Part shown: piece after piece, positions 1 to 53,388 of the stretch
Layout of the letters: each line of letters begins with the position of its first letter
How positions within the stretch are numbered: position 1 is the stretch's first letter
The notes under the pieces: model-generated
The model's input: the letters and a program-made list of their open reading frames with translations, nothing else
Told to the model about the DNA's origin: nothing
Database searches by the model: none
DNA from: Seison nebaliae
Taxonomy: Eukaryota
DNA length: 53,388 nt
Direction: 5' to 3'
NCBI GenBank assembly: GCA_023231475.1
Contig: JALJEE010000499.1
Span: 1-53,388, forward strand
Program-made: the position numbers and the translations under genes

Positions 1-10
1 CTTTTTTTAG

Positions 11-129
11 AAACGACAACAATCGAACCGATTCAATGGCCTGAATCACCAAATTTGAACAAGAAACAAACTAGCAGGACGACAGGTAGTCTACGACGAG
101 GTCTTCCAAGAACTCGTCCAAATTATTAA
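11..129 (+). CDS. Probable last exon of an upstream gene of unknown identity
   Basis: TTTTTAG acceptor at 4-10, then an open frame (TTIEPIQWPESPNL...RTRPNY) to TAA at 127-129. No homology recognised. Confidence 0.4.
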
Positions 130-440
130 TAATTTTCCATCATCCTCTATCATCAATTCTCATTTTCATCACCGTTCTTCTTTTTTTAATCTTTTCCTAA
201 TATTCTTTATTTGATTATAATAAAGATTATGATATAATTTGAATAAAATGAATTAAATTTCTTACCGTCGACGTTGTTGTCTGTTGGTTGAATTGAAATG
301 AATTGAAAAGATTTGCTAATCTAATTACTTTTAAAAACAACTCTATTAAATGAGATTGGAGAAATGAATGTAGTGGAATTTTGAAAAATTTCATTTCCAT
401 TTCTAATTTTCATAATAGGAAAAATATAATTTTTATAATA

Positions 441-1173
441 ATGTCACGATTAAACAATGACGAGAGATGGAAGTCATTCATACAATATAATTTGAATGAT
501 ACGAATGACACTGATTGTTTATCAAAATCTTTCTCATATCTTCGATTTATGAATACGAATGATCGAATCGAACCTGAATCGACACCATTAATAAAAGATG
601 GCAATTGTAATAATAATAATAATAATGATAACGATAATAGTACTGATGAGAATAGTGAGAGGGAGCCAGCATTAAACGGAACACTTAATACGAAAGATCA
701 AGTTAAACCGAAAATTGACATTTGCACATTCCAAATAGTTCGAATTAGGCGATTTCTTTCCTAAATATTCACCATTTCTTTCATTCTTATCTCTCTCATA
801 GTTGAATGTAGCAGAAGTTAATTATTTGTGGACGGTCAATTGCTTCTCGTTCAGTCGTGAAGAGTTGCCACAACAATATTGCAGTTCTGCATTCCATCAA
901 ATCGATATGAAACAAAGAATAAAAAATATTTGGTTTAAAAAAGAATGAAATTTTTTCTAATTGTTTAATATTTTTTTCATCTTCTCGAAGGTATATACGT
1001 TTATATTCACGAGGTGTCATTCACGATACGAAAGAATATATTGGAATCTATTTATACTTAAAGAAGAGTACTCATCAATATGTAAATGCGAAATTCTCAT
1101 TTTCGATTATCGATGCTCTGGGAGAAGAGATTGGGAAGACTTGTTAAACATTTCTCTTAGACTTGTCTCAGAG

Positions 1174-1208
<35 letters not shown>

Positions 1209-2371
1209 ATTAGGTACTCAACGTGCTTATCGATTTGTAGCTGGGAAAGATTGGGGATTTAAACAATTTATGAAAAGGAGTTTTCTGGTAGACGAAAGAA
1301 ATCGATTGTTACCCAACGACAGTTTAACGATTCGATGTAACGTTATTTTCCAATCGTTTCATTAAACGTTCCTTCACATTTTCTTTTTCTTTTATTTCTT
1401 CTCCTTTCCAAATAGATTCGTACGACATGTGGCTGTTTGAATTTCACAAGAAATGTTGACGATCAACAAGAATTTCGAGATTATCGATATCGTCATATCT
1501 CACTTCAAATGGACACTTGTTATCTCTTGAATACGGCGAGTATGAGCGATGTCATAATTCGATGTCCCATCGATTCAGCCGTCAGTTGTGGAAGAAGTTA
1601 CAAAACTATGGAAAATCTCGATATTGTGAAACCACATAATGATGGATGGAAAGAACAACGATCGAATTGTTTCATTCAATTTTATGCACATACTTCCATC
1701 TTATCTTATCGATGTGATGTATTCAAAGAAATACTCTCAAATATAAAAGAGAATGTACAAATTAAACGAATTACATTTTTCGATATCGATTCAGCGATTA
1801 TGCATGAAATTTTACGATTCATTTATACGGGACATGTAAAATTACATGCGGCTGATTTCGCACCACTCGATCTTTTAAGTGCTGCACATAAAGTTAACGA
1901 TTCACTGTTGGAAAGAGTAAATTGTTCTAAAGTTCTCAATTAACTAGTTCAAATTGAAAGGAATGAAGAAGTTCTCGGAGGAATCGCTCGATAGTCAAAT
2001 GAACGAAGAGAATGTCGTCGGAATGTTATTCGTTTCTCATGTTTATGATTTGCCCCAACTATTCGACTCAGCATTAACTTTTATTAATTTGTTTCGAATT
2101 TATCTCCAGTCACACTTCTCTTCATTCTACTGTTTTCAGTGTCAGTAACGACAACAAAACTACCTTAACTGGATCAAGTTGGAATTCAGTTTTCGGTCTT
2201 GTAAAAAATATTAGACGTATCGCCACACAAAACGAATATCAAAAGGAACAAAAGATTTTGATCGTCGGATTCGCTGAAAGAATCTTACGCTCACTAGTAT
2301 CATACATCGAAGAAGAAACTGGACCCACGTTCTCTAAGACCAGACGACTCATGAGTGATATCTCCTCATGA
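441..2371 (+). CDS. SPOP: Speckle-type POZ protein-like (MATH + BTB Cullin-3 adaptor), 7 exons
   Basis: MATH motifs [10 protein letters not shown] and [18 protein letters not shown]...[14 protein letters not shown] motifs [30 protein letters not shown]. Six GTT...AG introns (first 738-801) join the fragments in frame. Confidence 0.85.
1178..1205. repeat. (TC)14 microsatellite in SPOP-like intron 3
   Basis: Perfect dinucleotide run read directly. Confidence 0.95.
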
Positions 2372-2642
2372 ACACTTGAACTGTAGACTACTCTACCATC
2401 TCTATATCTCTCTCTCATACTGATTTGACAAGGGGCCAAATTTAATTTATGTTTTTCAATCAACCGTTTCAATAATTTCAGTATATTTTACCATGTCACT
2501 TATCTCCCGCCTCCAACCTAATCAGAAAATGGACTTTAGAATGATCTACATCGTCTCTCGAATAAATATCTTCAACATTTTTCTTTTCCATTATCATTTC
2601 TCTCATTCGAAATTTTCCTTTATCTTTTCAGAAACATTAAAT

Positions 2643-3259
2643 ATGTTCTCCATTTCATTCCTGTTCCTCTCTTTCGTCTTATTGAAATCGTCGATGACTG
2701 ATGAAATCGGCAATTTTCAATTCGACTTGGACAACATGGATTTAAAAGTAACCGATTGTCATGGAAGTTTCTCTTACTCTCATTTCAAGAAAAATATTTA
2801 AATAAAATTTTTAGCAAAATTCCCCAAAGTTGATCTGAAAGGTGTCGCCGTTAATGATTGTAAAGCATTCCCTTGTCAATTGAAAGATGAATCATTCTCG
2901 GAAATCCGCATCGTTTACCAAGTCAAAATTAAACCAGGAAGACAAATTCCAGTTGCAAGAAATAAAATTTATGGGAAGATTGCTGGTCAATGGACACAAT
3001 TCGATTTAGCCGAAGAAAGTATCGACGTTTGTAAATTGGGTAATAATTGTCCAATGAAATCGGGTGATGTAGTCGACTTTAAAACTAAAATATTCATCAA
3101 ACCTCGATATAAATTAGCTGTTCGTATAATTTTAATTTCTTTCACAACTTCTTTCACTTAATATAGACTCGTGGAAAACCGGTTGATATCAAATGGAAAA
3201 TTGTGAATCACAAGAAACGTGAATTGGTTTGCTTCAAATTTAGTGCCATTATCGTCTAA
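2643..3259 (+). CDS. NPC2/ML-domain lipid-binding secreted protein, 3 exons
   Basis: Signal peptide MFSISFLFLSFVLL; ML-type Cys pattern (TDC, DCKAFPCQL, VCKLGNNCPMKSG, IKWKIVN...LVCF). Confidence 0.85.
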
Positions 3260-3514
3260 AGAGAAATTGAATCATAACAATTATTCATTATATTTCAAAT
3301 GTTTTTCTTCTAATTTTCAGTATTAACATTTATCTTGAAAATAAATCTGTTCAGTTTCATTCTACTCTCATAAATTAATTTGTTAAAATTTTATTTTCAT
3401 TAAAAAAAATTTGACGATGGAAAAATGGTAAGAAGCAAATTTTGAAATAATATAAGGAATGATCGTATGCGAAAAAATCGAAGATATAACTAAAAATAAT
3501 TAAAAAACTGAAAA

Positions 3515-4771
3515 TTACATCATCGTTGCAAAAACAGGATTATGTCGACAGATTGATGGACCATGTTCTTCATAATCAGCACGTGTTTTACACGCTTGAT
3601 GGAATTCAGGTGTACTCGCCACATAACTCCCTCCAAACCAAACGGCATATCTCTGCATTGGATGTGTAACAACATTTAATTCGATCGGTTGTGGTTTCGT
3701 TCCTGTAATTTTCTCTGTTTCATTTAATCGTTCGTCTACGACTCTCTTCAAATCTTTTTTCAATCTTCTGTCGAAATCTTTGAACATTGTCGATCCTCCT
3801 GATAGAACAATATTTTTGTACAATCCACGACGGACATCGATTGGTGAATTTTGAATAACATCGTCGACCGTTTCCGAAATTGATTTACGAAAATTTGCAT
3901 TAACAAATTCTGGATGGAAAAATATTTCAGGTCCGAGAAATCGTTCGTGACCGATTTCCACATTAAACTTCCGTTTATTAATTGCATGAATTCCAGTGAA
4001 GGTTTTAATGTAACGATTTGAATCGTTTTCATATTTCTCGAATTCACGTGCAATATCTGGACAAACATAACAATATTGTTCTTTGATGGTTTTTGCCGTT
4101 TCTAATGATTGTTCAGGTGGCATTCGATGTGAATCGTCGACAACAAATTGTTCTCGTTCTCGAAGAAGTTGTTGAATGAAATATGTAATATCTCGTCCTG
4201 ATATTGGAATATGTTTGATACAACTACCAATGACATATCCTTCAGCTACTGGAATGACATGAGTGACACCATCACCTGAATCAATAACAACTCCTGTTAA
4301 ACTTTTTCCAACGTTCTGATTCGATGTACTCATTGGAGCAGCTAATGCTAATACTGCTTGAACGGCAATATAAAGTTTAGGCACGTTAAATAACTCGAAG
4401 AAAATTTCTGCTGTTAATTCTCGATTTTCTGGTGTATTCAACGGAGGTTCCGTCAATAAGAATGGATGATCTTCTGGTTCGACTCGTAAATATTTGAAAA
4501 TACTTTGCTCCCACAACTTCTCCATCTGATCCCAATTCTCTACCAGACCATGACGTATGGGCCATTTCTTACTGTAACCGGTGGCGTTCAAAGCTTCGTC
4601 GCCAATAAAAAAATCGAGATCTTCAAAACGACTCGTTATTTTGGATGAAGTAAATTGTTCTCGAATTGCAATCGAACTGGGAATAATGAATTGGGGGTGA
4701 ATATTACCAGCGAATCCCATTTTGGTGTAACCAGTTCCATTATCGATAACACAAGCTGGATAATGATCCAT
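3515..4771 (-). CDS. ACTR3: Actin-related protein 3 (Arp2/3 complex), intronless
   Basis: [48 protein letters not shown]-terminal [15 protein letters not shown]. Confidence 0.98.
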
Positions 4772-5398
4772 GAATTATATTGTGGTAATGATATGAGAGA
4801 AATAATAAATTGCTTTTAAAGAGAAGACCAAAATGATAAATCTCTTCGTTTGGTGTATATTTTTATGTTTATCTTCTTTCCATTCTTTTTTTTATAAATG
4901 ACATTAAATAATTGAAAATTATTCTTAAATTTTCCACAATTCTTATTCGTCTCAATTGTCGAAATGTTTCCAATTTAAGCTTCACACTAAATTTTTAGAA
5001 ATAGTCAAACATTTTATTAAGCCTTGAAAGTATTTGGATAAAAATGAAAAAATGAAAAATTTTATTGGAAAGATGAATAAAAAATTCATCGTCGATGATT
5101 CATTCATTTGAATAACAGAGAAATAATAACAATCGTTTTTTTTGTTTTAACTGAAATTTATGGAATGAGAATTAAATGAAAATTGATCAAAAAGCAAAAG
5201 TTGTTGTTGTTATGATGATTGGAGTGAAAATGTGAGTGAATAATATTTGTGAAATTTTGTGAAACGAATTAAAAGAAGAATGATTATTAGACGATCATCT
5301 ATTCAGTCGATATTCTATTGAAAGATTGAGGAACTAATGAATGAGAAAAAATTGAATGGAAATTGGAATCTATAAAAAATTTTCTCTGATCATCTTTA

Positions 5399-7976
5399 CT
5401 ACATTGACAATGTACTTCGACTGGTAGCTGTTGATCGATTATTTGTTGTTGTTCGATTGTTTACCGTTGGTCGATTAGAATTATTCTCTAATATACTGTT
5501 GTTGTTATTGAGAGTAATGTTTTGAATGGCTTCGCGAATGTCACTTGTACTGGAACTATTATGAATTGGAAGAATGGTTGCCGTCGTTATTTGAGAAGAA
5601 AGTGTGGATGTAGTATTTGTTTGAGCTCGATTAATAGCGACAAGTGATGATCTAAGATTGGAGAAATGTCGATTATTTGTTGATAATGTTGAATTGTTCG
5701 ATTGATTATTTGGTGTAGAATTACCAGCTGTCATTTGATTATTATCTCCGATATGTCCTCGAATTGGAACTGGTTTTTTCACTCTCTCTTGTTCTCGTCC
5801 ATAAATGATGAAATCTCTCACATTCTTCAATCCCGATAGAACACACACCGATAAAGCTGAACGATAAAGATTCATGTTTGATGCATCATACCATTCGCCG
5901 GTGTCATCATCGTAACATTCAACATTATGAATTGTCGTAACTCCATTGAATCCACCGATGGCAAACATCAAATCATCCAACACTTCAACTGCGAAATTTG
6001 ATCGTGGATTATACATCTCATTAATAGGTCTCCAACTATTCGTTTCTGGTGCATATCGTTCTCCCGAATTCATTCTCGTTATTCCATTAAAACCACCAAT
6101 TGCATACAACTTACCACGATAAGCAGTAACACCCACACCAGATCGACGATTTCGCATATGAGAAATTAAAGTCCATTGTTTCGATTTACCATCATAATAT
6201 TCGGCCGAGTCCAAACATTCTTGTCCGTTGAATCCTCCACAAATATAAATACGATCTTTTAATGTGGCTGCAGACGCATCACTTCGTTGTGCATGCATGG
6301 GTGCACCCATTGACCATTGATTGGTGGTGGGTGAATAAATTTCTGTAGAATTTTGACGAACATGTCCATCAAATCCTCCCATTGCAAAAATCTTATCATC
6401 TAATATGGCTATACTGACATAACATCTGGAGAATGATATGAATAATTTGAATAATTTAAAATATTTCAAACCTTCTGAAATTCATAGGTGCAACATCAGA
6501 CCATTCTTTCGTCACCGGATCGAATTTACGACAAGAATTAAAATAATCTACTCCGTCAAATCCACCGATAATGTAAATTTTGTCATTCAATGTTACACTG
6601 CCATGATAAGCACGAGGACTACTATCGCTATGGTTTAATCGAATCCATTTATCCGTTCGAGTGTCATACATTTCAACGACGGATGTTGGACTACCACCAC
6701 TCCATCCTCCTACCACAAAAAGAATTTCATGTGGAATTCTCGGTTTCGTTATCGGATCCATCATATCGATATCCTGAAGAGAATGAATAAAATAAAGAAT
6801 TTGAAAAAGAAATAACCATATTACTGTCGAGATCTAATTCATATAAATATCTCAAAGTTTCAATAATTAATGGTTTGCATTGTTCCTGTTCTTTGATATA
6901 TGGATGTCCTTTCAAATCTTTTATAAAGAATTGTGTTGACAATAATCCTAATCGAACACATTGAATCAATCGAACAATTTCCTGTTCGAAGTTCATGAAA
7001 ATATTCAAAAATTTTATTTTGCTTAGAAGAATTTCTAACAATTTTTCGGGTATCCGGATCCCGATCAATCCAATTCATTACCGAATGATAAACAATTTCT
7101 TCAGTTCTAACATTTAAATCGTCACATGTGATTATTTCACTAAACTCTTCAACATTCAACATGGTCAACTCGTTGCTTTTATCGAAACAGTGTTGATAGT
7201 TCTTCCTGTGAGTTTTGAAGGAATTTTTAACATGATACTTAATTGAAAATGAAACATTAAATAAATATGAGATTCATCATACAGTTCTTGCCAGAAATAA
7301 TCTTTTGCAAATTTTCTTATTCCAATAACATTTTCAGCGGACAAATGTTCTAATAAGAAATCGGTACATTGCTTAATTAATCCGTCGATTTGAAATCGGT
7401 CAATAGCCAACATCAACCGTTCGATGTTATGCGTGTTAATCAATGCCTTTCTTGAGTATGCCCAATCTAGAAATGGATTTTGAAATTTGAGAATATAATA
7501 TATATATTTAATTTATTATTTAACCTAAAATACATGCAAGTGAATCTTCATCTACTTCATCCAATTGAACTATCTGATTTGTAGTTTTGGTTAGACCGTT
7601 GGTGAATAAAGCACGAAAATATGGACTACATGCTACAAAAGATGATTTGGAAAATTAATTTTGATTTTTCTTCAAACAAACGATTACCTGCTAACACAAT
7701 TCGGTGGACTGGGAAATCTTTATTTGAATCTAATTTTAAAGTGCAGTCACAAAGTAAATTCTGTCGTCGAAGATCAACAAGAATGTTATATGTATTAGCG
7801 CTCAATTGACGTTCGACGCGTCGATCATCGTTCTTACCACAACGAGGACAGAATTCTTTTCGAGGATTAGTTATAAACGATGACATACTATTTAGTCTCT
7901 CATTAATCTTTCCATCATTCTCTCCCTCGTCAATGGGCATATCCTTTGAACGTTCCCAATTAGATGTGAGGGACAT
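5399..7976 (-). CDS. KLHL10: Kelch-like protein 10-like (BTB-BACK-Kelch), 7 exons, with an N/S/T-rich C-terminal tail
   Basis: BTB (LCDCTL, FPVHRIVLA-ACSPYFRALF), BACK, PRIPHEILFVVGGWSGGSPT and PRAYHG as in KLHL10, six GG kelch repeats; six introns restore the frame. Confidence 0.85.
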
Positions 7977-8371
7977 GAGGAAGCTAACAGTTTTTGATGA
8001 ATGATAGAATAGACGTTAATAGCCGTCTTCTCCAATTCGACTAATAAAAGAAAATGAAAAAGTGAGAGAAACAAAAATGGTGATCGAAAATAGACAATAA
8101 ATAATTCTAATTGAACAAAATGCTTAATTCGAGCAAAGAAAAATCTAAAATATACTTTAAAAAACTAAAATTCGTGTTTGCTCGTTTTCGTTTTCACCTT
8201 TAGTTCTTATCTCTCCTTTCGACGATCTCATAATTTATTTCAATTCAAACTCTCAATCATCCGCTTAATGGATGGAAAAGAAGTTTCTTTTTCTTGGAAA
8301 TTATTTTCAGTTTTCTCTTTGTTTTCTTTTTCTTACGATTTTTCATTTATCCTTTTTCTCCCAATTGTTTT

Positions 8372-9061
8372 TCAGTGAAAAAATAAGAATATTCCAAATA
8401 AACTGATTAAATACAAAAGAGAATTCTTCTGTTTCATCATCGAATTTCCTAGAGATCGATTCCAATCTCCAGCGAAACACTTTTCTAAATCTTTGTTTCG
8501 AACTGCCGTTTTGATATAATAAAAAATGTCTATTTTAACAACAATGGAATTATGTAAAATAAATTCAAAAATTTAACCATCTTCTGTCATAGTAACGAGA
8601 TCGTCATAAGTCAATCGTTCACATTCCAAATGTTCTCGAAATATCATAATGATTGGTATATTACGAATTAAATGATGATATCCGATGTTACTCTTTGAAA
8701 TATCAACTTGAATAATTTTCACTCCATAATATGCAATGTTTTGTAATCTGGTAGCTGCAGTTAAGGTTTTAAATCTCAGTCGTTCACATTCACTGCAACT
8801 ATTTTCATAAGGTTCCAATTAATTTATAAGACGATTGAAGAAGAAATGACTAAACTCATTCGCTGTATATAAGAATGCTAAGACGACTTTGGATTTTCGC
8901 ACTTCCACATAAAGACTATTTCCAAAAACCGTATTAATATTTCGGAATGAATGAGCTGTGGGAGGTTTTTTTATAGCTGCCTCTGTGCCATTTCCTGCAC
9001 AATTGATCGTATTTATTGCAAAAATGAAGAACAAAAATATATAATAGAAATAATGAATCAT
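8372..9061 (-). CDS. Secreted or anchored thioredoxin-fold protein, paralog 1 (CSEC), 3 exons
   Basis: Signal peptide; VLAFLYTAND-CSEC across an intron; NIPIIMIF cis-Pro strand; EC and CFAGDW motifs; hydrophobic C-terminus. Confidence 0.75.
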
Positions 9062-9267
9062 GATGAATGATCTATAAAAATAAAGAAATTCGAATAAAAT
9101 ATTTTCAAAAAATTTTCGAAGGAATATCAATTCAAATATTTTGAAATGTAATTGATAAATCTAATTCAATGAATTTCATATGATATCAACAAATCTAATA
9201 TTAACGAATAGTCCGTATATAAATCATAATTTCGGAAAAATTATTGAATCAATCGAATTGTGAAAAA

Positions 9268-9951
9268 ATGTTTAGAATTTGCGCTCTATTCCTATTGATT
9301 TTGGTGAATAATGGTTTGATGGCATCCAAAAAGAAATCATATATCTCAACTGAGGTCATGCGAGTTAGCGGTGATCGTCAAATTTATACGACGATAGTTA
9401 AATATCCGAAAGTATTCGCATTCTTCTACACCTCCAAAGAGTTCGAATAAATTTCGTTCAGTTACAATTTTCAAAATTATTTTTATTAGTTGTCCAAAAT
9501 GTGATGCACTTGCACCGAAATTCCAGAGTATTGGTGATCGTTTCATTGAAGAAAAACAAGGTTTCACTCAATCAATCTTCGCTGACATTCTCAATTCGAC
9601 TTATATCGCTCTTGCACATCGAATAAAGAAATTACCAGCACTCATCGTTTTCCGTCATAATTACGAATGTGAACGGCTAACAACGAAGGAGTTCGAACAG
9701 AGAGATGAAGAACGTTAATTACTTCTCTTTCTCTTTCTCTTCAACTTAATTTGTTTTTGATTCTTCTCATTTCATTAGAAATTTATCAATTCTTGATGGA
9801 ATCGAAGAATTCGAAAACTCTTGTCAATTGTTATTATGGGACGTGGAGAAAATTTACTTATAATAGTCAAACTAAATTACATTATCAATCTTATATTCTC
9901 TCTTTAATCATTATTGGTGGTTATTTCTTGAACCGAATCTGTTTCACGTGA
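9268..9951 (+). CDS. Secreted or anchored thioredoxin-fold protein, paralog 2 (CPKC), 3 exons
   Basis: Signal peptide; VFAFFYTSKD-CPKCDALAPKF; KLPALIVF; EC and CYYGTW; hydrophobic tail. Confidence 0.8.
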
Positions 9952-10079
9952 ATATTGAATGTGATTGAAATTCAAATTATATTTATAACATTTCATTTAT
10001 AATCCAAAGAAGAAAGATGAATAAAATTTTTTGATTGAAATAAAAAATCTTTTCAAATACAATTGGAAATAAGAAAACT

Positions 10080-10704
10080 ATGAAATTTATTGTCATTCTT
10101 TCTTTCTTCATCTTCTATTCGACAATCGTTCCCATCGAATCAATGTATCAATTTAAAGGCATTACTTTCTACCCATTTCTAAGGAAACATAATCGAGTCG
10201 TCGCATATTTTTATGATCCCAAGTTTCCTTTTATTTAAAAGTTTAATGAAAGTTATTTTAAAAATAATGAAGAGATAAATTCAGCAATACTTTTCTGCCG
10301 ACGCTTTATTCTCTAACAAAACATTTCTCATCCACACAAACATTCTTCTCCATGATTGATGTATCTACCAGCGATTATGTTCGTGAGTCACATCGACATG
10401 ATGAAATTCCACGATTAACTTTCTTCTACAAACAATGGGAATGTGATACATTTCTATTGAATAATACCGTTCAAGTAGTTGGTTAATAATTCCAATAATT
10501 TAATGCTTAATTAGAAATTATCTTTAAGATTTAAAAAGGAAATTAAAAGTTGCATTAAAAAGGAATGATTTCCATCGTTGTACCATTGGTAGTTGGCAAT
10601 CGAATAAAAATGAAGGACAAAAAAATAATGCAAATCATCTATCAAAAGATTTTATGATTCTTTCATCATTTTGCATTTCAATGATATTTCTCAATAAATT
10701 TTAA
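10080..10704 (+). CDS. Thioredoxin-fold protein, paralog 3 (CXXC lost), 3 exons; missing from the ORF track
   Basis: MKFIVILSFFIFYS signal; VVAYFYDPK-DKFS; EIPRLTFF; WEC and CTIGSW; same two intron positions as the paralogs. Confidence 0.72.
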
Positions 10705-10908
10705 ATTTAAAATTCAATTTTTACAATAATCATTTTGTCTTTCTATTATAATAATTTCTGATTGTTTTATGAACAAACGAAAGTTCAACATAAATTGATT
10801 ATATATATAAAATAAGCGCAAAAACTTAAATTTTCTAATTTCCTAAAATTCACTCGATTGACATTTTTTTTTGTTTAAATCACTTACTCTCGTCGTATTG
10901 ATTGAAGG

Positions 10909-11573
10909 ATGACGAAGACATTGGGAATCTTCTTTTTTCTATTCCTACTGAAGTTCACGTCGATTAGCACTACATTTATTCCAACACATCCACAAGTTGG
11001 ATCATTTTATGGCGATGAAATTTATAAAACAATTAGATGCAAAAAATTTATTATTGTAGAATTTTATTATTCAGAGTTTGTCATCTTTTTTCCAATGAAA
11101 TTGAGATTCATTTTGAATTTGTAGATGTTCTCATTGTCAATTATTCGGACCGAAATTCCATAAAGTAGTTCAGAAGGCAATTGATGATAAATTGAATGTG
11201 TCATTCGCTCGAACTGACATACTTTCCATCCAAACTCACATGTTCTACAATCATCGAGTTCATACCGTTCCAACATTAATTTCCTTTATGGATGGACGTG
11301 AATGTGATGCTGTTGAAATTATGGATGCATGGGATGTTGACAGTTTTTTTTAATTCCTCCAAATTCTCATTCAACACTCAAATTTCAGAGATTTATGGAT
11401 ATGTAAAAAATATGACTAGACGAACACAATCTCATGATTGTCGTTCAGGATTCTGGTTACATTTCGAGAATCCCTACAGTGTCTTTAAACGTAATGGAGC
11501 AAATTATATAAACGGAAATCATTTATTGATGATCGGTTCGATTATTTTCTTATTGAAATATCTAATTCAATGA
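10909..11573 (+). CDS. Secreted or anchored thioredoxin-fold protein, paralog 4 (CSHC), 3 exons
   Basis: Signal peptide; IIVEFYYSE-CSHCQLFGPKF; TVPTLISFMDGREC; CRSGFW; hydrophobic tail. Confidence 0.8.
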
Positions 11574-11726
11574 TATTGTAAATTATTATGTATTGTTTTG
11601 GAGAGGAATGTGGCTTCTAACACGACATACATAATTATAAAATTGAATTCATCTTTTATTCAGTTTTTGAAATTGAAAGCTAAATTATCTCCTAATAAAA
11701 TTTAAATATTTTCTCAACATTACGAG

Positions 11727-12227
11727 ATGGTTGATGCGAACACGAAAAAATTGTTATCGGGAATTCCCGTTTGTCGAACGAATGCTGGACCGCGTGACCC
11801 TAATTGGTCATCTCGTCTTAAAGAAGAATTCACAGCACTCATCGAATATGTGAAAAGGAATAAAGTTGCTGATAATGATTGGTTCAAATTGTCATCGGAT
11901 GAAACCGGATTCCGTTGGAATGGTAAATGTTGGTATGTACATACGGATATGAGGAAATATGAATTTGATGTTGAATTTGAAATTCCTGTGACATTTCCTA
12001 AATGTGCTCCTGAAATCGTCTTACCCGAATTAGATGGGAAAACAATGAAAATGTATCGAGGTGGTCGTATTTGTCTCACTGATCATTTCAAACCGTTATG
12101 GTCGAGAAATGTACCGAAATTTGGTATTGCACATGCCATGGCCTTAGGCTTAGCTCCATGGTTAGCGGTTGAGATTCCTGATCTCATCGAGAAAGGATTG
12201 GTGATTCATAAAGAAGATAAAAAATAA
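11727..12227 (+). CDS. UFC1: Ubiquitin-fold modifier-conjugating enzyme 1, intronless
   Basis: [57 protein letters not shown]. Confidence 0.98.
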
Positions 12228-12305
12228 AAATTCTCATTCCAAAAGAAATTCGATAAATTTAATTTAAATTATTATCATTCAAATTATTTATTTATTCTCA
12301 AACAG

Positions 12306-12793
12306 ATGGCATTGCGTCAATTGTCAAATATTCAGAAACATTTGTCGTTAAAAGGTTGTTCATCAATCGTTATCAATTTCGATCCATGGAATCATAATTG
12401 TTATTCTATTCGGTTATTATTATAAATTTTTTTTATTAATAAAAAATAATTTTCAAGAGATTTTATGCAACAAATTATGACGGAGCGAACAAGAAGAACG
12501 AATACGAATTGTAAAGTAAAAGTGAATGTTAAATCGGATGGATTGGATCCATTAATCGATTTGAAATTCAGTTAGCTATTCTTTCGATTGTATTTTAACG
12601 ATAAAGAGAGAATGAGATAAGAAAATGTAGAAGAAAAAATTTAAAATATTTATTTTTGTTCTCATAATTATTTTTGTTTCTTTTGGAAGGCGATGGACAA
12701 AAGGTTCGAATGGAGACAAAACATTTGACGTCGTTAGACATACATCATTTTTTCAACAATTTCCTTCAACAAGCGATTGATAAGACGAAATAA
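12306..12793 (+). CDS. MRPL53: Mitochondrial ribosomal protein mL53, 3 exons; missing from the ORF track
   Basis: Spliced product ...IVINFDPWNHNCYSIRDFM...RRTNTNCKVKVNVKSDGLDPLIDLKFSDGQKVRMETKHLTSLDI fits the mL53 pattern. Confidence 0.8.
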
Positions 12794-12801
12794 AATTCTT
12801 C

Positions 12802-14238
12802 TCATAAATGATGTGCGATGATTTCGATGTCACTGTCATTATCATTTTTTGAGTTTGTTGATGATGATGCGACTGATGAAGGAATTCTTTCTTTATCTGA
12901 TGGAGCTGTTATATTTGAAGTGGATTGTCCATGAGAGATGTTTCGTTTTCTTAATGTTGTCATTGTGTTATTGAATGTAAGTGGATCGATAATTTCTCCG
13001 TTGTCAACGGGATGATCACTTATTGTTAAATCATCACTTTTTCTTACTCGACTCTTTCCCATATTCATAAACTTACAATTGACACATCGATATTCTAAAA
13101 TGAGAAAAATTATTTTGAATTATTCAAACACGTTAACCTAAAGTTGGAAACTCTTCAGGAAATGCTAATCCATTATGGAAATGACATCGCTCACAAACAA
13201 GAGCATATCTTTGTGGAGAATTAATTTGAAATTAATTTTAAAATAAATTAAACTTGTTTGATGGACCATCTCCAATAAGGAAATCAACAAATTTTTCAAA
13301 AACTGAACGATTGACTGGCATCGGATTTTTCGATTCATTTGTTGATGTCACTTCTTCCAAATGTTGGAGTTTCATATTAACAATTTCTTTTTCACTCGTT
13401 TCATTCTCGTCGTTCTTTTCAGTTATCATCTCATCATCAACAACATCATTATCATGAGATGTAGTAGGAAGTATTGGAGAAGAAGATGATGTATTTTTGT
13501 CGTCGGATTGTTCATTCGGTTTCTGGTTAATAATCAACTTTAATTAGTTGATCGTCTTTTAAGTATTCTTTAACTTTATTAGGATCATGTTTTATTTGAA
13601 CGTTCTCCTTTATTCTTTCATCTATCTCATCAAATTTTCTTCTACTATATTTATTCAATAATTCTTTCGTCTTATTATATGGTTCACTTTCCATTGCTTT
13701 TGACAACTATTTAAATAATGAAATTATATAAAAATATTTTATAAAAATAAAATATGAAACCAATTTCAATATATTTTCATCCAACAATTCAATTTGTTTA
13801 TCGATTGATGAGATCATGAACGAATAATACCAATTAATAAATCGTTTCATTCCATAATAACTTTAAATGGAATGATTATCTCATATACAATAAATGAGAG
13901 AATGAAAGAACAATAAATAATTTAAGCAACACATAAATATCGTGGCTAAATAAAGTCGTTTACCTTGAACATAGTAACACCAATCCATTGTCAAAAATTG
14001 TGCCATCAATATCAGAATTGAATTCATGGCAATTAAAATTATGAAAATTCTCCTCGCAAATTGGTACCATCGATTTCTTCTTCGTAATAATTCATTTCGA
14101 CTTTTTTCGGATTTTCTCAATTTTTCATCGGTGCTCTCAAGTTCCTCCTCGATGGAACGTTCTTTCTACGAAAAATTAAATTCATTCTCCAAATTTGAGA
14201 GTGGAAGAAAAATAAACAAAAAGTCCAAAAAATTTCAT
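12802..14238 (-). CDS. LNPK: ER junction formation protein lunapark, 6 exons
   Basis: Coiled coil and two hydrophobic segments; RSVFEKFVDFLIGDGPSN-YALVCERCHFHNGLA...YRCVNCKFMN zinc finger. Start inferred (MKFFGLF-KERSIEEELES). Confidence 0.9.
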
Positions 14239-14467
14239 CTGTCCATCCAAGAACGTTAAGATCGGTAAAAAAAAATAGAAGAAAAATGATTGATTCGAAA
14301 TTAAAATTTTTTTATAATTTGACTCATTTCAATTTGATTTTCTTTACGTTGACCATTCATGATTAATCATAATTCGATGAAAATTATTCATAATCTGAGA
14401 ATTTCAAATTTTTAGTTTAATATTTTTATTTCAGAGACGTCCAACGTAAAGTTGCAATTAAAGGAAG

Positions 14468-14686
14468 ATGTTGGAAAAGCAGCTGCTTATGAAGGCAGGT
14501 CCACTTGCTCGTTTAATCGGTCCTCGATATATACAACTCTGTAAGAATTGGTTACCCAGTACAATAGCGTATGGGACAATGACAGGATTGGCAGTCTGTT
14601 ACTTTACTGATTGGCGTGTCATTGTGGACAAGATTCCCATTTATAATCGGAAATTTCCAGTAGTTGAAGAAGAGGAAGACGAATAA
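14468..14686 (+). CDS. UQCR11: Cytochrome b-c1 complex subunit 10 (6.4 kDa)
   Basis: GPRYIQLCKNWLPS...YFTDWRVIVDKIPIYNRKF family signature. Confidence 0.93.
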   Translation: MLEKQLLMKAGPLARLIGPRYIQLCKNWLPSTIAYGTMTGLAVCYFTDWRVIVDKIPIYNRKFPVVEEEEDE

Positions 14687-15086
14687 ATTTAAAGAATTTA
14701 GAAATTAATTAACTATTGATATCATTGATCGAACATTTTTTATCCTTTTTAGAGAATCATTATAAAATTTATTGGGTCAATTTTTTTCTTTTTTTTAATT
14801 TTATAAAATTATTCACTTAAAACAATAATAAATGGAAGTAAATATGAAGATAATAAAATTTTTAAAATTTTAATTAATTTTCAATTCAATCTTCAATTCT
14901 TGGAATTGGAAATCATATGCGTAATGGAAATGGAAACAGAATAATTTTAAAATAAATAAGATAAGCTTATATTAAAATTTAATTTGGAGAATTGTGACAA
15001 TCTGAAAAAAATTACGAAAAGGATTTCCAATTAAATTTTTTTTGTTTCTGTTCAAAATTTCAGAAAAACATTTTAATTTCTTCATA

Positions 15087-18000
15087 ATGTTATCAATGTT
15101 CCCATATGTGAGAGATGCAAAAACGTTTTTGAAAGAAGTCAAACAATTGACAGTAACATCAGAACAGTTAATTTTATTTTGAAATTCCAAGAACGATTCA
15201 ATTGATTAGACAAATTGAAATATTTGATATCCTCGATCGATATTCTTTCATTATTTGTGCTCGTATACCATTTCTGGAAATTAAATTGGAACATGATTCA
15301 GCATTTTATAGATTTTATGGTGTACACAAAGTTCCACTCGTCGATCTCATATTAGTTAATGTTTTTAGCATGATTTAATTTGAGATTGATGATTAGATGT
15401 TGAGATCGTGTGATCGAGACAATTGGATATTCCGAAGAGAATCGACAAAGTTGGTGAAAATTCAAAATGAAAGAGTTGAATGTCTCATTGACGCTAATCA
15501 AAAGAGATGTTATTTTGAATCAATGGATAAGAGATTTTTGGAACATATTCGAAATGATCCATTATCTTATGCCACTTTCCATCAATTGTTCAGTGGCAAT
15601 AATGAATTCAGTCGAGCTTATTTGAAATTTTTCCGTTTATTAGAAACACCTTTATATCAATTTCGATTATTATATAATTGTTATTGTTTTGTTAAATGGA
15701 AAGAGGAATATATTAAATCTGATTATTATCTCCAATTGTCTGGAAAGAATGTTTTCAATCTCATGTTCCAAACTCGGAAATTGGAGAACATTTCCCATTG
15801 GAAAGATTTAGAAAACATTTTAAAAAGTTCCATTCTACCAATTCGCATTTATATTCATCGAGCATGTATCAAAAAGGACGATGAGAAAAGTTTAAATAAT
15901 TTCTTCAATTCACTTTTTGTGGGAGGAAAACAGAAAGAAGTATATTCCCAATTATCGTCAACAAAAGAAGGAATTGAAATGAAAAAGAATTTATTGAGAT
16001 TTTCAAGAAAAGTTTCTGGAAGAATTTTTTGTAAAAAATCTTATATTTCTCTACTTTTCCTTCGGAATCGATCGAGATTGAAAAGAGTTCCCACTAATTT
16101 CCTTTATCGACCATCTCAACAAATTTTCAAACTCTATTCAAAAATTGCTCTCAAATTATTTCCTTCCAATATTTTCAATCGATCAAATTTAAATAATTTA
16201 TTGAAATTAATGAACATTTTAATCTGTTTCGATGGGAGTCGATTGTGGAGATATGGGAAATTATTAGAAATGATCGATGTTTCCAATATCAATTCGAAGA
16301 AGAAGAAGAAGAAGAAGAATGAGAATTGTGAGACGTTGATGAAATTAATCATCGCTGTGGATTTATCTTGGAAATTGTTAACGAAATATTTTTATATTAC
16401 CGAAACTTCGGTAAACGCAAATAAATTATTTTTCATTTATCGATCGCATTGGAGAGAAATGGTGAATTCGAAACAATTTGAAAATTATATTAGTAAAAGT
16501 TGTCAAAGAATAGAGGAAAGAACTGGTGGTGGTGGAGGTGATGGATATGGTAAGAAATCTTCCTGTCGAATATTACCAAAATTAGCGATGAATAGATGTT
16601 TTTATAAATTTATTGGATTTCGATTAATCAATTCTTGGTCGAAAGAAGAAAAAGAGAAAAATAAGAGAATATTAACTTGTCTCAAATATGTGATGGAGAC
16701 GTTAGATGAAGAGAAGAAGAGAATGTTCAAAGGAGTTGGATTAGAAGGAATAAATAAGATCAATGACACATTAACAAAGTGGAAAGAGAAGAATAAAAAC
16801 GGAATGAATTTTTGTGTTTTAGCTGATATTACTCAATGTTTCGATAATATCATCTTATCTAAATTATTGGACGGATTAGAAGTGATGATACCAGATCGTG
16901 TTCAATTAATTATTCAAAATATCAATTCTTGTACTCTCTCTAAAAACAATTCATATCGAACTTTCTATCATGTGAATGAGAGAAAGAATTGGAAGAAACG
17001 GAAATTGAGTGATTCGATGAATGAGAATATTAGACCAAATAAAAAATTTCGAAATAATGAAGAGAAATCAATGGAGAAATTCGAAAGAAAACCAATTGAT
17101 CAATTGTCAATTATACGACGACAATCCAAATTAGAATTGTGGACGAAAGATAATTTATTGAATGAATTACGTTCACTCTTCTTCAATTCACAATTCCTGT
17201 TGAACAATAAGATTTATAAGAGAATAATCGGATTATCTCATTCCAATTGTCTTTCCCCACTTCTCACCAGAATTTATTTGGGAATGTCGGAAGTGAAACT
17301 AAATTGGTCGAACAACATTCGTCACATCGATAACGATCGATTATTCTTTACCGTTCGATATGTGGATGATTACATATTCTTCTTCAACAACAAATCAGAT
17401 GCTGTTCGACATGTTCATTTATTAAAAAATGGTTCGTTTCTTCTTTTTTTTAAACATTTATTCATTCATTCCATTAGAAATGAAAGAATTTAATATAAAA
17501 TTCAATTTAGCAAAAGTGAAAAAGAATTTTGATGAAACAAATAACGGAAGTTAATTAACTAAATGATTTAGAAAAAGTAAAATATTTGATAGAGCCTGAT
17601 AAAACATTGAAATGGTGTGGAAATATTATGGATCCGTCACTCAATTTGATACCTTCGTCAATGAAAATTTTATGTTTAGGTATGACAAAAAAATTTACAT
17701 ATGATTTGACATATTCGTCGATCATTCTAATTATTCTTCTTTAGATGAAATGTTATTTCAAAGGAAAAATTTTGATATAAAATTGAAAGAATTAATACAA
17801 GAAAAGTTCCATTTGTTTATGTTCATCGAATCATCATTATGAAAATTTCAGGTTTTTCAAACAATTGAAATGTGTGGAGAAATTGTATAAGAATAAAGTT
17901 TTGTTCATTTCAACTTATTAATAATTGATTTATTATTTATTTTAGAATAGTTATAGTTCGAAAGGAATCCTCCTTTATATCTGCAGATCATTCGCTACAC

Positions 18001-18596
18001 TCTTCAAATCCTTCGAAAATTTGTTGAGAAAGATTCCTAAAGGAATTCGTCATCATATTATTTATCGGAATAAGAATATCGTTTTTGGTTTGTTATTCTT
18101 CTCAATAACATCTCCAAAACTTTCGTTGAAGATATTTTCATTTCGAATTTTCCTTATCCTCATAAATTCAGACATTTCAATAAACATGTCCAATTTATTT
18201 TATCAAGTTATAATTATTTTTATTCGAATTATTCATTCCAATTCTCAGAGAATTCACGTTGTCGAACTTATGAAGAAACGGTGAATTTCAATCGGATAAA
18301 ATATCTCATCACTCCAATGATTCGAAGGTTCCACCATTTCCAAAAAAACAACTAAATTTCATTTATAATATAGTTCATTGATTATTTTGCTGTTGTATTT
18401 GACAAGGAAAGAAAACGAATTATTTTCTGCATGTCGCAAACAATGTGATAAATATTATAAGAAATTGATGAAAAATAAAGTTTCATTTTCATTAATCTTT
18501 CTCATAAAACCGATTATTTAATAGTTCATCAAAGACGAAATGTTAAATGGATTACATGATTCCATAATTATGGATATAAAAAATTTTTTGAAATAG
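15087..18596 (+). CDS. TERT: Telomerase reverse transcriptase (divergent), about 12 exons
   Basis: TEN/GQ-like YYLQLSG; T motif YFYITETS...LFFIYRSHW; motif 1 CRILPK; motif 2 FRLI; A ADITQCFDNI; B' GLSHSNCLSPLL; C RYVDDYIFF; D FNIKFNLAKV; E KWCG. The terminal exons chain in frame through short introns to TAG at 18594-18596, but are less certain than the core. Confidence 0.9.
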
Positions 18597-18722
18597 TTTC
18601 ATATTTTTATTTGGATTTCGATAGAAAGAAAATTTTAATTCAAATAAATTATTTAAATAAGAAGTCTAAGTGAAATGGGCATGAAATGAGATGAGAAAAG
18701 ACATGATAAGAATTATTATGAA

Positions 18723-21700
18723 ATGTTATTTCGATTAACGAGGAGAGTGGTAGGAAGATGTGGTCAATCCATTTATTCCTTCCACACATCAGGAATTGAC
18801 CGAAATCAATTAGCTCTTCAGGAATTGTCGAAAATTTTGGAGGTAGTCTCAATTGACAGTGGAAAATTTAGTCATTTAAAAGAGAAAGTTCGAAGAAAGG
18901 AAGATGGATTGAAATTAATTGTAAATAATTTGAACGAGAAGAAATTAATTGAAAGAAGACGACGAATTAATGAAGATATTTTAGCGAAAGTCGATGCATA
19001 TCTTTTCACATGTCAACGAGAGAAGATTGTGGAGATGTTAGAGAATGAATTGACAAATAAGAGGAATGGTCATCAACGACAATTGAGTTCGATTTATGTT
19101 GTTAATTATATTTTAACTCAAATGTTTCACGAGAAGGAAATCAAACGATATCAGATCGAGAAGATTATGAATTTGTGTCAGAAGAAATTGGCTTATTCGT
19201 TGAATACTCATTTACTTCTATTAGGAATCGAATGTCGATTGAGAAATGGAAATGAAATGATAAATGAAGAGAATGATGAATTGATCAATTTATATAAGAA
19301 TTTGAGGAAAGAAATTTATAAATATTTTTATCGAAATGATCGAAATCAATATTTATCAATCAATATCGATCATTGGCAAATGGAGACATTTGATAAACGA
19401 CTTTTTCTCTTATTGACAAGAGATAATGAAATTCGTTATCAATTGAAACGATGTGATAAATTATATCGGAAATATTGTGACGATCGAAATATTTATGGTT
19501 CTCTCAATCATATGAGTCTTATGAGTCTATTGGAAAAATTATCGAGAAATCAAGAAAGAATGAAAGGAACTCAATTAATTAATCGTCGAAATTTAGAATC
19601 TCATGAATCATTTCATCTTTTCAAACTTCAATTAGAAAGAGAATTATCATTATCAGTTCGTATTCCTTCAATTTCCGTTGAGGAAATTCATATGAGAAAT
19701 AAACGGAAATTGAAGAAGAAGAAATGGAAAATGAAGATGGATGATGATATGAATGTGAAAGATGAATTGAAAAAGAATTATTATAAACAAAAATTGAAAT
19801 TGTTGTTGATGAGAAAATTCGAGAAATTGAGAAGTCGACGAAATGATGACGATAATGTCTGGTTTCAATTGATGCCAATGCAGAAATATATCGATATGTT
19901 ACTCAATTTTTATATAGAGCAATTATGTTTGGGAGGAAAGGGATCGAGTGAGAGTGAAGAATTTGTTAATACTAATCAATTATCTCATCGCTTGGGTGTG
20001 ACTTTATATCAACAATATTATCAACATCGTCTACCAAATCGTCAATTACAATTGTTATATATGAATTATTTGAATCGAATGAAAAATGATAATCATATTA
20101 ATGGTCGTCAATTATGGTCGTCTCTATTGAACGAAGACGATTTGTCGTTGAATAATTATAAGAAATTGTCACTACTCCCAATTTGGTCATATCGTTTAAC
20201 ATCGAGATTAGGACGGAAATTATTCAATTTAATTTTCTTCATTAATCCAAATGATGAATATGAATTATTGGAAAAGAAGAAAAAGAAAGGAAAAGATGAA
20301 AAATTACCAGCACTCTTATATGGAATTTATCGATTGGAAAGTCAATTGAAAAAAGGAATGAGAAAAGAAGAGAAGAAATCGAATGAAAAAGATTGTCCGC
20401 CCCAAATTTGTGTACCTGACTTTTGGAAAGAAGTTTTCAATGAAACTCATTATTTATCATTTCCAGCTGCTCATCTTCCTATGATTATTCCACCAATTCC
20501 ATGGCATGAAGGTAATCGTGGTGGTGGATTGTTGTTGGGACAAACGAATAAATTAGTTCGAATTGCTCATTCGGCTGATGAGAGTTCATTAATTCAAACT
20601 TCCATTTCATCATATCGACCATTCTCGACGATATTCGATTCGCTCAATATTCTCAGTTCATGTCAATGGAAAATTAATGAATTCGTTTTAGATATTGCCA
20701 TCAAAATGTTTCAATGTGGAATATCATCAGAAGCGTTGGGTCTTCCTAAATCGCCCAACGAATTCCTCCAAAACATTTCCACACCATCACCACCAAATCT
20801 CTCCAATTTCACCCCATTGGAATATATGGAAGAATTGAAGAAATGGAAAGAGAAATATGTGAGGATTTTAAAGAAACAGAAAGAAATGAAAAAAATAAAA
20901 AACGAACAATATTCATTGTGGTGTATGACTTGGTATCAATTATCGATTGCTAATTATTTTCGTACGAATATTATTTGGTTACCACATAATTTGGATTTCC
21001 GTGGTCGAGTATATCCATTACCACCACATTTCTCTCATATGGGATGTGATTTAGTACGAAGTTTATTGAATTTTCATGAAAAAAAGAAATTGGGAGAAAC
21101 TGGTCTCGATTGGTTAAAGATTCATTTGACAAATTTAACTGGTCATTTGAAAAAAGCGACATTAATCGAACGAAAAGAATATGCAGAATTGAATATTTCA
21201 AAAATTATTTTGTCAGCAGAAAATCCGTTAAATGAATCATGGTGGATGAATAGCGATGATCCATGGCAAACATTGGCATGTTGTAAAGAGTTGATGGAAG
21301 CAATGAAATGTGATGATCCCAAAGAATTTTTGTCTTCCTTACCAATCCATCAAGATGGTAGTTGTAACGGTTTACAACATTATGCCGCATTAGGTCGAGA
21401 TATTGATGGTGCACGATCAGTGAATGTTTTAGGTAGTGGACGTCCACAAGACGTTTATTCTGATGTTGTTGATCGTCTTTTATCACTCATCAAAAAAGAC
21501 GATAGTCAATTAGCGAATTTGACGAGGAAAATTATTACAAGAAAAACCATCAAACAAACGGTAATGACGACGGTTTATGGTGTAACTCCATTTGGTGCTC
21601 GCAAACAAATTAGTAAACAATTGAGATTGAATCCAATAATAATTGAGAATAGTGAAAATAATGAATTGATTCCACAATTGGCATTATTTTTACAGACTCA

Positions 21701-22301
21701 AACATTCCGTTCTCTTAGAGAAATGTTCACATCGACAAGATCCATCCAAAATTGGTTAGTATCGTGTGCGAAAGATATCGTTAAATTGAGAAATGAACCT
21801 GTAAAATGGATTACTCCTTTAGGTCTTCCTGTTGTTCAACCATATTTCATAAAGAGAACAGAACGAATCAATTCAGATAATTATCTCAAGGATAAATTCT
21901 CATCATCATCTCGACCGATAATGAGGAAACAATTGAATGCATTCGCACCTAATTTCGTCCATTCTCTCGATTCAACTCATATGATGTTAACTGCATTATC
22001 GTGTGGAAAGGAAAATATTAGATTTGTATCGATTCATGACAGTTTTTGGACACATGCCATCGATATCGATCAAATGGGAAAGATATGTCGAGAGGAATTC
22101 TTACGATTACATTCTTCTGACATATTAGAAGATTTATCGAAACAATTTATTTCTAATTATTCTTTCCGTCAAAATGAATTTAAAAATTCTCCTTTAATGA
22201 CTGAAGAAATGAATCGTTTCAATCGACTCATTCAACAAATTCCGAAAAAGGGACAACTTAATATAAATGACGTTCTCGATTCACTCTACTTCTTCTCATA
22301 A
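18723..22301 (+). CDS. POLRMT: Mitochondrial DNA-directed RNA polymerase (T7-like single subunit), intronless
   Basis: Arg-rich presequence-like start; LPHNLDFRGRVYP, PIHQDGSCNGLQHYAAL, RKTIKQTVMTTVYG, PNFVHSLDSTHM, IHDSFWTH, terminal YFFS. Confidence 0.97.
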   Translation: MLFRLTRRVVGRCGQSIYSFHTSGIDRNQLALQELSKILEVVSIDSGKFSHLKEKVRRKEDGLKLIVNNLNEKKLIERRRRINEDILAKVDAYLFTCQREKIVEMLENELTNKRNGHQRQLSSIYVVNYILTQMFHEKEIKRYQIEKIMNLCQKKLAYSLNTHLLLLGIECRLRNGNEMINEENDELINLYKNLRKEIYKYFYRNDRNQYLSINIDHWQMETFDKRLFLLLTRDNEIRYQLKRCDKLYRKYCDDRNIYGSLNHMSLMSLLEKLSRNQERMKGTQLINRRNLESHESFHLFKLQLERELSLSVRIPSISVEEIHMRNKRKLKKKKWKMKMDDDMNVKDELKKNYYKQKLKLLLMRKFEKLRSRRNDDDNVWFQLMPMQKYIDMLLNFYIEQLCLGGKGSSESEEFVNTNQLSHRLGVTLYQQYYQHRLPNRQLQLLYMNYLNRMKNDNHINGRQLWSSLLNEDDLSLNNYKKLSLLPIWSYRLTSRLGRKLFNLIFFINPNDEYELLEKKKKKGKDEKLPALLYGIYRLESQLKKGMRKEEKKSNEKDCPPQICVPDFWKEVFNETHYLSFPAAHLPMIIPPIPWHEGNRGGGLLLGQTNKLVRIAHSADESSLIQTSISSYRPFSTIFDSLNILSSCQWKINEFVLDIAIKMFQCGISSEALGLPKSPNEFLQNISTPSPPNLSNFTPLEYMEELKKWKEKYVRILKKQKEMKKIKNEQYSLWCMTWYQLSIANYFRTNIIWLPHNLDFRGRVYPLPPHFSHMGCDLVRSLLNFHEKKKLGETGLDWLKIHLTNLTGHLKKATLIERKEYAELNISKIILSAENPLNESWWMNSDDPWQTLACCKELMEAMKCDDPKEFLSSLPIHQDGSCNGLQHYAALGRDIDGARSVNVLGSGRPQDVYSDVVDRLLSLIKKDDSQLANLTRKIITRKTIKQTVMTTVYGVTPFGARKQISKQLRLNPIIIENSENNELIPQLALFLQTQTFRSLREMFTSTRSIQNWLVSCAKDIVKLRNEPVKWITPLGLPVVQPYFIKRTERINSDNYLKDKFSSSSRPIMRKQLNAFAPNFVHSLDSTHMMLTALSCGKENIRFVSIHDSFWTHAIDIDQMGKICREEFLRLHSSDILEDLSKQFISNYSFRQNEFKNSPLMTEEMNRFNRLIQQIPKKGQLNINDVLDSLYFFS

Positions 22302-22512
22302 ATCGATTTAATTCAATGAAATAATTTTATCTCATTTTCATATTCCCATCTAATATCTTGTACAGCTCTTCCATACAAGTTTTAGTTTGTAAAGAAATTA
22401 TTCAATTTTCAATATCTCATTTGAATAAATTTTATGTGAACAAACAGCTTTTCTCATCATTCTTCTTCTTCTCTTGTTGTGGTAACAAAATAGATCGAAT
22501 CAATTCTTATCC

Positions 22513-22526
22513 GTTGCTATGGTAAC
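22513..22526. promoter_or_regulatory. RFX X-box-like palindrome GTTGCTATGGTAAC
   Basis: Matches the 14-bp X-box pattern GTNRCY-AT-RGYAAC; lies 3 bp upstream of a small-ORF ATG. Confidence 0.65.
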
Positions 22527-22529
22527 CAG

Positions 22530-22700
22530 ATGAGTGAAAATGGAAATTTGATAATTCCTGATATGGAAGACAGATATAAATCCATTTCAACCTTCATATG
22601 GTCAACATCGAATTTGAATGAAGAACAAAAAGGAATTGAAAACGAATTATTTCCAAAATTAACAAATCAGAAATCTTCAGCAATCTGTACATTTTTATAA
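22530..22700 (+). CDS. Putative 56-aa prenylated microprotein (C-terminal CaaX, CTFL)
   Basis: MSENGNLIIPDMEDRYKSISTFIWSTSNLNEEQKGIENELFPKLTNQKSSAICTFL*; below the ORF-track cutoff; AATAAA about 25 nt after the stop. Confidence 0.6.
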   Translation: MSENGNLIIPDMEDRYKSISTFIWSTSNLNEEQKGIENELFPKLTNQKSSAICTFL

Positions 22701-22762
22701 AATTAATAAGATATTTTCATTTGGAAATAAAATCTAATAAAATAAACATTTTTTATCCATTA

Positions 22763-23706
22763 TCAATTCTGATCATCATTTAAAATAATTGAAACAATTT
22801 TATCATCCTTATTCTCATAATTATTCAATCGTTCATTTTCATAATCTTCATGTGTCTCATAGAAATTGATATGTTTATGAATGGAGGAATCACTTTCAGC
22901 TAAACGTTTCATACTCTCTTCGAATGCTTCTTGTATCAGATTATTCATCGAATCCGTTTTCTTCAAAATTTCTCCTTCAATTTGATCAGTCTCTGCATCC
23001 AAATCCAAATTCTTTAAATTTTCCGTATTTTTCAAAAAGTTTCGATACAATTCATTCTTTCGTTTTTGCAGTTTCTCCTTCCTTGTCCACTCTCGAATTA
23101 AATAATTCGTTTTTGTGATAAGTGGTCGAATATCATAAAATTTAAATTCCTCTAAAATATATTCCAAATAAGATTTCCCTCGATGAATGAAAGACTCGGA
23201 TATTTCTCCAAAAACATTCTTCTTCAAACTTTCTTCGTTCTCTTTCAATGAGACTGTCGCTAACAATTCATCTTCTTCCTCTCTCTCCATATCAGTCAAT
23301 CGTCGAGCACCGATTGATAATATTTCTGCACGAGTTTCATTCTCCGATTTCTGATGTTTTAACACCGCTATATTATTATAAACGGAGACAGACAACTATT
23401 TCAATAAATATTTTTTATAAAATAATCTCAAATATCAACTTGATTAGTCTGAAATTGTTTATCTGGCATCAATTCACATTTCTCCACATCATTTATGACT
23501 ATCTCTAATTTATTTGTTCTGAGGAATTGTAAGACCAAATTGAAGACATCTGGATCTCTATCAATAAATATTCGATTATTTGGATCAACTCCACAAGGCA
23601 CTTGTCGCATCACTATATTATACAAATGGGATTTCGTATATTTAATCAAAGTGTTCATGGTCGTCGTAAATTTCCTTCCTCCCACATTGATTGTTAGTGC
23701 ATTCAT
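22763..23706 (-). CDS. KCTD-type BTB/T1 domain protein with coiled-coil C-terminus, at least 2 exons
   Basis: TINVGGRKFTTTMNTL...IFIDRDPDVFNLVLQFLR; a GTTGAT...ATAG intron joins it to ORF 22763-23395. Start uncertain. Confidence 0.8.
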
Positions 23707-24319
23707 GATTTCCTTCCTTTCCAACCAAATGAAAAATGGAAATTAGTATAAATTGAAAATTGTTTAAAAATTTCACCTGAAACTGAACACTTTGTTTAAA
23801 ATTAATCAAAAATTTAATTTTAATGTTTTTTTGTTATCGAATTATCAGTTTATGATTTTACAGAATTTTTATTTTCATATATTATAACATCATAACAGAA
23901 GACAGACTTTTAATAGCTTCACTAAAATTCACTATTCAGTTTTCCCCTTTGGAATTAGTTTATACTCCGAAAAAATCATATTACTACAAAACTGCGAGAT
24001 AAATTGTCTTGTAGAGTGATTTTACTCTGATGGTTCAGAATTTTGATCTTTTAAAGAATTCTTTTCGGTGTTTTTAAGTTTAAAATAAGCCAATCAAATC
24101 AAAATTATACATAACTTCCGACTGTCATGAATGATGTACATAAATTGAAATGAAATAAATAATTAAAATAAATATAAACTGTGTGAACATCTTTAATTTT
24201 TTATGATGCTCTGTACGATTCCTTAACGAAATTCTCTTTAAGAAAATCCATTTTAAATTTTCATTTTTTTGAAACTGACTGTTAGAGATTTGCAGTTCAT
24301 CATTAAATTAAATTTCACA

Positions 24320-25256
24320 ATGCAATCGATTACGAAAAATGATGATGTTGAATTCAATCAATCGAGCAATCTTCATGAAGATGTAAAATTGGAACTTGTC
24401 GAAAATAAAGAACGTTATTATTATGGTAAATTATGATATTTTTATTTTTTTTTCTAGAGTCTCAACTGAATTCGGATTACAATGTTGATTCAGCTCATCA
24501 CGAATTAAATAGAAAATCTTTTGTTTCAAATGGACAAATCATAATCACTAGTGGGGCTCATTTATATTTGAATGATATATCTGAAACTGTCAATGAAAGT
24601 AATCCGGTTGAATTGAAAGATGTGAGTAATGTCGAAGAGATTGTTACCAGGAAAGAGAATATAGAGAAACACGAAAGAAACCGCCAAATAAAATATCGAA
24701 AGAAAATAGAAGTTTATAAATTTCTTTTCGTAATTTCCAATTTAAATTATATTTATAGTTCTCTTCCAACTCCTTTCCACCTAATAGAGGTAATTGGGAT
24801 ATGTTAAAATTGAATAAATTAAATGAAATTTCCGAAGCTATAATAAATTTACAAAAAAAACTGAAGGAAACGGATAATTTGAATATTTTTGCGCCAAATT
24901 CGAAAGCCGCTCGATTTGTCGCACAACATTCCCCCAAATTGCGAGAACGGTCAATAAAATTGCTGGAGGTGGAGAAGATAAAAGAACCGAATTTACCTCA
25001 GGAATTCGATCCCTACTTAATGCTACGAAGATATTTGAACTTAAATCACGATAATTTGACGAGAGCATTTGGTAAAAGAGCGAGAGACGCTTCTAGTGAA
25101 CCAATACATTCGTCAAAACTGATTAAAAATGATCACCATTTCAAAATGGAGAAGAGAGCAACAATGAAATACGAATCTGACGTAGAATTGGAAGATGCTG
25201 ACAAGCAGTTTGAACTAATTCATTTTCAAGCATTCGGACCCGAATCAAAACGGTGA
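24320..25256 (+). CDS. Hypothetical protein (no recognised domain), at least 3 exons
   Basis: ATG at 24320 and two GTT...TAG introns join three open frames. The 3' end is uncertain; a further intron could extend it to about 25308. Confidence 0.55.
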
Positions 25257-25680
25257 AATATTTAACAGTTATCAAATATTGGCGACTTCGGTATGTCGAC
25301 TGGGTTGAATCTTAATTACAACTGTGTCAATAGAATTAGAATTTTAAAAAAATTTCGGAATTGATGAAAAAACTGTTCCGTTGGCATAGTTCTGATTATG
25401 ATTTACAATTTCACTTCTATTATATGAAATATGCAACAAAAAACCCATTTATGAAGGAATATGAAATTAAAAATTTTCTTAATTAGTTTACGAATCCAGT
25501 TCTGTGAATTTTTCTCCATCCGTTCAACATATTATTCTTTCAGACTAAAATCTTTCAATTTTGTTATTAATATAATATATATCACCCAGATTTCCTATTT
25601 AAAGATTCTAATAAATTTATTTCACAAAAAAAATAATAATTTCATAATAGTTCTCTTCTTATATGAATATGCCAAAAAAA

Positions 25681-28600
25681 TTATCTTAAACTTTTCCTGT
25701 GTTGATTTGTGGAGGAAATTAAACTTTTAATTTCATCAATTGCTGATATTTCGAACGTCGACATATTTACTTCTTCATTCGATAAGGACTCCGATTCAGA
25801 AGAAGCGGTTTTGTTATTATTGAAAAATCTCATATTTAATTCGGATCCAACCGTCTTCAATTTAAATTTCTATTTAAAATTAAATTTGTTATTTTCGAAT
25901 AAATCGAATAAAAAAACTTTTTTCACTTTCTCCCGTTTATGTTTCATATGCCACGAAAATTCGAGACATGCCATGATAAATCCAATTCCAATTCCAACAC
26001 AGAGAATCAGAAAAACTCCTCCAACATTCGCTAGACCTAAAGTTGTGGCATCATCGGTTTCACTCGTATCTTGAGAGATACATTTACCACCGCCTTTCTT
26101 CTTCTTCCACCATAAATTATAAAGTGATTGAATGTCTCCCATTTCTTGCATTTGTAATATACGATCGGAAAGTATATCTCTGAATGGTGAATCTATTTGG
26201 GATGAATATGAAATATTATTTGAAGAATAAAAGAAACTTGTTGGTGTTCCGATACCATATCCTTTCGACGCCAACAATCCTCCCACTTGAGTTAATTCGC
26301 AATCTCGTTGTATCATATAATTGATGGTTTTTGATTCCATAATAAATGCATATTTCCCTTCTTTAACTCGACGGAAACCTTCGCCATTACTTGGAACGAA
26401 ACAATCGGAACATTTCGCCATAAAATTATACATTCTTTCATACGTTGGTATTCGAGATTCCTTCGACGAATGAAATTATGAAATTTAAATAATAACAAAT
26501 AATTAATAACAATAAAAAATGATTGAGAAGATCCACCACGTAATGCTCCATATTTAATTTCAGTTTGTTTAGCTAAATCTTCCGCTCCCCGAATAGGCAA
26601 TTGCATTCGATTGGATGTGAGAAATGCGGCCAAATTTGCAGTATAAGATGAAACGATAATGAGACAGAAGAACCACCAGAAACCGCATAATAATCTCGTT
26701 GAGAATGCACGAATTGGAATTTCTGAACCTTGCTGCATAAAACAACCTAAATTGAACCAGAGAGCATTTAATAAAGTGATTTGATTTGTATCATCAATTT
26801 CTTCTGCTGAACAAGATTCAGGATTGTACCATTCGTAAGGAGAGAAACGAGCAATGATAAATAAACCAAAACTTATTCCTAAATATGCCGCCACAATATA
26901 TAACCAGATGTTGATAGAAAATGGTGATAAGAAGGAAAATAAATTTGAAGATTTCTTTTTACTTTTTTTAAAAAGAATTCCAATTCCAGATTCGAAAAAC
27001 GGTTTCGTAAAATCGATCACTTGTTCACGACTTAACGTTATGGTGAGATCACTTATGGCTAAATCAGCTTTCTAAAACAGATGAATTTCCGGGGAAATTA
27101 GAAAGTGAACGAACTCTTGTCATTAATTCGTGAATCATTCCATTCCAAACTTTTGGATTATTCTTCAACGGTTGTCCATGTTTTCCATCTTCAACTTGTT
27201 TAAATCGATAATTGAAAATGAAGTCATCTTTCTTCATTAATTCTTTTATTCTCAGAAATAAATCAACAGCAAATCCTTCAAATCGTTCATTATCTTTATA
27301 TTTATATGAATCATTCTTCAACATAATATATGGTTCAGTCTTGAAAATTTTCATAAAAATATCATAAAATTTCATTTATATTTAAATAATTATTAACAAG
27401 TTTCACTGACACAATCAATGTCATATTAGCCAAATACTCTTTTGTTATAATAACGTCTTCATTATAATTCCTTTCCAATAATACCGAATCTTTATTCACG
27501 GTTCCCAGTGAACGGAATTTCGAATATCTCAATTCCAAAACTTCGAATTCCACTTTCTTTAACGACATTCCACTTAATTTCCCATTAAAATTCTAAATTT
27601 AAATTACATTAAGAAATTAAATAAATAAATTAACGTTCATTTTAATCGTCTCCAGAAATCCATGGCCATATTTCCACGGTTTTAATTTGAGACAGGATAA
27701 TTTCTCGTCAAAACTAATTTGGGACTTGAGGACGATGTCCAACAAATAATTTCCCAGATCTAACAACAAAGAATGATTTAACTATTATGAAATAATTTAA
27801 CAATTCTAGATAATTTCATGAATATAACATATAACGAAAATGATGAAAATTTCTCAAATGTCGGAATTTTTGGATTATGTCCATTTCTTATATATTTCCC
27901 CATCGATTCCCCATACCATCGAACATAATTCGTATCGGAACGTTTCAATCTCAATACTGTTATATTTCCAATTGTATTATGGAAAGAATTCCAATTCATT
28001 GTGACAGAATCCTTTAAGAGAAATTTGTATTTTGAAAAGTTAAAAATTTCATTACTAAACTAAATTGACAATAAGATATTTTCGATAATTGTTGATTAAT
28101 TTACGTTTTAATGCCATTTCCATAATACTTCTCGTATTCTCATAATTGCAGTCGATGACTACCTGATTCTCCGTTGACTTCTCAATCAAATCAAATATGA
28201 AATCTTCATTCCCATTATATTCAAGACTGCTCAATATCGTTCCTTTTAGATCGATACGGAATGAGATCATTCGAGCAAATGAAACTGTATCATCAAAAAT
28301 ATAAAGAATTTCTTTCCATCGAAATTCTCTTAATAAGTTTTGCAGACTTTGTCTCACAACATCATATGATGGATATAAGGAAATGAAATAGTTCTGATCC
28401 AATACTAAATAATCAATATGGAAACAAGGAATATGGAAATTTTTGCAAATTGATGATAATTGAATTGCCGCTGGATTACCCACATTAGTTACGATTGCTG
28501 TGACACCTTTTGATAAGAGTTTACACACTAAAATGGAAATAAAAATTTGAAATATTTGTAAGAGAATCGAATGGTGAACTTGCACGATATGCTTTATATG

Positions 28601-28811
28601 CATTCCATGATTCAACATAATCGATAAAGAAAGAAATATTTTTAATTTTCGTGCTTGATTGATGTAATAATTTTGTTTGTTCATTCAATAAAGTTAGAGT
28701 ATAATCGATGGCATTCCGATCGTGAACATTATTTGATTTGAGTATAAATCCAATTTTGAATGAAAAGATCGGATTGATAATGAAGAGAATTAAAAGAAGA
28801 TACTTAATCAT
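25681..28811 (-). CDS. Ionotropic glutamate receptor, kainate/AMPA-like, multi-exon
   Basis: Signal peptide and ATD; RFEGFAVDL, WNGMIHEL, IDFTKPF, RFSPYEWYNP, M2 FMQQGS, M3 SYTANLAAFLT, LAKQTEIKYG, CELTQVGGLL, M4 LGLANVGGVF. Confidence 0.95.
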
Positions 28812-29624
28812 TCTTATAAACTTTCTTGTTATTGTTTGAAATATGTTTTATCTTGGAAAGAAGCATATTAAATGGAAGAAGATCTCCTGCTAAGATGAAA
28901 ACTAACAAAAATGGAAATATAAAAGTTTTTGAGTGTTCTCCATTGAAAGGCGTCTAAGCTCTTGAATGTGGGAACGCTTCGAATATTTTCATTCGGAACG
29001 TAATAGAACCAACTTAACCTAATTATCATGGAAGTAAAATAATTCGTCTTTTCTCTTATTATTAAATGTGATTGTATATTTTCTTTATTGAACACACATT
29101 TGTGAATGATATAAATTGACGAACATTTATGTTTTCATTAGATGTTCTGTATGAATGGAATCAAACGAAAATAAATATAATTCCACATTAATTACTTTCA
29201 CATTTTCAGAAAAATACCTTTCCAAATTATTTCACTTTCGTCGTCGGTCACTGTACGAATTAATAGGAAGTAAATCAATTCTTCATCTCTTTTATTCTCA
29301 ATTAATCAATACACTTCCTCTCACAATTCTGTTAGACATTTCCAATTAATCGATTGCTCATTTTTAGGAATGAACATTTAAAAATAAAACAAATTCTTCA
29401 CAATAAATATTAGTGATAAATCAATAATTATCAATTTAAGTTATTTTTCTTAAAGAAATCAAATCAAATTTTTTGTAAAACCATTAACGATTTAAAATCA
29501 ATTTTAATTCAACTTTGCGACATGTTGGTTCGAATGAAAATAAAAGTTTTAAAAGAATTGAAAATTTATTTTATGCTAAATAAACGATTAGATTAAATCT
29601 GATTATTTTTTCCATTTAATTCGT

Positions 29625-32600
29625 TTATAAATCGAAATGCATCCTTTTCATGACGGCATCAATATTTGCCTGTTGACGTTTAGCCATTTGGTGACGGAAT
29701 CGTCGCATTGTGTCACAGTTCAACATTTGTGCTTTGGAATGAGTTGATTTGGGGATTTTTTCGAATGTCGCTGCATCAACACATTCGGGATGATAGATCG
29801 TGTTCATTAATGGAAGATTATCTGATTCTGGAGTGACTAAAATCTGTGAAAGAGAAATCAATTTGATTTGTTTCATATGAGAGAAAATGAACTTCGGTTT
29901 TGGAACAAGCGATGACTGTAGTATCGTTCTTCAACGTACCATCTCGACCATAATTACATTGGATTACACTCTCACAATCATCAGGAGATCGGACATATAA
30001 TTTATAGTTCTGTTGAATATGACTCGCATCTTCATCTAATTCTAATGGACATTGGAATTGTTCGTCTTGGTATTCGGGTGGTAAGTCAGACATAGCCCGA
30101 TAATGAGTTGTATGATATTCTAATAAAGAGATTGAAAAGAGAGAATTTGAATAAATGAATTAACTAGAAATTGCATTACAAGAGAATGATCCACATGGTG
30201 AACAACATTTGGTCTTCTCATTGAAATGTTCTCCGGGTGGACAAACATGAGAATGATGGAAGCCTTGACTACAAATGACATACTTTCGGCAATCCAATGG
30301 ATGTGCGTAATAACCGTCTGGACGTCCACAACATGAGAATGCTGATTAAAAGGATAAAAATTGAAATTATAATTGAAATTAGTAGATGAAAGTACGAACA
30401 CCAGCAATTAGAGCCAGACCATCCAAAATTACAATTGTTTGGTCGACAAGCGGGTTGAACAGGTGCGATAGGTTTTGGTGGTGGTTTTGGATGTACATTA
30501 CAAATTCCAGTGACTGGACTACATCCGACTTGACATAATCCACATTTCTTAGCACAACCATATCCGCATGTGCCGACATTACATTCTTGAAATAGAATAT
30601 GATATTTTTCCTTGTTACTGATGAGACTAACGGTTGTAACAACTACTTCCAGTCCATCCTGCAATACATCCTGATGGGCATTGACCAGTGAATGTATCAC
30701 ATTGAACACCACCATTACAGTTGCATGGTTGGTCACAATATTTACCCCATTTCCCATTCTTACAGACTATAAGAAAGAAGAGAAATATTAACCATTATAA
30801 AAGTAGAAGGAAAGAAACGTTTAAGATATGATGCATCAAATTTAAATGTAGTTTCTTTTTGGAGTTCGAATGTTGTTTGGTTGCAGAAACAATCCGTTTT
30901 AGTTCGAATGATCTTTCGGTTGGTGACGGTGGTAATACCGAAATACAATTTCTTAGTGGCACATGGTTCGTATTTGATGAGTTTATTGCAATTGTTGTCT
31001 AATAAAAATAATTGATTAAATTATTTTCTTATATTTCAAATCTAACCATTGACACAAGCCACTTCCTTCATATACCAGATAATGACGGACATTTGTCTTG
31101 CTCCTTTGCAACTTGTTTGGACTTTCCAATCTCGACAATGATATTCTCGATTTGGCCAATGGTTACGATCTCGGTCAGATATGAATGCAAGAACTGATTG
31201 TTTTCCTGCTTCATAATCATTCAATGCTGCATAACAATCCGTTTGTAAAGTTAACTAAATAATGGAGTTATATATGTGTGTTGAGCTTGTGATAAAGTAT
31301 TAACTGTCAATTCAATAGCTCTCACATTTCCTGACATAGATACCGGTACGTAAATTCTACCAAATAAATATTCACCAGTTAAAATGGTTCTGTCATTGAT
31401 ACAGTTCACCGATCCAGTAGATAACATAGGCCATACAATATGAGCTTTACAGATTTGTTCTTTCATTGTCAAATGGACAAATGTTTGAGCGGCGAATCGT
31501 TGAGTGATGAAGTGAGATGGTTCTTGAGTATCACCAAAAACTTGATCACGGAAACCTTGAGTATCATAATCATTTCTCAAATTGACAACGGACAAATCTA
31601 CTCCACTTGACAAGAGTTTTTCTCTCAAATTATGATATTGGACTTGATTCACCCATGTAGTAGTGGTGAGACCTTGACTGGTTAACAAGACAATCTTTTT
31701 AGCGTGTCCAGATCGGCCAAATGCATTTAATCGGTCGACAGCTCGACAGATGGCATCATGATGATGACAACTTTCGGCACAACATCCTTGATGTCTAAGT
31801 GAGAATTTTTTCATTTTTTCTTCGACTTTCATTCTTAATTCTTCTCCGATCGATCGTTTAGACTGCCATTTATCCGTCAACTGAACAACTTCTTCGATTT
31901 CCTTTTCGGCATAAATCATGAAAGAAACTCTCGTTTGAGTATCCCAAATTTCGAGATGATGATTGTGTTCTCTATCGTCTAACCACGTGAGAAAATTGTG
32001 AAGATCATTCTCCAAATAATCTTTCGCGTAACATACATCAATTACAAAGATCACATCAGGATATTGTGTGCATTCTATGTTTGAAATTAGGTATTAAATC
32101 TTAAAATTTAAAATGATAATTTTAAACTTTCTAATTCGTTCATGAAATCGTAATTGTCGGCATCATAAATTTTTCCAAGATTTGATTCTGGTAATTCATT
32201 CGATACTTGTCTAAATTTCCAATAGGTTGAGAATTGATAGTCGCTATTTTCCGTAAATCGAGCAATGATCTCATTTGTCCATTTTTGATGAAGGATATAA
32301 TTCGCTGATAATGAGGCGAGATATGGGAAGTTATTCGGGTTAATTTGATTAAACATTGGGACAGTTTCAAATCCACAATCACATGCAAATTGATTGATTT
32401 CTTGCGAAGAAATTCCACAATTGTAAATCTGAAATAATATTAATTTTATTTATGGGAATTCTGAAAAGAACCGCATACAAATTGCTTTGAGTTTCAAAAC
32501 AAAGAGACATCATCCATTCGACTCGTCTTAAATAATGAGTAATATCTGCATATTTGTCTGCACATTTCAATTGTTTCGAATACATTTTATGGAAAGAAGC

Positions 32601-33944
32601 CCATACCAAGTCGTAATATTGTGATAATGTGTATTCGTTCATGGTATAATCGATTAAAGTATTATCGTAGAAGTTTTGACATCCACAACAACCAGTTGCT
32701 TCACATGGTTTACATTGAGGTGGTGGTGTGGTGATGCATGGTGGTGGTCGTGTTGGTGGGACGGTGCATGGTGTTGTTTCAGGTTTCTCGCAACAAACGT
32801 CTCGACAATCAACAGCTGCTGAAATCCAATCTAGTCCTAAGGTTGAGAAATGAAAAGTTGTTTTAAACTTTCAAATTAAAATGATCAAATGAGAACCATG
32901 TGATCTCTGACATTGTTTAGTGAACCAGCTATTTGCGTCGGGTAAATTGGAACATGCGTCAGGACAAGTTTGTTGTCTTATCGGTCGATAAATCGTTCGA
33001 ATTTTAACATCAAGTTCCAATACGGCACTGGATTGTGAACCTCTCAATTTCAATTTGTAATTGTATTCTTTCTTATGACTATCTGCCAATCGACCGACCG
33101 CTAATTTATCTAACACCTGATTATCGAAATGTACTTGACAATATGTCTCGTTCATTGTAGTAGACAAATCGCATCCAGCATCTAAAGATTTGAGGATATC
33201 ACCGTCTATATCTGTTTCTCCTTCTCCAAATTCGAATGACGGTATCAATTTCTCATCGGAGAAATGTTCAAATCGGAATTTGCCCATTGACACACCTTTG
33301 CAGTTATCCAAAAATACTGATTTTGGTTCAATCTAAATGAAATAATAATGAAATAAACAGAAATTAATTATTAAATAATTATTAACTGGATCTACTTCAC
33401 AGTCGATAATTTTGGATTCGGGTGCATTTAACCATTTGATTTCTGGTTTTTTCGGTTGGTAGTACAAATATTCCTTTGGATTGTACTATAAATGAGAGAC
33501 ATTAAATAATTTTTATTTGTCGCAAAACTTATTTTAACTTTATCATAACATTTGAATTCAGGAACCAATTCTTTGTTCTAAACAATAATAATTGTCTATT
33601 TGGGCTAATAAGTGAATAGACTAACAAAATCGAGAAGAATCTTCCCATTCGACATTGACATGCCGATGCATCTCCAACTAGACTTTAGATGAATGGCACA
33701 CATTTCTACATGAAAATAAAATGTTACTTTTAAGAACTCGTAAGTTGTTAGTAACCATTTTTCTGCAACGGAAACACAGTCGCGACATTGCTTTTCCAGC
33801 TAAGTCGACAGGGACTATAATGGACTCGATCTAGAAGATTTTCATTAGATAATAGTTATCTAATAAATGTTAATTCTAACGATGTGCTATATAAGCAAAT
33901 GTACTTGATACGAGACCAATTAATAGAATGGCCAATTTCATCAT
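29625..33944 (-). CDS. Large secreted modular protein A: Cys-rich N-terminus, Pro/Thr hinge, vWA-like, EGF-like repeats, two chitin-binding (CBM14/peritrophin-A) modules; many exons
   Basis: Signal MMKLAILLIGLVSSTFA; PDVIFVID...KKIVLLTSQG vWA strands; CPSGCIAGW and CGYGCAKKCGLC EGF-like; CGRPDGYYAHPLDCRKYVICSQG...CPPGEHFNEKTKCC CBM14 at about 30177-30340. Confidence 0.78.
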
Positions 33945-34193
33945 TATTCAATCTTTTTAATTCTCTTAAATTTCTTCTCAGGCTTTTATATTCGCTATAT
34001 TTATGTTAAGGTCAGAGGGCAAGTAAACGTCCGTCAAGGGGATTTCCTTCGACAATAAATGGTACGAGTTCGATTCTGCTTAATCTTCATACCTTCAGAT
34101 TATTTATGAGTAAAGTTCATCCAATCTTATGTAAACATTAGATTGTATTTAATGGAACACTTCCGTGACAATATCTCAAAAAGAATATTCATA
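33945..34193. promoter_or_regulatory. 249-bp bidirectional promoter region
   Basis: Lies between two divergent ATGs. Contains TATAAAAG on the minus strand (33983-33990), GGGGATTTCC (34038-34047) and GTAAACA (34131-34137). Confidence 0.6.
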
Positions 34194-37100
34194 ATGAAAT
34201 CGATGAATTCAGCCATTTGGCTGTTGACAACAGTATTAGTCGGATCATTAGGTAATAAACTTATTTTATCTTTCATCCTAATCTAATGTAAAATTTTATA
34301 CAGTTCAATCTGCGTATGGAAATAATGCATGTGAAGTCGCTCGAATTACATTGGATCGACGAGTCGTATATTTGAGTTATTTTACTCCTATTTTTCGCTG
34401 GTGAACTATAACGATCATGTTCTAGATCGAATATTAAAAGAATGTACATTGACCGCCAAAGACATTGTCAGTGACGAAATGAGTAATTGTAGACGATTTG
34501 AGATCGATCTACCCGGTGCCACAGAAGATAAGATTCACATTACTACGCACTCAGTTAGATTAGAAGAAATTAAGGAAATTATCATTCTTTTTATCGTAAT
34601 TAGCGGCCAAGTTTCCGAGTTCAATGTACTTCCGGTGGAAATATCCAGGTTCATCTCGTAAGATTCCACCGAAAACTATATTTTTTGCTTTTACGTTATC
34701 TTTTCAGTACAAAGTTGAAATTAAACAAATCACATTGTTCATCAAGGAATTGGACGAGAAATCACCTCGAATCGACTGCAATTCAAAGAGAGTTTATTAA
34801 ATATCTGTTCTTCCAATTATATTCATTTCAATTGTTCCATTTTTAGTACATTGCTCCAGGAACTGAAGTTCCCGGATGTTATGACAAAGAAGGTCGAGAT
34901 GCAAACGGTGGATTCCACGTGTACTCGTCACCTGAAGTGGAAATAGAAAAAATATTTTTACCTGGTGAAAGCCGAAAAAACTCTATCGATACTCAAATTA
35001 TGCCTTCTTATGAAGTGATGGAAAACAACGAGAAACTCAAGGTCACACCATTCTTCTTATTTGTCGGAAAGGAATTCTATCGACATGGTTCACAACACTC
35101 TATGTACAAATTCGCAGACAATTTGAACATTAAAGTTCAATTTTTCTGATTTTATCTCTTCAATTTATTTTTTCAATTGATTTCTAGTGTAATTTTGGTA
35201 ATTCTTGTTATCAAGACTTCTGTGTGCCATGTTCTTTTAATGTACGTCCCGAACCGGGAATGTGTAGTTCATCAGCTGGATATAACTGTTCAAATTCTTT
35301 CTGTCAATGGGCTGCTACATCAAACCAACAGTGCCGTCATTCACGTTAACTTTCTCAAAACATTTTGATTTATATCGGATAATTTAATAATTGTAGCGAG
35401 TGTATGTTTAGAAGAAGTGTGTCAAATTAAACCTCATTGTGTATATACGTGCAAGTGTAATGCCATTGTTGATCTGACTGTTAATGTTGAAACTTGTGGT
35501 GCAATTGCCGTCGAGGCTGTCTTAGAAAAAGTATCGAATTTACATCCGTTAATTTTCACATGATATGGTTTTTAATTACATTTTCAATTTCAGAGAATTT
35601 TGTGTTGATCAATATCAAATGATGTTGTGGGCTTGGATCCAAACATTATCGAAGAATCCATGCAAATCCTGTGGAGGTATTTGGGGAGTTAATTATTTAA
35701 AATTTTCTTCCATTATTCTAATTCTTCAATAAATTAGATCACTAAAGATGAATTTAATTCGTATGGAAATCATCCAATTTGTCGAAGCTATTCTCATATT
35801 AATTATGAGGATTTAGATAAACCTTTCTATTCCGGAATTTGGGCATCAGCTAAAGCCATGTCAATGGGTCATGGATCAATCGATGATTTAGTCACACCAA
35901 ATGCCGTTGTACATCCAGCATATCGACCACAATACGAAGAATTATTCAACCGAGAACGAGGATGCCCAAATCGTCCACATGTCAGAATCGCATTAGATAA
36001 TTTGGGATGGGAATCAGAATCATCTTACAGACGACAAACGAATTTGGTAAAGGGATTCGTCGATAAGATGTACATCGATAACAGTTTCTTTTCTTATTCT
36101 CAACGTAATTGAATTAAATTTTTAAAAATATAAAGATGAAGCGAAAATCGAAATGTTTGTTATGGAACATGGATTAAAGAGAGCATTCTCCATCGGATTA
36201 GGAAAAGAACGAGAAGACAACAAAGAACAAGTTCGACAAGCTCATCAAACATTGGACGGTTTGAACCATCGAAGAATGGAAATGAGAAGTGATATGGCTC
36301 ATATGAATTTGGAAGAAGCAATTATGGATTTCGAGAAAATAGATACAAGTTAAATTTTAATTTTTGCATTTTTTGAAATTGCTGGAAATCGCTTAAATTT
36401 TAGCCGCACCAAAAGTTCTCGTTATCGTACCAAAATCAGAAGCATTCGCTTCAAAGAAATGGACAGCATTCGCTGAAGAACATGGAGTAACATTGGTCGT
36501 TGTTTCAGGAAATCAAGCTCATGAACGAATGGTTCATTCACCAACTCGACACTTTATCGGATCAAATTCAATGAAAGATTGGTCTTCCATTTGTTGGGGA
36601 CTCCAAACGGCTGTATGTCAAGCACCGAGAATTTATTGTGTTGCCGACGGACAAACAGGAGACATTTGTATTCAAGGTGAATATAATCCATTAGCTGACT
36701 TCAAAATTGTCATTCGAAATTGGCAACAATACAGTATGAAATATGAATTGAATGTTGGAGGAAAAATCATGGCTGGTAACCAAGTGGCTTACACATGTAC
36801 TAAGATTGATAATCCATTTATTAATAGTCATTATTATCCAACTCCATTGGACAAACACGCCATTCTTTTCGAATCTATTGGTTTATTATTATTATCATTT
36901 TCAAATTCTCTATATTTTTTTATGGATTTTAGGTGGATCAATTACATTTTGTATTAAGAAAGATATGAATATCGGATCATCTCTCAAAGTAACTGGAGGA
37001 CCAATTGATCTTTGTGAATTACCTTGTTATCGACTTCGTGTTAAAGTCAAATATTCTTTGACAATCAGAGGAAAGGCATGTCCACCTGGCTATTATGGAT

Positions 37101-38245
37101 CGGATTGTACATGTAAATGTAATTGTTTAGATGGTATTTGTGATATGAAAACAGGTTGTTGTGAGAAGAAACTTTGTCAACCTGGATTTTTCGGTCAACA
37201 ATGTGGAACTAGTTAGAAATTAAAATAATTCAAATTAATTAATTCTCCTTCAGCTTGTCCACCATCATCATGGGGACACCAATGTCAACACACTTGCAAC
37301 ACAATTGACGATTCGAATATGTGTCATCATGTATATGGTCCAAAAAAAGATTGCACATGTCAACATGGATATACGACTGAGTCAAAATGTCAAAGTTAAA
37401 TAATTTTTTTTGAAACGATTTGAAATTATAGAAATTTATTGTGATTAGCATGGAATCCAAAACATATCCCGTACAACCGACGAACTGGATCACCATATGA
37501 AGGTGACGTTTACTACATCCAAACTGAGGACAAATTAGTGAGAAAAACTTGTCCATATGACGAATTGTCAAACCGAGCAACAGTTTTCGATGATAAGAAG
37601 GGAATGTGCGTACCAATCGATGAGAGTAGTCTCAATAATGTTGTAGCATTCAGACAAGGTTTAATATTTTTTGTTAATTCTTTTAAATTTGACTCATTTT
37701 CATTCTTAGCTGCTCGACCACTCCCATATATGGAAGATGGAGAATCGCAATTTATTGTGAGCAACTCAAACAATGACACGATTCGACAAATGAGAATTGA
37801 TCAGTTAATGATGCAAGAACATCATGACCAGAAATACTATTTCTGCCCAGACAAATTGGCCGATGGAGAAATTAAACTCGAAGAAGATATTATTATGTAT
37901 CGTCACACTAAAGATTCATGTGAGGGATATCTCCAATGTATGTATGATGGCATCACTGGTAAATTGAAGAAATCGGAAGCTTACTCCTGTCCAACAAATT
38001 CCATCTTCAACATGAAATTGGCAACAAGACAAGAAAATACGGGCTCAGCTCAAACGGGTTGTATCGACAAATCATTAAGTTTCCGATATCGTGTCACATC
38101 AACACATCCGGACAAGGAACGATTACAATGCGATGCCACAGTCGATTATCGAATTGATATGAGAAAATTAAACGCTGGAAATACAAACATGCGAACCATC
38201 TTCGAGAAGAGTACACTCATTAACAGTGTCAATTATCATGTCTAA
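34194..38245 (+). CDS. Large secreted modular protein B, diverged paralog of A (vWA-like, EGF-like, two CBM14-like modules); many exons
   Basis: Signal MKSMNSAIWLLTTVLVGS; PHVRIALD...FVDKM...PKVLVIVP; CPPGYYGSDCTCKCNCLDGICDMKTGCC; CPDKLADG...DSCEGYLQC...SCPTNSIFN. Confidence 0.75.
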
Positions 38246-38453
38246 AATTCTTCAATAAATTTAATGATTAAATAAATTTAATTTTGAATGACAAATTATT
38301 CTTCTATTTATGTTTAGGAAATTAAGAGAAGGAAATTTTCTTTTGTTCATCGAAATATAATTTGAAAAACTTTAATAAATTATTATTCGTTTATTATTAT
38401 TCCTCAGAAAACTTTCATCAATTCTGTTAATTAATCATCAATAATTAATTACA

Positions 38454-38815
38454 TCACCAACAAATCCAATGTCCTCCATTCTTTCTCAACGTATTGAAAC
38501 AGTTCCGTTTGACGACCATGGAAGAATTATCATCAGGCATTTCCAATGAATCATCACTACGTTTCTTCAATTGTGCCAATGGCAATGTGTTGTACATGGA
38601 ATTGCCACTCAGATGAGCTAAGAGCATTCTTGCCAACATCTTCTCACGAACTTCTCCCTTAAACAAAATTTAAAAAATTAAAGTAAATTAAAATATTTAA
38701 AAAAAAAAACTCGTTTTTCATTACCAATATCTTGCATTGATGGATATGCATATAAGTTCATAAAGAAGTTTAAGAACAAAAATAATACGGTTATTCTACA
38801 ATATTTACTATTCAT
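38454..38815 (-). CDS. Neuropeptide/peptide-hormone precursor, 2 exons
   Basis: Signal peptide (...FLFLNFFMNLYA-YP); KR, KKR and KR cleavage sites; C-terminal NCFNTLRKNGGHWICW; intron 38658-38710; TATAAATA about 80 bp upstream. Confidence 0.8.
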
Positions 38816-39395
38816 TTTTTACTACTGAAAATTCTTCAAATATTACCAAATTCTTTTTTACTGCTCGATTTATTTTGCAATGAATCGACAAATCTATTTA
38901 TAGTTAAATTGAAAGACGTGGGCTGCAAAATATTCACTACAATTTCCAGTTCATTAAATTTTCGGATAAATATTAATAAGAGATCTCTTCTGTTTATCCA
39001 TATTCTCAAGTAAATTTAAGAGAAGTTTAAACGACTCTCCAAAAAATAAGGAGGAATTAAATGATTGATAAATTTTTTTATTGTTTTTCAAATTTCTCTA
39101 TTAGTAAATTGAATAAATTGAATTAATATGATAATTAGAATTATCGAAAAAAATAGAAAAATTCTTTAATTTGTGTTAGTTAATATGATTGTTCGTTTAT
39201 GTAGGAAAATGGATTGGAAATAGAATGGGAAAACTTTCTCGATTAATTTTGGAGAAAAAATGTAATTAATAAATTTTCGTAGAAAAGAAACGATTTTTTG
39301 ATCGGGAGAAAATTTTATTAAATTATATTAATTCGATTTGTTTCCACACACAATTCCATTAGATAAGATGGATAAAAGGAAAATATTTGAAAGAA

Positions 39396-42300
39396 TTACA
39401 AATGTAAGAACATCGGTCGTCGATTAATGTCACGTCTGACTAATTCCCAAATTTCTCGATTATTCTTTTTAAGTTCGGAGAAAAGTTGTTTCAATAAATA
39501 TGATTGATGGAATTTTTCGAACATGTTCATCGTTTCATTTATCATGTTCATAATTCCAGTTGACATTGGAGATGTATAAGTGACTCCTTGATGATTGATA
39601 TTAATACTAAATTTATTCAAGAGATTAATACAACGACTGAACATGGATATCGTATAATTTGCGAGTGGAATTAAATTGATACATTTCAAATATGGTTTCA
39701 TTGTATTATCTACTGGTCGCATGAGATTGTTATTGATAACTCTCATTCGTTTCGTCCATGTCATTTGAACGGGAATCTTACCCGCCAAACGCAATGGACT
39801 TGTCCAATCGTTTTTCCTCAAATAATAATTCGGTTCTCGATGAACCATTTTATTGATGATGACAGGAACATCCAACAAGAAATGATGAGCATATTTCAAT
39901 TGAAATGTGTCATATCTATAAGACGATCCGTTGCCGAATTGTAAGACACAATAAGTGAGATTATTGAGAGAATAGGAAATATTTTTCAATATGAGTGGAT
40001 CGGTGATAGAAGTGCAAACGGTTTCGATAAACTCGTCAAATTCTTTATCTCCCAAAAAGAAAAGTAATTGAATTGTCCATTCAATACCATCGGTATGTTT
40101 TGAGAAATTGCCAGAATAACTAAGTAATTTAATAGCAAGTAAACATACTTGAAATGATCGATATACATTTCTCTTAATATCAGCATTGTCATCATCACCT
40201 TTCAATAATTCCGTTTCGTCCACTGGTTTCTTCACTAATTGCAATTGTTGATGAACATGAGAACTATTTGGTTGAAAGAATGGTCTGTTACACAGACAAC
40301 AATCAGCAGCTGGTATTTCATTCTTTCTCAACACTAATGAATGTTCACGAACTGCCAATGCCTCCACATAAATGTCACACCAAAGACGTGCAATTTCAAA
40401 AAGAATTTCTGTATCATGAAATCCGCCCGGATCGTCCACTGAACGGTCGATAACACAATCTCTAATATTTGCAAAAAGTATTGGAGTGGATTTGATTGAT
40501 TCATAATATTTCCTTGCCGAATTAACGAGGAGACGACATCCTTCATCTAAACATCGATCTCCACCATATTCTACACATTGATGTAATAATTGTTTCGTTA
40601 TAAAATTAGTTAATTCATGTCCTCGTGATAATCCTTCGAAAGCGAATGTTACTATCCATCTCTTCAATGGACGATCGGAATGAGTGAGGAAATCCGATAA
40701 TCTTCCCAATTCATCTGTCGACAAAATACTTCGCCAACATCTGAAAAAGAATTTCATCAAATTATCCGGCAACACTTCTAAAATCTTTGCAAGAAATTGA
40801 GTATAGTCATTGAAATCGCGATGGAGCCAAGCCTCTTTATAAATTCCATTATACACTCCCATAGCATATAAAGTGATAAGGAGAACGAATACGACGGAAA
40901 TACATGTGTCAGTTTTTGAACGACAATGTGGCGAATATTGTGATGAGGACCAACTGGGACCGAAATGTAAACCAATATAAGGCTCATAACATGATCCGAT
41001 TGAACCCAACAACGTCGTCGATACTGATAATAACCATTCGAAATACCAGAAATTAATATTATAACCATGGCGATGATAGAACATGTTGTATTTGGGACGA
41101 TAATCTGAATCATTCATCTTTTCAATTCTTTCCGTTAATCGTTGAGAAATAGTGAAAAATATTTTATAATTTTTCAAATATTTTTCAAATAATTTATTTT
41201 CTTTCTCTTCCGAACAAATCGATCGGAAATCATTCCCCTCATCCTTCAACATTATACAATTTTCTTTTGTTGTATTTATCATTTGTTGAGGTTCCATCGG
41301 ACAAGTCGGTATATATTTCACTGGAAATTCAGTTACTCTCAAATAAATATTTGTCGATTCAATTTTGTGAAGGAATGAAAGTCCATCAGATTCAATTGAT
41401 ATGTCACTTATCATAGGGAAATAATGATTATGAATTGTCGTTGTAAATTCGGAGGGAACTTTCGAAATTTCCATTAATGGATCATAATACGAAATATTCT
41501 CCATTTGTACTGGTTCGTTCGTTGTTTTTAAATAATTATATAATCGGAAATTTTCCGTTCTCCATCGAATATACGAAAAATCATATTCATTTGTCATCCG
41601 TCTAATTTTCAATCTAATCTCATCAGAATCTTCAATTAATTGTGGATAAGCCGAACACAAATAATTTGAACTTGTACATTGTTTTGATGGAGAACTCGAA
41701 TTTTCTAATCGTTCACTAGTGGCACAATTGACACATGTATTATAATCATCACCTAATCGATTAGATGGATTAATCGCCGATCTTTTTTCATTTATTCGAA
41801 ATGATTCAACTTCCGATTCAGCTTCCGTTGTAGTTTCTTGAGGTTCCGATGACAATATATTAATATTTTGATATAATCGATGTTTATGTTGTTCAATCAA
41901 TAATGATGATTTGAGACGTTTAGCGAAATATGTGTCAGGTGTCGTCGTCTCAACATCATCACTACCTGAATGTGTTGACGATCTCATTGGTGGTACAGGA
42001 ATTGATCGGAAAACTTTATCATTATTTTCCATCCGTTTCTTCATCATGATCGAATCGTAAACACAAGACAAATGTTTATCGATTACTTCAATTCCGTTTC
42101 GAGAGAAATGTTGAGGAAATTCCATCGACAATTCATCCGAATCTTCTCCCAAATCTTCACTCCATTCAAAATGGATAATTGGAAGAAATTGACACATCTC
42201 CTCTTGGAAATAACGACGGAGATTCTCCGTAAAAAAATATGCTAATCGATTACCTACATTATTACGAAGATTAAAATTATAAAATGGATCGATGTCCAAT

Positions 42301-45218
42301 GTCATGTAATCAGGAGATTCAAAAAATTTATGGAATCTTTCATCTAATAGACACCATAAAATATATTTACATTCACTAATTCTCTCATTTTTAGTGATGA
42401 TATTAGAAAGAATAATTCGTTGTCTCATTCGAATTATATGAATGAGAAAATGACCTTTCGATTCTTCCATGATCGTTGGCATTTTCAATACATTCCCAAT
42501 AAATTTAATGAAATTCACACCGTTCTTATCATAGACACCATGAAAAGAATTATATACCCACCATAACGTTTCACATAATGCCAATGGAGGAATAGTTTCT
42601 ATGGAAATTTTATTTGTACGAATTTGATGATGATTTAAAATATTCTCATAAATCCAATTTCCTTTCGATAACATTAACAAAATGATTTGATGAATATTCA
42701 AATTTTTTAAATAATCAAGTGGATTCTTTTTAATTATTCCACATAAAATTCCATTTAATTGAGTTTGAATCATCCAACATGATTGTTCAAGGAATGGTGG
42801 AAACATTCCCATTCGTGGATAAAGAAGACCAAATAAACATAAACGAGCTGCCATTAAATTATCTAAATCGAAAACTATTGTTGTTGTTACTAATAATTTT
42901 AATTCCTTCATTATAATTATTCCATCAAAATGATTATAATATGAATGGGATTTGGTTTTTGAAAAATAATAACGATCATCATTTTTGATTCTTCTCAAAT
43001 AAAATGATTTAATATCATCAGATAATATCATTTTATTATCCGTCAATTTCAATTTATCATCATAAAATTTCAAATAACATTCTCCAACAATCAAAGCGAG
43101 AATTGTAGATAAATAATGATCACCATTCACATCGAGTGATTTGATGTTACTCATTAGAAGTGGTAAAATGTCTTCATTCCTTCCACTCAATTCATTATCG
43201 ATTTGATCGATATAATTAATTATTCCTCTTCGACAATTCTCATAAAGTTTTTCCATATATATCGGAATTTTTCCACGTGAATTTAAAGTAACTCGATAAT
43301 TCGTTTTGATTGCTACGGAATCTTTCTGAAAAATATTATTGATCGATCGCCATTCTCGAATATTTTCATTCTCCAAACCGATCAATCCACCAAATCGATT
43401 ATATAATCTCTTGATGATGGGATGATTAGATGAATAAATATATTCTTGTGGTAATCGTAAGAGAAGTCGTACATGATGAAATCCGAAGAAATAATTATGA
43501 TTATTAATTAAATTCAATTTAAACGAAACAATTTGACGATCCAATTCCGTCAAAACATCTAACACAACATTGAACATCATCGAATGTGTTTTATCATAAT
43601 GAATGGAAAGTGGAAATTCTGGTTCATTAAATGTTCTCAATTGTTCGTGAATGAATGGAGAATGATAGACTTTTAACCATAATTCCTCCAACTCCTCGAA
43701 TAAATTCCATACCAATTGAATTCGATGAGTTAATATTGTCTCATTAATCGGTTTATCACATTTGTAAGTGTAGGAGGAATGCCAATCGGAAACGACATTT
43801 GGAAGATTGATGAGAATTAATGTGAAATAATAAAGAGAACGATAATCATAATGAATCTTTTTAATTATTTCAAAATTGATGACTTGAAAGAAACTGAAAA
43901 TTTGAGGTGGAATTGGTCGTTGATATGTCAATTCATTAATTTTTGCATCGAACGCTTTTCGAATGAAATAAGTTTTTTGATCAAAAAAATCGATCATCGA
44001 TTGATATTCGTCTTTGAAATGATCGAGGAAAACGATATGTCCCATCGAATTCGCTTCCTTCATCATTCGAACGAATGGATTCATTATTAATAAATCATCA
44101 TCTTTCATTCCTTTCATTTTCATTGCCGTTTTCAATAAACAATAACAACGACTCAATATATCAGCACTAATTAAACGTTCTTTCTCTTTTATCCATTCCA
44201 CATCAACATAATTGAAAAGTTTCACTTCTTCTTTCGGTTTTTCTATCACGTCAATCATTTTCATAACATCATAAACTTCTTTCAATTCAACTTTCTTCAA
44301 TAAATTCAATGCCACTCTTCTTAAATGTTCGTGTGACAAATCTTCGAAAACCATCGATAACGGTAAACGATATTCGATTTGATGTGGATAAAATAATCTT
44401 TTCCAGAACACTTGCATCACATGAAGACAACAATAATCTCGTGATATTTCTGAAATCATATCGGATTGTGATTGAATACCTAAAACTCCTTCAATCTCTC
44501 CTTCTTTTCCCAACGGTCTCTTATGTTTATTGACATTGGGATAGATCGATGATGATGGTGCTGATAATGAATTGTTCATTTCTTCATTCTGTGATGAACA
44601 CAATCCACAATTGAATGAAGTTATTCGTTTCTTTGAAAATTTAATAAAAACTGGTACGGGTAATTTATGATCTTCTTGATATAATCCTCCATTCGCCACC
44701 ATCGCATAAATCGTCGTACCGATTTGATAAATATCTTTCACACTACCACTATTCATTAATTTCTCGAGGTAATCGGGAGAGAATGTACGATTGAGAATAT
44801 GCGTATAAAGTGTTCGTTCCACTTTGCGGAAAATGAATGACATATCGGAAGGAAATGAATAAATTAAAATTCTTAATTGTAAAAAATCAGGTAATGTCGG
44901 CCATATATCCATCAATTGTTTCAGAGTGAACTTACTCGCCAATATCGTACAACATCGATCAACTAAACAATTTTCGATGAGGAATAATGGTTTCAACTTT
45001 TTAACTTTGAGTGGAACTGGAATCGATACCTTCTCATTTCCATCATCTTCATCATCTTTTTCATATTCACCGTTTAAATATTTGGATTTGGGAAGGAGAA
45101 GTTGACCATCCTTCCCATAAATCAAACGAATATTCCTCTCACTAACATATCTACCAACAGTCTCCCAATAAGATTTCAACCATACTACGCTATTCGGCGA
45201 CGTCGATTCAGATATCAT
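39396..45218 (-). CDS. Zinc finger SWIM domain protein, ZSWIM4/5/6-like, intronless, 1940 aa
   Basis: BC-box/Cul-box-like LVDRCCTILA...LPDFLQLRILIYSFP; SWIM-like ITSFNCGLC...CCLHV followed by YRLPLS; TEILFEIAR. Confidence 0.78.
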   Translation of the reverse strand: MISESTSPNSVVWLKSYWETVGRYVSERNIRLIYGKDGQLLLPKSKYLNGEYEKDDEDDGNEKVSIPVPLKVKKLKPLFLIENCLVDRCCTILASKFTLKQLMDIWPTLPDFLQLRILIYSFPSDMSFIFRKVERTLYTHILNRTFSPDYLEKLMNSGSVKDIYQIGTTIYAMVANGGLYQEDHKLPVPVFIKFSKKRITSFNCGLCSSQNEEMNNSLSAPSSSIYPNVNKHKRPLGKEGEIEGVLGIQSQSDMISEISRDYCCLHVMQVFWKRLFYPHQIEYRLPLSMVFEDLSHEHLRRVALNLLKKVELKEVYDVMKMIDVIEKPKEEVKLFNYVDVEWIKEKERLISADILSRCYCLLKTAMKMKGMKDDDLLIMNPFVRMMKEANSMGHIVFLDHFKDEYQSMIDFFDQKTYFIRKAFDAKINELTYQRPIPPQIFSFFQVINFEIIKKIHYDYRSLYYFTLILINLPNVVSDWHSSYTYKCDKPINETILTHRIQLVWNLFEELEELWLKVYHSPFIHEQLRTFNEPEFPLSIHYDKTHSMMFNVVLDVLTELDRQIVSFKLNLINNHNYFFGFHHVRLLLRLPQEYIYSSNHPIIKRLYNRFGGLIGLENENIREWRSINNIFQKDSVAIKTNYRVTLNSRGKIPIYMEKLYENCRRGIINYIDQIDNELSGRNEDILPLLMSNIKSLDVNGDHYLSTILALIVGECYLKFYDDKLKLTDNKMILSDDIKSFYLRRIKNDDRYYFSKTKSHSYYNHFDGIIIMKELKLLVTTTIVFDLDNLMAARLCLFGLLYPRMGMFPPFLEQSCWMIQTQLNGILCGIIKKNPLDYLKNLNIHQIILLMLSKGNWIYENILNHHQIRTNKISIETIPPLALCETLWWVYNSFHGVYDKNGVNFIKFIGNVLKMPTIMEESKGHFLIHIIRMRQRIILSNIITKNERISECKYILWCLLDERFHKFFESPDYMTLDIDPFYNFNLRNNVGNRLAYFFTENLRRYFQEEMCQFLPIIHFEWSEDLGEDSDELSMEFPQHFSRNGIEVIDKHLSCVYDSIMMKKRMENNDKVFRSIPVPPMRSSTHSGSDDVETTTPDTYFAKRLKSSLLIEQHKHRLYQNINILSSEPQETTTEAESEVESFRINEKRSAINPSNRLGDDYNTCVNCATSERLENSSSPSKQCTSSNYLCSAYPQLIEDSDEIRLKIRRMTNEYDFSYIRWRTENFRLYNYLKTTNEPVQMENISYYDPLMEISKVPSEFTTTIHNHYFPMISDISIESDGLSFLHKIESTNIYLRVTEFPVKYIPTCPMEPQQMINTTKENCIMLKDEGNDFRSICSEEKENKLFEKYLKNYKIFFTISQRLTERIEKMNDSDYRPKYNMFYHRHGYNINFWYFEWLLSVSTTLLGSIGSCYEPYIGLHFGPSWSSSQYSPHCRSKTDTCISVVFVLLITLYAMGVYNGIYKEAWLHRDFNDYTQFLAKILEVLPDNLMKFFFRCWRSILSTDELGRLSDFLTHSDRPLKRWIVTFAFEGLSRGHELTNFITKQLLHQCVEYGGDRCLDEGCRLLVNSARKYYESIKSTPILFANIRDCVIDRSVDDPGGFHDTEILFEIARLWCDIYVEALAVREHSLVLRKNEIPAADCCLCNRPFFQPNSSHVHQQLQLVKKPVDETELLKGDDDNADIKRNVYRSFQVCLLAIKLLSYSGNFSKHTDGIEWTIQLLFFLGDKEFDEFIETVCTSITDPLILKNISYSLNNLTYCVLQFGNGSSYRYDTFQLKYAHHFLLDVPVIINKMVHREPNYYLRKNDWTSPLRLAGKIPVQMTWTKRMRVINNNLMRPVDNTMKPYLKCINLIPLANYTISMFSRCINLLNKFSININHQGVTYTSPMSTGIMNMINETMNMFEKFHQSYLLKQLFSELKKNNREIWELVRRDINRRPMFLHL

Positions 45219-46878
45219 TTCTGGTGAGCAAATCTCAATAATTTCTCCACGAAATTTGACTCATGTGCACCAATGGAAGTTTCACCTCCTGTACCTTTTT
45301 CGAAAAATATTTATTTTTCTGCTTTCTTCTAATGAAATTAATACAAATTTTCACATGAACCTCAATTTAAATTTAAAATTTTCAATTTTCATGTTCTCCT
45401 TCCTCCAACATTTATTTCCACTAATTTTACCATTTGGAAATAATTTTTTAGAATATATTATTATAGGAAATTAGATCATCTCAATCAATTAGATGATGAA
45501 TAATATGGAAATTTAGCAATTTTATTTTGATATATAAATCGTCATCAATAGAAAAAGTATTTACTTCAATTTATCTCATAAATTCTCTATGTCAATTGAG
45601 TGATGGAATAGAATGAGAATAGATTAATTTCTTTCCTCAATTCACAATTCGATAATTAATTTGATAGAATTTGAATAATTTAATGAGATAGAACGAATAA
45701 TTTAACATAAGAAAAATAATATTTTTTAAATTATTTTATGAGAAGTTGTAGCTGTAAATCTACAACAGTTTCAATAGTTGTCTCATAAACTTTAAAATAT
45801 ACATGTCCATCTTTTTTACATTAGATAAAAGAAGAAATTTGATTTGATTCAGTTCGATGTCAATTCGATCGAATGAGACAGGGAAAAAGTATCAGAAGAT
45901 GCCAAGAAAGAAATTTTTGAGAATTTATTGAAGAAAAGAATGTAGAATTCCGTTTAACCTCCCCATGACCTCCTAAACCACCACATCAATAAAGAAATGT
46001 TTCATTTAAAAATTTATCAGTTTCCAATATCATTTCTTCGATTTGATTAAGCCGAAAATTTCAATAAAGTAAACGTTGAGGTGAAATAGAAATGAGAAGT
46101 AGTCGAATGAGAATGAGGACGAAAGATGAAGAATAAATAATGGAAATAATTTCCCGATTATTTTTTCCCCACAACAAATAATTGTTTGATAATGTAATTG
46201 TGAGGTGGATGTCGATTTATACGTAAAAATTTTCTCTTTTTGATCATTTGATTATTCAATTGGTATATCTATGATTGTTCATTAGCAGTCTTGTGATTCA
46301 TTCGATTGCGAACGAATAATTTTTCAATGGAGAATTGTGAATGATTTAACCTGATTGTAGATTAATCTCATTTTTCCAAAAGAAAAGAGGACAATTGAAA
46401 AACTTTAAAAATAAAAGATCTTTATCAAAAATCTTTTAGCGTGTTATGACATATTCATTAGAATAATCCATCACTCCTCATTAATCCATTTGGAGAAATG
46501 GTGTCATAATAACGTCAACTATAACTTTGTTTTAATTAGAAGTCTAGTTGAAAGTTTTAAGTCATTTTCAAACATTTCGTCTCTTTATATATATTTGATT
46601 TGTGGTGAATGAGATGATTGTATAAAGAAGTAGTTAATGGAAATAAATTGTTTAATGTTCTTTTCTTTCTCTTTCAAATAGATATGGGAATTATTCATTC
46701 ACTTCTTAATAATATTCTCTCAATTCTCCAATGAAACTGATTGTAAAAGAAACTTTCACTTATATAATTTTAACTAATCACTCTTCTACTACATTCTAAC
46801 AGTTGGATAAATTGTTGTACGAAGTTTGAACGAAAGAAAATCAGTTGAAAGGGAATTAATAGGTAAATTGTATTAGGA

Positions 46879-48333
46879 ATGAAGTCGTGGAAATGTGGGA
46901 AAACTGCTCGATTATCTGTCATGCTCGGATTGACGTTCACTTTCTTTTTAGTGGAAGTTGTCTGTGGTTATATTAGTAATGCGATTAGTTTAATTGCTGA
47001 TTCATTCCATATGATGAGTGATGTTGTTGCCTTAATAATTGCATTAGTTTCCGTTCGTATGGTCAAACGGAAAAGTCCCAATAACACGTTCGGATGGGTG
47101 AGAGCTGAAATATTGGGAGCGATGGTGAATGCCGTATTCTTGTTGGCATTATCTCTCTCCATTGCATTGGAAGCATTGAAACGACTCATCACTCCAGAAA
47201 AGATGTCGAATATTATCGTCATGTTGATCGTTGGAGCGTGTGGATTAGCAGTGAATTTAATTGGATTAGTTCTATTTGCTGGTCACGGTCATTCACATGG
47301 ACATGCACATGGTCATAGTCATTCGGATGAACATGATAGTCGATCATTATTAAATGAGAGTGATGTGGAAATAACGAGACCGACGTATGATATTCGTTGT
47401 TTACACGAAACGGTGATGGAAGGAGAAATGGCGAATCTTGTTCGTATTCAACGAGAGGAGAATGTGGTAAATATGTCGTTGGTGGAGGAAGATGGTGAAC
47501 AACGAAAAGCGAATAATAATGATGAAGATGATCATAATAATAATGAAAAGAAATTATTAACAATTGCTGTGAATAATAAAAAGAAGATGAAAAAAGAAGA
47601 AGAAGAGAAAAAGAAGAAAACAAAAGATACAGTAAAGAGTGCACAACAATTAAATATGAGAGCTGTCTTCCTTCACGTTTTGGCTGATGCGATCGGTTCA
47701 GTTATCGTTCTCATTTCTGGTCTCATTTACATGTATACACCAGAAGATCAGAAATGGCGATTATATATTGATCCTATCTTATCATTTTGTCTCGTTTTCA
47801 TTATTGTCCTCTCCACATTACCGATTTTGAAAGAGAGTTCTCTCATTCTCTTACAAACAGTTCCCACTCATTTGAATGTGGAATTGTTACAGAAGAAATT
47901 ATTAGAGAAAATTCCTGATATAACAGCTATTCATGAATTTCATGTGTGGCAATTGTCCGGTTCAAAAATCATTGCATCCGCTCATATTCGTTGTGCGGAT
48001 ATCGAACAATATATGTCCATCGCAAATAATATCAAAAACTTCTTTCATAAACATGGAATCCATTCGACGACCATTCAACCCGAATTCACTAAATATTGTT
48101 GTCAAATCAATACGAAGGGAGTGAATGGAAATGATTTACATTCGTCTCAATGTCCCGTTGGTTCTCGTGTAGCTACTGCTATCAATAACGGACAAGTAGA
48201 TGGAAATATTCCATCAACCGAATGTCTACTTCAATGTAAAGACGGGAAATGTGATAATGATGCTTGTTGTACAAGAAACACAATTCAAAGGAAAGCGACA
48301 TCGAGAAAAGATAATGTTAATCCGACTGTTTGA
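46879..48333 (+). CDS. SLC30A1: Zinc transporter ZnT1-like (CDF/SLC30), intronless
   Basis: LIADSFHMMSD (TM2), NTFGWVRAEILGA, His-rich GHGHSHGHAHGHSH, LNMRAVFLHVLADA (TM5), GIHSTTIQPEF, Cys-rich tail. Confidence 0.93.
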   Translation: MKSWKCGKTARLSVMLGLTFTFFLVEVVCGYISNAISLIADSFHMMSDVVALIIALVSVRMVKRKSPNNTFGWVRAEILGAMVNAVFLLALSLSIALEALKRLITPEKMSNIIVMLIVGACGLAVNLIGLVLFAGHGHSHGHAHGHSHSDEHDSRSLLNESDVEITRPTYDIRCLHETVMEGEMANLVRIQREENVVNMSLVEEDGEQRKANNNDEDDHNNNEKKLLTIAVNNKKKMKKEEEEKKKKTKDTVKSAQQLNMRAVFLHVLADAIGSVIVLISGLIYMYTPEDQKWRLYIDPILSFCLVFIIVLSTLPILKESSLILLQTVPTHLNVELLQKKLLEKIPDITAIHEFHVWQLSGSKIIASAHIRCADIEQYMSIANNIKNFFHKHGIHSTTIQPEFTKYCCQINTKGVNGNDLHSSQCPVGSRVATAINNGQVDGNIPSTECLLQCKDGKCDNDACCTRNTIQRKATSRKDNVNPTV

Positions 48334-48633
48334 ACGACGGAAATTACTAATAATGTTTCGAAGAAACAACAATTTTTTTTATCCATAAACGTTTTCTTAT
48401 TCTTCTAATTTATTTGCACGTATCCATCATTCAACGCTATTACATAAAATGATCAAAAAAAAAAGAAAATATTTCGAACTTTTAATTCTTCTTATTTTGA
48501 TGTCTCATCATTTCATGGTCATCAAATTCATAAAAGAATTCTCCATCCAATTCTTCTTCCACATATTAATAATTCCCTTCATACATCATTTCATACATTC
48601 AATTTCATTCTATTCTTTTCAATTATTCTTGTT

Positions 48634-48659
48634 CACACACACACACACACACACACACA
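48634..48659. repeat. (CA)13 microsatellite
   Basis: Perfect dinucleotide run downstream of ZnT1. Confidence 0.95.
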
Positions 48660-49400
48660 ACATACGCTATTTCTAAAGTTTTCTTATATTTAATTATTTA
48701 ATTAATAAATAATAATTAAAAAATATAAATATTTATTTCAATATTCTTTTCTTAACGAATTATTACGAAATGATCTTCTACTCTTCGATTTCATATCCAT
48801 TTCTCTTCCTCATAAATGATATGATATTTTATTTGAACATTATTGAAAATGTTTAATAACGATCATTAAATTGTCAGAATGAAATATCTCGTCGAAAAAC
48901 GGAATATTTGACAAATCGATTTAATGTAATAAAAATTAGATAACAATAACATGACGATGTTGATGATCGTTTTAAAATCGGAAGTAAATAGAAATAGAAG
49001 GAAACGTACGAAAAATATATTTTCCAAGAGAGCCGCTCGATGTAAACGAATTGTTATTGTTGGAAAAGAAAAGGAAAACTCATCGAAATAAAACCAAATT
49101 GAATATGGAGACGATCGATTGGACGCGGAGTTCCACGTTGAAATTTTCAGACAAGAAAATTTTCATAAAATGAAAATTTTGAAAATTGTAAAGAGAAAAA
49201 AAAATTATGAAGATGATATTATATATAGGGATTATATCAATCAAAAAAAAATTACTTAAATATTCTCTCCCACCAACAATATATATTTGATAGGAAAAGT
49301 GAATATATGTGGGCGTGGAGGAAAATATTGGATTGGAACAAAATTTTTAATTTGTGAATTTTTTTTTAGAGGTGTCGATTTTTTAATGGAAGCAATTCAT

Positions 49401-51241
49401 TCACTCAACGGCTTCTTCTGGATGAAACGCTGTTGCTTGATGATAATTATTATTGTTGTTATTGTTATTATTGCTGTTTGTAAATTGTTTCGGATTTTGT
49501 CCTCCTTCTCGTTTATGATATGGTTGACGTGGACGATTATTATAAGGTCTCGATTGACCACCACCACCAGCACCACCACTTCCATGACCATTCATTCCAC
49601 CTGACATTTGACCATTATTATTCGCATTGAAATGACGTCGTTCACCATAAGGACGATTCATTTTGGGACCACCACGACCACCACCTCGTCCACGATTCTC
49701 ATTAAAATTACCATTAGAACGTTTATTAAAATTACCGGTGTTATTATTATTTCCACGATATGGTCCTTTATTTCGTCCTCCTCTAAACGGTTCATTTCGA
49801 TGACGATATGGTTTATTTTGATGATTCATTTCACCACCTGAAACCAAAGAAATAAATATGAAATAAATTAAAATAATAATAATGAATAAATAAATGAACC
49901 AGTTTGGAGAGTTGGGTCGACTATTTGTTCGAAATTATTCGGATTAATTTGATCACCCATATCGACAATATGTGAATTGGTTGGAATAATGTTCTCGTTA
50001 TTCATATCGAAATTACTTTCATTAACTCTTTGCAAGTCATTTGGTTGTTGCATCTTTTCAACTAATTCCGTATTATCTGGATTTTCTAATGTGACCCAAT
50101 CATTATCATCAACGACTTTCGTTTCTGGTAGAACATGTTGAGGAACTTGACAAGCGTCGAATTGTGGAACATAATTAAAATTATTCATTTGAGGCATCTG
50201 ATTCTCGTTCATATTCTCCATCTGATGTACCGGTTGTTGTTGTTGTGGTTGTTGTTGTTGTTGTGGTTGTTGATGATGATGATTCATTAACGGAACATTA
50301 TTATTTGTCATTTGATCTATTTGATGTTCGTGAACTGGTTGTTGTGGCATATCGTTAACGAGACATGGTTGTTCATTAACAACATTAATATTGGGTGGAT
50401 GACTTAACATCATATTATTGGGAATCGTATCGAATATTTCCAACATTTGTTCAACACCTTTCTTGAAATCTTTATAAGTCATTTCATTAGGGAAACTTTT
50501 CGCTACTTGGAAATCATATGCATCCATCAAATTATTTTGAATATCAGCCACATTCCATAATTCTTCATTCGTTCTCGCTTCATCCATCAGACTGACGAAA
50601 TGATTCAAATTTTGAATATATTTCCGATATTCACCTGCTTCGAATCGAACATCCGTTTTCGTCGCTAACGCCAATCGAATCAATCGAACATATTCCACAT
50701 TCCTTTGGATGTCTCGCTTCCGATGCCATTGTTTCACATTCTTATTGCACAATTTGAATTGTTTCTCTAATTCCTTATAAATCGATTCGCCTTCCTCAAT
50801 AATCTGTACAGCGAATTGACGTTTCAATTGCAAATCGTTCAATCCATCGATCGATTTCTTCAATAAGAAAAATTAATTTTAATTATCATTTAAAATTAAT
50901 TAAAATTAATTTTAACTTGTTGATCATCATTCAATTTCTTTCCACTTTTCTTCTCTTCAATCAATTTGTCGATTCGAGTCTAAAAATAAAGAAAAATAGG
51001 GAAAATATTTGAGATAATTCTCTTTCAAATAAATTCTAACAATCTTCCTCGACAAATTCTTCTCCTTTTGCTTCAATATCGTTTGATATTTGGTGGCAGT
51101 GGTAAGGAGAGGTTCGTATTGATTCCTCACCTTCTGCCACACAAACGTCTCTTCCTTCCTCTCGTTATCAGCAACACTAGTTATCTCATTGTTGGATGGG
51201 GAGTGGGACATTTTTTTTTCATTCACATCAACCGACGGCAT
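49401..51241 (-). CDS. Caprin-like RNA-binding protein, 4 exons
   Basis: ILKQKEKNLSRKI...SGKKLNDDQ resembles caprin HR1 (KK.RNLEK...G..LN.DQ); Q/N/P-rich middle; RGG-rich C-terminus. Confidence 0.75.
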
Positions 51242-52513
51242 AACTCTTGTAAAATGATTTAAAAGCGTTTTCTTCTTTTTTCACAATCTTAATATAATAA
51301 GCTACATGCAGCACATGTCTCACCAATTCATAGAACATGTGAATGGAAATTCTTCAATTGATTTTCTCAATTATTCTCTCAACTTTCCTCTTTAAATTTT
51401 AAGCGTTCCAATTTTCTACATCAATTCTCGTCTATATTCAATTTTTTTCAATTCCTCATACAAACACCTCTCCTATCTACATCACTGTCAATGTAGAACA
51501 CCACTCCATATTCTACGTGTAATTACACAATGTGTAAATTTACCTCTATTTCCCCAAATTCCTTCGAGGCGAATGTTAAACATTTTCCTCTTTTCCCTTT
51601 CCCTTCGTTGTTCTCCCTTCCCAAAAAGGAGAATTGAAAAAATTTCAAATATTTTTTTGTGATATTGCAACATATTTATTAATCATATCGGGCCCTAATC
51701 CTAACATCTTTTAAATATTTTCTTCTCGAAAAGTCTCTCACATTTCGGATAGAACAGAACTCATGACACATTTCACAATTTCCACTCTCATAACAACTTA
51801 CAAATAATAGAAAAATAAATAAACAAAAAGCATCAAATTTTTATTTAAAATAAAATGGGAAGTTTATTCTAATTCCATTTTTATAATTTTCATTATTAAA
51901 ACTTTTAAATTGATCTTAATTGTGGGAAATTATTAATTCAATATTTCCGTGAAATTGAACATATACAATATCATCACATTTCTCATATGATCCAATATCT
52001 CACATAATTTGATTTGTTTATCATAATATTTACAGAATGAGATCAAACTTCAAACACTTCATATTTAAATTCTATAAAAAAAAAATCAATTAATCGTCAC
52101 ATGGTATGTTGTTGACCAATTGATTTATGTTATTAAATTCAATCTCACTATCCCTCTAATTCCCACCTTAATTTCTGTGCCATTTATTTGCATTGTGGAA
52201 AGTTCAAAATTTAAATACAATTTATTATCACAAATTATTTAAGCATATCACATGAAGTAATAAACAAGTTCGAATAATTGTATAGAAATAATAAATATTT
52301 AATTAGAACTTCGCCTCATCTCTATGGATACGACGAATAAGAATATAATCGAATAAAAAAAAGTATATATATTTGAATAAAATCTAATAAATTGTCTAAC
52401 GTTTCTTTATCATATAACACAAGAAAAGAAGAGAGAGAGAGAAAAAGAAGAAAAATAGAAAGTGAATTATATATTTAGTTATTGATGATTTAACTTGGAA
52501 AAGGGAGAGCCAT

Positions 52514-53388
52514 ATGAAGTTCATTTTGTTATTGGTCGTGATAAGTCTTCTTTGTCACGAGATAATTGGAGCATCATCATTCCGCTTCGCCAATTACTAC
52601 AGCGACGGAGGGATAATTCAAAGAGGAAAACGGAATACTATTTGGGGATATTGTGACAAGGAAGTTCACTCCATTCAATTTGAATCAAATGAGAAAAAAT
52701 ATGAAGCTATTATTAGTCAGAGTGAAGTGGATTGTAAATGGAAGATTATCATAGAAGAATGTGAATTAGGAAAGACTTATTCACTAAATGGAACTGAGAA
52801 AATTACTTCGAATTCAAATGATGATATTCATATTCAAATTGGTGGATTGTTATGTGGCGATATTTGGATTTGTTCAGGTCAAAGTAATATGCAGTTGATG
52901 TTATCACAAGTATTCCGATATAAAGAAGAGCAAGCGTTAGCTGTCGAATATCCACAAGTTCGATTATTGGCAGTTTTGAGGAAAGATATGGCGACAGAAC
53001 AAAATGAACCGATTATTACAATGAATTGGACTAGACCGACTGTTGATAATGTAGCTAGTTTTTCTGCAGTTTGTTGGATGTTCGGTCGTCGTTTATTCGA
53101 CAAAGAGAGAGTTCCAATAGGATTGATTAATTCATGTTATGGTGGCTCAGCAATCCAATGTTGGGTGGATGATGATGTTTTGGATAAATGTGACATTTCT
53201 CAAAATGAGTTCCCTAAAGGAATTATTCGAAATGAGAGAAATAATATAGAAATATATGAACCAAAAGTTCTATGGAATGGAATGATTCATCCATTTCTCA
53301 ATTTATCCATAACTGGAGTATTATGGTATCAAGGAGAACAGAATGCTGCAATGTTCCATAATAAATATTCATGTTTAACAAGAGAAAT
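52514..53388 (+). CDS. SIAE: Sialate O-acetylesterase-like (SGNH hydrolase), runs off the window end
   Basis: Signal peptide, FRFANYYSD, GDIWICSGQSNMQ, FSAVCWMFGR, PIGLINSCYGGSAIQCW, LWNGMIHPF, GVLWYQGE. Confidence 0.92.
   Translation, partial: MKFILLLVVISLLCHEIIGASSFRFANYYSDGGIIQRGKRNTIWGYCDKEVHSIQFESNEKKYEAIISQSEVDCKWKIIIEECELGKTYSLNGTEKITSNSNDDIHIQIGGLLCGDIWICSGQSNMQLMLSQVFRYKEEQALAVEYPQVRLLAVLRKDMATEQNEPIITMNWTRPTVDNVASFSAVCWMFGRRLFDKERVPIGLINSCYGGSAIQCWVDDDVLDKCDISQNEFPKGIIRNERNNIEIYEPKVLWNGMIHPFLNLSITGVLWYQGEQNAAMFHNKYSCLTRE

What the first reader, a model, noticed from the sequence alone, without database searches (positions are those of the whole stretch)
738..18530. Rewired 5' splice-site code: introns almost all begin GTT, with little else conserved
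Seen: of 40 introns reconstructed by frame and homology in SPOP, NPC2, KLHL10, the four Trx genes, mL53, lunapark and TERT, 38 start GTT (GTTAAT, GTTTCA, GTTCGA, GTTATT, GTTTTT and others) and 2 start GTA. Only about a quarter have G at +5, and exonic -1 G is not favoured. Introns examined further along the window mostly follow the same pattern. Known: the usual animal donor is AG/GTRAG, read by U1 and then the U6 ACAGAGA box; +3 U is a minority base, with Entamoeba GUUUGU the familiar exception. Inference: donor recognition is altered in this lineage, through changed U1/U6 sequence or modification, or through protein- or length-based definition of short introns. Circularity risk: poorly conserved exons were partly placed using the pattern, but conserved domains show it independently.
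Basis: partly seen in the sequence, partly recalled or inferred. Interest (0 to 1): 0.9.

Follow-up and report, generated by a model that had tools for sequence, protein, structure and literature searches.

The report
An animal whose introns start GTT
In this stretch of DNA from the small marine rotifer Seison nebaliae, about 95% of the introns reconstructed from protein homology and reading frame begin GTT instead of the usual animal GTA/GTG, which likely means that the RNA guide that reads intron starts has itself changed.

Summary
The window is a Seison nebaliae (seisonid rotifer) contig. In 738-18530, 39 of 41 introns start GTT and 2 GTA; in the whole window 75 of 79 start GTT. Tests that ignore the third base agree: homology with a free donor gives 11 GTT of 12 GT introns, and a gene model with a flat donor gives 52 of 55, against a background of 45-63%. 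Bdelloid-like relatives have equally short AT-rich introns and share 5 of 6 KLHL10 intron positions, yet only 25 of 75 start GTT, mostly with +5G. So old donors were recoded; composition and intron length do not explain it. 'Little else conserved' needs a correction: -1 A and +5 purine are enriched, and all three GTA donors follow exonic AG. The standard U1 5' end pairs with these donors no better than with controls; U1 C8A/C8G or U6A changes would fit best. No RNA reads and no snRNA gene were reachable, so the mechanism is inferred. Entamoeba (GUUUGU, co-evolved U1) is the published precedent, and this scan noted GTT donors earlier in Bonamia. My searches found no animal case.

The parts
441..2371 (+). 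SPOP-like MATH-BTB gene; introns 738-801, 933-990, 1143-1213, 1342-1415, 1893-1947, 2091-2139, all GTT
   Evidence: deposited model P0241 maps letter for letter; Pfam MATH_2 and BTB
2643..3259 (+). NPC2/ML-domain gene; introns 2767-2814, 3120-3166, both GTT
   Evidence: open frame; ML domain E 0.003, below the curated cut-off
5399..7886 (-). KLHL10 gene; introns 7687-7633 (AG|GTAATC), 7524-7467, 7255-7206, 7039-6982, 6816-6774, 6471-6426 (GTT)
   Evidence: all six pinned by homology with a free donor; five positions shared with bdelloid-like loci
8372..11573 (.). Four thioredoxin-like paralogues (9061-8372 minus; 9268-9951, 10080-10704, 10909-11573 plus), two introns each at the same two aligned positions and phases; all 8 GTT (8855, 8577, 9441, 9714, 10223, 10482, 11076, 11343)
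   Evidence: paralogue alignment; Pfam Thioredoxin on 2 of 3 middle exons tested
12306..12793 (+). mL53 gene; introns 12413-12457 and 12571-12689 (119 nt), both GTT
   Evidence: open frame; MRP_L53 on exon 2
12802..14238 (-). Lunapark-like gene (name from recalled motifs, not from a call); six introns, donors 14217, 13911, 13760, 13574, 13253, 13137, all GTT
   Evidence: open frame of 379 aa; flat-donor posteriors 0.61-1.0
15087..18596 (+). TERT gene; 11 introns, 10 GTT and one AG|GTATGA at 17680 (in-frame GTT alternative at 17674)
   Evidence: library protein P0242 maps letter for letter; RVT_1 and Telomerase_RBD; C-terminal junctions are not fixed by homology
25681..28811 (-). Ionotropic glutamate receptor gene; nine introns, all GTT (28579, 28060, 27828, 27634, 27397, 27114, 26510, 26237, 25917)
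   Evidence: six pinned by homology with a free donor; deposited model P0130
29620..33944 (-). Multi-exon secreted-protein gene (approximate 3' end), about 15 introns, GTT except one modelled GTC at 33621 that an all-GTT parse (33755-33706, 33625-33578) replaces
   Evidence: flat-donor model; re-parse
33920..38245 (+). Multi-exon gene region (approximate borders), 15 modelled introns, 14 GTT and AG|GTAATA at 34252
   Evidence: flat-donor model

Best explanation
Seison introns reconstructed here are ordinary short GT-AG introns whose third base is almost always T, and the likely cause is that the 5' end of its U1 snRNA now carries a purine (probably A) that would pair with +3U, so that GUU rather than GUR is the recognised start. 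Shown: the +3T bias, its absence in bdelloid-like relatives at shared intron positions, the residual -1 A / +4 A / +5 purine signal, and that standard U1 gives no pairing advantage. Inferred: the U1 change. Two single changes fit almost equally. C8 to A (or G) would slide the whole helix one base into the intron (+1G with C9, +2U with A8, +3U with A7, +4/+5 with the two pseudouridines, -1A with U10). U6 to A (position 6 of U1) would keep the register, as in Entamoeba. I lean to C8A. The rare GTA donors would survive by using exonic AG. Pairing stays weak, so intron length (about 50 nt), a U-rich 5' tract and the YAG acceptor probably supply the rest. A likely path is that the ancestor already tolerated a GTT+5G donor class, as bdelloids do, and a guide change then made +3U the favoured base.
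For: 75 of 79 GTT; free-donor homology 11 of 12; flat model 52 of 55 and 58 of 63. Bdelloid-like loci give 25 of 75 GTT, Fisher p 6e-17, and 4 of 24 by the same flat method. In a scan of 56 U1 5'-end variants the standard sequence ranks 33rd for Seison (advantage -0.01 kcal/mol) and gives 2.48 kcal/mol for bdelloid-like donors; the best for Seison are C8A 1.26, C8G 1.20 and U6A 1.20, while C8A gives only 0.09 for bdelloids. The shifted template fits both halves of the data (z 4.7 and 4.0; canonical 1.4 and 2.1). AG precedes 3 of 3 GTA but 6 of 75 GTT donors (p 0.001). Precedent: Entamoeba and Mastigamoeba U1 changed with their donors (Roy and Bowser preprint, passages).
Against: Any variant that pairs with +3U gains in the scan by construction, and I took up the shifted template after seeing the logo. 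The shifted register predicts +6G, which is absent (4 vs 4.6 expected); +7T is part of a general T plateau at +7 to +11; the template also scores z 2.9 on bdelloid GTT donors. Mean pairing energy even with the best variant is only -2.6 kcal/mol. Most lineages with altered donors keep a standard U1 (yeasts, Giardia, Trichomonas, Micromonas, Thecamonas). One 53-kb contig, 79 introns, no RNA. The bdelloid set is one gene family, 17 intron positions, so not independent.
Confidence: 0.5

Rival explanations
1. U1 is unchanged and the +3U requirement is imposed later or by protein. U6 ACAGAGA could read +3U (a U-G wobble or a G-to-A change), or U1-C, LUC7, Prp8 or a TIA-1-type U-binding protein has diverged. 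U1 pairing then hardly matters in these 50-nt introns.
For: +5G is still enriched (14 vs 4.6), as U6 pairing would give. There is a T-rich plateau at +7 to +11. Most altered-donor lineages keep a standard U1, and Roy and Bowser note that GUUUGU could pair better with an unchanged U6. Seison has lost about a third of metazoan BUSCO genes (PMC8351084, passages).
Against: +5G is present in only 14 of 75 GTT donors, so U6 pairing is weak too. It does not by itself explain the -1 A excess, though U5 loop uridines could. The known m6A/SNRNP27K effects act at +4 and favour AG|GU.
Confidence: 0.3
2. Unchanged U1 reads these donors in the +1 shifted or +2/+3 bulged register known from a few human introns, and that minority mode became the norm.
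For: Shifted and bulge templates fit best (z 6.0 and 4.9 vs 2.6). These registers are documented in humans (PMC4856993, passages).
Against: An unchanged U1 gives no reason to lose GTA.
Confidence: 0.1
3. AT-rich mutation pressure on weak donors of tiny introns, with no change in the machinery.
For: The window is 31% GC, T follows GT in 40 of 63 intron-interior sites, and bdelloids already have a third GTT.
Against: 95% far exceeds 45-63%. AT pressure should also give GTA, which is nearly absent. Equally AT-rich, equally short bdelloid-like introns are mostly GTA with 63% +5G.
Confidence: 0.07
4. The introns are copies of a mobile intron (introner) that happens to begin GTT, or the pattern is a reconstruction artefact.
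For: Some junctions (TERT tail, secreted proteins) rest on frame models only.
Against: 5 of 6 KLHL10 positions are shared with bdelloid-like loci. There are 31 different donor hexamers among 79 introns. Free-donor homology gives the same junctions.
Confidence: 0.03

Closest known systems
Entamoeba GUUUGU(U) donors with co-evolved U1 (ACAAAC); Roy and Bowser, bioRxiv 10.1101/2022.06.08.495308 (passages)
   Same: +3U is fixed or nearly so in GT-AG major-type introns
   Different: Entamoeba is intron-poor and has a strict hexamer (88-90% GUUUGU). Seison is an intron-rich animal with 31 hexamers in 79 introns, only 1 of them GTTTGT; +4 leans to A and +5 to A over G. Its U1 is untested.
Shifted (+1) and bulge +2/+3 registers of human 5' splice sites on U1 (Roca and Krainer 2009, known here only as cited in PMC4856993; passages of the latter)
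   Same: GUU start with A at -1, +4 and +5 fits a helix slid by one base
   Different: A small minority class in humans, stabilised by +6G; here it is nearly every intron and +6G is absent
Bdelloid-like GTTTGT/GTTCGT donor class (own data)
   Same: Same intron length, shared positions, about a third of donors GTT
   Different: 21 of 25 keep +5G and pair well with standard U1; GTA remains the majority
METTL16 / U6 m6A / SNRNP27K-linked donor change (PMC11347140, passages)
   Same: The machinery state changes the preferred donor
   Different: Acts at +4 and favours AG|GU; Seison fixes +3 and rarely has AG

Membership tests
Major (U2-type) spliceosomal introns | GT...AG ends with Y or A before AG | tested here: met
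   12 of 16 free-donor calls land on GT; -3 is T 63%, C 20%, A 16%, G 0
Major (U2-type) spliceosomal introns | GTR donor with +5G, complementary to standard U1 | tested here: not met
   +3R in 3 of 79, +5G in 14 of 79; no pairing advantage
Major (U2-type) spliceosomal introns | Removal shown in RNA | not testable with these tools
   no RNA holder listed; the laid runs that cover the stretch behave as DNA
Entamoeba-type transformed donors | +3U in nearly all donors | tested here: met
   75 of 79
Entamoeba-type transformed donors | Strict GUUUGU hexamer | tested here: not met
   1 of 79 GTTTGT; template z 2.1
Entamoeba-type transformed donors | U1 5' end changed to match | not testable with these tools
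Shifted-register 5' splice sites | Consensus displaced by +1 (-1A, +3U, +4R, +5A) | tested here: inconclusive
   -1A, +3T, +4A and +5R enriched; template z 6.0, but chosen after the logo was seen
Shifted-register 5' splice sites | +6G pairing with U1 C4 | tested here: not met
   4 observed vs 4.6 expected
Minor (U12-type) introns | RTATCCT donor and CCTTAAC branch site | tested here: not met
   no such hexamer among 79; no such motif among the top enriched k-mers; consensus as given in PMC3033335
Introner (mobile intron) families | New, lineage-specific positions | tested here: not met
   5 of 6 KLHL10 positions shared with bdelloid-like loci

The most novel reading that the evidence does not exclude
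Seison is the first animal whose major spliceosome was recoded genome-wide: one change at U1 position 8, the base that normally pairs with the invariant +1G, slid the U1 helix one base into the intron and made GUU the obligatory start of tens of thousands of old introns.
Probability: 0.25. Interest if true: 0.9.

Novelty: new variant of a known kind. Interest (0 to 1): 0.72.

Why it matters
GTR is so general in animals that aligners build it in (PMC12766944, passages). Known rewired donors come from protists and fungi, mostly intron-poor ones, and why U1 co-evolves in some and not others is an open question. Seison is an intron-rich animal with a sister group that keeps the old code at the same intron positions and already carries a GTT minority. 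That allows a direct test of how thousands of sites and their reader change together. The prediction is cheap to check on public data: read the first 11 bases of Seison U1. It also matters for annotation, because standard donor models will misplace Seison junctions and may inflate its apparent gene loss (inference).

Tried and rejected
Run search: no RNA holder listed. Laying four runs on 600-18700 showed no splice joints; two cover the stretch as DNA and two laid nothing. Whether a diverged second copy of KLHL10 exists in the runs stays open. Rfam found nothing in the window or in 15 fetched loci. A SPOP homologue search returned only the Seison model, and the TERT library search returned only weak relatives besides a letter-for-letter match, so neither pins junctions. 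A fully free aligner (any donor, any acceptor) slides junctions by 0-4 nt, as expected, and was not used for counts. EM on the third base rises to 92% T but is self-reinforcing, and it wrongly moved the homology-pinned GTA at 7687 to GTT, so only the flat pass was counted. No positioned branch-point motif emerged; enriched 4-mers were TCAA and TTCA, against a mononucleotide shuffle only. No GTT avoidance in coding DNA: Val GTT is 44%. Model calls rejected by hand: GTA at 11056 (the thioredoxin CxxC frame needs GTT at 11076), 8503, 13072 and 27000. One search used wrong start coordinates for five genes and was redone. The Roca and Krainer paper is not held.
Full report
Identity. Three homologue searches each returned a deposited Seison nebaliae protein on a contig of 53,388 bases (SNEBB_009634, 009644, 009631), and these map to the window letter for letter once introns are allowed. 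Seisonids are epizoic rotifers, sister to Acanthocephala within a clade with bdelloids in the genome paper's preferred tree (PMC8351084, passages). No whole genome was available.

The observation. Nine genes rebuilt by hand give single open frames, and TERT follows library protein P0242. Together they hold 41 introns in 738-18530: 39 GTT and 2 GTA, with +5G in 10 and -1G in 14. Adding nine glutamate-receptor introns and the 29 other donors with flat-model posterior >=0.9 gives 79: 75 GTT, 3 GTA, 1 GTC. The GTC is probably a model error, since an all-GTT parse with one intron fewer gives an open frame, but that re-reading used the pattern, so I left the count unchanged.

Circularity. Profiles from 40 non-Seison homologues each were aligned with any donor allowed. 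Sixteen introns were called; 12 landed on GT and agreed with the GT-only run (11 GTT, 1 GTA), and 4 in the divergent receptor N-terminus are unresolved. A gene model that scores the third base as background gave 52 GTT of 55 confident donors (66 of 70 at posterior 0.7, 81 of 87 at 0.5), and 58 of 63 without hand-set gene borders (its intron composition was trained on curated interiors from +7 on). The four thioredoxin-like paralogues place two introns each at the same aligned columns and phases, all 8 GTT. Among GT sites at intron distance from a used acceptor, 74 of 100 GTT but only 4 of 61 others are used (78 introns, before two TERT junctions were updated). Background is 0.445 in non-coding DNA and 40 of 63 inside introns; 75 of 79 exceeds both (p 6e-22 and 5e-11), and 11 of 12 gives p 0.001 and 0.03. 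The four database models hold 35 introns, 32 of them GTT. Two of these cut out conserved residues at exonic GTT (6036-5989 and 26872-26807; compare), which hints that the predictor learned GTT from the whole genome (inference; the pipeline is unknown to me).

Relatives. A metagenome scan with a rotifer KLHL10 alignment gave 80 loci; I aligned 20. Nine, whose best hits are Rotaria or Adineta proteins at 81-90% identity, were used; L007 was dropped as a duplicate of L008. They give 83 homology-pinned introns, 75 after removing repeats: 40 GTA, 25 GTT, 7 GTG, 3 GTC, with 63% +5G, and 21 of the 25 GTT donors keep +5G against 13-14 of 75 in Seison. Lengths match (median 50). Five of six Seison KLHL10 intron positions are shared with them. 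The flat model on the flanks of L008 and L013 gives 4 GTT of 24. These 75 introns come from 17 positions of one gene family and are not independent. Monogononts and acanthocephalans were not examined.

What else is conserved. Against controls from the same exon and intron, GTT donors show -1 A 38 vs 23.8 (p 7e-4), -1 G 19 vs 15.9 (n.s.), +4 A 34 vs 25.4 (p 0.04), +5 A 36 vs 25.4, +5 G 14 vs 4.6 (p 2e-4), +5 T 14 vs 34.8, and +6 G 4 vs 4.6 (p-values not corrected for multiple tests). T is 56-63% at +7 to +11. All three GTA donors follow AG, against 6 of 75 GTT donors (p 0.001). The acceptor is (T>C>A)AG with a mild T tract and few G, and no positioned branch motif was seen.

Mechanism. With the U1 5' end printed in PMC4856993 I computed duplex energies in three ungapped registers for true donors and matched GT controls, for the standard sequence and 55 single changes. 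Standard U1 separates bdelloid-like donors from controls by 2.48 kcal/mol (z 11.8, rank 11 of 56) but Seison donors by -0.01 (rank 33). Best for Seison: C8A 1.26, C8G 1.20, U6A 1.20, and an inserted A 1.09. C8A also accounts for -1 A/G and +5 A/G; the shifted template fits both halves (z 4.7 and 4.0). Against this: variants that pair with +3U win by construction, +6G is missing, pairing stays weak, the template scores z 2.9 on bdelloid GTT donors, and most altered-donor lineages keep standard U1. I give a changed U1 0.5, a U6 or protein cause 0.3, a shifted reading by unchanged U1 0.1, and composition 0.07. The shifted-register idea came from earlier notes of this scan and was then tested here.

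Literature. I read passages only, of PMC8351084, PMC10125929, PMC11347168, the Roy and Bowser preprint (32), PMC11347140, PMC12766944, PMC3033335, PMC10599564, PMC4856993, PMC9311317 and PMC8283771. Roca and Krainer 2009 is known only as cited there. Ten searches found no description of Seison donors or of an animal with a +3U consensus; 'Seison' with 'spliceosom' gave 0 papers. The library lacks most subscription journals, and I did not see the supplements of the genome paper or of the multi-species surveys (PMC11347168, PMC3033335), where such a logo could sit. This scan's earlier notes report GTT donors in the protist Bonamia ostreae (unchecked) and none for Seison.

Verdict. This is a real, lineage-specific recoding of the third intron base, seen on one contig. 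It works like the Entamoeba case but is not a member of that strict class, and I found no animal precedent. Interest 0.72; the U1 sequence would settle the mechanism.

Noticed in passing
window 6036-5989, 7810-7761, 26872-26807: The deposited models SNEBB_009634 and SNEBB_009644 call introns here that remove residues conserved in homologues (kelch repeat, BTB start, first membrane region); they are probably false introns.
   Followed up: yes
L004, L005, L006, L008, L011, L012, L019, L020, L021: Bdelloid-like KLHL10 loci carry a large GTT donor class (25 of 75) that nearly always keeps +5G (GTTTGT, GTTCGT); some positions (424, 484) are GTT in all copies seen.
   Followed up: partly
window 8372-11573: Four diverged single-domain thioredoxin-like genes in a row, with signal peptides, hydrophobic tails and two shared intron positions; one (10080-10704) lacks the CxxC motif.
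   Followed up: partly
window 3518-4774, 11727-12227, 18690-22301, 39399-45260, 46867-48333: Long intron-free frames (Arp3-like actin family, UFC1, phage-type RNA polymerase-like, a 1950-codon ORF, a zinc-transporter-like gene; the last three named from recalled motifs or not at all) sit among genes with an intron every 150-200 bases.
   Followed up: no
window 17674 and 17680; 7681 and 7687: Both GTA donors of the finding have an in-frame GTT 6 nt away; homology favours GTA at 7687, while 17680 is open. These are candidate tandem donors.
   Followed up: partly
window, intron interiors: Introns hold only 6% G on the sense strand (230 of 3710), and the window shows no CpG depletion (observed/expected 1.26).
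   Followed up: no
window 15397-17431: TERT has one exon of about 2 kb covering the RNA-binding and most of the RT domain, flanked by many tiny exons.
   Followed up: no
window 33333-33706 and 33200-33332 (minus strand): The secreted protein starting at 33944 seems to hold a weak internal repeat (Cys-x-Gly-x-Ser-Met motif) on both sides of intron 33386; the alignment score is low (34).
   Followed up: partly

What the first reader, a model, noticed from the sequence alone, without database searches (positions are those of the whole stretch)
17230..17265. TERT motif B' has lost the near-invariant Gln-Gly (GLSHSNCLSPLL versus GIPQGSxLS)
Seen: all three catalytic Asp (motif A D, motif C DD), the T motif and WCG are intact and the ORF is uninterrupted, yet PQG reads SHS. 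Known: the motif B' Gln (HIV RT Q151 equivalent) contacts the incoming dNTP, and QG is conserved across TERTs and most RTs. Motif A also has F where many TERTs have Y at the steric-gate position. Inference: altered nucleotide handling or processivity, possibly tied to an unusual telomere repeat, or a weakened enzyme.
Basis: partly seen in the sequence, partly recalled or inferred. Interest (0 to 1): 0.7.

Follow-up and report, generated by a model that had tools for sequence, protein, structure and literature searches.

The report
Telomerase with a rewritten nucleotide pocket
In Seison, a tiny marine relative of rotifers, the telomerase gene is intact and keeps its three catalytic residues, but two active-site residues present in every other telomerase compared here are replaced, which likely leaves a working but slower enzyme with a reshaped pocket for the incoming nucleotide and the template base.

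Summary
The gene is the TERT of Seison nebaliae (SNEBB_009640, 999 aa, 12 annotated exons). Motif B' reads G-L-S-H-S-N-C-L-S-P and aligns without gaps, so human Q833/G834 are H690/S691. All 137 other TERTs compared keep QG. It is not a read error: at least five base changes separate it from PQGS, and contigs of five runs agree (contigs only, possibly one DNA pool). The gene is constrained: a stop-free 678-codon exon, all catalytic residues kept, and dN/dS about 0.2 against a rarer, roughly 15% divergent sequence type (192 nt, not covering B'). Of 22 structurally defined active-site positions, four carry residues seen in no other TERT: Q833 (nucleoside contact) and G834, V634, M636 (template-base pocket). 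The fingers hairpin probably also has a 9-residue insertion. Best reading: an active, probably slower telomerase with a co-remodelled nucleoside/template pocket; Tribolium Q308A stays active at about 11% efficiency. The link to an unusual telomere repeat is untested. No rotifer or acanthocephalan TERT was retrieved, so the age of the change is unknown. Verdict: a new variant of a known enzyme, moderate interest.

The parts
15087..18596 (+). TERT gene, annotated as SNEBB_009640 / KAI3388459.1, Seison nebaliae, 999 aa, 12 exons (exon edges approximate to a few bases; the 3' exons rest on the annotation only)
   Evidence: record; exon mapping; profile of other TERTs E 5e-45 over aa 314-792; fold
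15397..17431 (+). Main exon, 678 codons without a stop: possible TEN remnant, TRBD, T motif, RT motifs 1, 2, A, IFD, B', C
   Evidence: the other two frames hold 49 and 53 stops
16126..16467 (+). TRBD (aa 319-432)
   Evidence: Pfam PF12009 E 8.5e-5, 23.1 bits, under the cut-off of 25; K. lactis TRBD 7sbe Z 12.2 over aa 210-440
16384..16410 (+). T motif (F407 Y408 T410 E411 = human F561 Y562 T564 E565)
16567..16638 (+). Fingers hairpin: motif 1 (R466, P469, K470), probable 9-residue insertion, motif 2 (R484, I486) with unique N487 (V634) and W489 (M636). R475 is an alternative register without insertion.
   Evidence: K-to-R spacing 14, against 5 in 132 of 137 and 4-7 in all others; two long strands 462-474 and 477-488 in the model; the HMM alignment puts the Arg at R475 instead
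16813..16845 (+). Motif A: catalytic D552 (16825), C556, steric-gate F557 (16840), D558
   Evidence: F in 64 of 137 others
17230..17265 (+). Motif B' with H690 (17239-41) for Q833 and S691 (17242-44) for G834; G687, S695 and L698 kept; T699 just downstream replaces near-invariant C842
17356..17370 (+). Motif C: R729, Y730, V731, catalytic D732 and D733
17477..17548 (+). Exon with motif D (N763, K766 = human N899, K902)
17595..17678 (+). Exon with motif E (W785 C786 G787 at 17613-17621)

Best explanation
This is the intact telomerase reverse transcriptase gene of Seison nebaliae, in which motif B' Gln-Gly is replaced by His-Ser, and it likely encodes an active but probably slower telomerase whose nucleoside- and template-base pocket has been remodelled as a unit. 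Shown: TERT sequence and predicted fold; the three catalytic Asp, the fingers Arg/Lys and the motif D Asn/Lys are kept; residues seen in no other TERT occupy Q833, G834, V634 and M636. Inferred: His690 takes over part of the Gln role (packing on the incoming deoxynucleoside, contact with the motif 2 Arg). Also inferred: the side chain added at the Gly position is accommodated by the neighbouring changes in the fingers strand (N487, W489, longer hairpin), so that templated dNTP addition still runs, at some cost in rate. Whether fidelity or repeat processivity changed is not known.
For: (a) Identity: a profile of 137 other TERTs scores E 5e-45; the top 18 Foldseek and top 18 VIA-align rows are all TERT structures, best Z 20.4, rmsd 7.3, 712 aligned, to human 7trd (the model was built from a TERT alignment, so this is partly circular). 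(b) Of the 9 RT-domain positions invariant in all others, Seison keeps 7 and differs only at the adjacent Q833/G834. (c) Of 22 active-site positions in Table 1a of PMC7274783, 10 are as in human, 8 carry a residue seen in other TERTs, and 4 are unique: one nucleoside-binding and three template-binding. All 3 catalytic, 6 triphosphate-binding and 2 primer-binding positions are human-like or seen elsewhere. (d) Constraint: low-depth contigs (2-3.4x against 13-30x) differ at 29 places in 192 assessed bases, pS 0.36 against pN 0.10, dN/dS about 0.22, Fisher p 2e-4, no stop; D552, F557 and D558 are unchanged in the contig over motif A. A neutral exon of this length would carry about 9 stops at only 5% divergence. 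(e) Precedent: Tribolium Q308A is active, kpol 0.30 against 1.05 per s, 8.7-fold lower efficiency. (f) G to TCC-Ser needs two base changes and the four codons need at least five, which points to stepwise fixation.
Against: No activity, expression, telomerase RNA or telomere repeat is known or was found here. The selection estimate covers 192 bases outside motif B' and rests on low-depth contigs whose identity as a second lineage is inferred; constraint on the protein does not prove catalysis. I found no experimental or natural precedent for replacing the Gly. The protein is very divergent overall (at most 28% identity to any other TERT in the RT region; 14 of 40 columns conserved at 95% differ, similar to 13 of 40 in Babesia), and the excess of changes in B' is not significant (5 of 9 against 9 of 31, p 0.23), so drift in a fast lineage may explain much. 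The motif 2 register is ambiguous, which affects the V634/M636 assignments. The comparison set is dominated by vertebrates and fungi, 119 of the 137 came from a word search with one sponge TERT (top 120 of 232 hits listed), which favours canonical sequences, and no named row is a rotifer, acanthocephalan, flatworm or insect TERT.
Confidence: 0.66

Rival explanations
1. The pocket change is functional novelty: the enzyme reads its template less strictly or differently (as DGR RTs do, where the same Gln position is Ile/Val/Leu) and makes degenerate or unusual telomeric repeats.
For: In the Bordetella DGR RT the residue at this position promotes misincorporation (PMC7826257). All four unique active-site changes face the nucleoside or template base. 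Telomeric repeats are unknown in Acanthocephala, the sister group, where FISH probes failed (PMC10288976).
Against: In HIV RT, Q151N lowers misincorporation, so the direction cannot be predicted. Repeat sequence is set by the RNA template (established knowledge). TERTs of yeasts, ciliates and beetles, with different repeats, keep QG. No repeat data for Seison.
Confidence: 0.13
2. The enzyme is catalytically dead or nearly so, and the protein is kept for a structural or non-canonical role while ends are maintained otherwise (retroelements, recombination).
For: Loss of a Gly that is invariant in 137 of 137 TERTs could block the template-base pocket. TERT was reported as not found in the bdelloid Adineta vaga, and telomere-associated retroelements occur there (PMC5405514; I recall an earlier report of bdelloid TERT, which I could not read).
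Against: All three Asp, R622, K626, R631, R865, N899, K902 and WCG are kept on a branch long enough to leave at most 28% identity; motif A is constrained against the second sequence type. Dead polymerases usually lose the Asp first (general knowledge).
Confidence: 0.11
3. Relaxed selection: the gene is decaying and HS is one of its early lesions.
For: High overall divergence; other near-invariant residues are lost too (G479, C842, F883, P929); the species has lost many genes (PMC12256650).
Against: dN/dS about 0.15 in the three stretches outside the IFD (123 nt) and 0.22 overall, no stops or frameshifts; splice-compatible exons for motifs D and E.
Confidence: 0.05
4. A second, canonical TERT does the work and this copy is a diverged paralogue.
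For: Not excluded: no genome was held.
Against: No second Seison protein among the listed hits of four searches (one search lists 120 of 232). In the listed pieces, no long contig at full depth and 80% or more likeness lies on the gene apart from the gene itself (the table is cut). The published assembly has 0.3% duplicated BUSCO genes.
Confidence: 0.04
5. Sequencing or assembly error.
For: Only contigs, no raw reads; X2-X5 are one sample and may be the source, and X1 shows the same low-depth variants, so it may not be independent.
Against: At least five substitutions in four adjacent in-frame codons, no indel, no PQG in other frames; five runs at 13-30x agree.
Confidence: 0.01

Closest known systems
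Canonical TERT (human 7TRD/9SHZ, Tetrahymena 7LMA, Tribolium 6USR, yeast Est2 9SWN)
   Same: TRBD with T motif, RT with IFD, motifs 1, 2, A, C, D, E, catalytic triad; predicted fold matches along the whole length.
   Different: QG to HS in motif B' (0 of 137 others), S835 to N, C842 to T, V634 to N, M636 to W, probable 9-residue longer fingers hairpin; at most 28% identity in the RT region.
Tribolium TERT Q308A laboratory mutant (PMC7274783)
   Same: Lacks the motif B' Gln; stays active at about 11% efficiency.
   Different: Ala rather than His, Gly kept, no compensating changes; single-turnover data only.
DGR reverse transcriptases ([I/V/L]GxxxSQ in place of QGxxxSP; PMC7826257)
   Same: Natural RT family with the motif B' Gln replaced, and a shown effect of that position on misincorporation.
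   Different: Keep the Gly, hydrophobic residue instead of His, SQ ending (Seison has SP), bacterial, no TRBD or T motif.
Penelope-like element RTs (sister group of TERT; PMC8557442)
   Same: Related RT; endonuclease-less forms act at telomeres in bdelloids. An unnamed 120-aa fragment (P0015), Penelope-like by my recall of the motif, has Met for Gln.
   Different: That fragment keeps the Gly; PLEs have no T motif or TRBD, and the Seison protein has both.

Membership tests
TERT | T motif (distinguishes TERT from other RTs, PMC5405514) | tested here: met
   F407 Y408 T410 E411 align to human F561 Y562 T564 E565
TERT | TRBD upstream of the RT domain | tested here: met
   PF12009 E 8.5e-5, under the curated cut-off; TERT profile matches from aa 314; 7sbe Z 12.2
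TERT | Catalytic triad (motif A Asp, motif C Asp-Asp) and motifs 1, 2, D, E | tested here: met
   D552, D732, D733, R466, K470, R484 (or R475), N763, K766, WCG
TERT | Insertion in fingers domain between motifs A and B' | tested here: met
   138 residues from D552 to H690, against 121 from D712 to Q833 in human
TERT | Motif B' consensus Gln-Gly (a consensus character shared with most RTs, not the diagnostic of the family) | tested here: not met
   H690 S691; 137 of 137 others QG; G830, S838, L841 of the motif are kept. This is why it is filed as a variant.
TERT | TEN domain and C-terminal extension | tested here: inconclusive
   Only a 0.1-bit profile match at aa 165-214; model pLDDT 30-80 at both ends; structural alignment spans 1-999; the terminal exons rest on annotation
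TERT | Adds telomeric repeats using an integral RNA template | not testable with these tools
   No assay; no Rfam match in the window; repeat unknown
DGR reverse transcriptase | [I/V/L]GxxxSQ motif | tested here: not met
   H-S-N-C-L-S-P against the motif given
Penelope-like element RT | RT without T motif/TRBD, with or without GIY-YIG endonuclease, in a repeated element | tested here: not met
   T motif and TRBD present; no GIY-YIG hit in Pfam; intron-containing gene among housekeeping genes

The most novel reading that the evidence does not exclude
The first natural telomerase lacking the motif B' Gln-Gly, with a rebuilt template-base pocket that changes how the template is read (lower or base-specific fidelity, as in DGR RTs) and yields degenerate or non-standard telomeric repeats, possibly shared with acanthocephalans, whose telomere repeat has resisted detection.
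Probability: 0.13. Interest if true: 0.8.

Novelty: new variant of a known kind. Interest (0 to 1): 0.48.

Why it matters
Gln-Gly of motif B' is treated as a fixed part of the telomerase active site. A natural, constrained TERT without it shows that the pocket can be rebuilt and names candidate compensating positions (V634, M636, fingers hairpin) that can be tested in Tribolium or human TERT, where kinetics and structures exist. It also gives a handle on telomere biology in Syndermata, where the repeat is unknown for acanthocephalans and TERT was reported as not found in a bdelloid. If the enzyme behaves normally, it is a curiosity of a fast-evolving lineage.

Tried and rejected
No whole genome was held, so a genome-wide search for a second TERT and for telomeric repeats was not possible. 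No RNA holder listed; X6 and X7 laid nothing. No contig of the rarer sequence type covers motif B' in X1-X3 (depth in bin 17186-17312 equals the main contig) or in X2, X4, X5, so its B' residues are unknown. A single-sequence AlphaFold model was unusable (pLDDT 34). A profile word search returned only one further TERT and 15 bacterial-type RTs. No named rotifer or acanthocephalan TERT was retrieved. No doubled copy of nine common telomere units lies in the window, and the tandem-repeat list shows no telomere-like array; the window is gene-rich and not expected to be terminal. Rfam gave 0 matches. The steric-gate Phe was rejected as a peculiarity. Significant clustering of changes in B' was tested and not shown (p 0.23). 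[quoted passage not shown] Figures and subscription papers were not searchable, so absence from print is not proven. I recall that yeast Q632A gives short but stable telomeres; one search found no such text in its 10 listed papers, so it is not used as evidence. Three papers were not held. Earlier findings of the scan: nothing.

Full report
Observation. Window 17230-17265 (+) encodes GLSHSNCLSPLL, inside the frame 15397-17493. The only hit of a search with residues 230-690 among 7360 candidates was this gene's own record, SNEBB_009640 of Seison nebaliae, 999 aa. That protein maps to 12 exons between 15087 and 18593. The long exon ends at about 17431, just after motif C, and most of motif D and all of motif E lie in the next two exons, so 'uninterrupted ORF' holds for the main exon only.

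It is a TERT. Pfam gives RVT_1 E 1.9e-10 and Telomerase_RBD E 8.5e-5, the latter under the cut-off. All 16 other hits of the whole-library HMMER search are RT-family proteins: those with names are TERTs or unnamed eukaryotic proteins with TERT motifs, and one is a 120-aa fragment of another RT type. The Atlas feature search ranks TERT clusters first at 0.97-0.98. A profile of the other TERTs scores E 5e-45 over aa 314-792. An AlphaFold model from a 126-row alignment (pLDDT 65 overall, 84-87 over aa 681-710) matches TERT structures in the top 18 rows of both searches, best Z 20.4, rmsd 7.3, 712 aligned; this is partly circular, as the alignment was of TERTs.

How unusual. Of 157 proteins held at that point I dropped 19 (the window's own partial copy, three fragments that are not TERT or lack B', and 15 bacterial-type RTs) and aligned 138. 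Motif B' aligns without gaps: S689/H690/S691/N692 stand for human P832/Q833/G834/S835. Q and G are present in 137 of 137 others, 44 of 44 at under 60% identity and 19 of 19 at under 40%. They include divergent TERTs of Babesia, Vairimorpha, Panagrolaimus, Strigamia and molluscs; Tetrahymena, Candida, Tribolium and yeast keep them too. The set is biased: mostly vertebrates and fungi, 119 rows from a word search with a sponge TERT (120 of 232 hits listed), and no named rotifer, acanthocephalan, flatworm or insect row. The steric-gate Phe is ordinary: 64 of 137, and 35 of 44 after thinning.

Not an error. Going from PQGS to the observed codons needs at least 1+1+2+1 base changes, and no other frame holds PQG. 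Contigs of X1, X2, X3 cover 16332-18700 and those of X2, X4, X5 cover 17120-17720 with 0 differences at 13-30x. These are contigs, not raw reads; X2-X5 are one sample and may be the source, and X1 shows the same rare variants, so independence is limited.

Selection. The same runs hold short contigs at 2-3.4x that differ by about 15%. A published account of this species describes two lineages with 82% identical mitogenomes and a 14-fold depth difference (PMC8351084, first part of Results read), which fits such a rarer type; the assignment is my inference. The table lists 29 differences, apparently those 30 or more bases from the aligned ends, out of about 75 counted for these pieces. In the 192 central bases 18 of 29 are at third positions; 14 of 26 changed codons are synonymous; pS 0.36, pN 0.10, dN/dS about 0.22 (p 2e-4), 0.15 outside the IFD; no stop. 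The contig over motif A leaves D552, F557 and D558 unchanged. None reaches motif B'. Random change at 5% of sites would put about 9 stops into the 678-codon exon (1 of 2000 trials had none).

Where the changes lie. Of 12 columns invariant in all others, Seison keeps 9; within the RT domain it keeps 7 of 9 and differs only at Q833 and G834. At 95% conservation it differs at 14 of 40, like Babesia (13 of 40), so it is a fast lineage, and the excess in B' (5 of 9 against 9 of 31) is not significant (p 0.23). Against the 22 active-site positions tabulated from Tribolium structures (PMC7274783, supplement 1), 10 are as in human, 8 carry residues seen in other TERTs, and 4 are unique: Q833H (nucleoside binding) and G834S, V634N, M636W (templating-base binding). 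All catalytic, triphosphate- and primer-binding positions are ordinary. The motif 1 Lys to motif 2 Arg spacing is 14 against 4-7 in all 137 others, modelled as a longer hairpin. An Arg at 475 gives an alternative register without insertion (the HMM alignment uses it); that would change the 634/636 assignments and put Phe at the strongly conserved I633.

Mechanism. Known (passages and supplement tables of PMC7274783, passages of PMC9957172): Q308/Q833 coordinates the incoming nucleoside and hydrogen-bonds R194/R631; G309/G834 lines the pocket of the templating base; Q308A keeps activity with kpol 0.297 against 1.05 per s and 8.7-fold lower efficiency (the main text says about 60-fold for kpol, which its own numbers do not give). 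Inferred: His, similar in size and able to hydrogen-bond, fills much of the Gln role; Ser at the Gly position crowds the template pocket and is accommodated by the changes on the facing fingers strand. The result would be an active, probably slower telomerase (0.66). A change of fidelity is possible in either direction: the same position promotes misincorporation in the DGR RT, and Q151N lowers it in HIV RT (passages of PMC7826257). I give 0.13 to altered template reading with unusual repeats, 0.11 to a dead but retained protein, 0.05 to decay, 0.04 to a canonical paralogue, 0.01 to error.

Context. Telomeric repeats are unknown in Acanthocephala, sister to Seisonidea (passages of PMC10288976). 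Bdelloids have TGTGGG, and the Brachionus repeat is not known (passages of PMC7943196). One survey did not find TERT in Adineta vaga (passages of PMC5405514); I recall an earlier report of bdelloid TERT but could not read it. Seison has lost many conserved genes (passages of PMC12256650). Passages of PMC8557442, PMC6581908, PMC5855555 and PMC3846280 were seen and add only background or residue numbering; PMC7310846 has no occurrence of the terms. Alignment figures in these papers could not be seen and may hold other exceptions.

Verdict. A real and, in ten literature searches, unreported loss of a near-invariant active-site dipeptide in a constrained TERT, with further unique changes in the same pocket. 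A new variant of a known enzyme. Surprising to a telomerase enzymologist and directly testable in existing systems, but resting on one species and with no functional data. Interest 0.48.

Noticed in passing
window 18723-22301 (+): Single-frame 1192-aa phage-type (mitochondrial) RNA polymerase, PF00940 E 1.8e-145, starting about 130 bases after the annotated TERT stop.
   Followed up: partly
window 39396-45218 (-): 1940-aa single-frame ORF with only a weak ZSWIM4-8 C-terminal match (E 1.3e-4, under cut-off). Possibly a very divergent ZSWIM8/EBAX, which by my recall acts in microRNA degradation; Seison lacks 30 expected microRNA families.
   Followed up: no
window 3515-4771 (-), 11727-12227 (+), 46879-48333 (+): Single-frame actin-family (Arp3-like by my reading), UFC1 and zinc cation-efflux genes.
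   Followed up: partly
window 5399-7976 (-) and 25870-28684 (-): Pieces that read like a BTB-kelch protein and an ionotropic glutamate receptor (names from recalled motifs, not tested).
   Followed up: no
window 16296-16319 and about 16525-16540 (+): In-frame (GAA)8 giving a lysine run in the TRBD and a glycine run between the T motif and motif 1; contigs break at the first.
   Followed up: no
window 15502-15560, 15957-16070, 16602-16695, 16780-16875, 17036-17162: Low-depth contigs about 12-20% divergent in runs X1-X3, consistent with a second, rarer lineage in the sampled DNA.
   Followed up: partly
PMC7274783 main text against supplement 3: The text gives about 60-fold lower kpol for Q308A, while the table gives 0.297 against 1.05 per s and 8.7-fold lower efficiency.
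   Followed up: yes

Follow-up and report, generated by a model that had tools for sequence, protein, structure and literature searches.

A candidate gene for a prenylated ciliary microprotein next to an X-box in Seison nebaliae

X-boxes are binding sites for RFX and mark ciliary genes, and proteins with a CaaL end are geranylgeranylated. Both features occur together at a small open reading frame (ORF) of Seison nebaliae, and several described systems resemble it in single respects. Among the closest are INPP5E and GRK1, high-affinity PDE6D cargo with a C-terminal prenylated cysteine (PMC5512577; PMC8842248). A prenylated cysteine is also predicted for the candidate, which has serine at the −3 position and isoleucine at the −1 position, the exact pair reported for INPP5E. 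The candidate differs from these proteins in having no enzyme domain and only 45–56 amino acids, and it is likened to them by its tail and not by sequence homology. Its X residue is leucine, which predicts a geranylgeranyl group, and its a2 residue is phenylalanine, which makes cleavage and methylation doubtful.

UBL3, NIM1K and FAM219A are CaaX proteins, small or little characterised, that have serine at the −3 position and are reported to be bound by PDE6D via the prenyl group (PMC9857354). They are longer and possess family domains, whereas the candidate has no Pfam match, FAM219 included. In C. elegans, tza-3 is described as an X-box gene that encodes a ciliary protein and is not conserved (PMC5145144). 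TZA-3 is predicted to be a transmembrane protein of the transition zone, whereas the candidate is predicted to be lipid-anchored. PRCD is described as a lipid-anchored protein of about 6 kDa in a ciliary compartment, the photoreceptor outer segment. Its palmitoyl group sits on Cys2, close to the N-terminus, in contrast to the C-terminal prenylation predicted here, and the two proteins are likened by description only. G-gamma-5, a small helical protein ending in CSFL, is reported to be geranylgeranylated (PMC11304957), as is predicted for the C-x-F-L end of the candidate. The candidate has no G-gamma Pfam match, however, and lacks the motifs of that family.

The locus and its transcription signals

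The window, which is the whole 53,388 nt stretch of S. nebaliae DNA that was analysed, belongs to a compact genome that is AT-rich and has short introns. Nine introns delimited by eye range from 32 to about 77 nt. Very long uninterrupted frames (39399–45260 on the minus strand, 1954 codons; 18723–22301 on the plus strand, 1192 codons; 3518–4774 on the minus strand, 419 codons) lie beside genes with such introns, which points to strong genome compaction. The exact POLRMT protein encoded here was found in NCBI nr. For UFC1, every relative among the 120 matches listed has an identity of at most 74%, and on such comparisons the source animal is a long branch, poorly sampled in databases. The ORF at 15397–17490 (+), with an RT-type YVDD motif near its end, is presumably telomerase reverse transcriptase-like. 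A multi-exon gene at 24320–25256 (+) has Gly-Lys-Arg type sites, and two scanned pieces of it gave no significant Pfam match; our impression is that it is possibly a neuropeptide precursor.

The stops of POLRMT (22301) and of the KCTD-like gene (22763) converge on a gap of 461 bp, in agreement with the roughly 460 bp given originally, and the candidate ORF lies inside it. Both annotated neighbours end in this gap and neither starts there. The KCTD-like gene is oriented convergently with the small ORF. The X-box, the ORF, its C-terminal motif and the poly(A) hexamers were read directly from the window (Table 1).

Table 1. Positions of the features discussed, numbered within the window
Feature	Position	Strand	Remarks
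GGTAAC half-site	22481..22486	+	26 nt before X-box; putative function
RFX X-box, 14 bp, imperfect palindrome	22513..22526	+	consensus match; similarity to validated worm boxes
Candidate ORF, 56 codons + stop, ends KSSAICTFL*	22530..22700	+	sequence, coding scores
C-terminal Ser50-Ala-Ile52-Cys53-Thr-Phe-Leu-stop	22677..22700	+	GGTase-I motif with Ser-3/Ile-1; sequence, literature
Three AATAAA hexamers	22726..22746	+	+26, +36 and +41 nt past ORF stop
AATAAA	22424..22429	+	123 nt past POLRMT stop, upstream of X-box
POLRMT (mitochondrial RNA polymerase)	18723..22301	+	one 1192-codon ORF; Pfam RNA_pol E 1.8e-145
KCTD-like BTB gene	22763..23706	−	Pfam BTB_2 E 8.9e-16; two exons, 44-nt intron
UFC1	11727..12224	+	usually well conserved
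Chance-control CaaX ORF, 39 codons, canonical-looking end	starts 34654	−	antisense to another gene, no strict X-box

The original prediction described the X-box as a 14-bp palindrome. The box is present and matches the 14-bp consensus exactly on both strands, although the palindrome is imperfect, with two mismatches to its own reverse complement. Strict patterns, which we take to represent the X-box consensus, matched at this site only in the 53,388 nt, with no mismatches. The exact refined worm consensus was matched in 7/100 shuffled windows. Two matches to a narrow pattern with up to two mismatches occurred in 0/100 shuffles, and a broader pattern with two mismatches permitted had one match in 37/100. 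A relaxed pattern has eleven further matches in the window, including those at 10175 (+), 10252 (−), 51784 (+) and 5206 (−). The reverse complement of the box is one nucleotide off the validated osm-6 and dyf-5 boxes (PMC3245922, Table 1). No mention of this 14-mer as an X-box was found in the literature searched. An X-box carried in by a transposon was considered and rejected; among the matches listed, other full-depth contigs match the gap over 21–43 nt only, so the site looks single-copy.

The 3' end of the box lies 3 nt ahead of Met1. Its 5' end is 17 nt before Met1 and 50 nt before Met12, an alternative start at 22563 that gives a 45 amino acid product. Validated worm X-boxes are listed at 60–285 nt upstream of the ATG, with one at 767 (PMC3245922). 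The distance to Met1 is shorter than this range and Met12 fits better. In choanoflagellates, 60.4% of ciliary promoters are reported to have an RFX motif no more than 50 bp from the start site (PMC10530576), and RFX motifs cluster at the start site in both choanoflagellates and humans (PMC10530576, PMC5838959). A second GGTAAC half-site had been placed about 30 bp further upstream and is indeed found there, 26 nt off. It is no second full X-box, being absent from the matches at up to two mismatches to the broader pattern, and a splice donor, with the CAG just ahead of Met1 as its acceptor, is an equally good reading. The possible 5'-UTR intron (22482–22529) would be 48 nt long, and no in-frame ATG lies upstream.

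Three or more AATAAA hexamers per 50 nt were found in only 3/1360 non-coding windows, and the cluster behind the ORF likely serves the small gene as its poly(A) signal. The single AATAAA ahead of the X-box is likely POLRMT's own; 8/14 other putative gene ends in the window have an AATAAA within 200 nt. A region that is simply the 3' UTR of a neighbour had been named as one outcome that would refute the gene. The POLRMT version of this objection is weakened by the separate AATAAA that this gene has ahead of the X-box. The KCTD version may still hold, since no sense AATAAA occurs within 200 nt for this gene and its 3' UTR may therefore run antisense across the ORF, where the minus strand is pyrimidine-rich and 3' UTR-like.

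The C-terminal motif

Cys53 is four residues from the C-terminus with leucine at X, the position expected of a CaaL cysteine. The a2 residue is phenylalanine and not aliphatic, which departs from the canonical cleavable form and makes the motif a non-canonical CaaL. CTFL was among the Rho1-CXXX hits recovered in yeast lacking FTase, all of which are reported to support growth (PMC11304957). In the Ydj1 screen of the same report, CTFL was enriched 5.04-fold at 42 °C and 0.70 at 37 °C. By analogy with these reporters, which carry the tetrapeptide and not the candidate peptide, the candidate end would be accepted by GGTase-I. The Ydj1 screen favours uncleaved ("shunted") motifs, and CSFL, the sister motif in G-gamma-5, is described as prenylated and uncleaved (PMC11304957). 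CTFL is thus probably prenylated yet uncleaved. The geranylgeranylation proposed originally for the CaaL end is borne out for the tetrapeptide as a yeast GGTase-I substrate, with the reservation that its phenylalanine is non-canonical.

Ser50 and Ile52 occupy the −3 and −1 positions before Cys53, in agreement with the PDE6D code of serine at −3 and a large hydrophobic residue at −1. These two residues are reported to set PDE6D affinity, and INPP5E, with serine and isoleucine, binds with high affinity (PMC5512577; PMC8842248). When the −3 and −1 residues of INPP5E and Rheb were swapped, the Kd values were reversed (697 vs 12 nM) and exclusive ciliary localisation was lost (PMC5512577). Serine at −3 was present in 12/25 prenylated PDE6D preys (PMC9857354). 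High-affinity PDE6D cargo whose prenylated tail has serine at −3 and isoleucine at −1 is described as being released by ARL3 in cilia. The code was defined on a cleaved, carboxymethylated terminal prenyl-cysteine (PMC8842248). PDE6D binding of the candidate would weaken because CTFL is probably uncleaved.

Serine at −3 is insufficient for ciliary localisation. FAM219A binds PDE6D and was not seen inside cilia in the experiments reported, and NIM1K and UBL3 with a serine to lysine change were still localised (PMC9857354). HRAS, which is non-ciliary, also carries serine at −3 (PMC8842248).

Coding likeness, chance expectation and homologs

The predicted 56-codon ORF is in the sequence with the end described for it. 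Its length alone is not beyond chance, because 5–12% of randomised gaps contain an ATG ORF of at least 56 codons (1215/10,000 Markov and 470/10,000 shuffled gaps). Randomised gaps with a CaaX-ending ORF of at least 45 codons were rarer (16/10,000 Markov, 6/10,000 shuffled). In one-strand simulations with a fixed anchor, 104/60,000 cases had an ORF of at least 30 codons that began no more than about 60 nt away and had C-x-x-[LFIMV] at its end. Such a CxxL-type ORF that also had serine at −3 and a hydrophobic residue at −1 occurred in 4/60,000 cases of the same type of simulation, or 4/104 of the CxxL-type ORFs. In the real window 5/275 ATG ORFs have cysteine at −4, and one besides the candidate has a plausible CaaX; it serves as the chance control in Table 1. 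The expected number of coincidences between X-box and CaaX, obtained arithmetically from the shuffle and anchored-simulation rates, is 0.0005–0.001 per window (0.14–0.28 chance X-boxes per window × 0.0035), so that a few are to be expected when very many windows are scanned. The X-box and the CaaX end are partly spent as evidence, because a very large scan selected the locus for both. Most weight is therefore placed on features that were not used in the original prediction.

One such feature is base usage. The frame-specific Markov score of the ORF is 4.2 bits, and only 1.3 bits when counted from Met12. It was equalled by 16/1500 simulated and 8/95 real non-coding stop-free stretches, with a likelihood ratio of 8.4, and the codon score was equalled by 5/52 off-frame or antisense stretches. 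The base usage of the ORF leans towards coding, with a likelihood ratio of about 2–8. True coding chunks outscored the ORF in 94/109 cases by codon score and in 105/120 by Markov score, which places it in their lowest 12–14%. Its GC fraction is 0.27, compared with 0.24 in non-coding sequence and 0.30–0.33 in the flanking coding stretches. Downstream of Ile52 a single GT-AG pair could splice the motif out, and at 24 nt it is shorter than any of the nine introns seen. A typical-size intron after Ile52 would thus not remove the CaaX end, and donors earlier in the ORF are possible. The 3–4 full-depth polymorphic differences listed all fall outside the ORF and are too few to test selection. Readthrough from POLRMT was rejected as a source of the ORF; the two share a frame, yet a stop follows six codons past the POLRMT stop. 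The proposal that two signals mark an overlooked gene has gained from the PDE6D code, the acceptance of CTFL in yeast, the separate poly(A) signals and the coding-like usage, and is tempered by the common length and the low coding score.

Homologs were not recognised in the original prediction, and the searches agree. A Pfam scan of the candidate peptide gave no family with an E value of 10 or less (HMMER filters on, weak matches dropped). No homolog at E up to 10 was found among proteins of 30–98 amino acids (one candidate) or 99–2000 amino acids (three candidates). A phmmer search of 1.84 billion representatives gave two matches, both tandem-repeat proteins that sum 8–9 weak stretches, and these were rejected. 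An atlas search with the candidate gave no match, the best E among PDB sequences was 0.51, and neither the peptide nor the final 200 amino acids of POLRMT found a relative in metagenome scans. These blank searches say little because even for UFC1 none of the relatives listed exceeds 74% and the ORF has only 56 residues. Rfam gave three matches, the best with E 1.8 and 21 bits against a gathering cut-off of 50.

A single-sequence structure model predicts helices at residues 12–27 and 31–46 and a loose tail (mean pLDDT 69, pTM 0.31). With this low-confidence two-helix model Foldseek found no match, and the best VIA-align Z was 4.3, with none of at least 5 among 48,161 chains. Both the 56 and the 45 amino acid forms are missing from the protein collection, in which POLRMT and the zinc transporter of the window are present; 2/6 proteins were found in this check, and UFC1 and Arp3 as we delimited them were also absent. 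Reads of runs X1–X5 over the stretch are DNA-like, with flat depth and the KCTD intron not skipped, and runs X6 and X7 contributed no contig to it.

Runs X3 and X5, and X2 with one contig, also contain contigs of 3–4x depth that are about 81–88% identical to the window and collinear with POLRMT and KCTD. They cover 20614–21989 and 22833–23747, and most of the differences listed (A>G, T>C) fall on third codon positions. By their sequence, these low-depth contigs are from a second, related organism in the sample. None of the pieces listed falls on 21990–22832, a hole that also spans conserved POLRMT coding sequence and is therefore uninformative.

Alternative readings and a proposed mechanism

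The ORF at 22530–22700 is probably a real protein-coding gene that has escaped annotation. The balance tips slightly towards its product being a geranylgeranylated ciliary microprotein that is driven by RFX and belongs to no known family. Use of the PDE6D route specifically is doubtful. The fuller picture, in which RFX directly controls a microprotein without domains that combines a helical hairpin with an address for PDE6D/ARL3 transport to the cilium, is less likely than not.

Chance is an unlikely explanation. The gap would then consist of POLRMT and KCTD UTR plus a terminator, and X-box and CaaX would be a coincidence picked out of a large scan. The ease with which null gaps yield ORFs of this length, a coding score near the bottom of the true coding range, the second coincidental CaaX ORF in the window and the refined consensus matches in shuffled windows all speak for chance, as do the missing sense AATAAA of KCTD and the pyrimidine-rich minus strand. 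What chance accounts for poorly are three features that played no part in the first selection: the serine and isoleucine found in so few chance CxxL-type ORFs, the coding likelihood ratio, and a plus-strand AATAAA cluster that has no other owner. We consider it quite improbable that the product is a small prenylated protein of other membranes, uncleaved like G-gamma-5, with an X-box that drives expression in sperm or neurons or drives nothing. Such a protein would fit the shunted behaviour of CTFL in yeast, the serine of non-ciliary HRAS and the absence of PDE6D-bound FAM219A from the cilia observed. It fits less well with the presence of both serine at −3 and isoleucine at −1, and with an X-box that is a near-perfect ciliary-type site.

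The chances are slim that the X-box is functional and the ORF is not, the box acting as a 3' enhancer for KCTD, whose start is about 1.2 kb away, or for another neighbour, or as the promoter of a non-coding RNA. The box lies very near Met1, which favours such a role, and in a permissive window human X-boxes are reported as far as +1400 from the start site, but distant functional ones are the exception (PMC5838959). Rfam has no match above chance, and the C-terminal motif would be left unexplained. Least credible is that the peptide has diverged strongly from an established family of small CaaX proteins, such as G-gamma or FAM219, or that the ORF is a last exon used alternatively by POLRMT. Two predicted helices and a C-x-F-L end do resemble G-gamma-5, and divergence would be expected in so long a branch, but Pfam detected no family and the G-gamma motifs DPL and NPF are missing from the peptide. 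Splicing from a GT at 22272 would fuse the ORF in frame to POLRMT. This join needs a 258-nt intron, far beyond the sizes seen, and would delete the terminal residues of the polymerase, which are essential.

If the ORF encodes the ciliary microprotein, RFX would bind the X-box, at or beside the start site, in ciliated cells and give rise to a short single-exon mRNA. Translation would start at Met1, or at Met12 if the transcript begins downstream of the box, and the mRNA would end past the AATAAA cluster. GGTase-I would then modify Cys53 of the 45–56 residue product, and a PDE6D-type carrier together with ARL3 would deliver it to the ciliary membrane. The carrier step probably requires removal of the last three residues, which CTFL may resist. 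With no catalytic or transmembrane part, the two short helices may bind a partner at the membrane, and the protein would act as a small tethered adaptor. We infer this course of transcription, translation and trafficking, and the adaptor role; the acceptance of CTFL by the enzyme and the sorting code are taken from other systems.

The candidate is well formed and unproven as a gene. No report of a prenylated ciliary microprotein was found in the part of the open-licence literature that was covered. If the reading is true, a lineage-restricted microprotein joins the ciliary membrane toolkit and would be the smallest prenylated ciliary cargo so far. Whether an uncleaved C-x-F-L end can take the PDE6D route would then also be put to a natural test. 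The pairing of an X-box with a CaaX end that has serine at −3 and isoleucine at −1 would expose small genes that escape both homology searches and annotation. Annotation would then be overlooking a class of X-box-driven CaaX microproteins, which could be found systematically by motif pairing.

Follow-up and report, generated by a model that had tools for sequence, protein, structure and literature searches.

Two head-to-head, anciently duplicated genes for predicted secreted vWA-like, EGF-like and CBM14-type proteins in Seison nebaliae

The stretch of DNA analysed here, hereafter the window, was contig JALJEE010000499.1 (53,388 nt) of assembly GCA_023231475.1 from the rotifer Seison nebaliae, in which two divergently transcribed genes of about 4 kb, A and B, occupied positions 29625..38245. 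Their start codons (A at 33944, minus strand; B at 34194, plus strand), stop codons (A at 29625; B at 38245) and 249-bp spacer were as reported in a preliminary description of this DNA. The spliced model of A was identical to the NCBI protein at every residue (1186 aa), while that of B equalled its NCBI protein (1092 aa) once one donor had been shifted by 9 nt. A literature search by accession and locus tag found neither accession. A search with Arp3 pointed to a long-branched animal and no further. The locus was composed as follows:

29625..33944, minus strand: gene A, 16 exons, 1186 aa (NCBI KAI3388464.1, SNEBB_009645, hypothetical; P0122)
Exons of gene A, minus strand: 33944-33881, 33830-33756, 33705-33626, 33577-33539, 33485-33387, 33332-32897, 32836-32472, 32428-32128, 32074-31305, 31254-31047, 30998-30819, 30766-30632, 30585-30400, 30341-30165, 30119-29893, 29843-29625
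33945..34193, no strand: ATG-to-ATG spacer, 249 bp, within which both 5' ends must fall; likely a shared promoter
34100..34193, no strand: B-proximal part of the spacer, 94 bp, which a divergent haplotype of low depth retains at about 90-95% identity
34194..38245, plus strand: gene B, 16 exons, 1092 aa (NCBI KAI3388465.1, SNEBB_009646, hypothetical; P0121)
Exons of gene B, plus strand: 34194-34251, 34304-34375, 34426-34553, 34604-34648, 34708-34791, 34847-35134, 35188-35344, 35397-35547, 35594-35687, 35738-36083, 36136-36348, 36404-36880, 36933-37211, 37254-37394, 37449-37658, 37710-38245

Each gene contained 15 introns of 42-60 nt, with GTT donors in 28 of the 30, and the proportion of G-C across both genes was 0.22 in introns against 0.38 in exons. 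Among the 34 listed coding differences between A or B and the low-depth divergent contigs, 24 fell at third codon positions and 25 were synonymous (p = 1e-5); a count over the first exons gave 10 of 15 at third positions. Both reading frames were thereby shown to be under selection. Because the spliced frames were open and the differences biased towards third positions, fragmented or pseudogene calls were excluded as an explanation.

The features identified within the two proteins were:

33891..33944, minus strand: predicted signal peptide of A, a hydrophobic N-terminus whose 19-residue hydropathy of 1.85 is the protein maximum
32128..33880, minus strand: A residues 22-486; six-Cys beta-type part, Cys-rich knot, Pro/Thr hinge and predicted helical part, no family match
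31449..32072, minus strand: A residues 488-695, vWA-fold domain without MIDAS (D499-V-C-Y-A; His591 at the Thr position; LTSQG replaces LTDG)
30400..30764, minus strand: A residues 874-978, laminin/Tie2/SCARF-type EGF-like repeats (Pfam, under cut-off)
30165..30341, minus strand: A residues 983-1034, CBM14 (peritrophin-A; PF01607, 33.4 bits against a cut-off of 22.1), six Cys, Pro at the chitotriosidase Trp465 position
29715..30051, minus strand: A residues 1062-1157, last module, enlarged six-Cys CBM14-like (spacing 24-5-16-24-21), by alignment to B's module
34194..34251, plus strand: predicted signal peptide of B, a hydrophobic N-terminus whose hydropathy of 1.39 is the protein maximum
34304..35962, plus strand: B residues 20-434, collinear with the N-terminal region of A
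35963..36618, plus strand: B residues 435-617, probable but marginally supported vWA-like domain lacking the MIDAS (D446-N-L-G-W)
37079..37394, plus strand: B residues 754-843, laminin/Tie2/SCARF-type EGF-like repeats (Pfam, under cut-off)
37449..37658, plus strand: B residues 845-914, first module, decayed CBM14-like (two of six cysteines; weak, z 2)
37844..38131, plus strand: B residues 960-1055, last module, enlarged six-Cys CBM14-like (spacing 24-5-16-23-22)

The last modules of A and B aligned as had been claimed, with the quoted motifs present: 30 of 106 residues were identical (28%, z about 10), and the alignment score of 93, compared with 30 in shuffles that kept the cysteines fixed, was reached by none of 2000 shuffles. 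These modules were nearer to each other than either was to A's own CBM14 (z 1.4-2.5). The EGF regions of the two proteins were also related (z 4-6); pairwise alignment of the N-terminal, helical, vWA and post-vWA segments gave nothing above chance. Domain order was shared, three introns coincided in place and phase, the phases of the first five introns matched, and intron 5 lay at the same site (C+4 in a C-x14-C pair). Judged from these comparisons, A and B are old paralogs that descend from an old inverted duplication, in agreement with the preliminary description. A metagenome pattern scan returned 194 matches, none of them confirmed. Sequence searches for other relatives of either protein found none; this absence says little, because the same searches also failed to find the neighbouring paralog.

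The proposed order of vWA, EGF and CBM14 domains held in A and was weaker in B; the EGF repeats lay below Pfam cut-offs, and a Pfam search gave a CBM14 in A and no vWA match in either protein. The vWA assignments came from a custom profile and, for A, a language model. When compared with a profile built from 24 vWA domains, the region in A scored 12.9 bits, which none of 300 shuffles equalled. In the ESM Atlas its matches to clusters of Ku-N and Integrator 13/14 type scored 0.90-0.92, and a single clan accounted for nine of the top ten. The corresponding region in B scored 3.6 bits, matched by 3 of 300 shuffles and by one of six control regions. At the level of sequence, these scores support a vWA domain well in A and marginally in B. 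AlphaFold models were made without deep alignments and were unusable (pLDDT 35 and 36), as were their fold searches; the one for the vWA (pLDDT 35) matched nothing more specific than alpha/beta structures, the best with a Z of 5.1 and an rmsd of 3.3 over 81 aligned positions. Of the MIDAS ligands (DxSxS...T...D), the first Asp alone was retained in each protein, which confirms the loss of the MIDAS from both.

The N-terminal halves (about 470 residues each) matched no family in Pfam, PHROGs, NCBIfam or PDB sequence searches, as the earlier account of unrecognised Cys-rich regions had anticipated; against one narrow bacterial cadherin-like profile, 218 and 108 of 500 shuffles did as well. Secretion, also claimed previously, was predicted here from hydropathy. 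A transmembrane receptor was ruled out, as no stretch in A or B was more hydrophobic than the signal peptides. Searches with A and B gave no enzyme family match. The N-terminal residues could hide a catalytic domain, a point against reading the proteins as adaptors.

PF01607 did not match A's last module or B's first module, and full-length B gave no CBM14 match to it. The score of B's last module was 26.4 bits within one reading frame and 20.1 bits for the exon by itself. Of the three residues of human chitotriosidase with a high impact on chitin binding (available portion of PMC5459812), two, Trp465 and Leu454, are replaced in A by Pro1028 and Glu1017. The other three modules have Pro or Asp two residues past the fifth Cys, and no aromatic occupies the Trp465 position in any of the four; equivalents of Pro451 and Gly453 are retained in A's CBM14. 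The closest solved relative of that module was EHEP (E = 0.0013), and the accessible text of PMC10619976 describes the EHEP and Der p 23 modules as not binding chitin. Chitin binding by A and B is not secured on this sequence evidence, since the Trp465 position is non-aromatic in all four modules and A's best solved relative is a non-binder. The behaviour of EHEP and Der p 23 is not decisive, however, because binding residues differ among CBM14 chitin binders and are not conserved, according to the same portion of that source.

The sequencing runs compared with the locus consisted of assembled contigs; those that covered it behaved as DNA, and two gave no cover. The divergent haplotype retained the head-to-head layout, one 266-nt contig linking exon 1 of A to the B-proximal part of the spacer; in place of the A-proximal 142 bp it carried 124 unlike letters. 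No inverted or direct repeats of note were found in the spacer. Within the window, 4 of 21 gene junctions measured 249 bp or less, spacers of 153-255 bp occurred in every gene orientation, and the six head-to-head spacers were 206, 249, 482, 613, 1272 and 1660 bp. The shortest of these separates two secreted, thioredoxin-like paralogs, and the head-to-head arrangement of A and B is therefore not special in this window. Co-regulation of A and B receives only indirect support, from the layout and the 94 bp of spacer kept in the divergent haplotype, and is weakened by the short spacers and second head-to-head paralog pair nearby.

We consider the chances even that A and B are large, disulfide-rich, predicted-secreted and likely non-enzymatic matrix adaptors of one chitin-containing extracellular structure. 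The spacer would switch on both genes in shared secretory cells. Carried on an EGF rod, the CBM14-type modules at the C-terminus would attach to chitin or to a glycan like it, most of the grip coming from A as bearer of the complete CBM14, while the vWA without MIDAS-bound Mg and the N-terminal half would bind matrix proteins metal-free. Between A and B, conservation is highest in the enlarged last module, which may provide an A-B or matrix contact. A direct A-B heteromer is possible, if on the unlikely side, and is not required; the two-component scaffold suggested previously is an analogy with collagen IV. A chitinous structure as the place of action, also suggested previously, is plausible for a gnathiferan, but binding to chitin is not secured; the available part of PMC5431905 describes gnathiferan jaws as chitinous and as the source of the group's name. 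The likeliest site would be Seison's own pharyngeal jaw apparatus or cuticular lining, a choice that rests on zoology and not on data from the locus. It is doubtful that A and B are obligate heteromeric scaffold subunits under one bidirectional promoter, organising chitin in trophi or host-attachment cement, with N-terminal halves of new domain types; if true, no structural protein of a gnathiferan jaw or of seisonid adhesion would have been named before them.

Several other explanations were weighed. The layout could be no more than what an inverted duplication left behind in a very compact genome. In that case A and B would be separate matrix proteins that have subfunctionalised, do not assemble with each other and do not have to be expressed together. 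The thioredoxin-like pair, the short spacers in all orientations, a conserved spacer part that is B-proximal only, and the divergence of most of A and B past pairwise significance speak for this explanation. However, both copies are intact, under selection and still adjacent after very long divergence, and two promoters of their own would hardly fit into 249 bp, the second smallest value among the six head-to-head spacers; on balance this is unlikely, albeit worth keeping in mind. Proteins that face the host, as a glue or lectin of attachment or egg-cement glands gripping the chitinous cuticle of Nebalia, would suit seisonids, which live on leptostracan crustaceans (available portion of PMC8351084). 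A and B are predicted to be secreted with tips of glycan-binding type, and the searches found no relative in free-living animals, but that blank says little when the adjoining paralog was missed too. Furthermore, they are composed like folded domains and, apart from the short Pro/Thr hinge, lack the low-complexity or repeat-rich segments of a glue, and crustacean chitin lies beneath an epicuticle; a host-facing function is quite improbable.

The missing aromatic platform, the presence of EHEP and Der p 23 among the nearest solved modules, and the decay or enlargement of three of the four modules would fit CBM14-type modules that do not bind chitin, in protein- or polyphenol-binding factors of the extracellular space or gut lumen. 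Yet A's module is a clean Pfam CBM14 with its Pro and Gly equivalents in place, and different CBM14 binders use different residues (PMC10619976, accessible text), making this very improbable. Finally, the helical region before the vWA resembles GH19 motifs by eye, follows a Pro/Thr hinge and was predicted to be all-helical in a low-confidence model, as though A were an enzyme or pseudo-enzyme of chitin remodelling with a remote lysozyme/GH19 chitinase-like domain. Against the one narrow phage GH19 lysin profile, however, 232 and 500 of 500 shuffles did as well, the best profile-profile score, from one of eight set-ups, was reached by 3 of 60 shuffles, and the ESM Atlas gave no usable match; we regard such an enzyme as scarcely credible.

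Under the matrix-adaptor reading, A and B are two concrete candidate proteins for the chitinous jaws or host attachment of Seison; a literature search on chitin structures of rotifers and gnathiferans found no paper on their structural proteins. The combination of vWA and CBM14 is seen in the sister group of other spiralians, and about 470 residues per protein offer structure without a family match. As they stand, A and B are an uncharacterised pair, apparently confined to this lineage, whose theme is a familiar one.

Among known systems, the six-Cys pattern is shared with the CBM14 modules of the chitotriosidase ChBD (6SO0), EHEP (8IN3) and Der p 23 (4ZCE), to which A 983-1028 aligned (E 0.001-0.08); A and B have no equivalent of Trp465, and in their last modules the normal length is roughly doubled. 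Similarly, B 752-797 aligned with EGF repeats of Tie2/SCARF1 type (E 0.012-0.068), although A and B lack a transmembrane segment or receptor tail. Collagen IV alpha1/alpha2 pairs (PMC5395295) are likewise old paralogs kept head-to-head that encode secreted matrix proteins with a C-terminal Cys module best conserved; A and B have no collagen helix or NC1, their layout is known from one species, and the likeness is one of gene layout, not homology.

Pif/BMSP and other spiralian VWA-CB proteins, which the available portion of PMC11291548 presents as framework proteins, share with A and B a signal peptide, predicted in the latter, a vWA, marginal in B, before one CBM14 plus a degenerate CBM14-like module, and a proposed role as organic framework adaptor. 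Unlike Pif/BMSP, A and B have about 470 residues before the vWA, which is separated from the CBM14 by EGF repeats and an additional domain. Most Pif/BMSP carry a complete or partial laminin-G after the CB modules; in A and B, 29 and 37 residues past the last Cys leave no room for one, and the domain searches gave no LamG match. A and B also differ in having no MIDAS, and no sequence link was found, Pif/BMSP sequences being absent from the results of every search with A or B. Seison is not known to have a mineral shell. A and B are best read not as members of Pif/BMSP, but as a new variant of the vWA and CBM14 theme.

Splice-aware models made from the window sequence alone gave 16 exons each for gene A (29625-33944, minus strand) and gene B (34194-38245, plus strand), with 249 bp from ATG to ATG. 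The A model equalled NCBI hypothetical protein SNEBB_009645 exactly (KAI3388464.1, 1186 aa, Seison nebaliae) and the B model equalled SNEBB_009646 (KAI3388465.1, 1092 aa, Seison nebaliae) once one donor was shifted by 9 nt; in database searches each was a single-member cluster. The head-to-head pair and 249-bp spacer of the preliminary description were borne out. All introns of both genes were 42-60 nt long, and 28 of 30 began with GTT, an unusual preference over GTA (29625-38245).

Residues 872-1176 of A matched B by BLASTP with 22% identity (E = 1.4e-8). The last modules, which are enlarged, six-cysteine and CBM14-like (a peritrophin-A chitin-binding type), aligned as originally proposed (30/106 identical; z = 10 with cysteines fixed in shuffles). 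Their cysteine spacings were 24-5-16-24-21 in A and 24-5-16-23-22 in B, and they resembled each other far more than either resembled A's ordinary CBM14. Pairwise alignment of the N-terminal, helical, vWA and post-vWA segments was no better than chance, as was that of the stretch around intron 5. By gene structure, homology extends past the alignable segments: the phases of the first five introns agree, and three introns are identical in position and phase:

Shared intron 1: N-terminal part, four residues past the leading Cys in a C-x14-C pair
Shared intron 2: within the EGF rod
Shared intron 3: between EGF and CBM

Together with the last-module alignment, these introns substantiated the suggested ancient duplication; the simplest reading is an inverted duplication of the whole gene.

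Both proteins have a hydrophobic N-terminus, and neither contains a stronger stretch thereafter. Pfam placed a CBM14 above cut-off in A (residues 983-1028); B's last module scored 26.4 bits in one submitted piece and 20.1 bits in another, full-length B gave no CBM14 match, and B's first CBM14-like module has two cysteines left. EGF repeats of Tie2/SCARF type scored under cut-off in both. No vWA domain was found by Pfam in A or B, and the nearest ESM Atlas clusters to A 488-743 were Ku-N and Integrator 13/14-type (0.90-0.92). With a profile built from 24 vWA domains of 80 metagenome loci, A scored 12.9 bits (reached by 0/300 shuffles) and B 3.6 bits (equalled by 3/300 shuffles and one of six control regions); the B region is likely a vWA domain because the match was in register and collinear with that of A. 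The MIDAS, the metal site of vWA domains, comprises five ligands; A and B each retain the first Asp alone, in agreement with the MIDAS loss previously noted. In A (31700-32040), Cys501 and His591 take the place of two of the ligands alongside a CC-x3-CHHH stretch, speculatively a disulfide staple or altered metal site. As the preliminary description had it for the N-terminal regions, no family was matched in the searches run for the N-terminal 470 residues, nor for the post-vWA domain. GH19/lysozyme and cadherin candidates for the N-terminus, prompted by motif likeness, scored at shuffle level with narrow profiles (phage GH19 alone and bacterial cadherin-like alone). A hidden enzyme is considered very improbable.

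In chitotriosidase, Pro451, Leu454 and Trp465 count most for chitin binding (PMC5459812, in part); A's CBM14 has Pro, Glu and Pro there, and none of the CBM14-type modules of A or B has an aromatic residue at the Trp465 position. The best PDB match of A's module was EHEP; according to the section consulted of PMC10619976, EHEP and Der p 23 do not bind chitin, and CBM14 chitin binders employ differing residues. Judged from sequence, chitin binding by these modules is not secured; ligands other than chitin were considered improbable.

Low-depth contigs, approximately 85-93% alike to the window, covered both genes in five of five DNA-like runs (33600-34560 and 29400-38500), and may represent a second lineage of Seison nebaliae, for which two strains are described (PMC8351084, in part). 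Among the 34 coding differences listed, with 42 more rows beyond the listing, 24 were at third positions and 25 were synonymous, and three of the 34 were within, or common to, a main contig; first-exon differences showed the same third-position bias (10/15). Therefore, both reading frames are under selection, and this divergent haplotype provides material for dN/dS and profile building. The head-to-head layout is kept there, since one 266-nt contig spans A exon 1 to the B side of the spacer. The B-proximal 94 bp had 5 listed differences (at most 9); in a contig over B, by comparison, 14 or more of the 67 third positions differed; the nominal p of 0.005 is optimistic because only alike contigs enter the comparison and end differences are unlisted. 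The A-proximal 142 bp showed no conservation in the divergent haplotype.

The window is AT-rich animal DNA, densely packed with genes:

2694-3259, ML (lipid-binding) domain, weak match (E = 0.003)
3515-4771, Arp3, intronless
8427-9061, minus strand, thioredoxin-like gene 1, head-to-head with gene 2 (206-bp spacer)
9268-9951, plus strand, thioredoxin-like gene 2
near 10100-10600 and 10909-11573, further thioredoxin-like copies
15397-17493, frame resembling telomerase reverse transcriptase (matches to RVT_1 and Telomerase_RBD just under cut-off), immediately upstream of the RNA polymerase gene
18723-22301, phage-type (mitochondrial) RNA polymerase, intronless
25681-28811, minus strand, ionotropic glutamate receptor gene, A's downstream neighbour
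39396-45218, ZSWIM-like frame, 1940 aa, intronless
46879-48333, zinc transporter, intronless

The four intronless genes contrast with the 15 introns in each of A and B. The region 8427-11573 probably holds a cluster of four short secreted thioredoxin-like genes; Pfam thioredoxin was over cut-off in one piece, weak in two and absent from one.

Evidence on co-regulation is indirect. The retained layout and 94 bp speak for it; the lost 142 bp, the frequency of junctions of 249 bp or less (4/21 among predicted genes) and the secreted thioredoxin-like paralogs 206 bp apart (8427-9951) speak against it, and would suit independent paralogs with an incidental layout, which is possible but unlikely. 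At about even probability, A and B are secreted non-enzymatic adaptors of the same cells that become part of a chitinous structure in the animal. Both would be secreted together; the C-terminal tips, carried on the EGF rod, would dock on glycan, other domains would bind proteins without metal, and the products would be incorporated into a structure of the rotifer itself, steps past gene structure, paralogy and domain calls being inferred. Gnathiferan jaws are chitinous (PMC5431905, in part). Seisonids are small rotifers dwelling on leptostracan crustaceans (PMC8351084), and an adhesive gripping the host is rather improbable, if slightly less so than a non-chitin ligand. The original observation was confirmed and its interpretation partly supported: duplication, secretion signal, domain order and MIDAS loss hold, and chitin binding is not secured, given the non-aromatic Trp465 position.

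Homolog searches, as initially suggested, returned the query sequences alone: the A vWA exon among 1.84 billion representatives, A 22-1186 as one match from 1509 candidates, and B's last exon as one from 264. Every search missed the neighbouring paralog, so rotifer relatives as distant as B from A would go unseen. The word 'rotifer' is absent from the main text of PMC11291548, and vWA and CBM14 go unmentioned in the part consulted of a rotifer lectin survey (PMC8878817). The parallel with collagen IV, a comparison case for head-to-head gene pairs (PMC5395295, in part), holds for paralogs sharing a short spacer; it is only an analogy because the A-proximal spacer is unconserved, and short junctions and a second head-to-head pair lie nearby. 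Pif has one chitin-binding (CB) and one CB-like module (PMC11291548, in part); the Seison pair was not assigned to Pif/BMSP because the laminin-G tail is missing and the middle and front differ. At best, its way of working would resemble that of vWA + CB proteins, of which molluscs, brachiopods, nemerteans and phoronids have a diverse set (PMC11291548).
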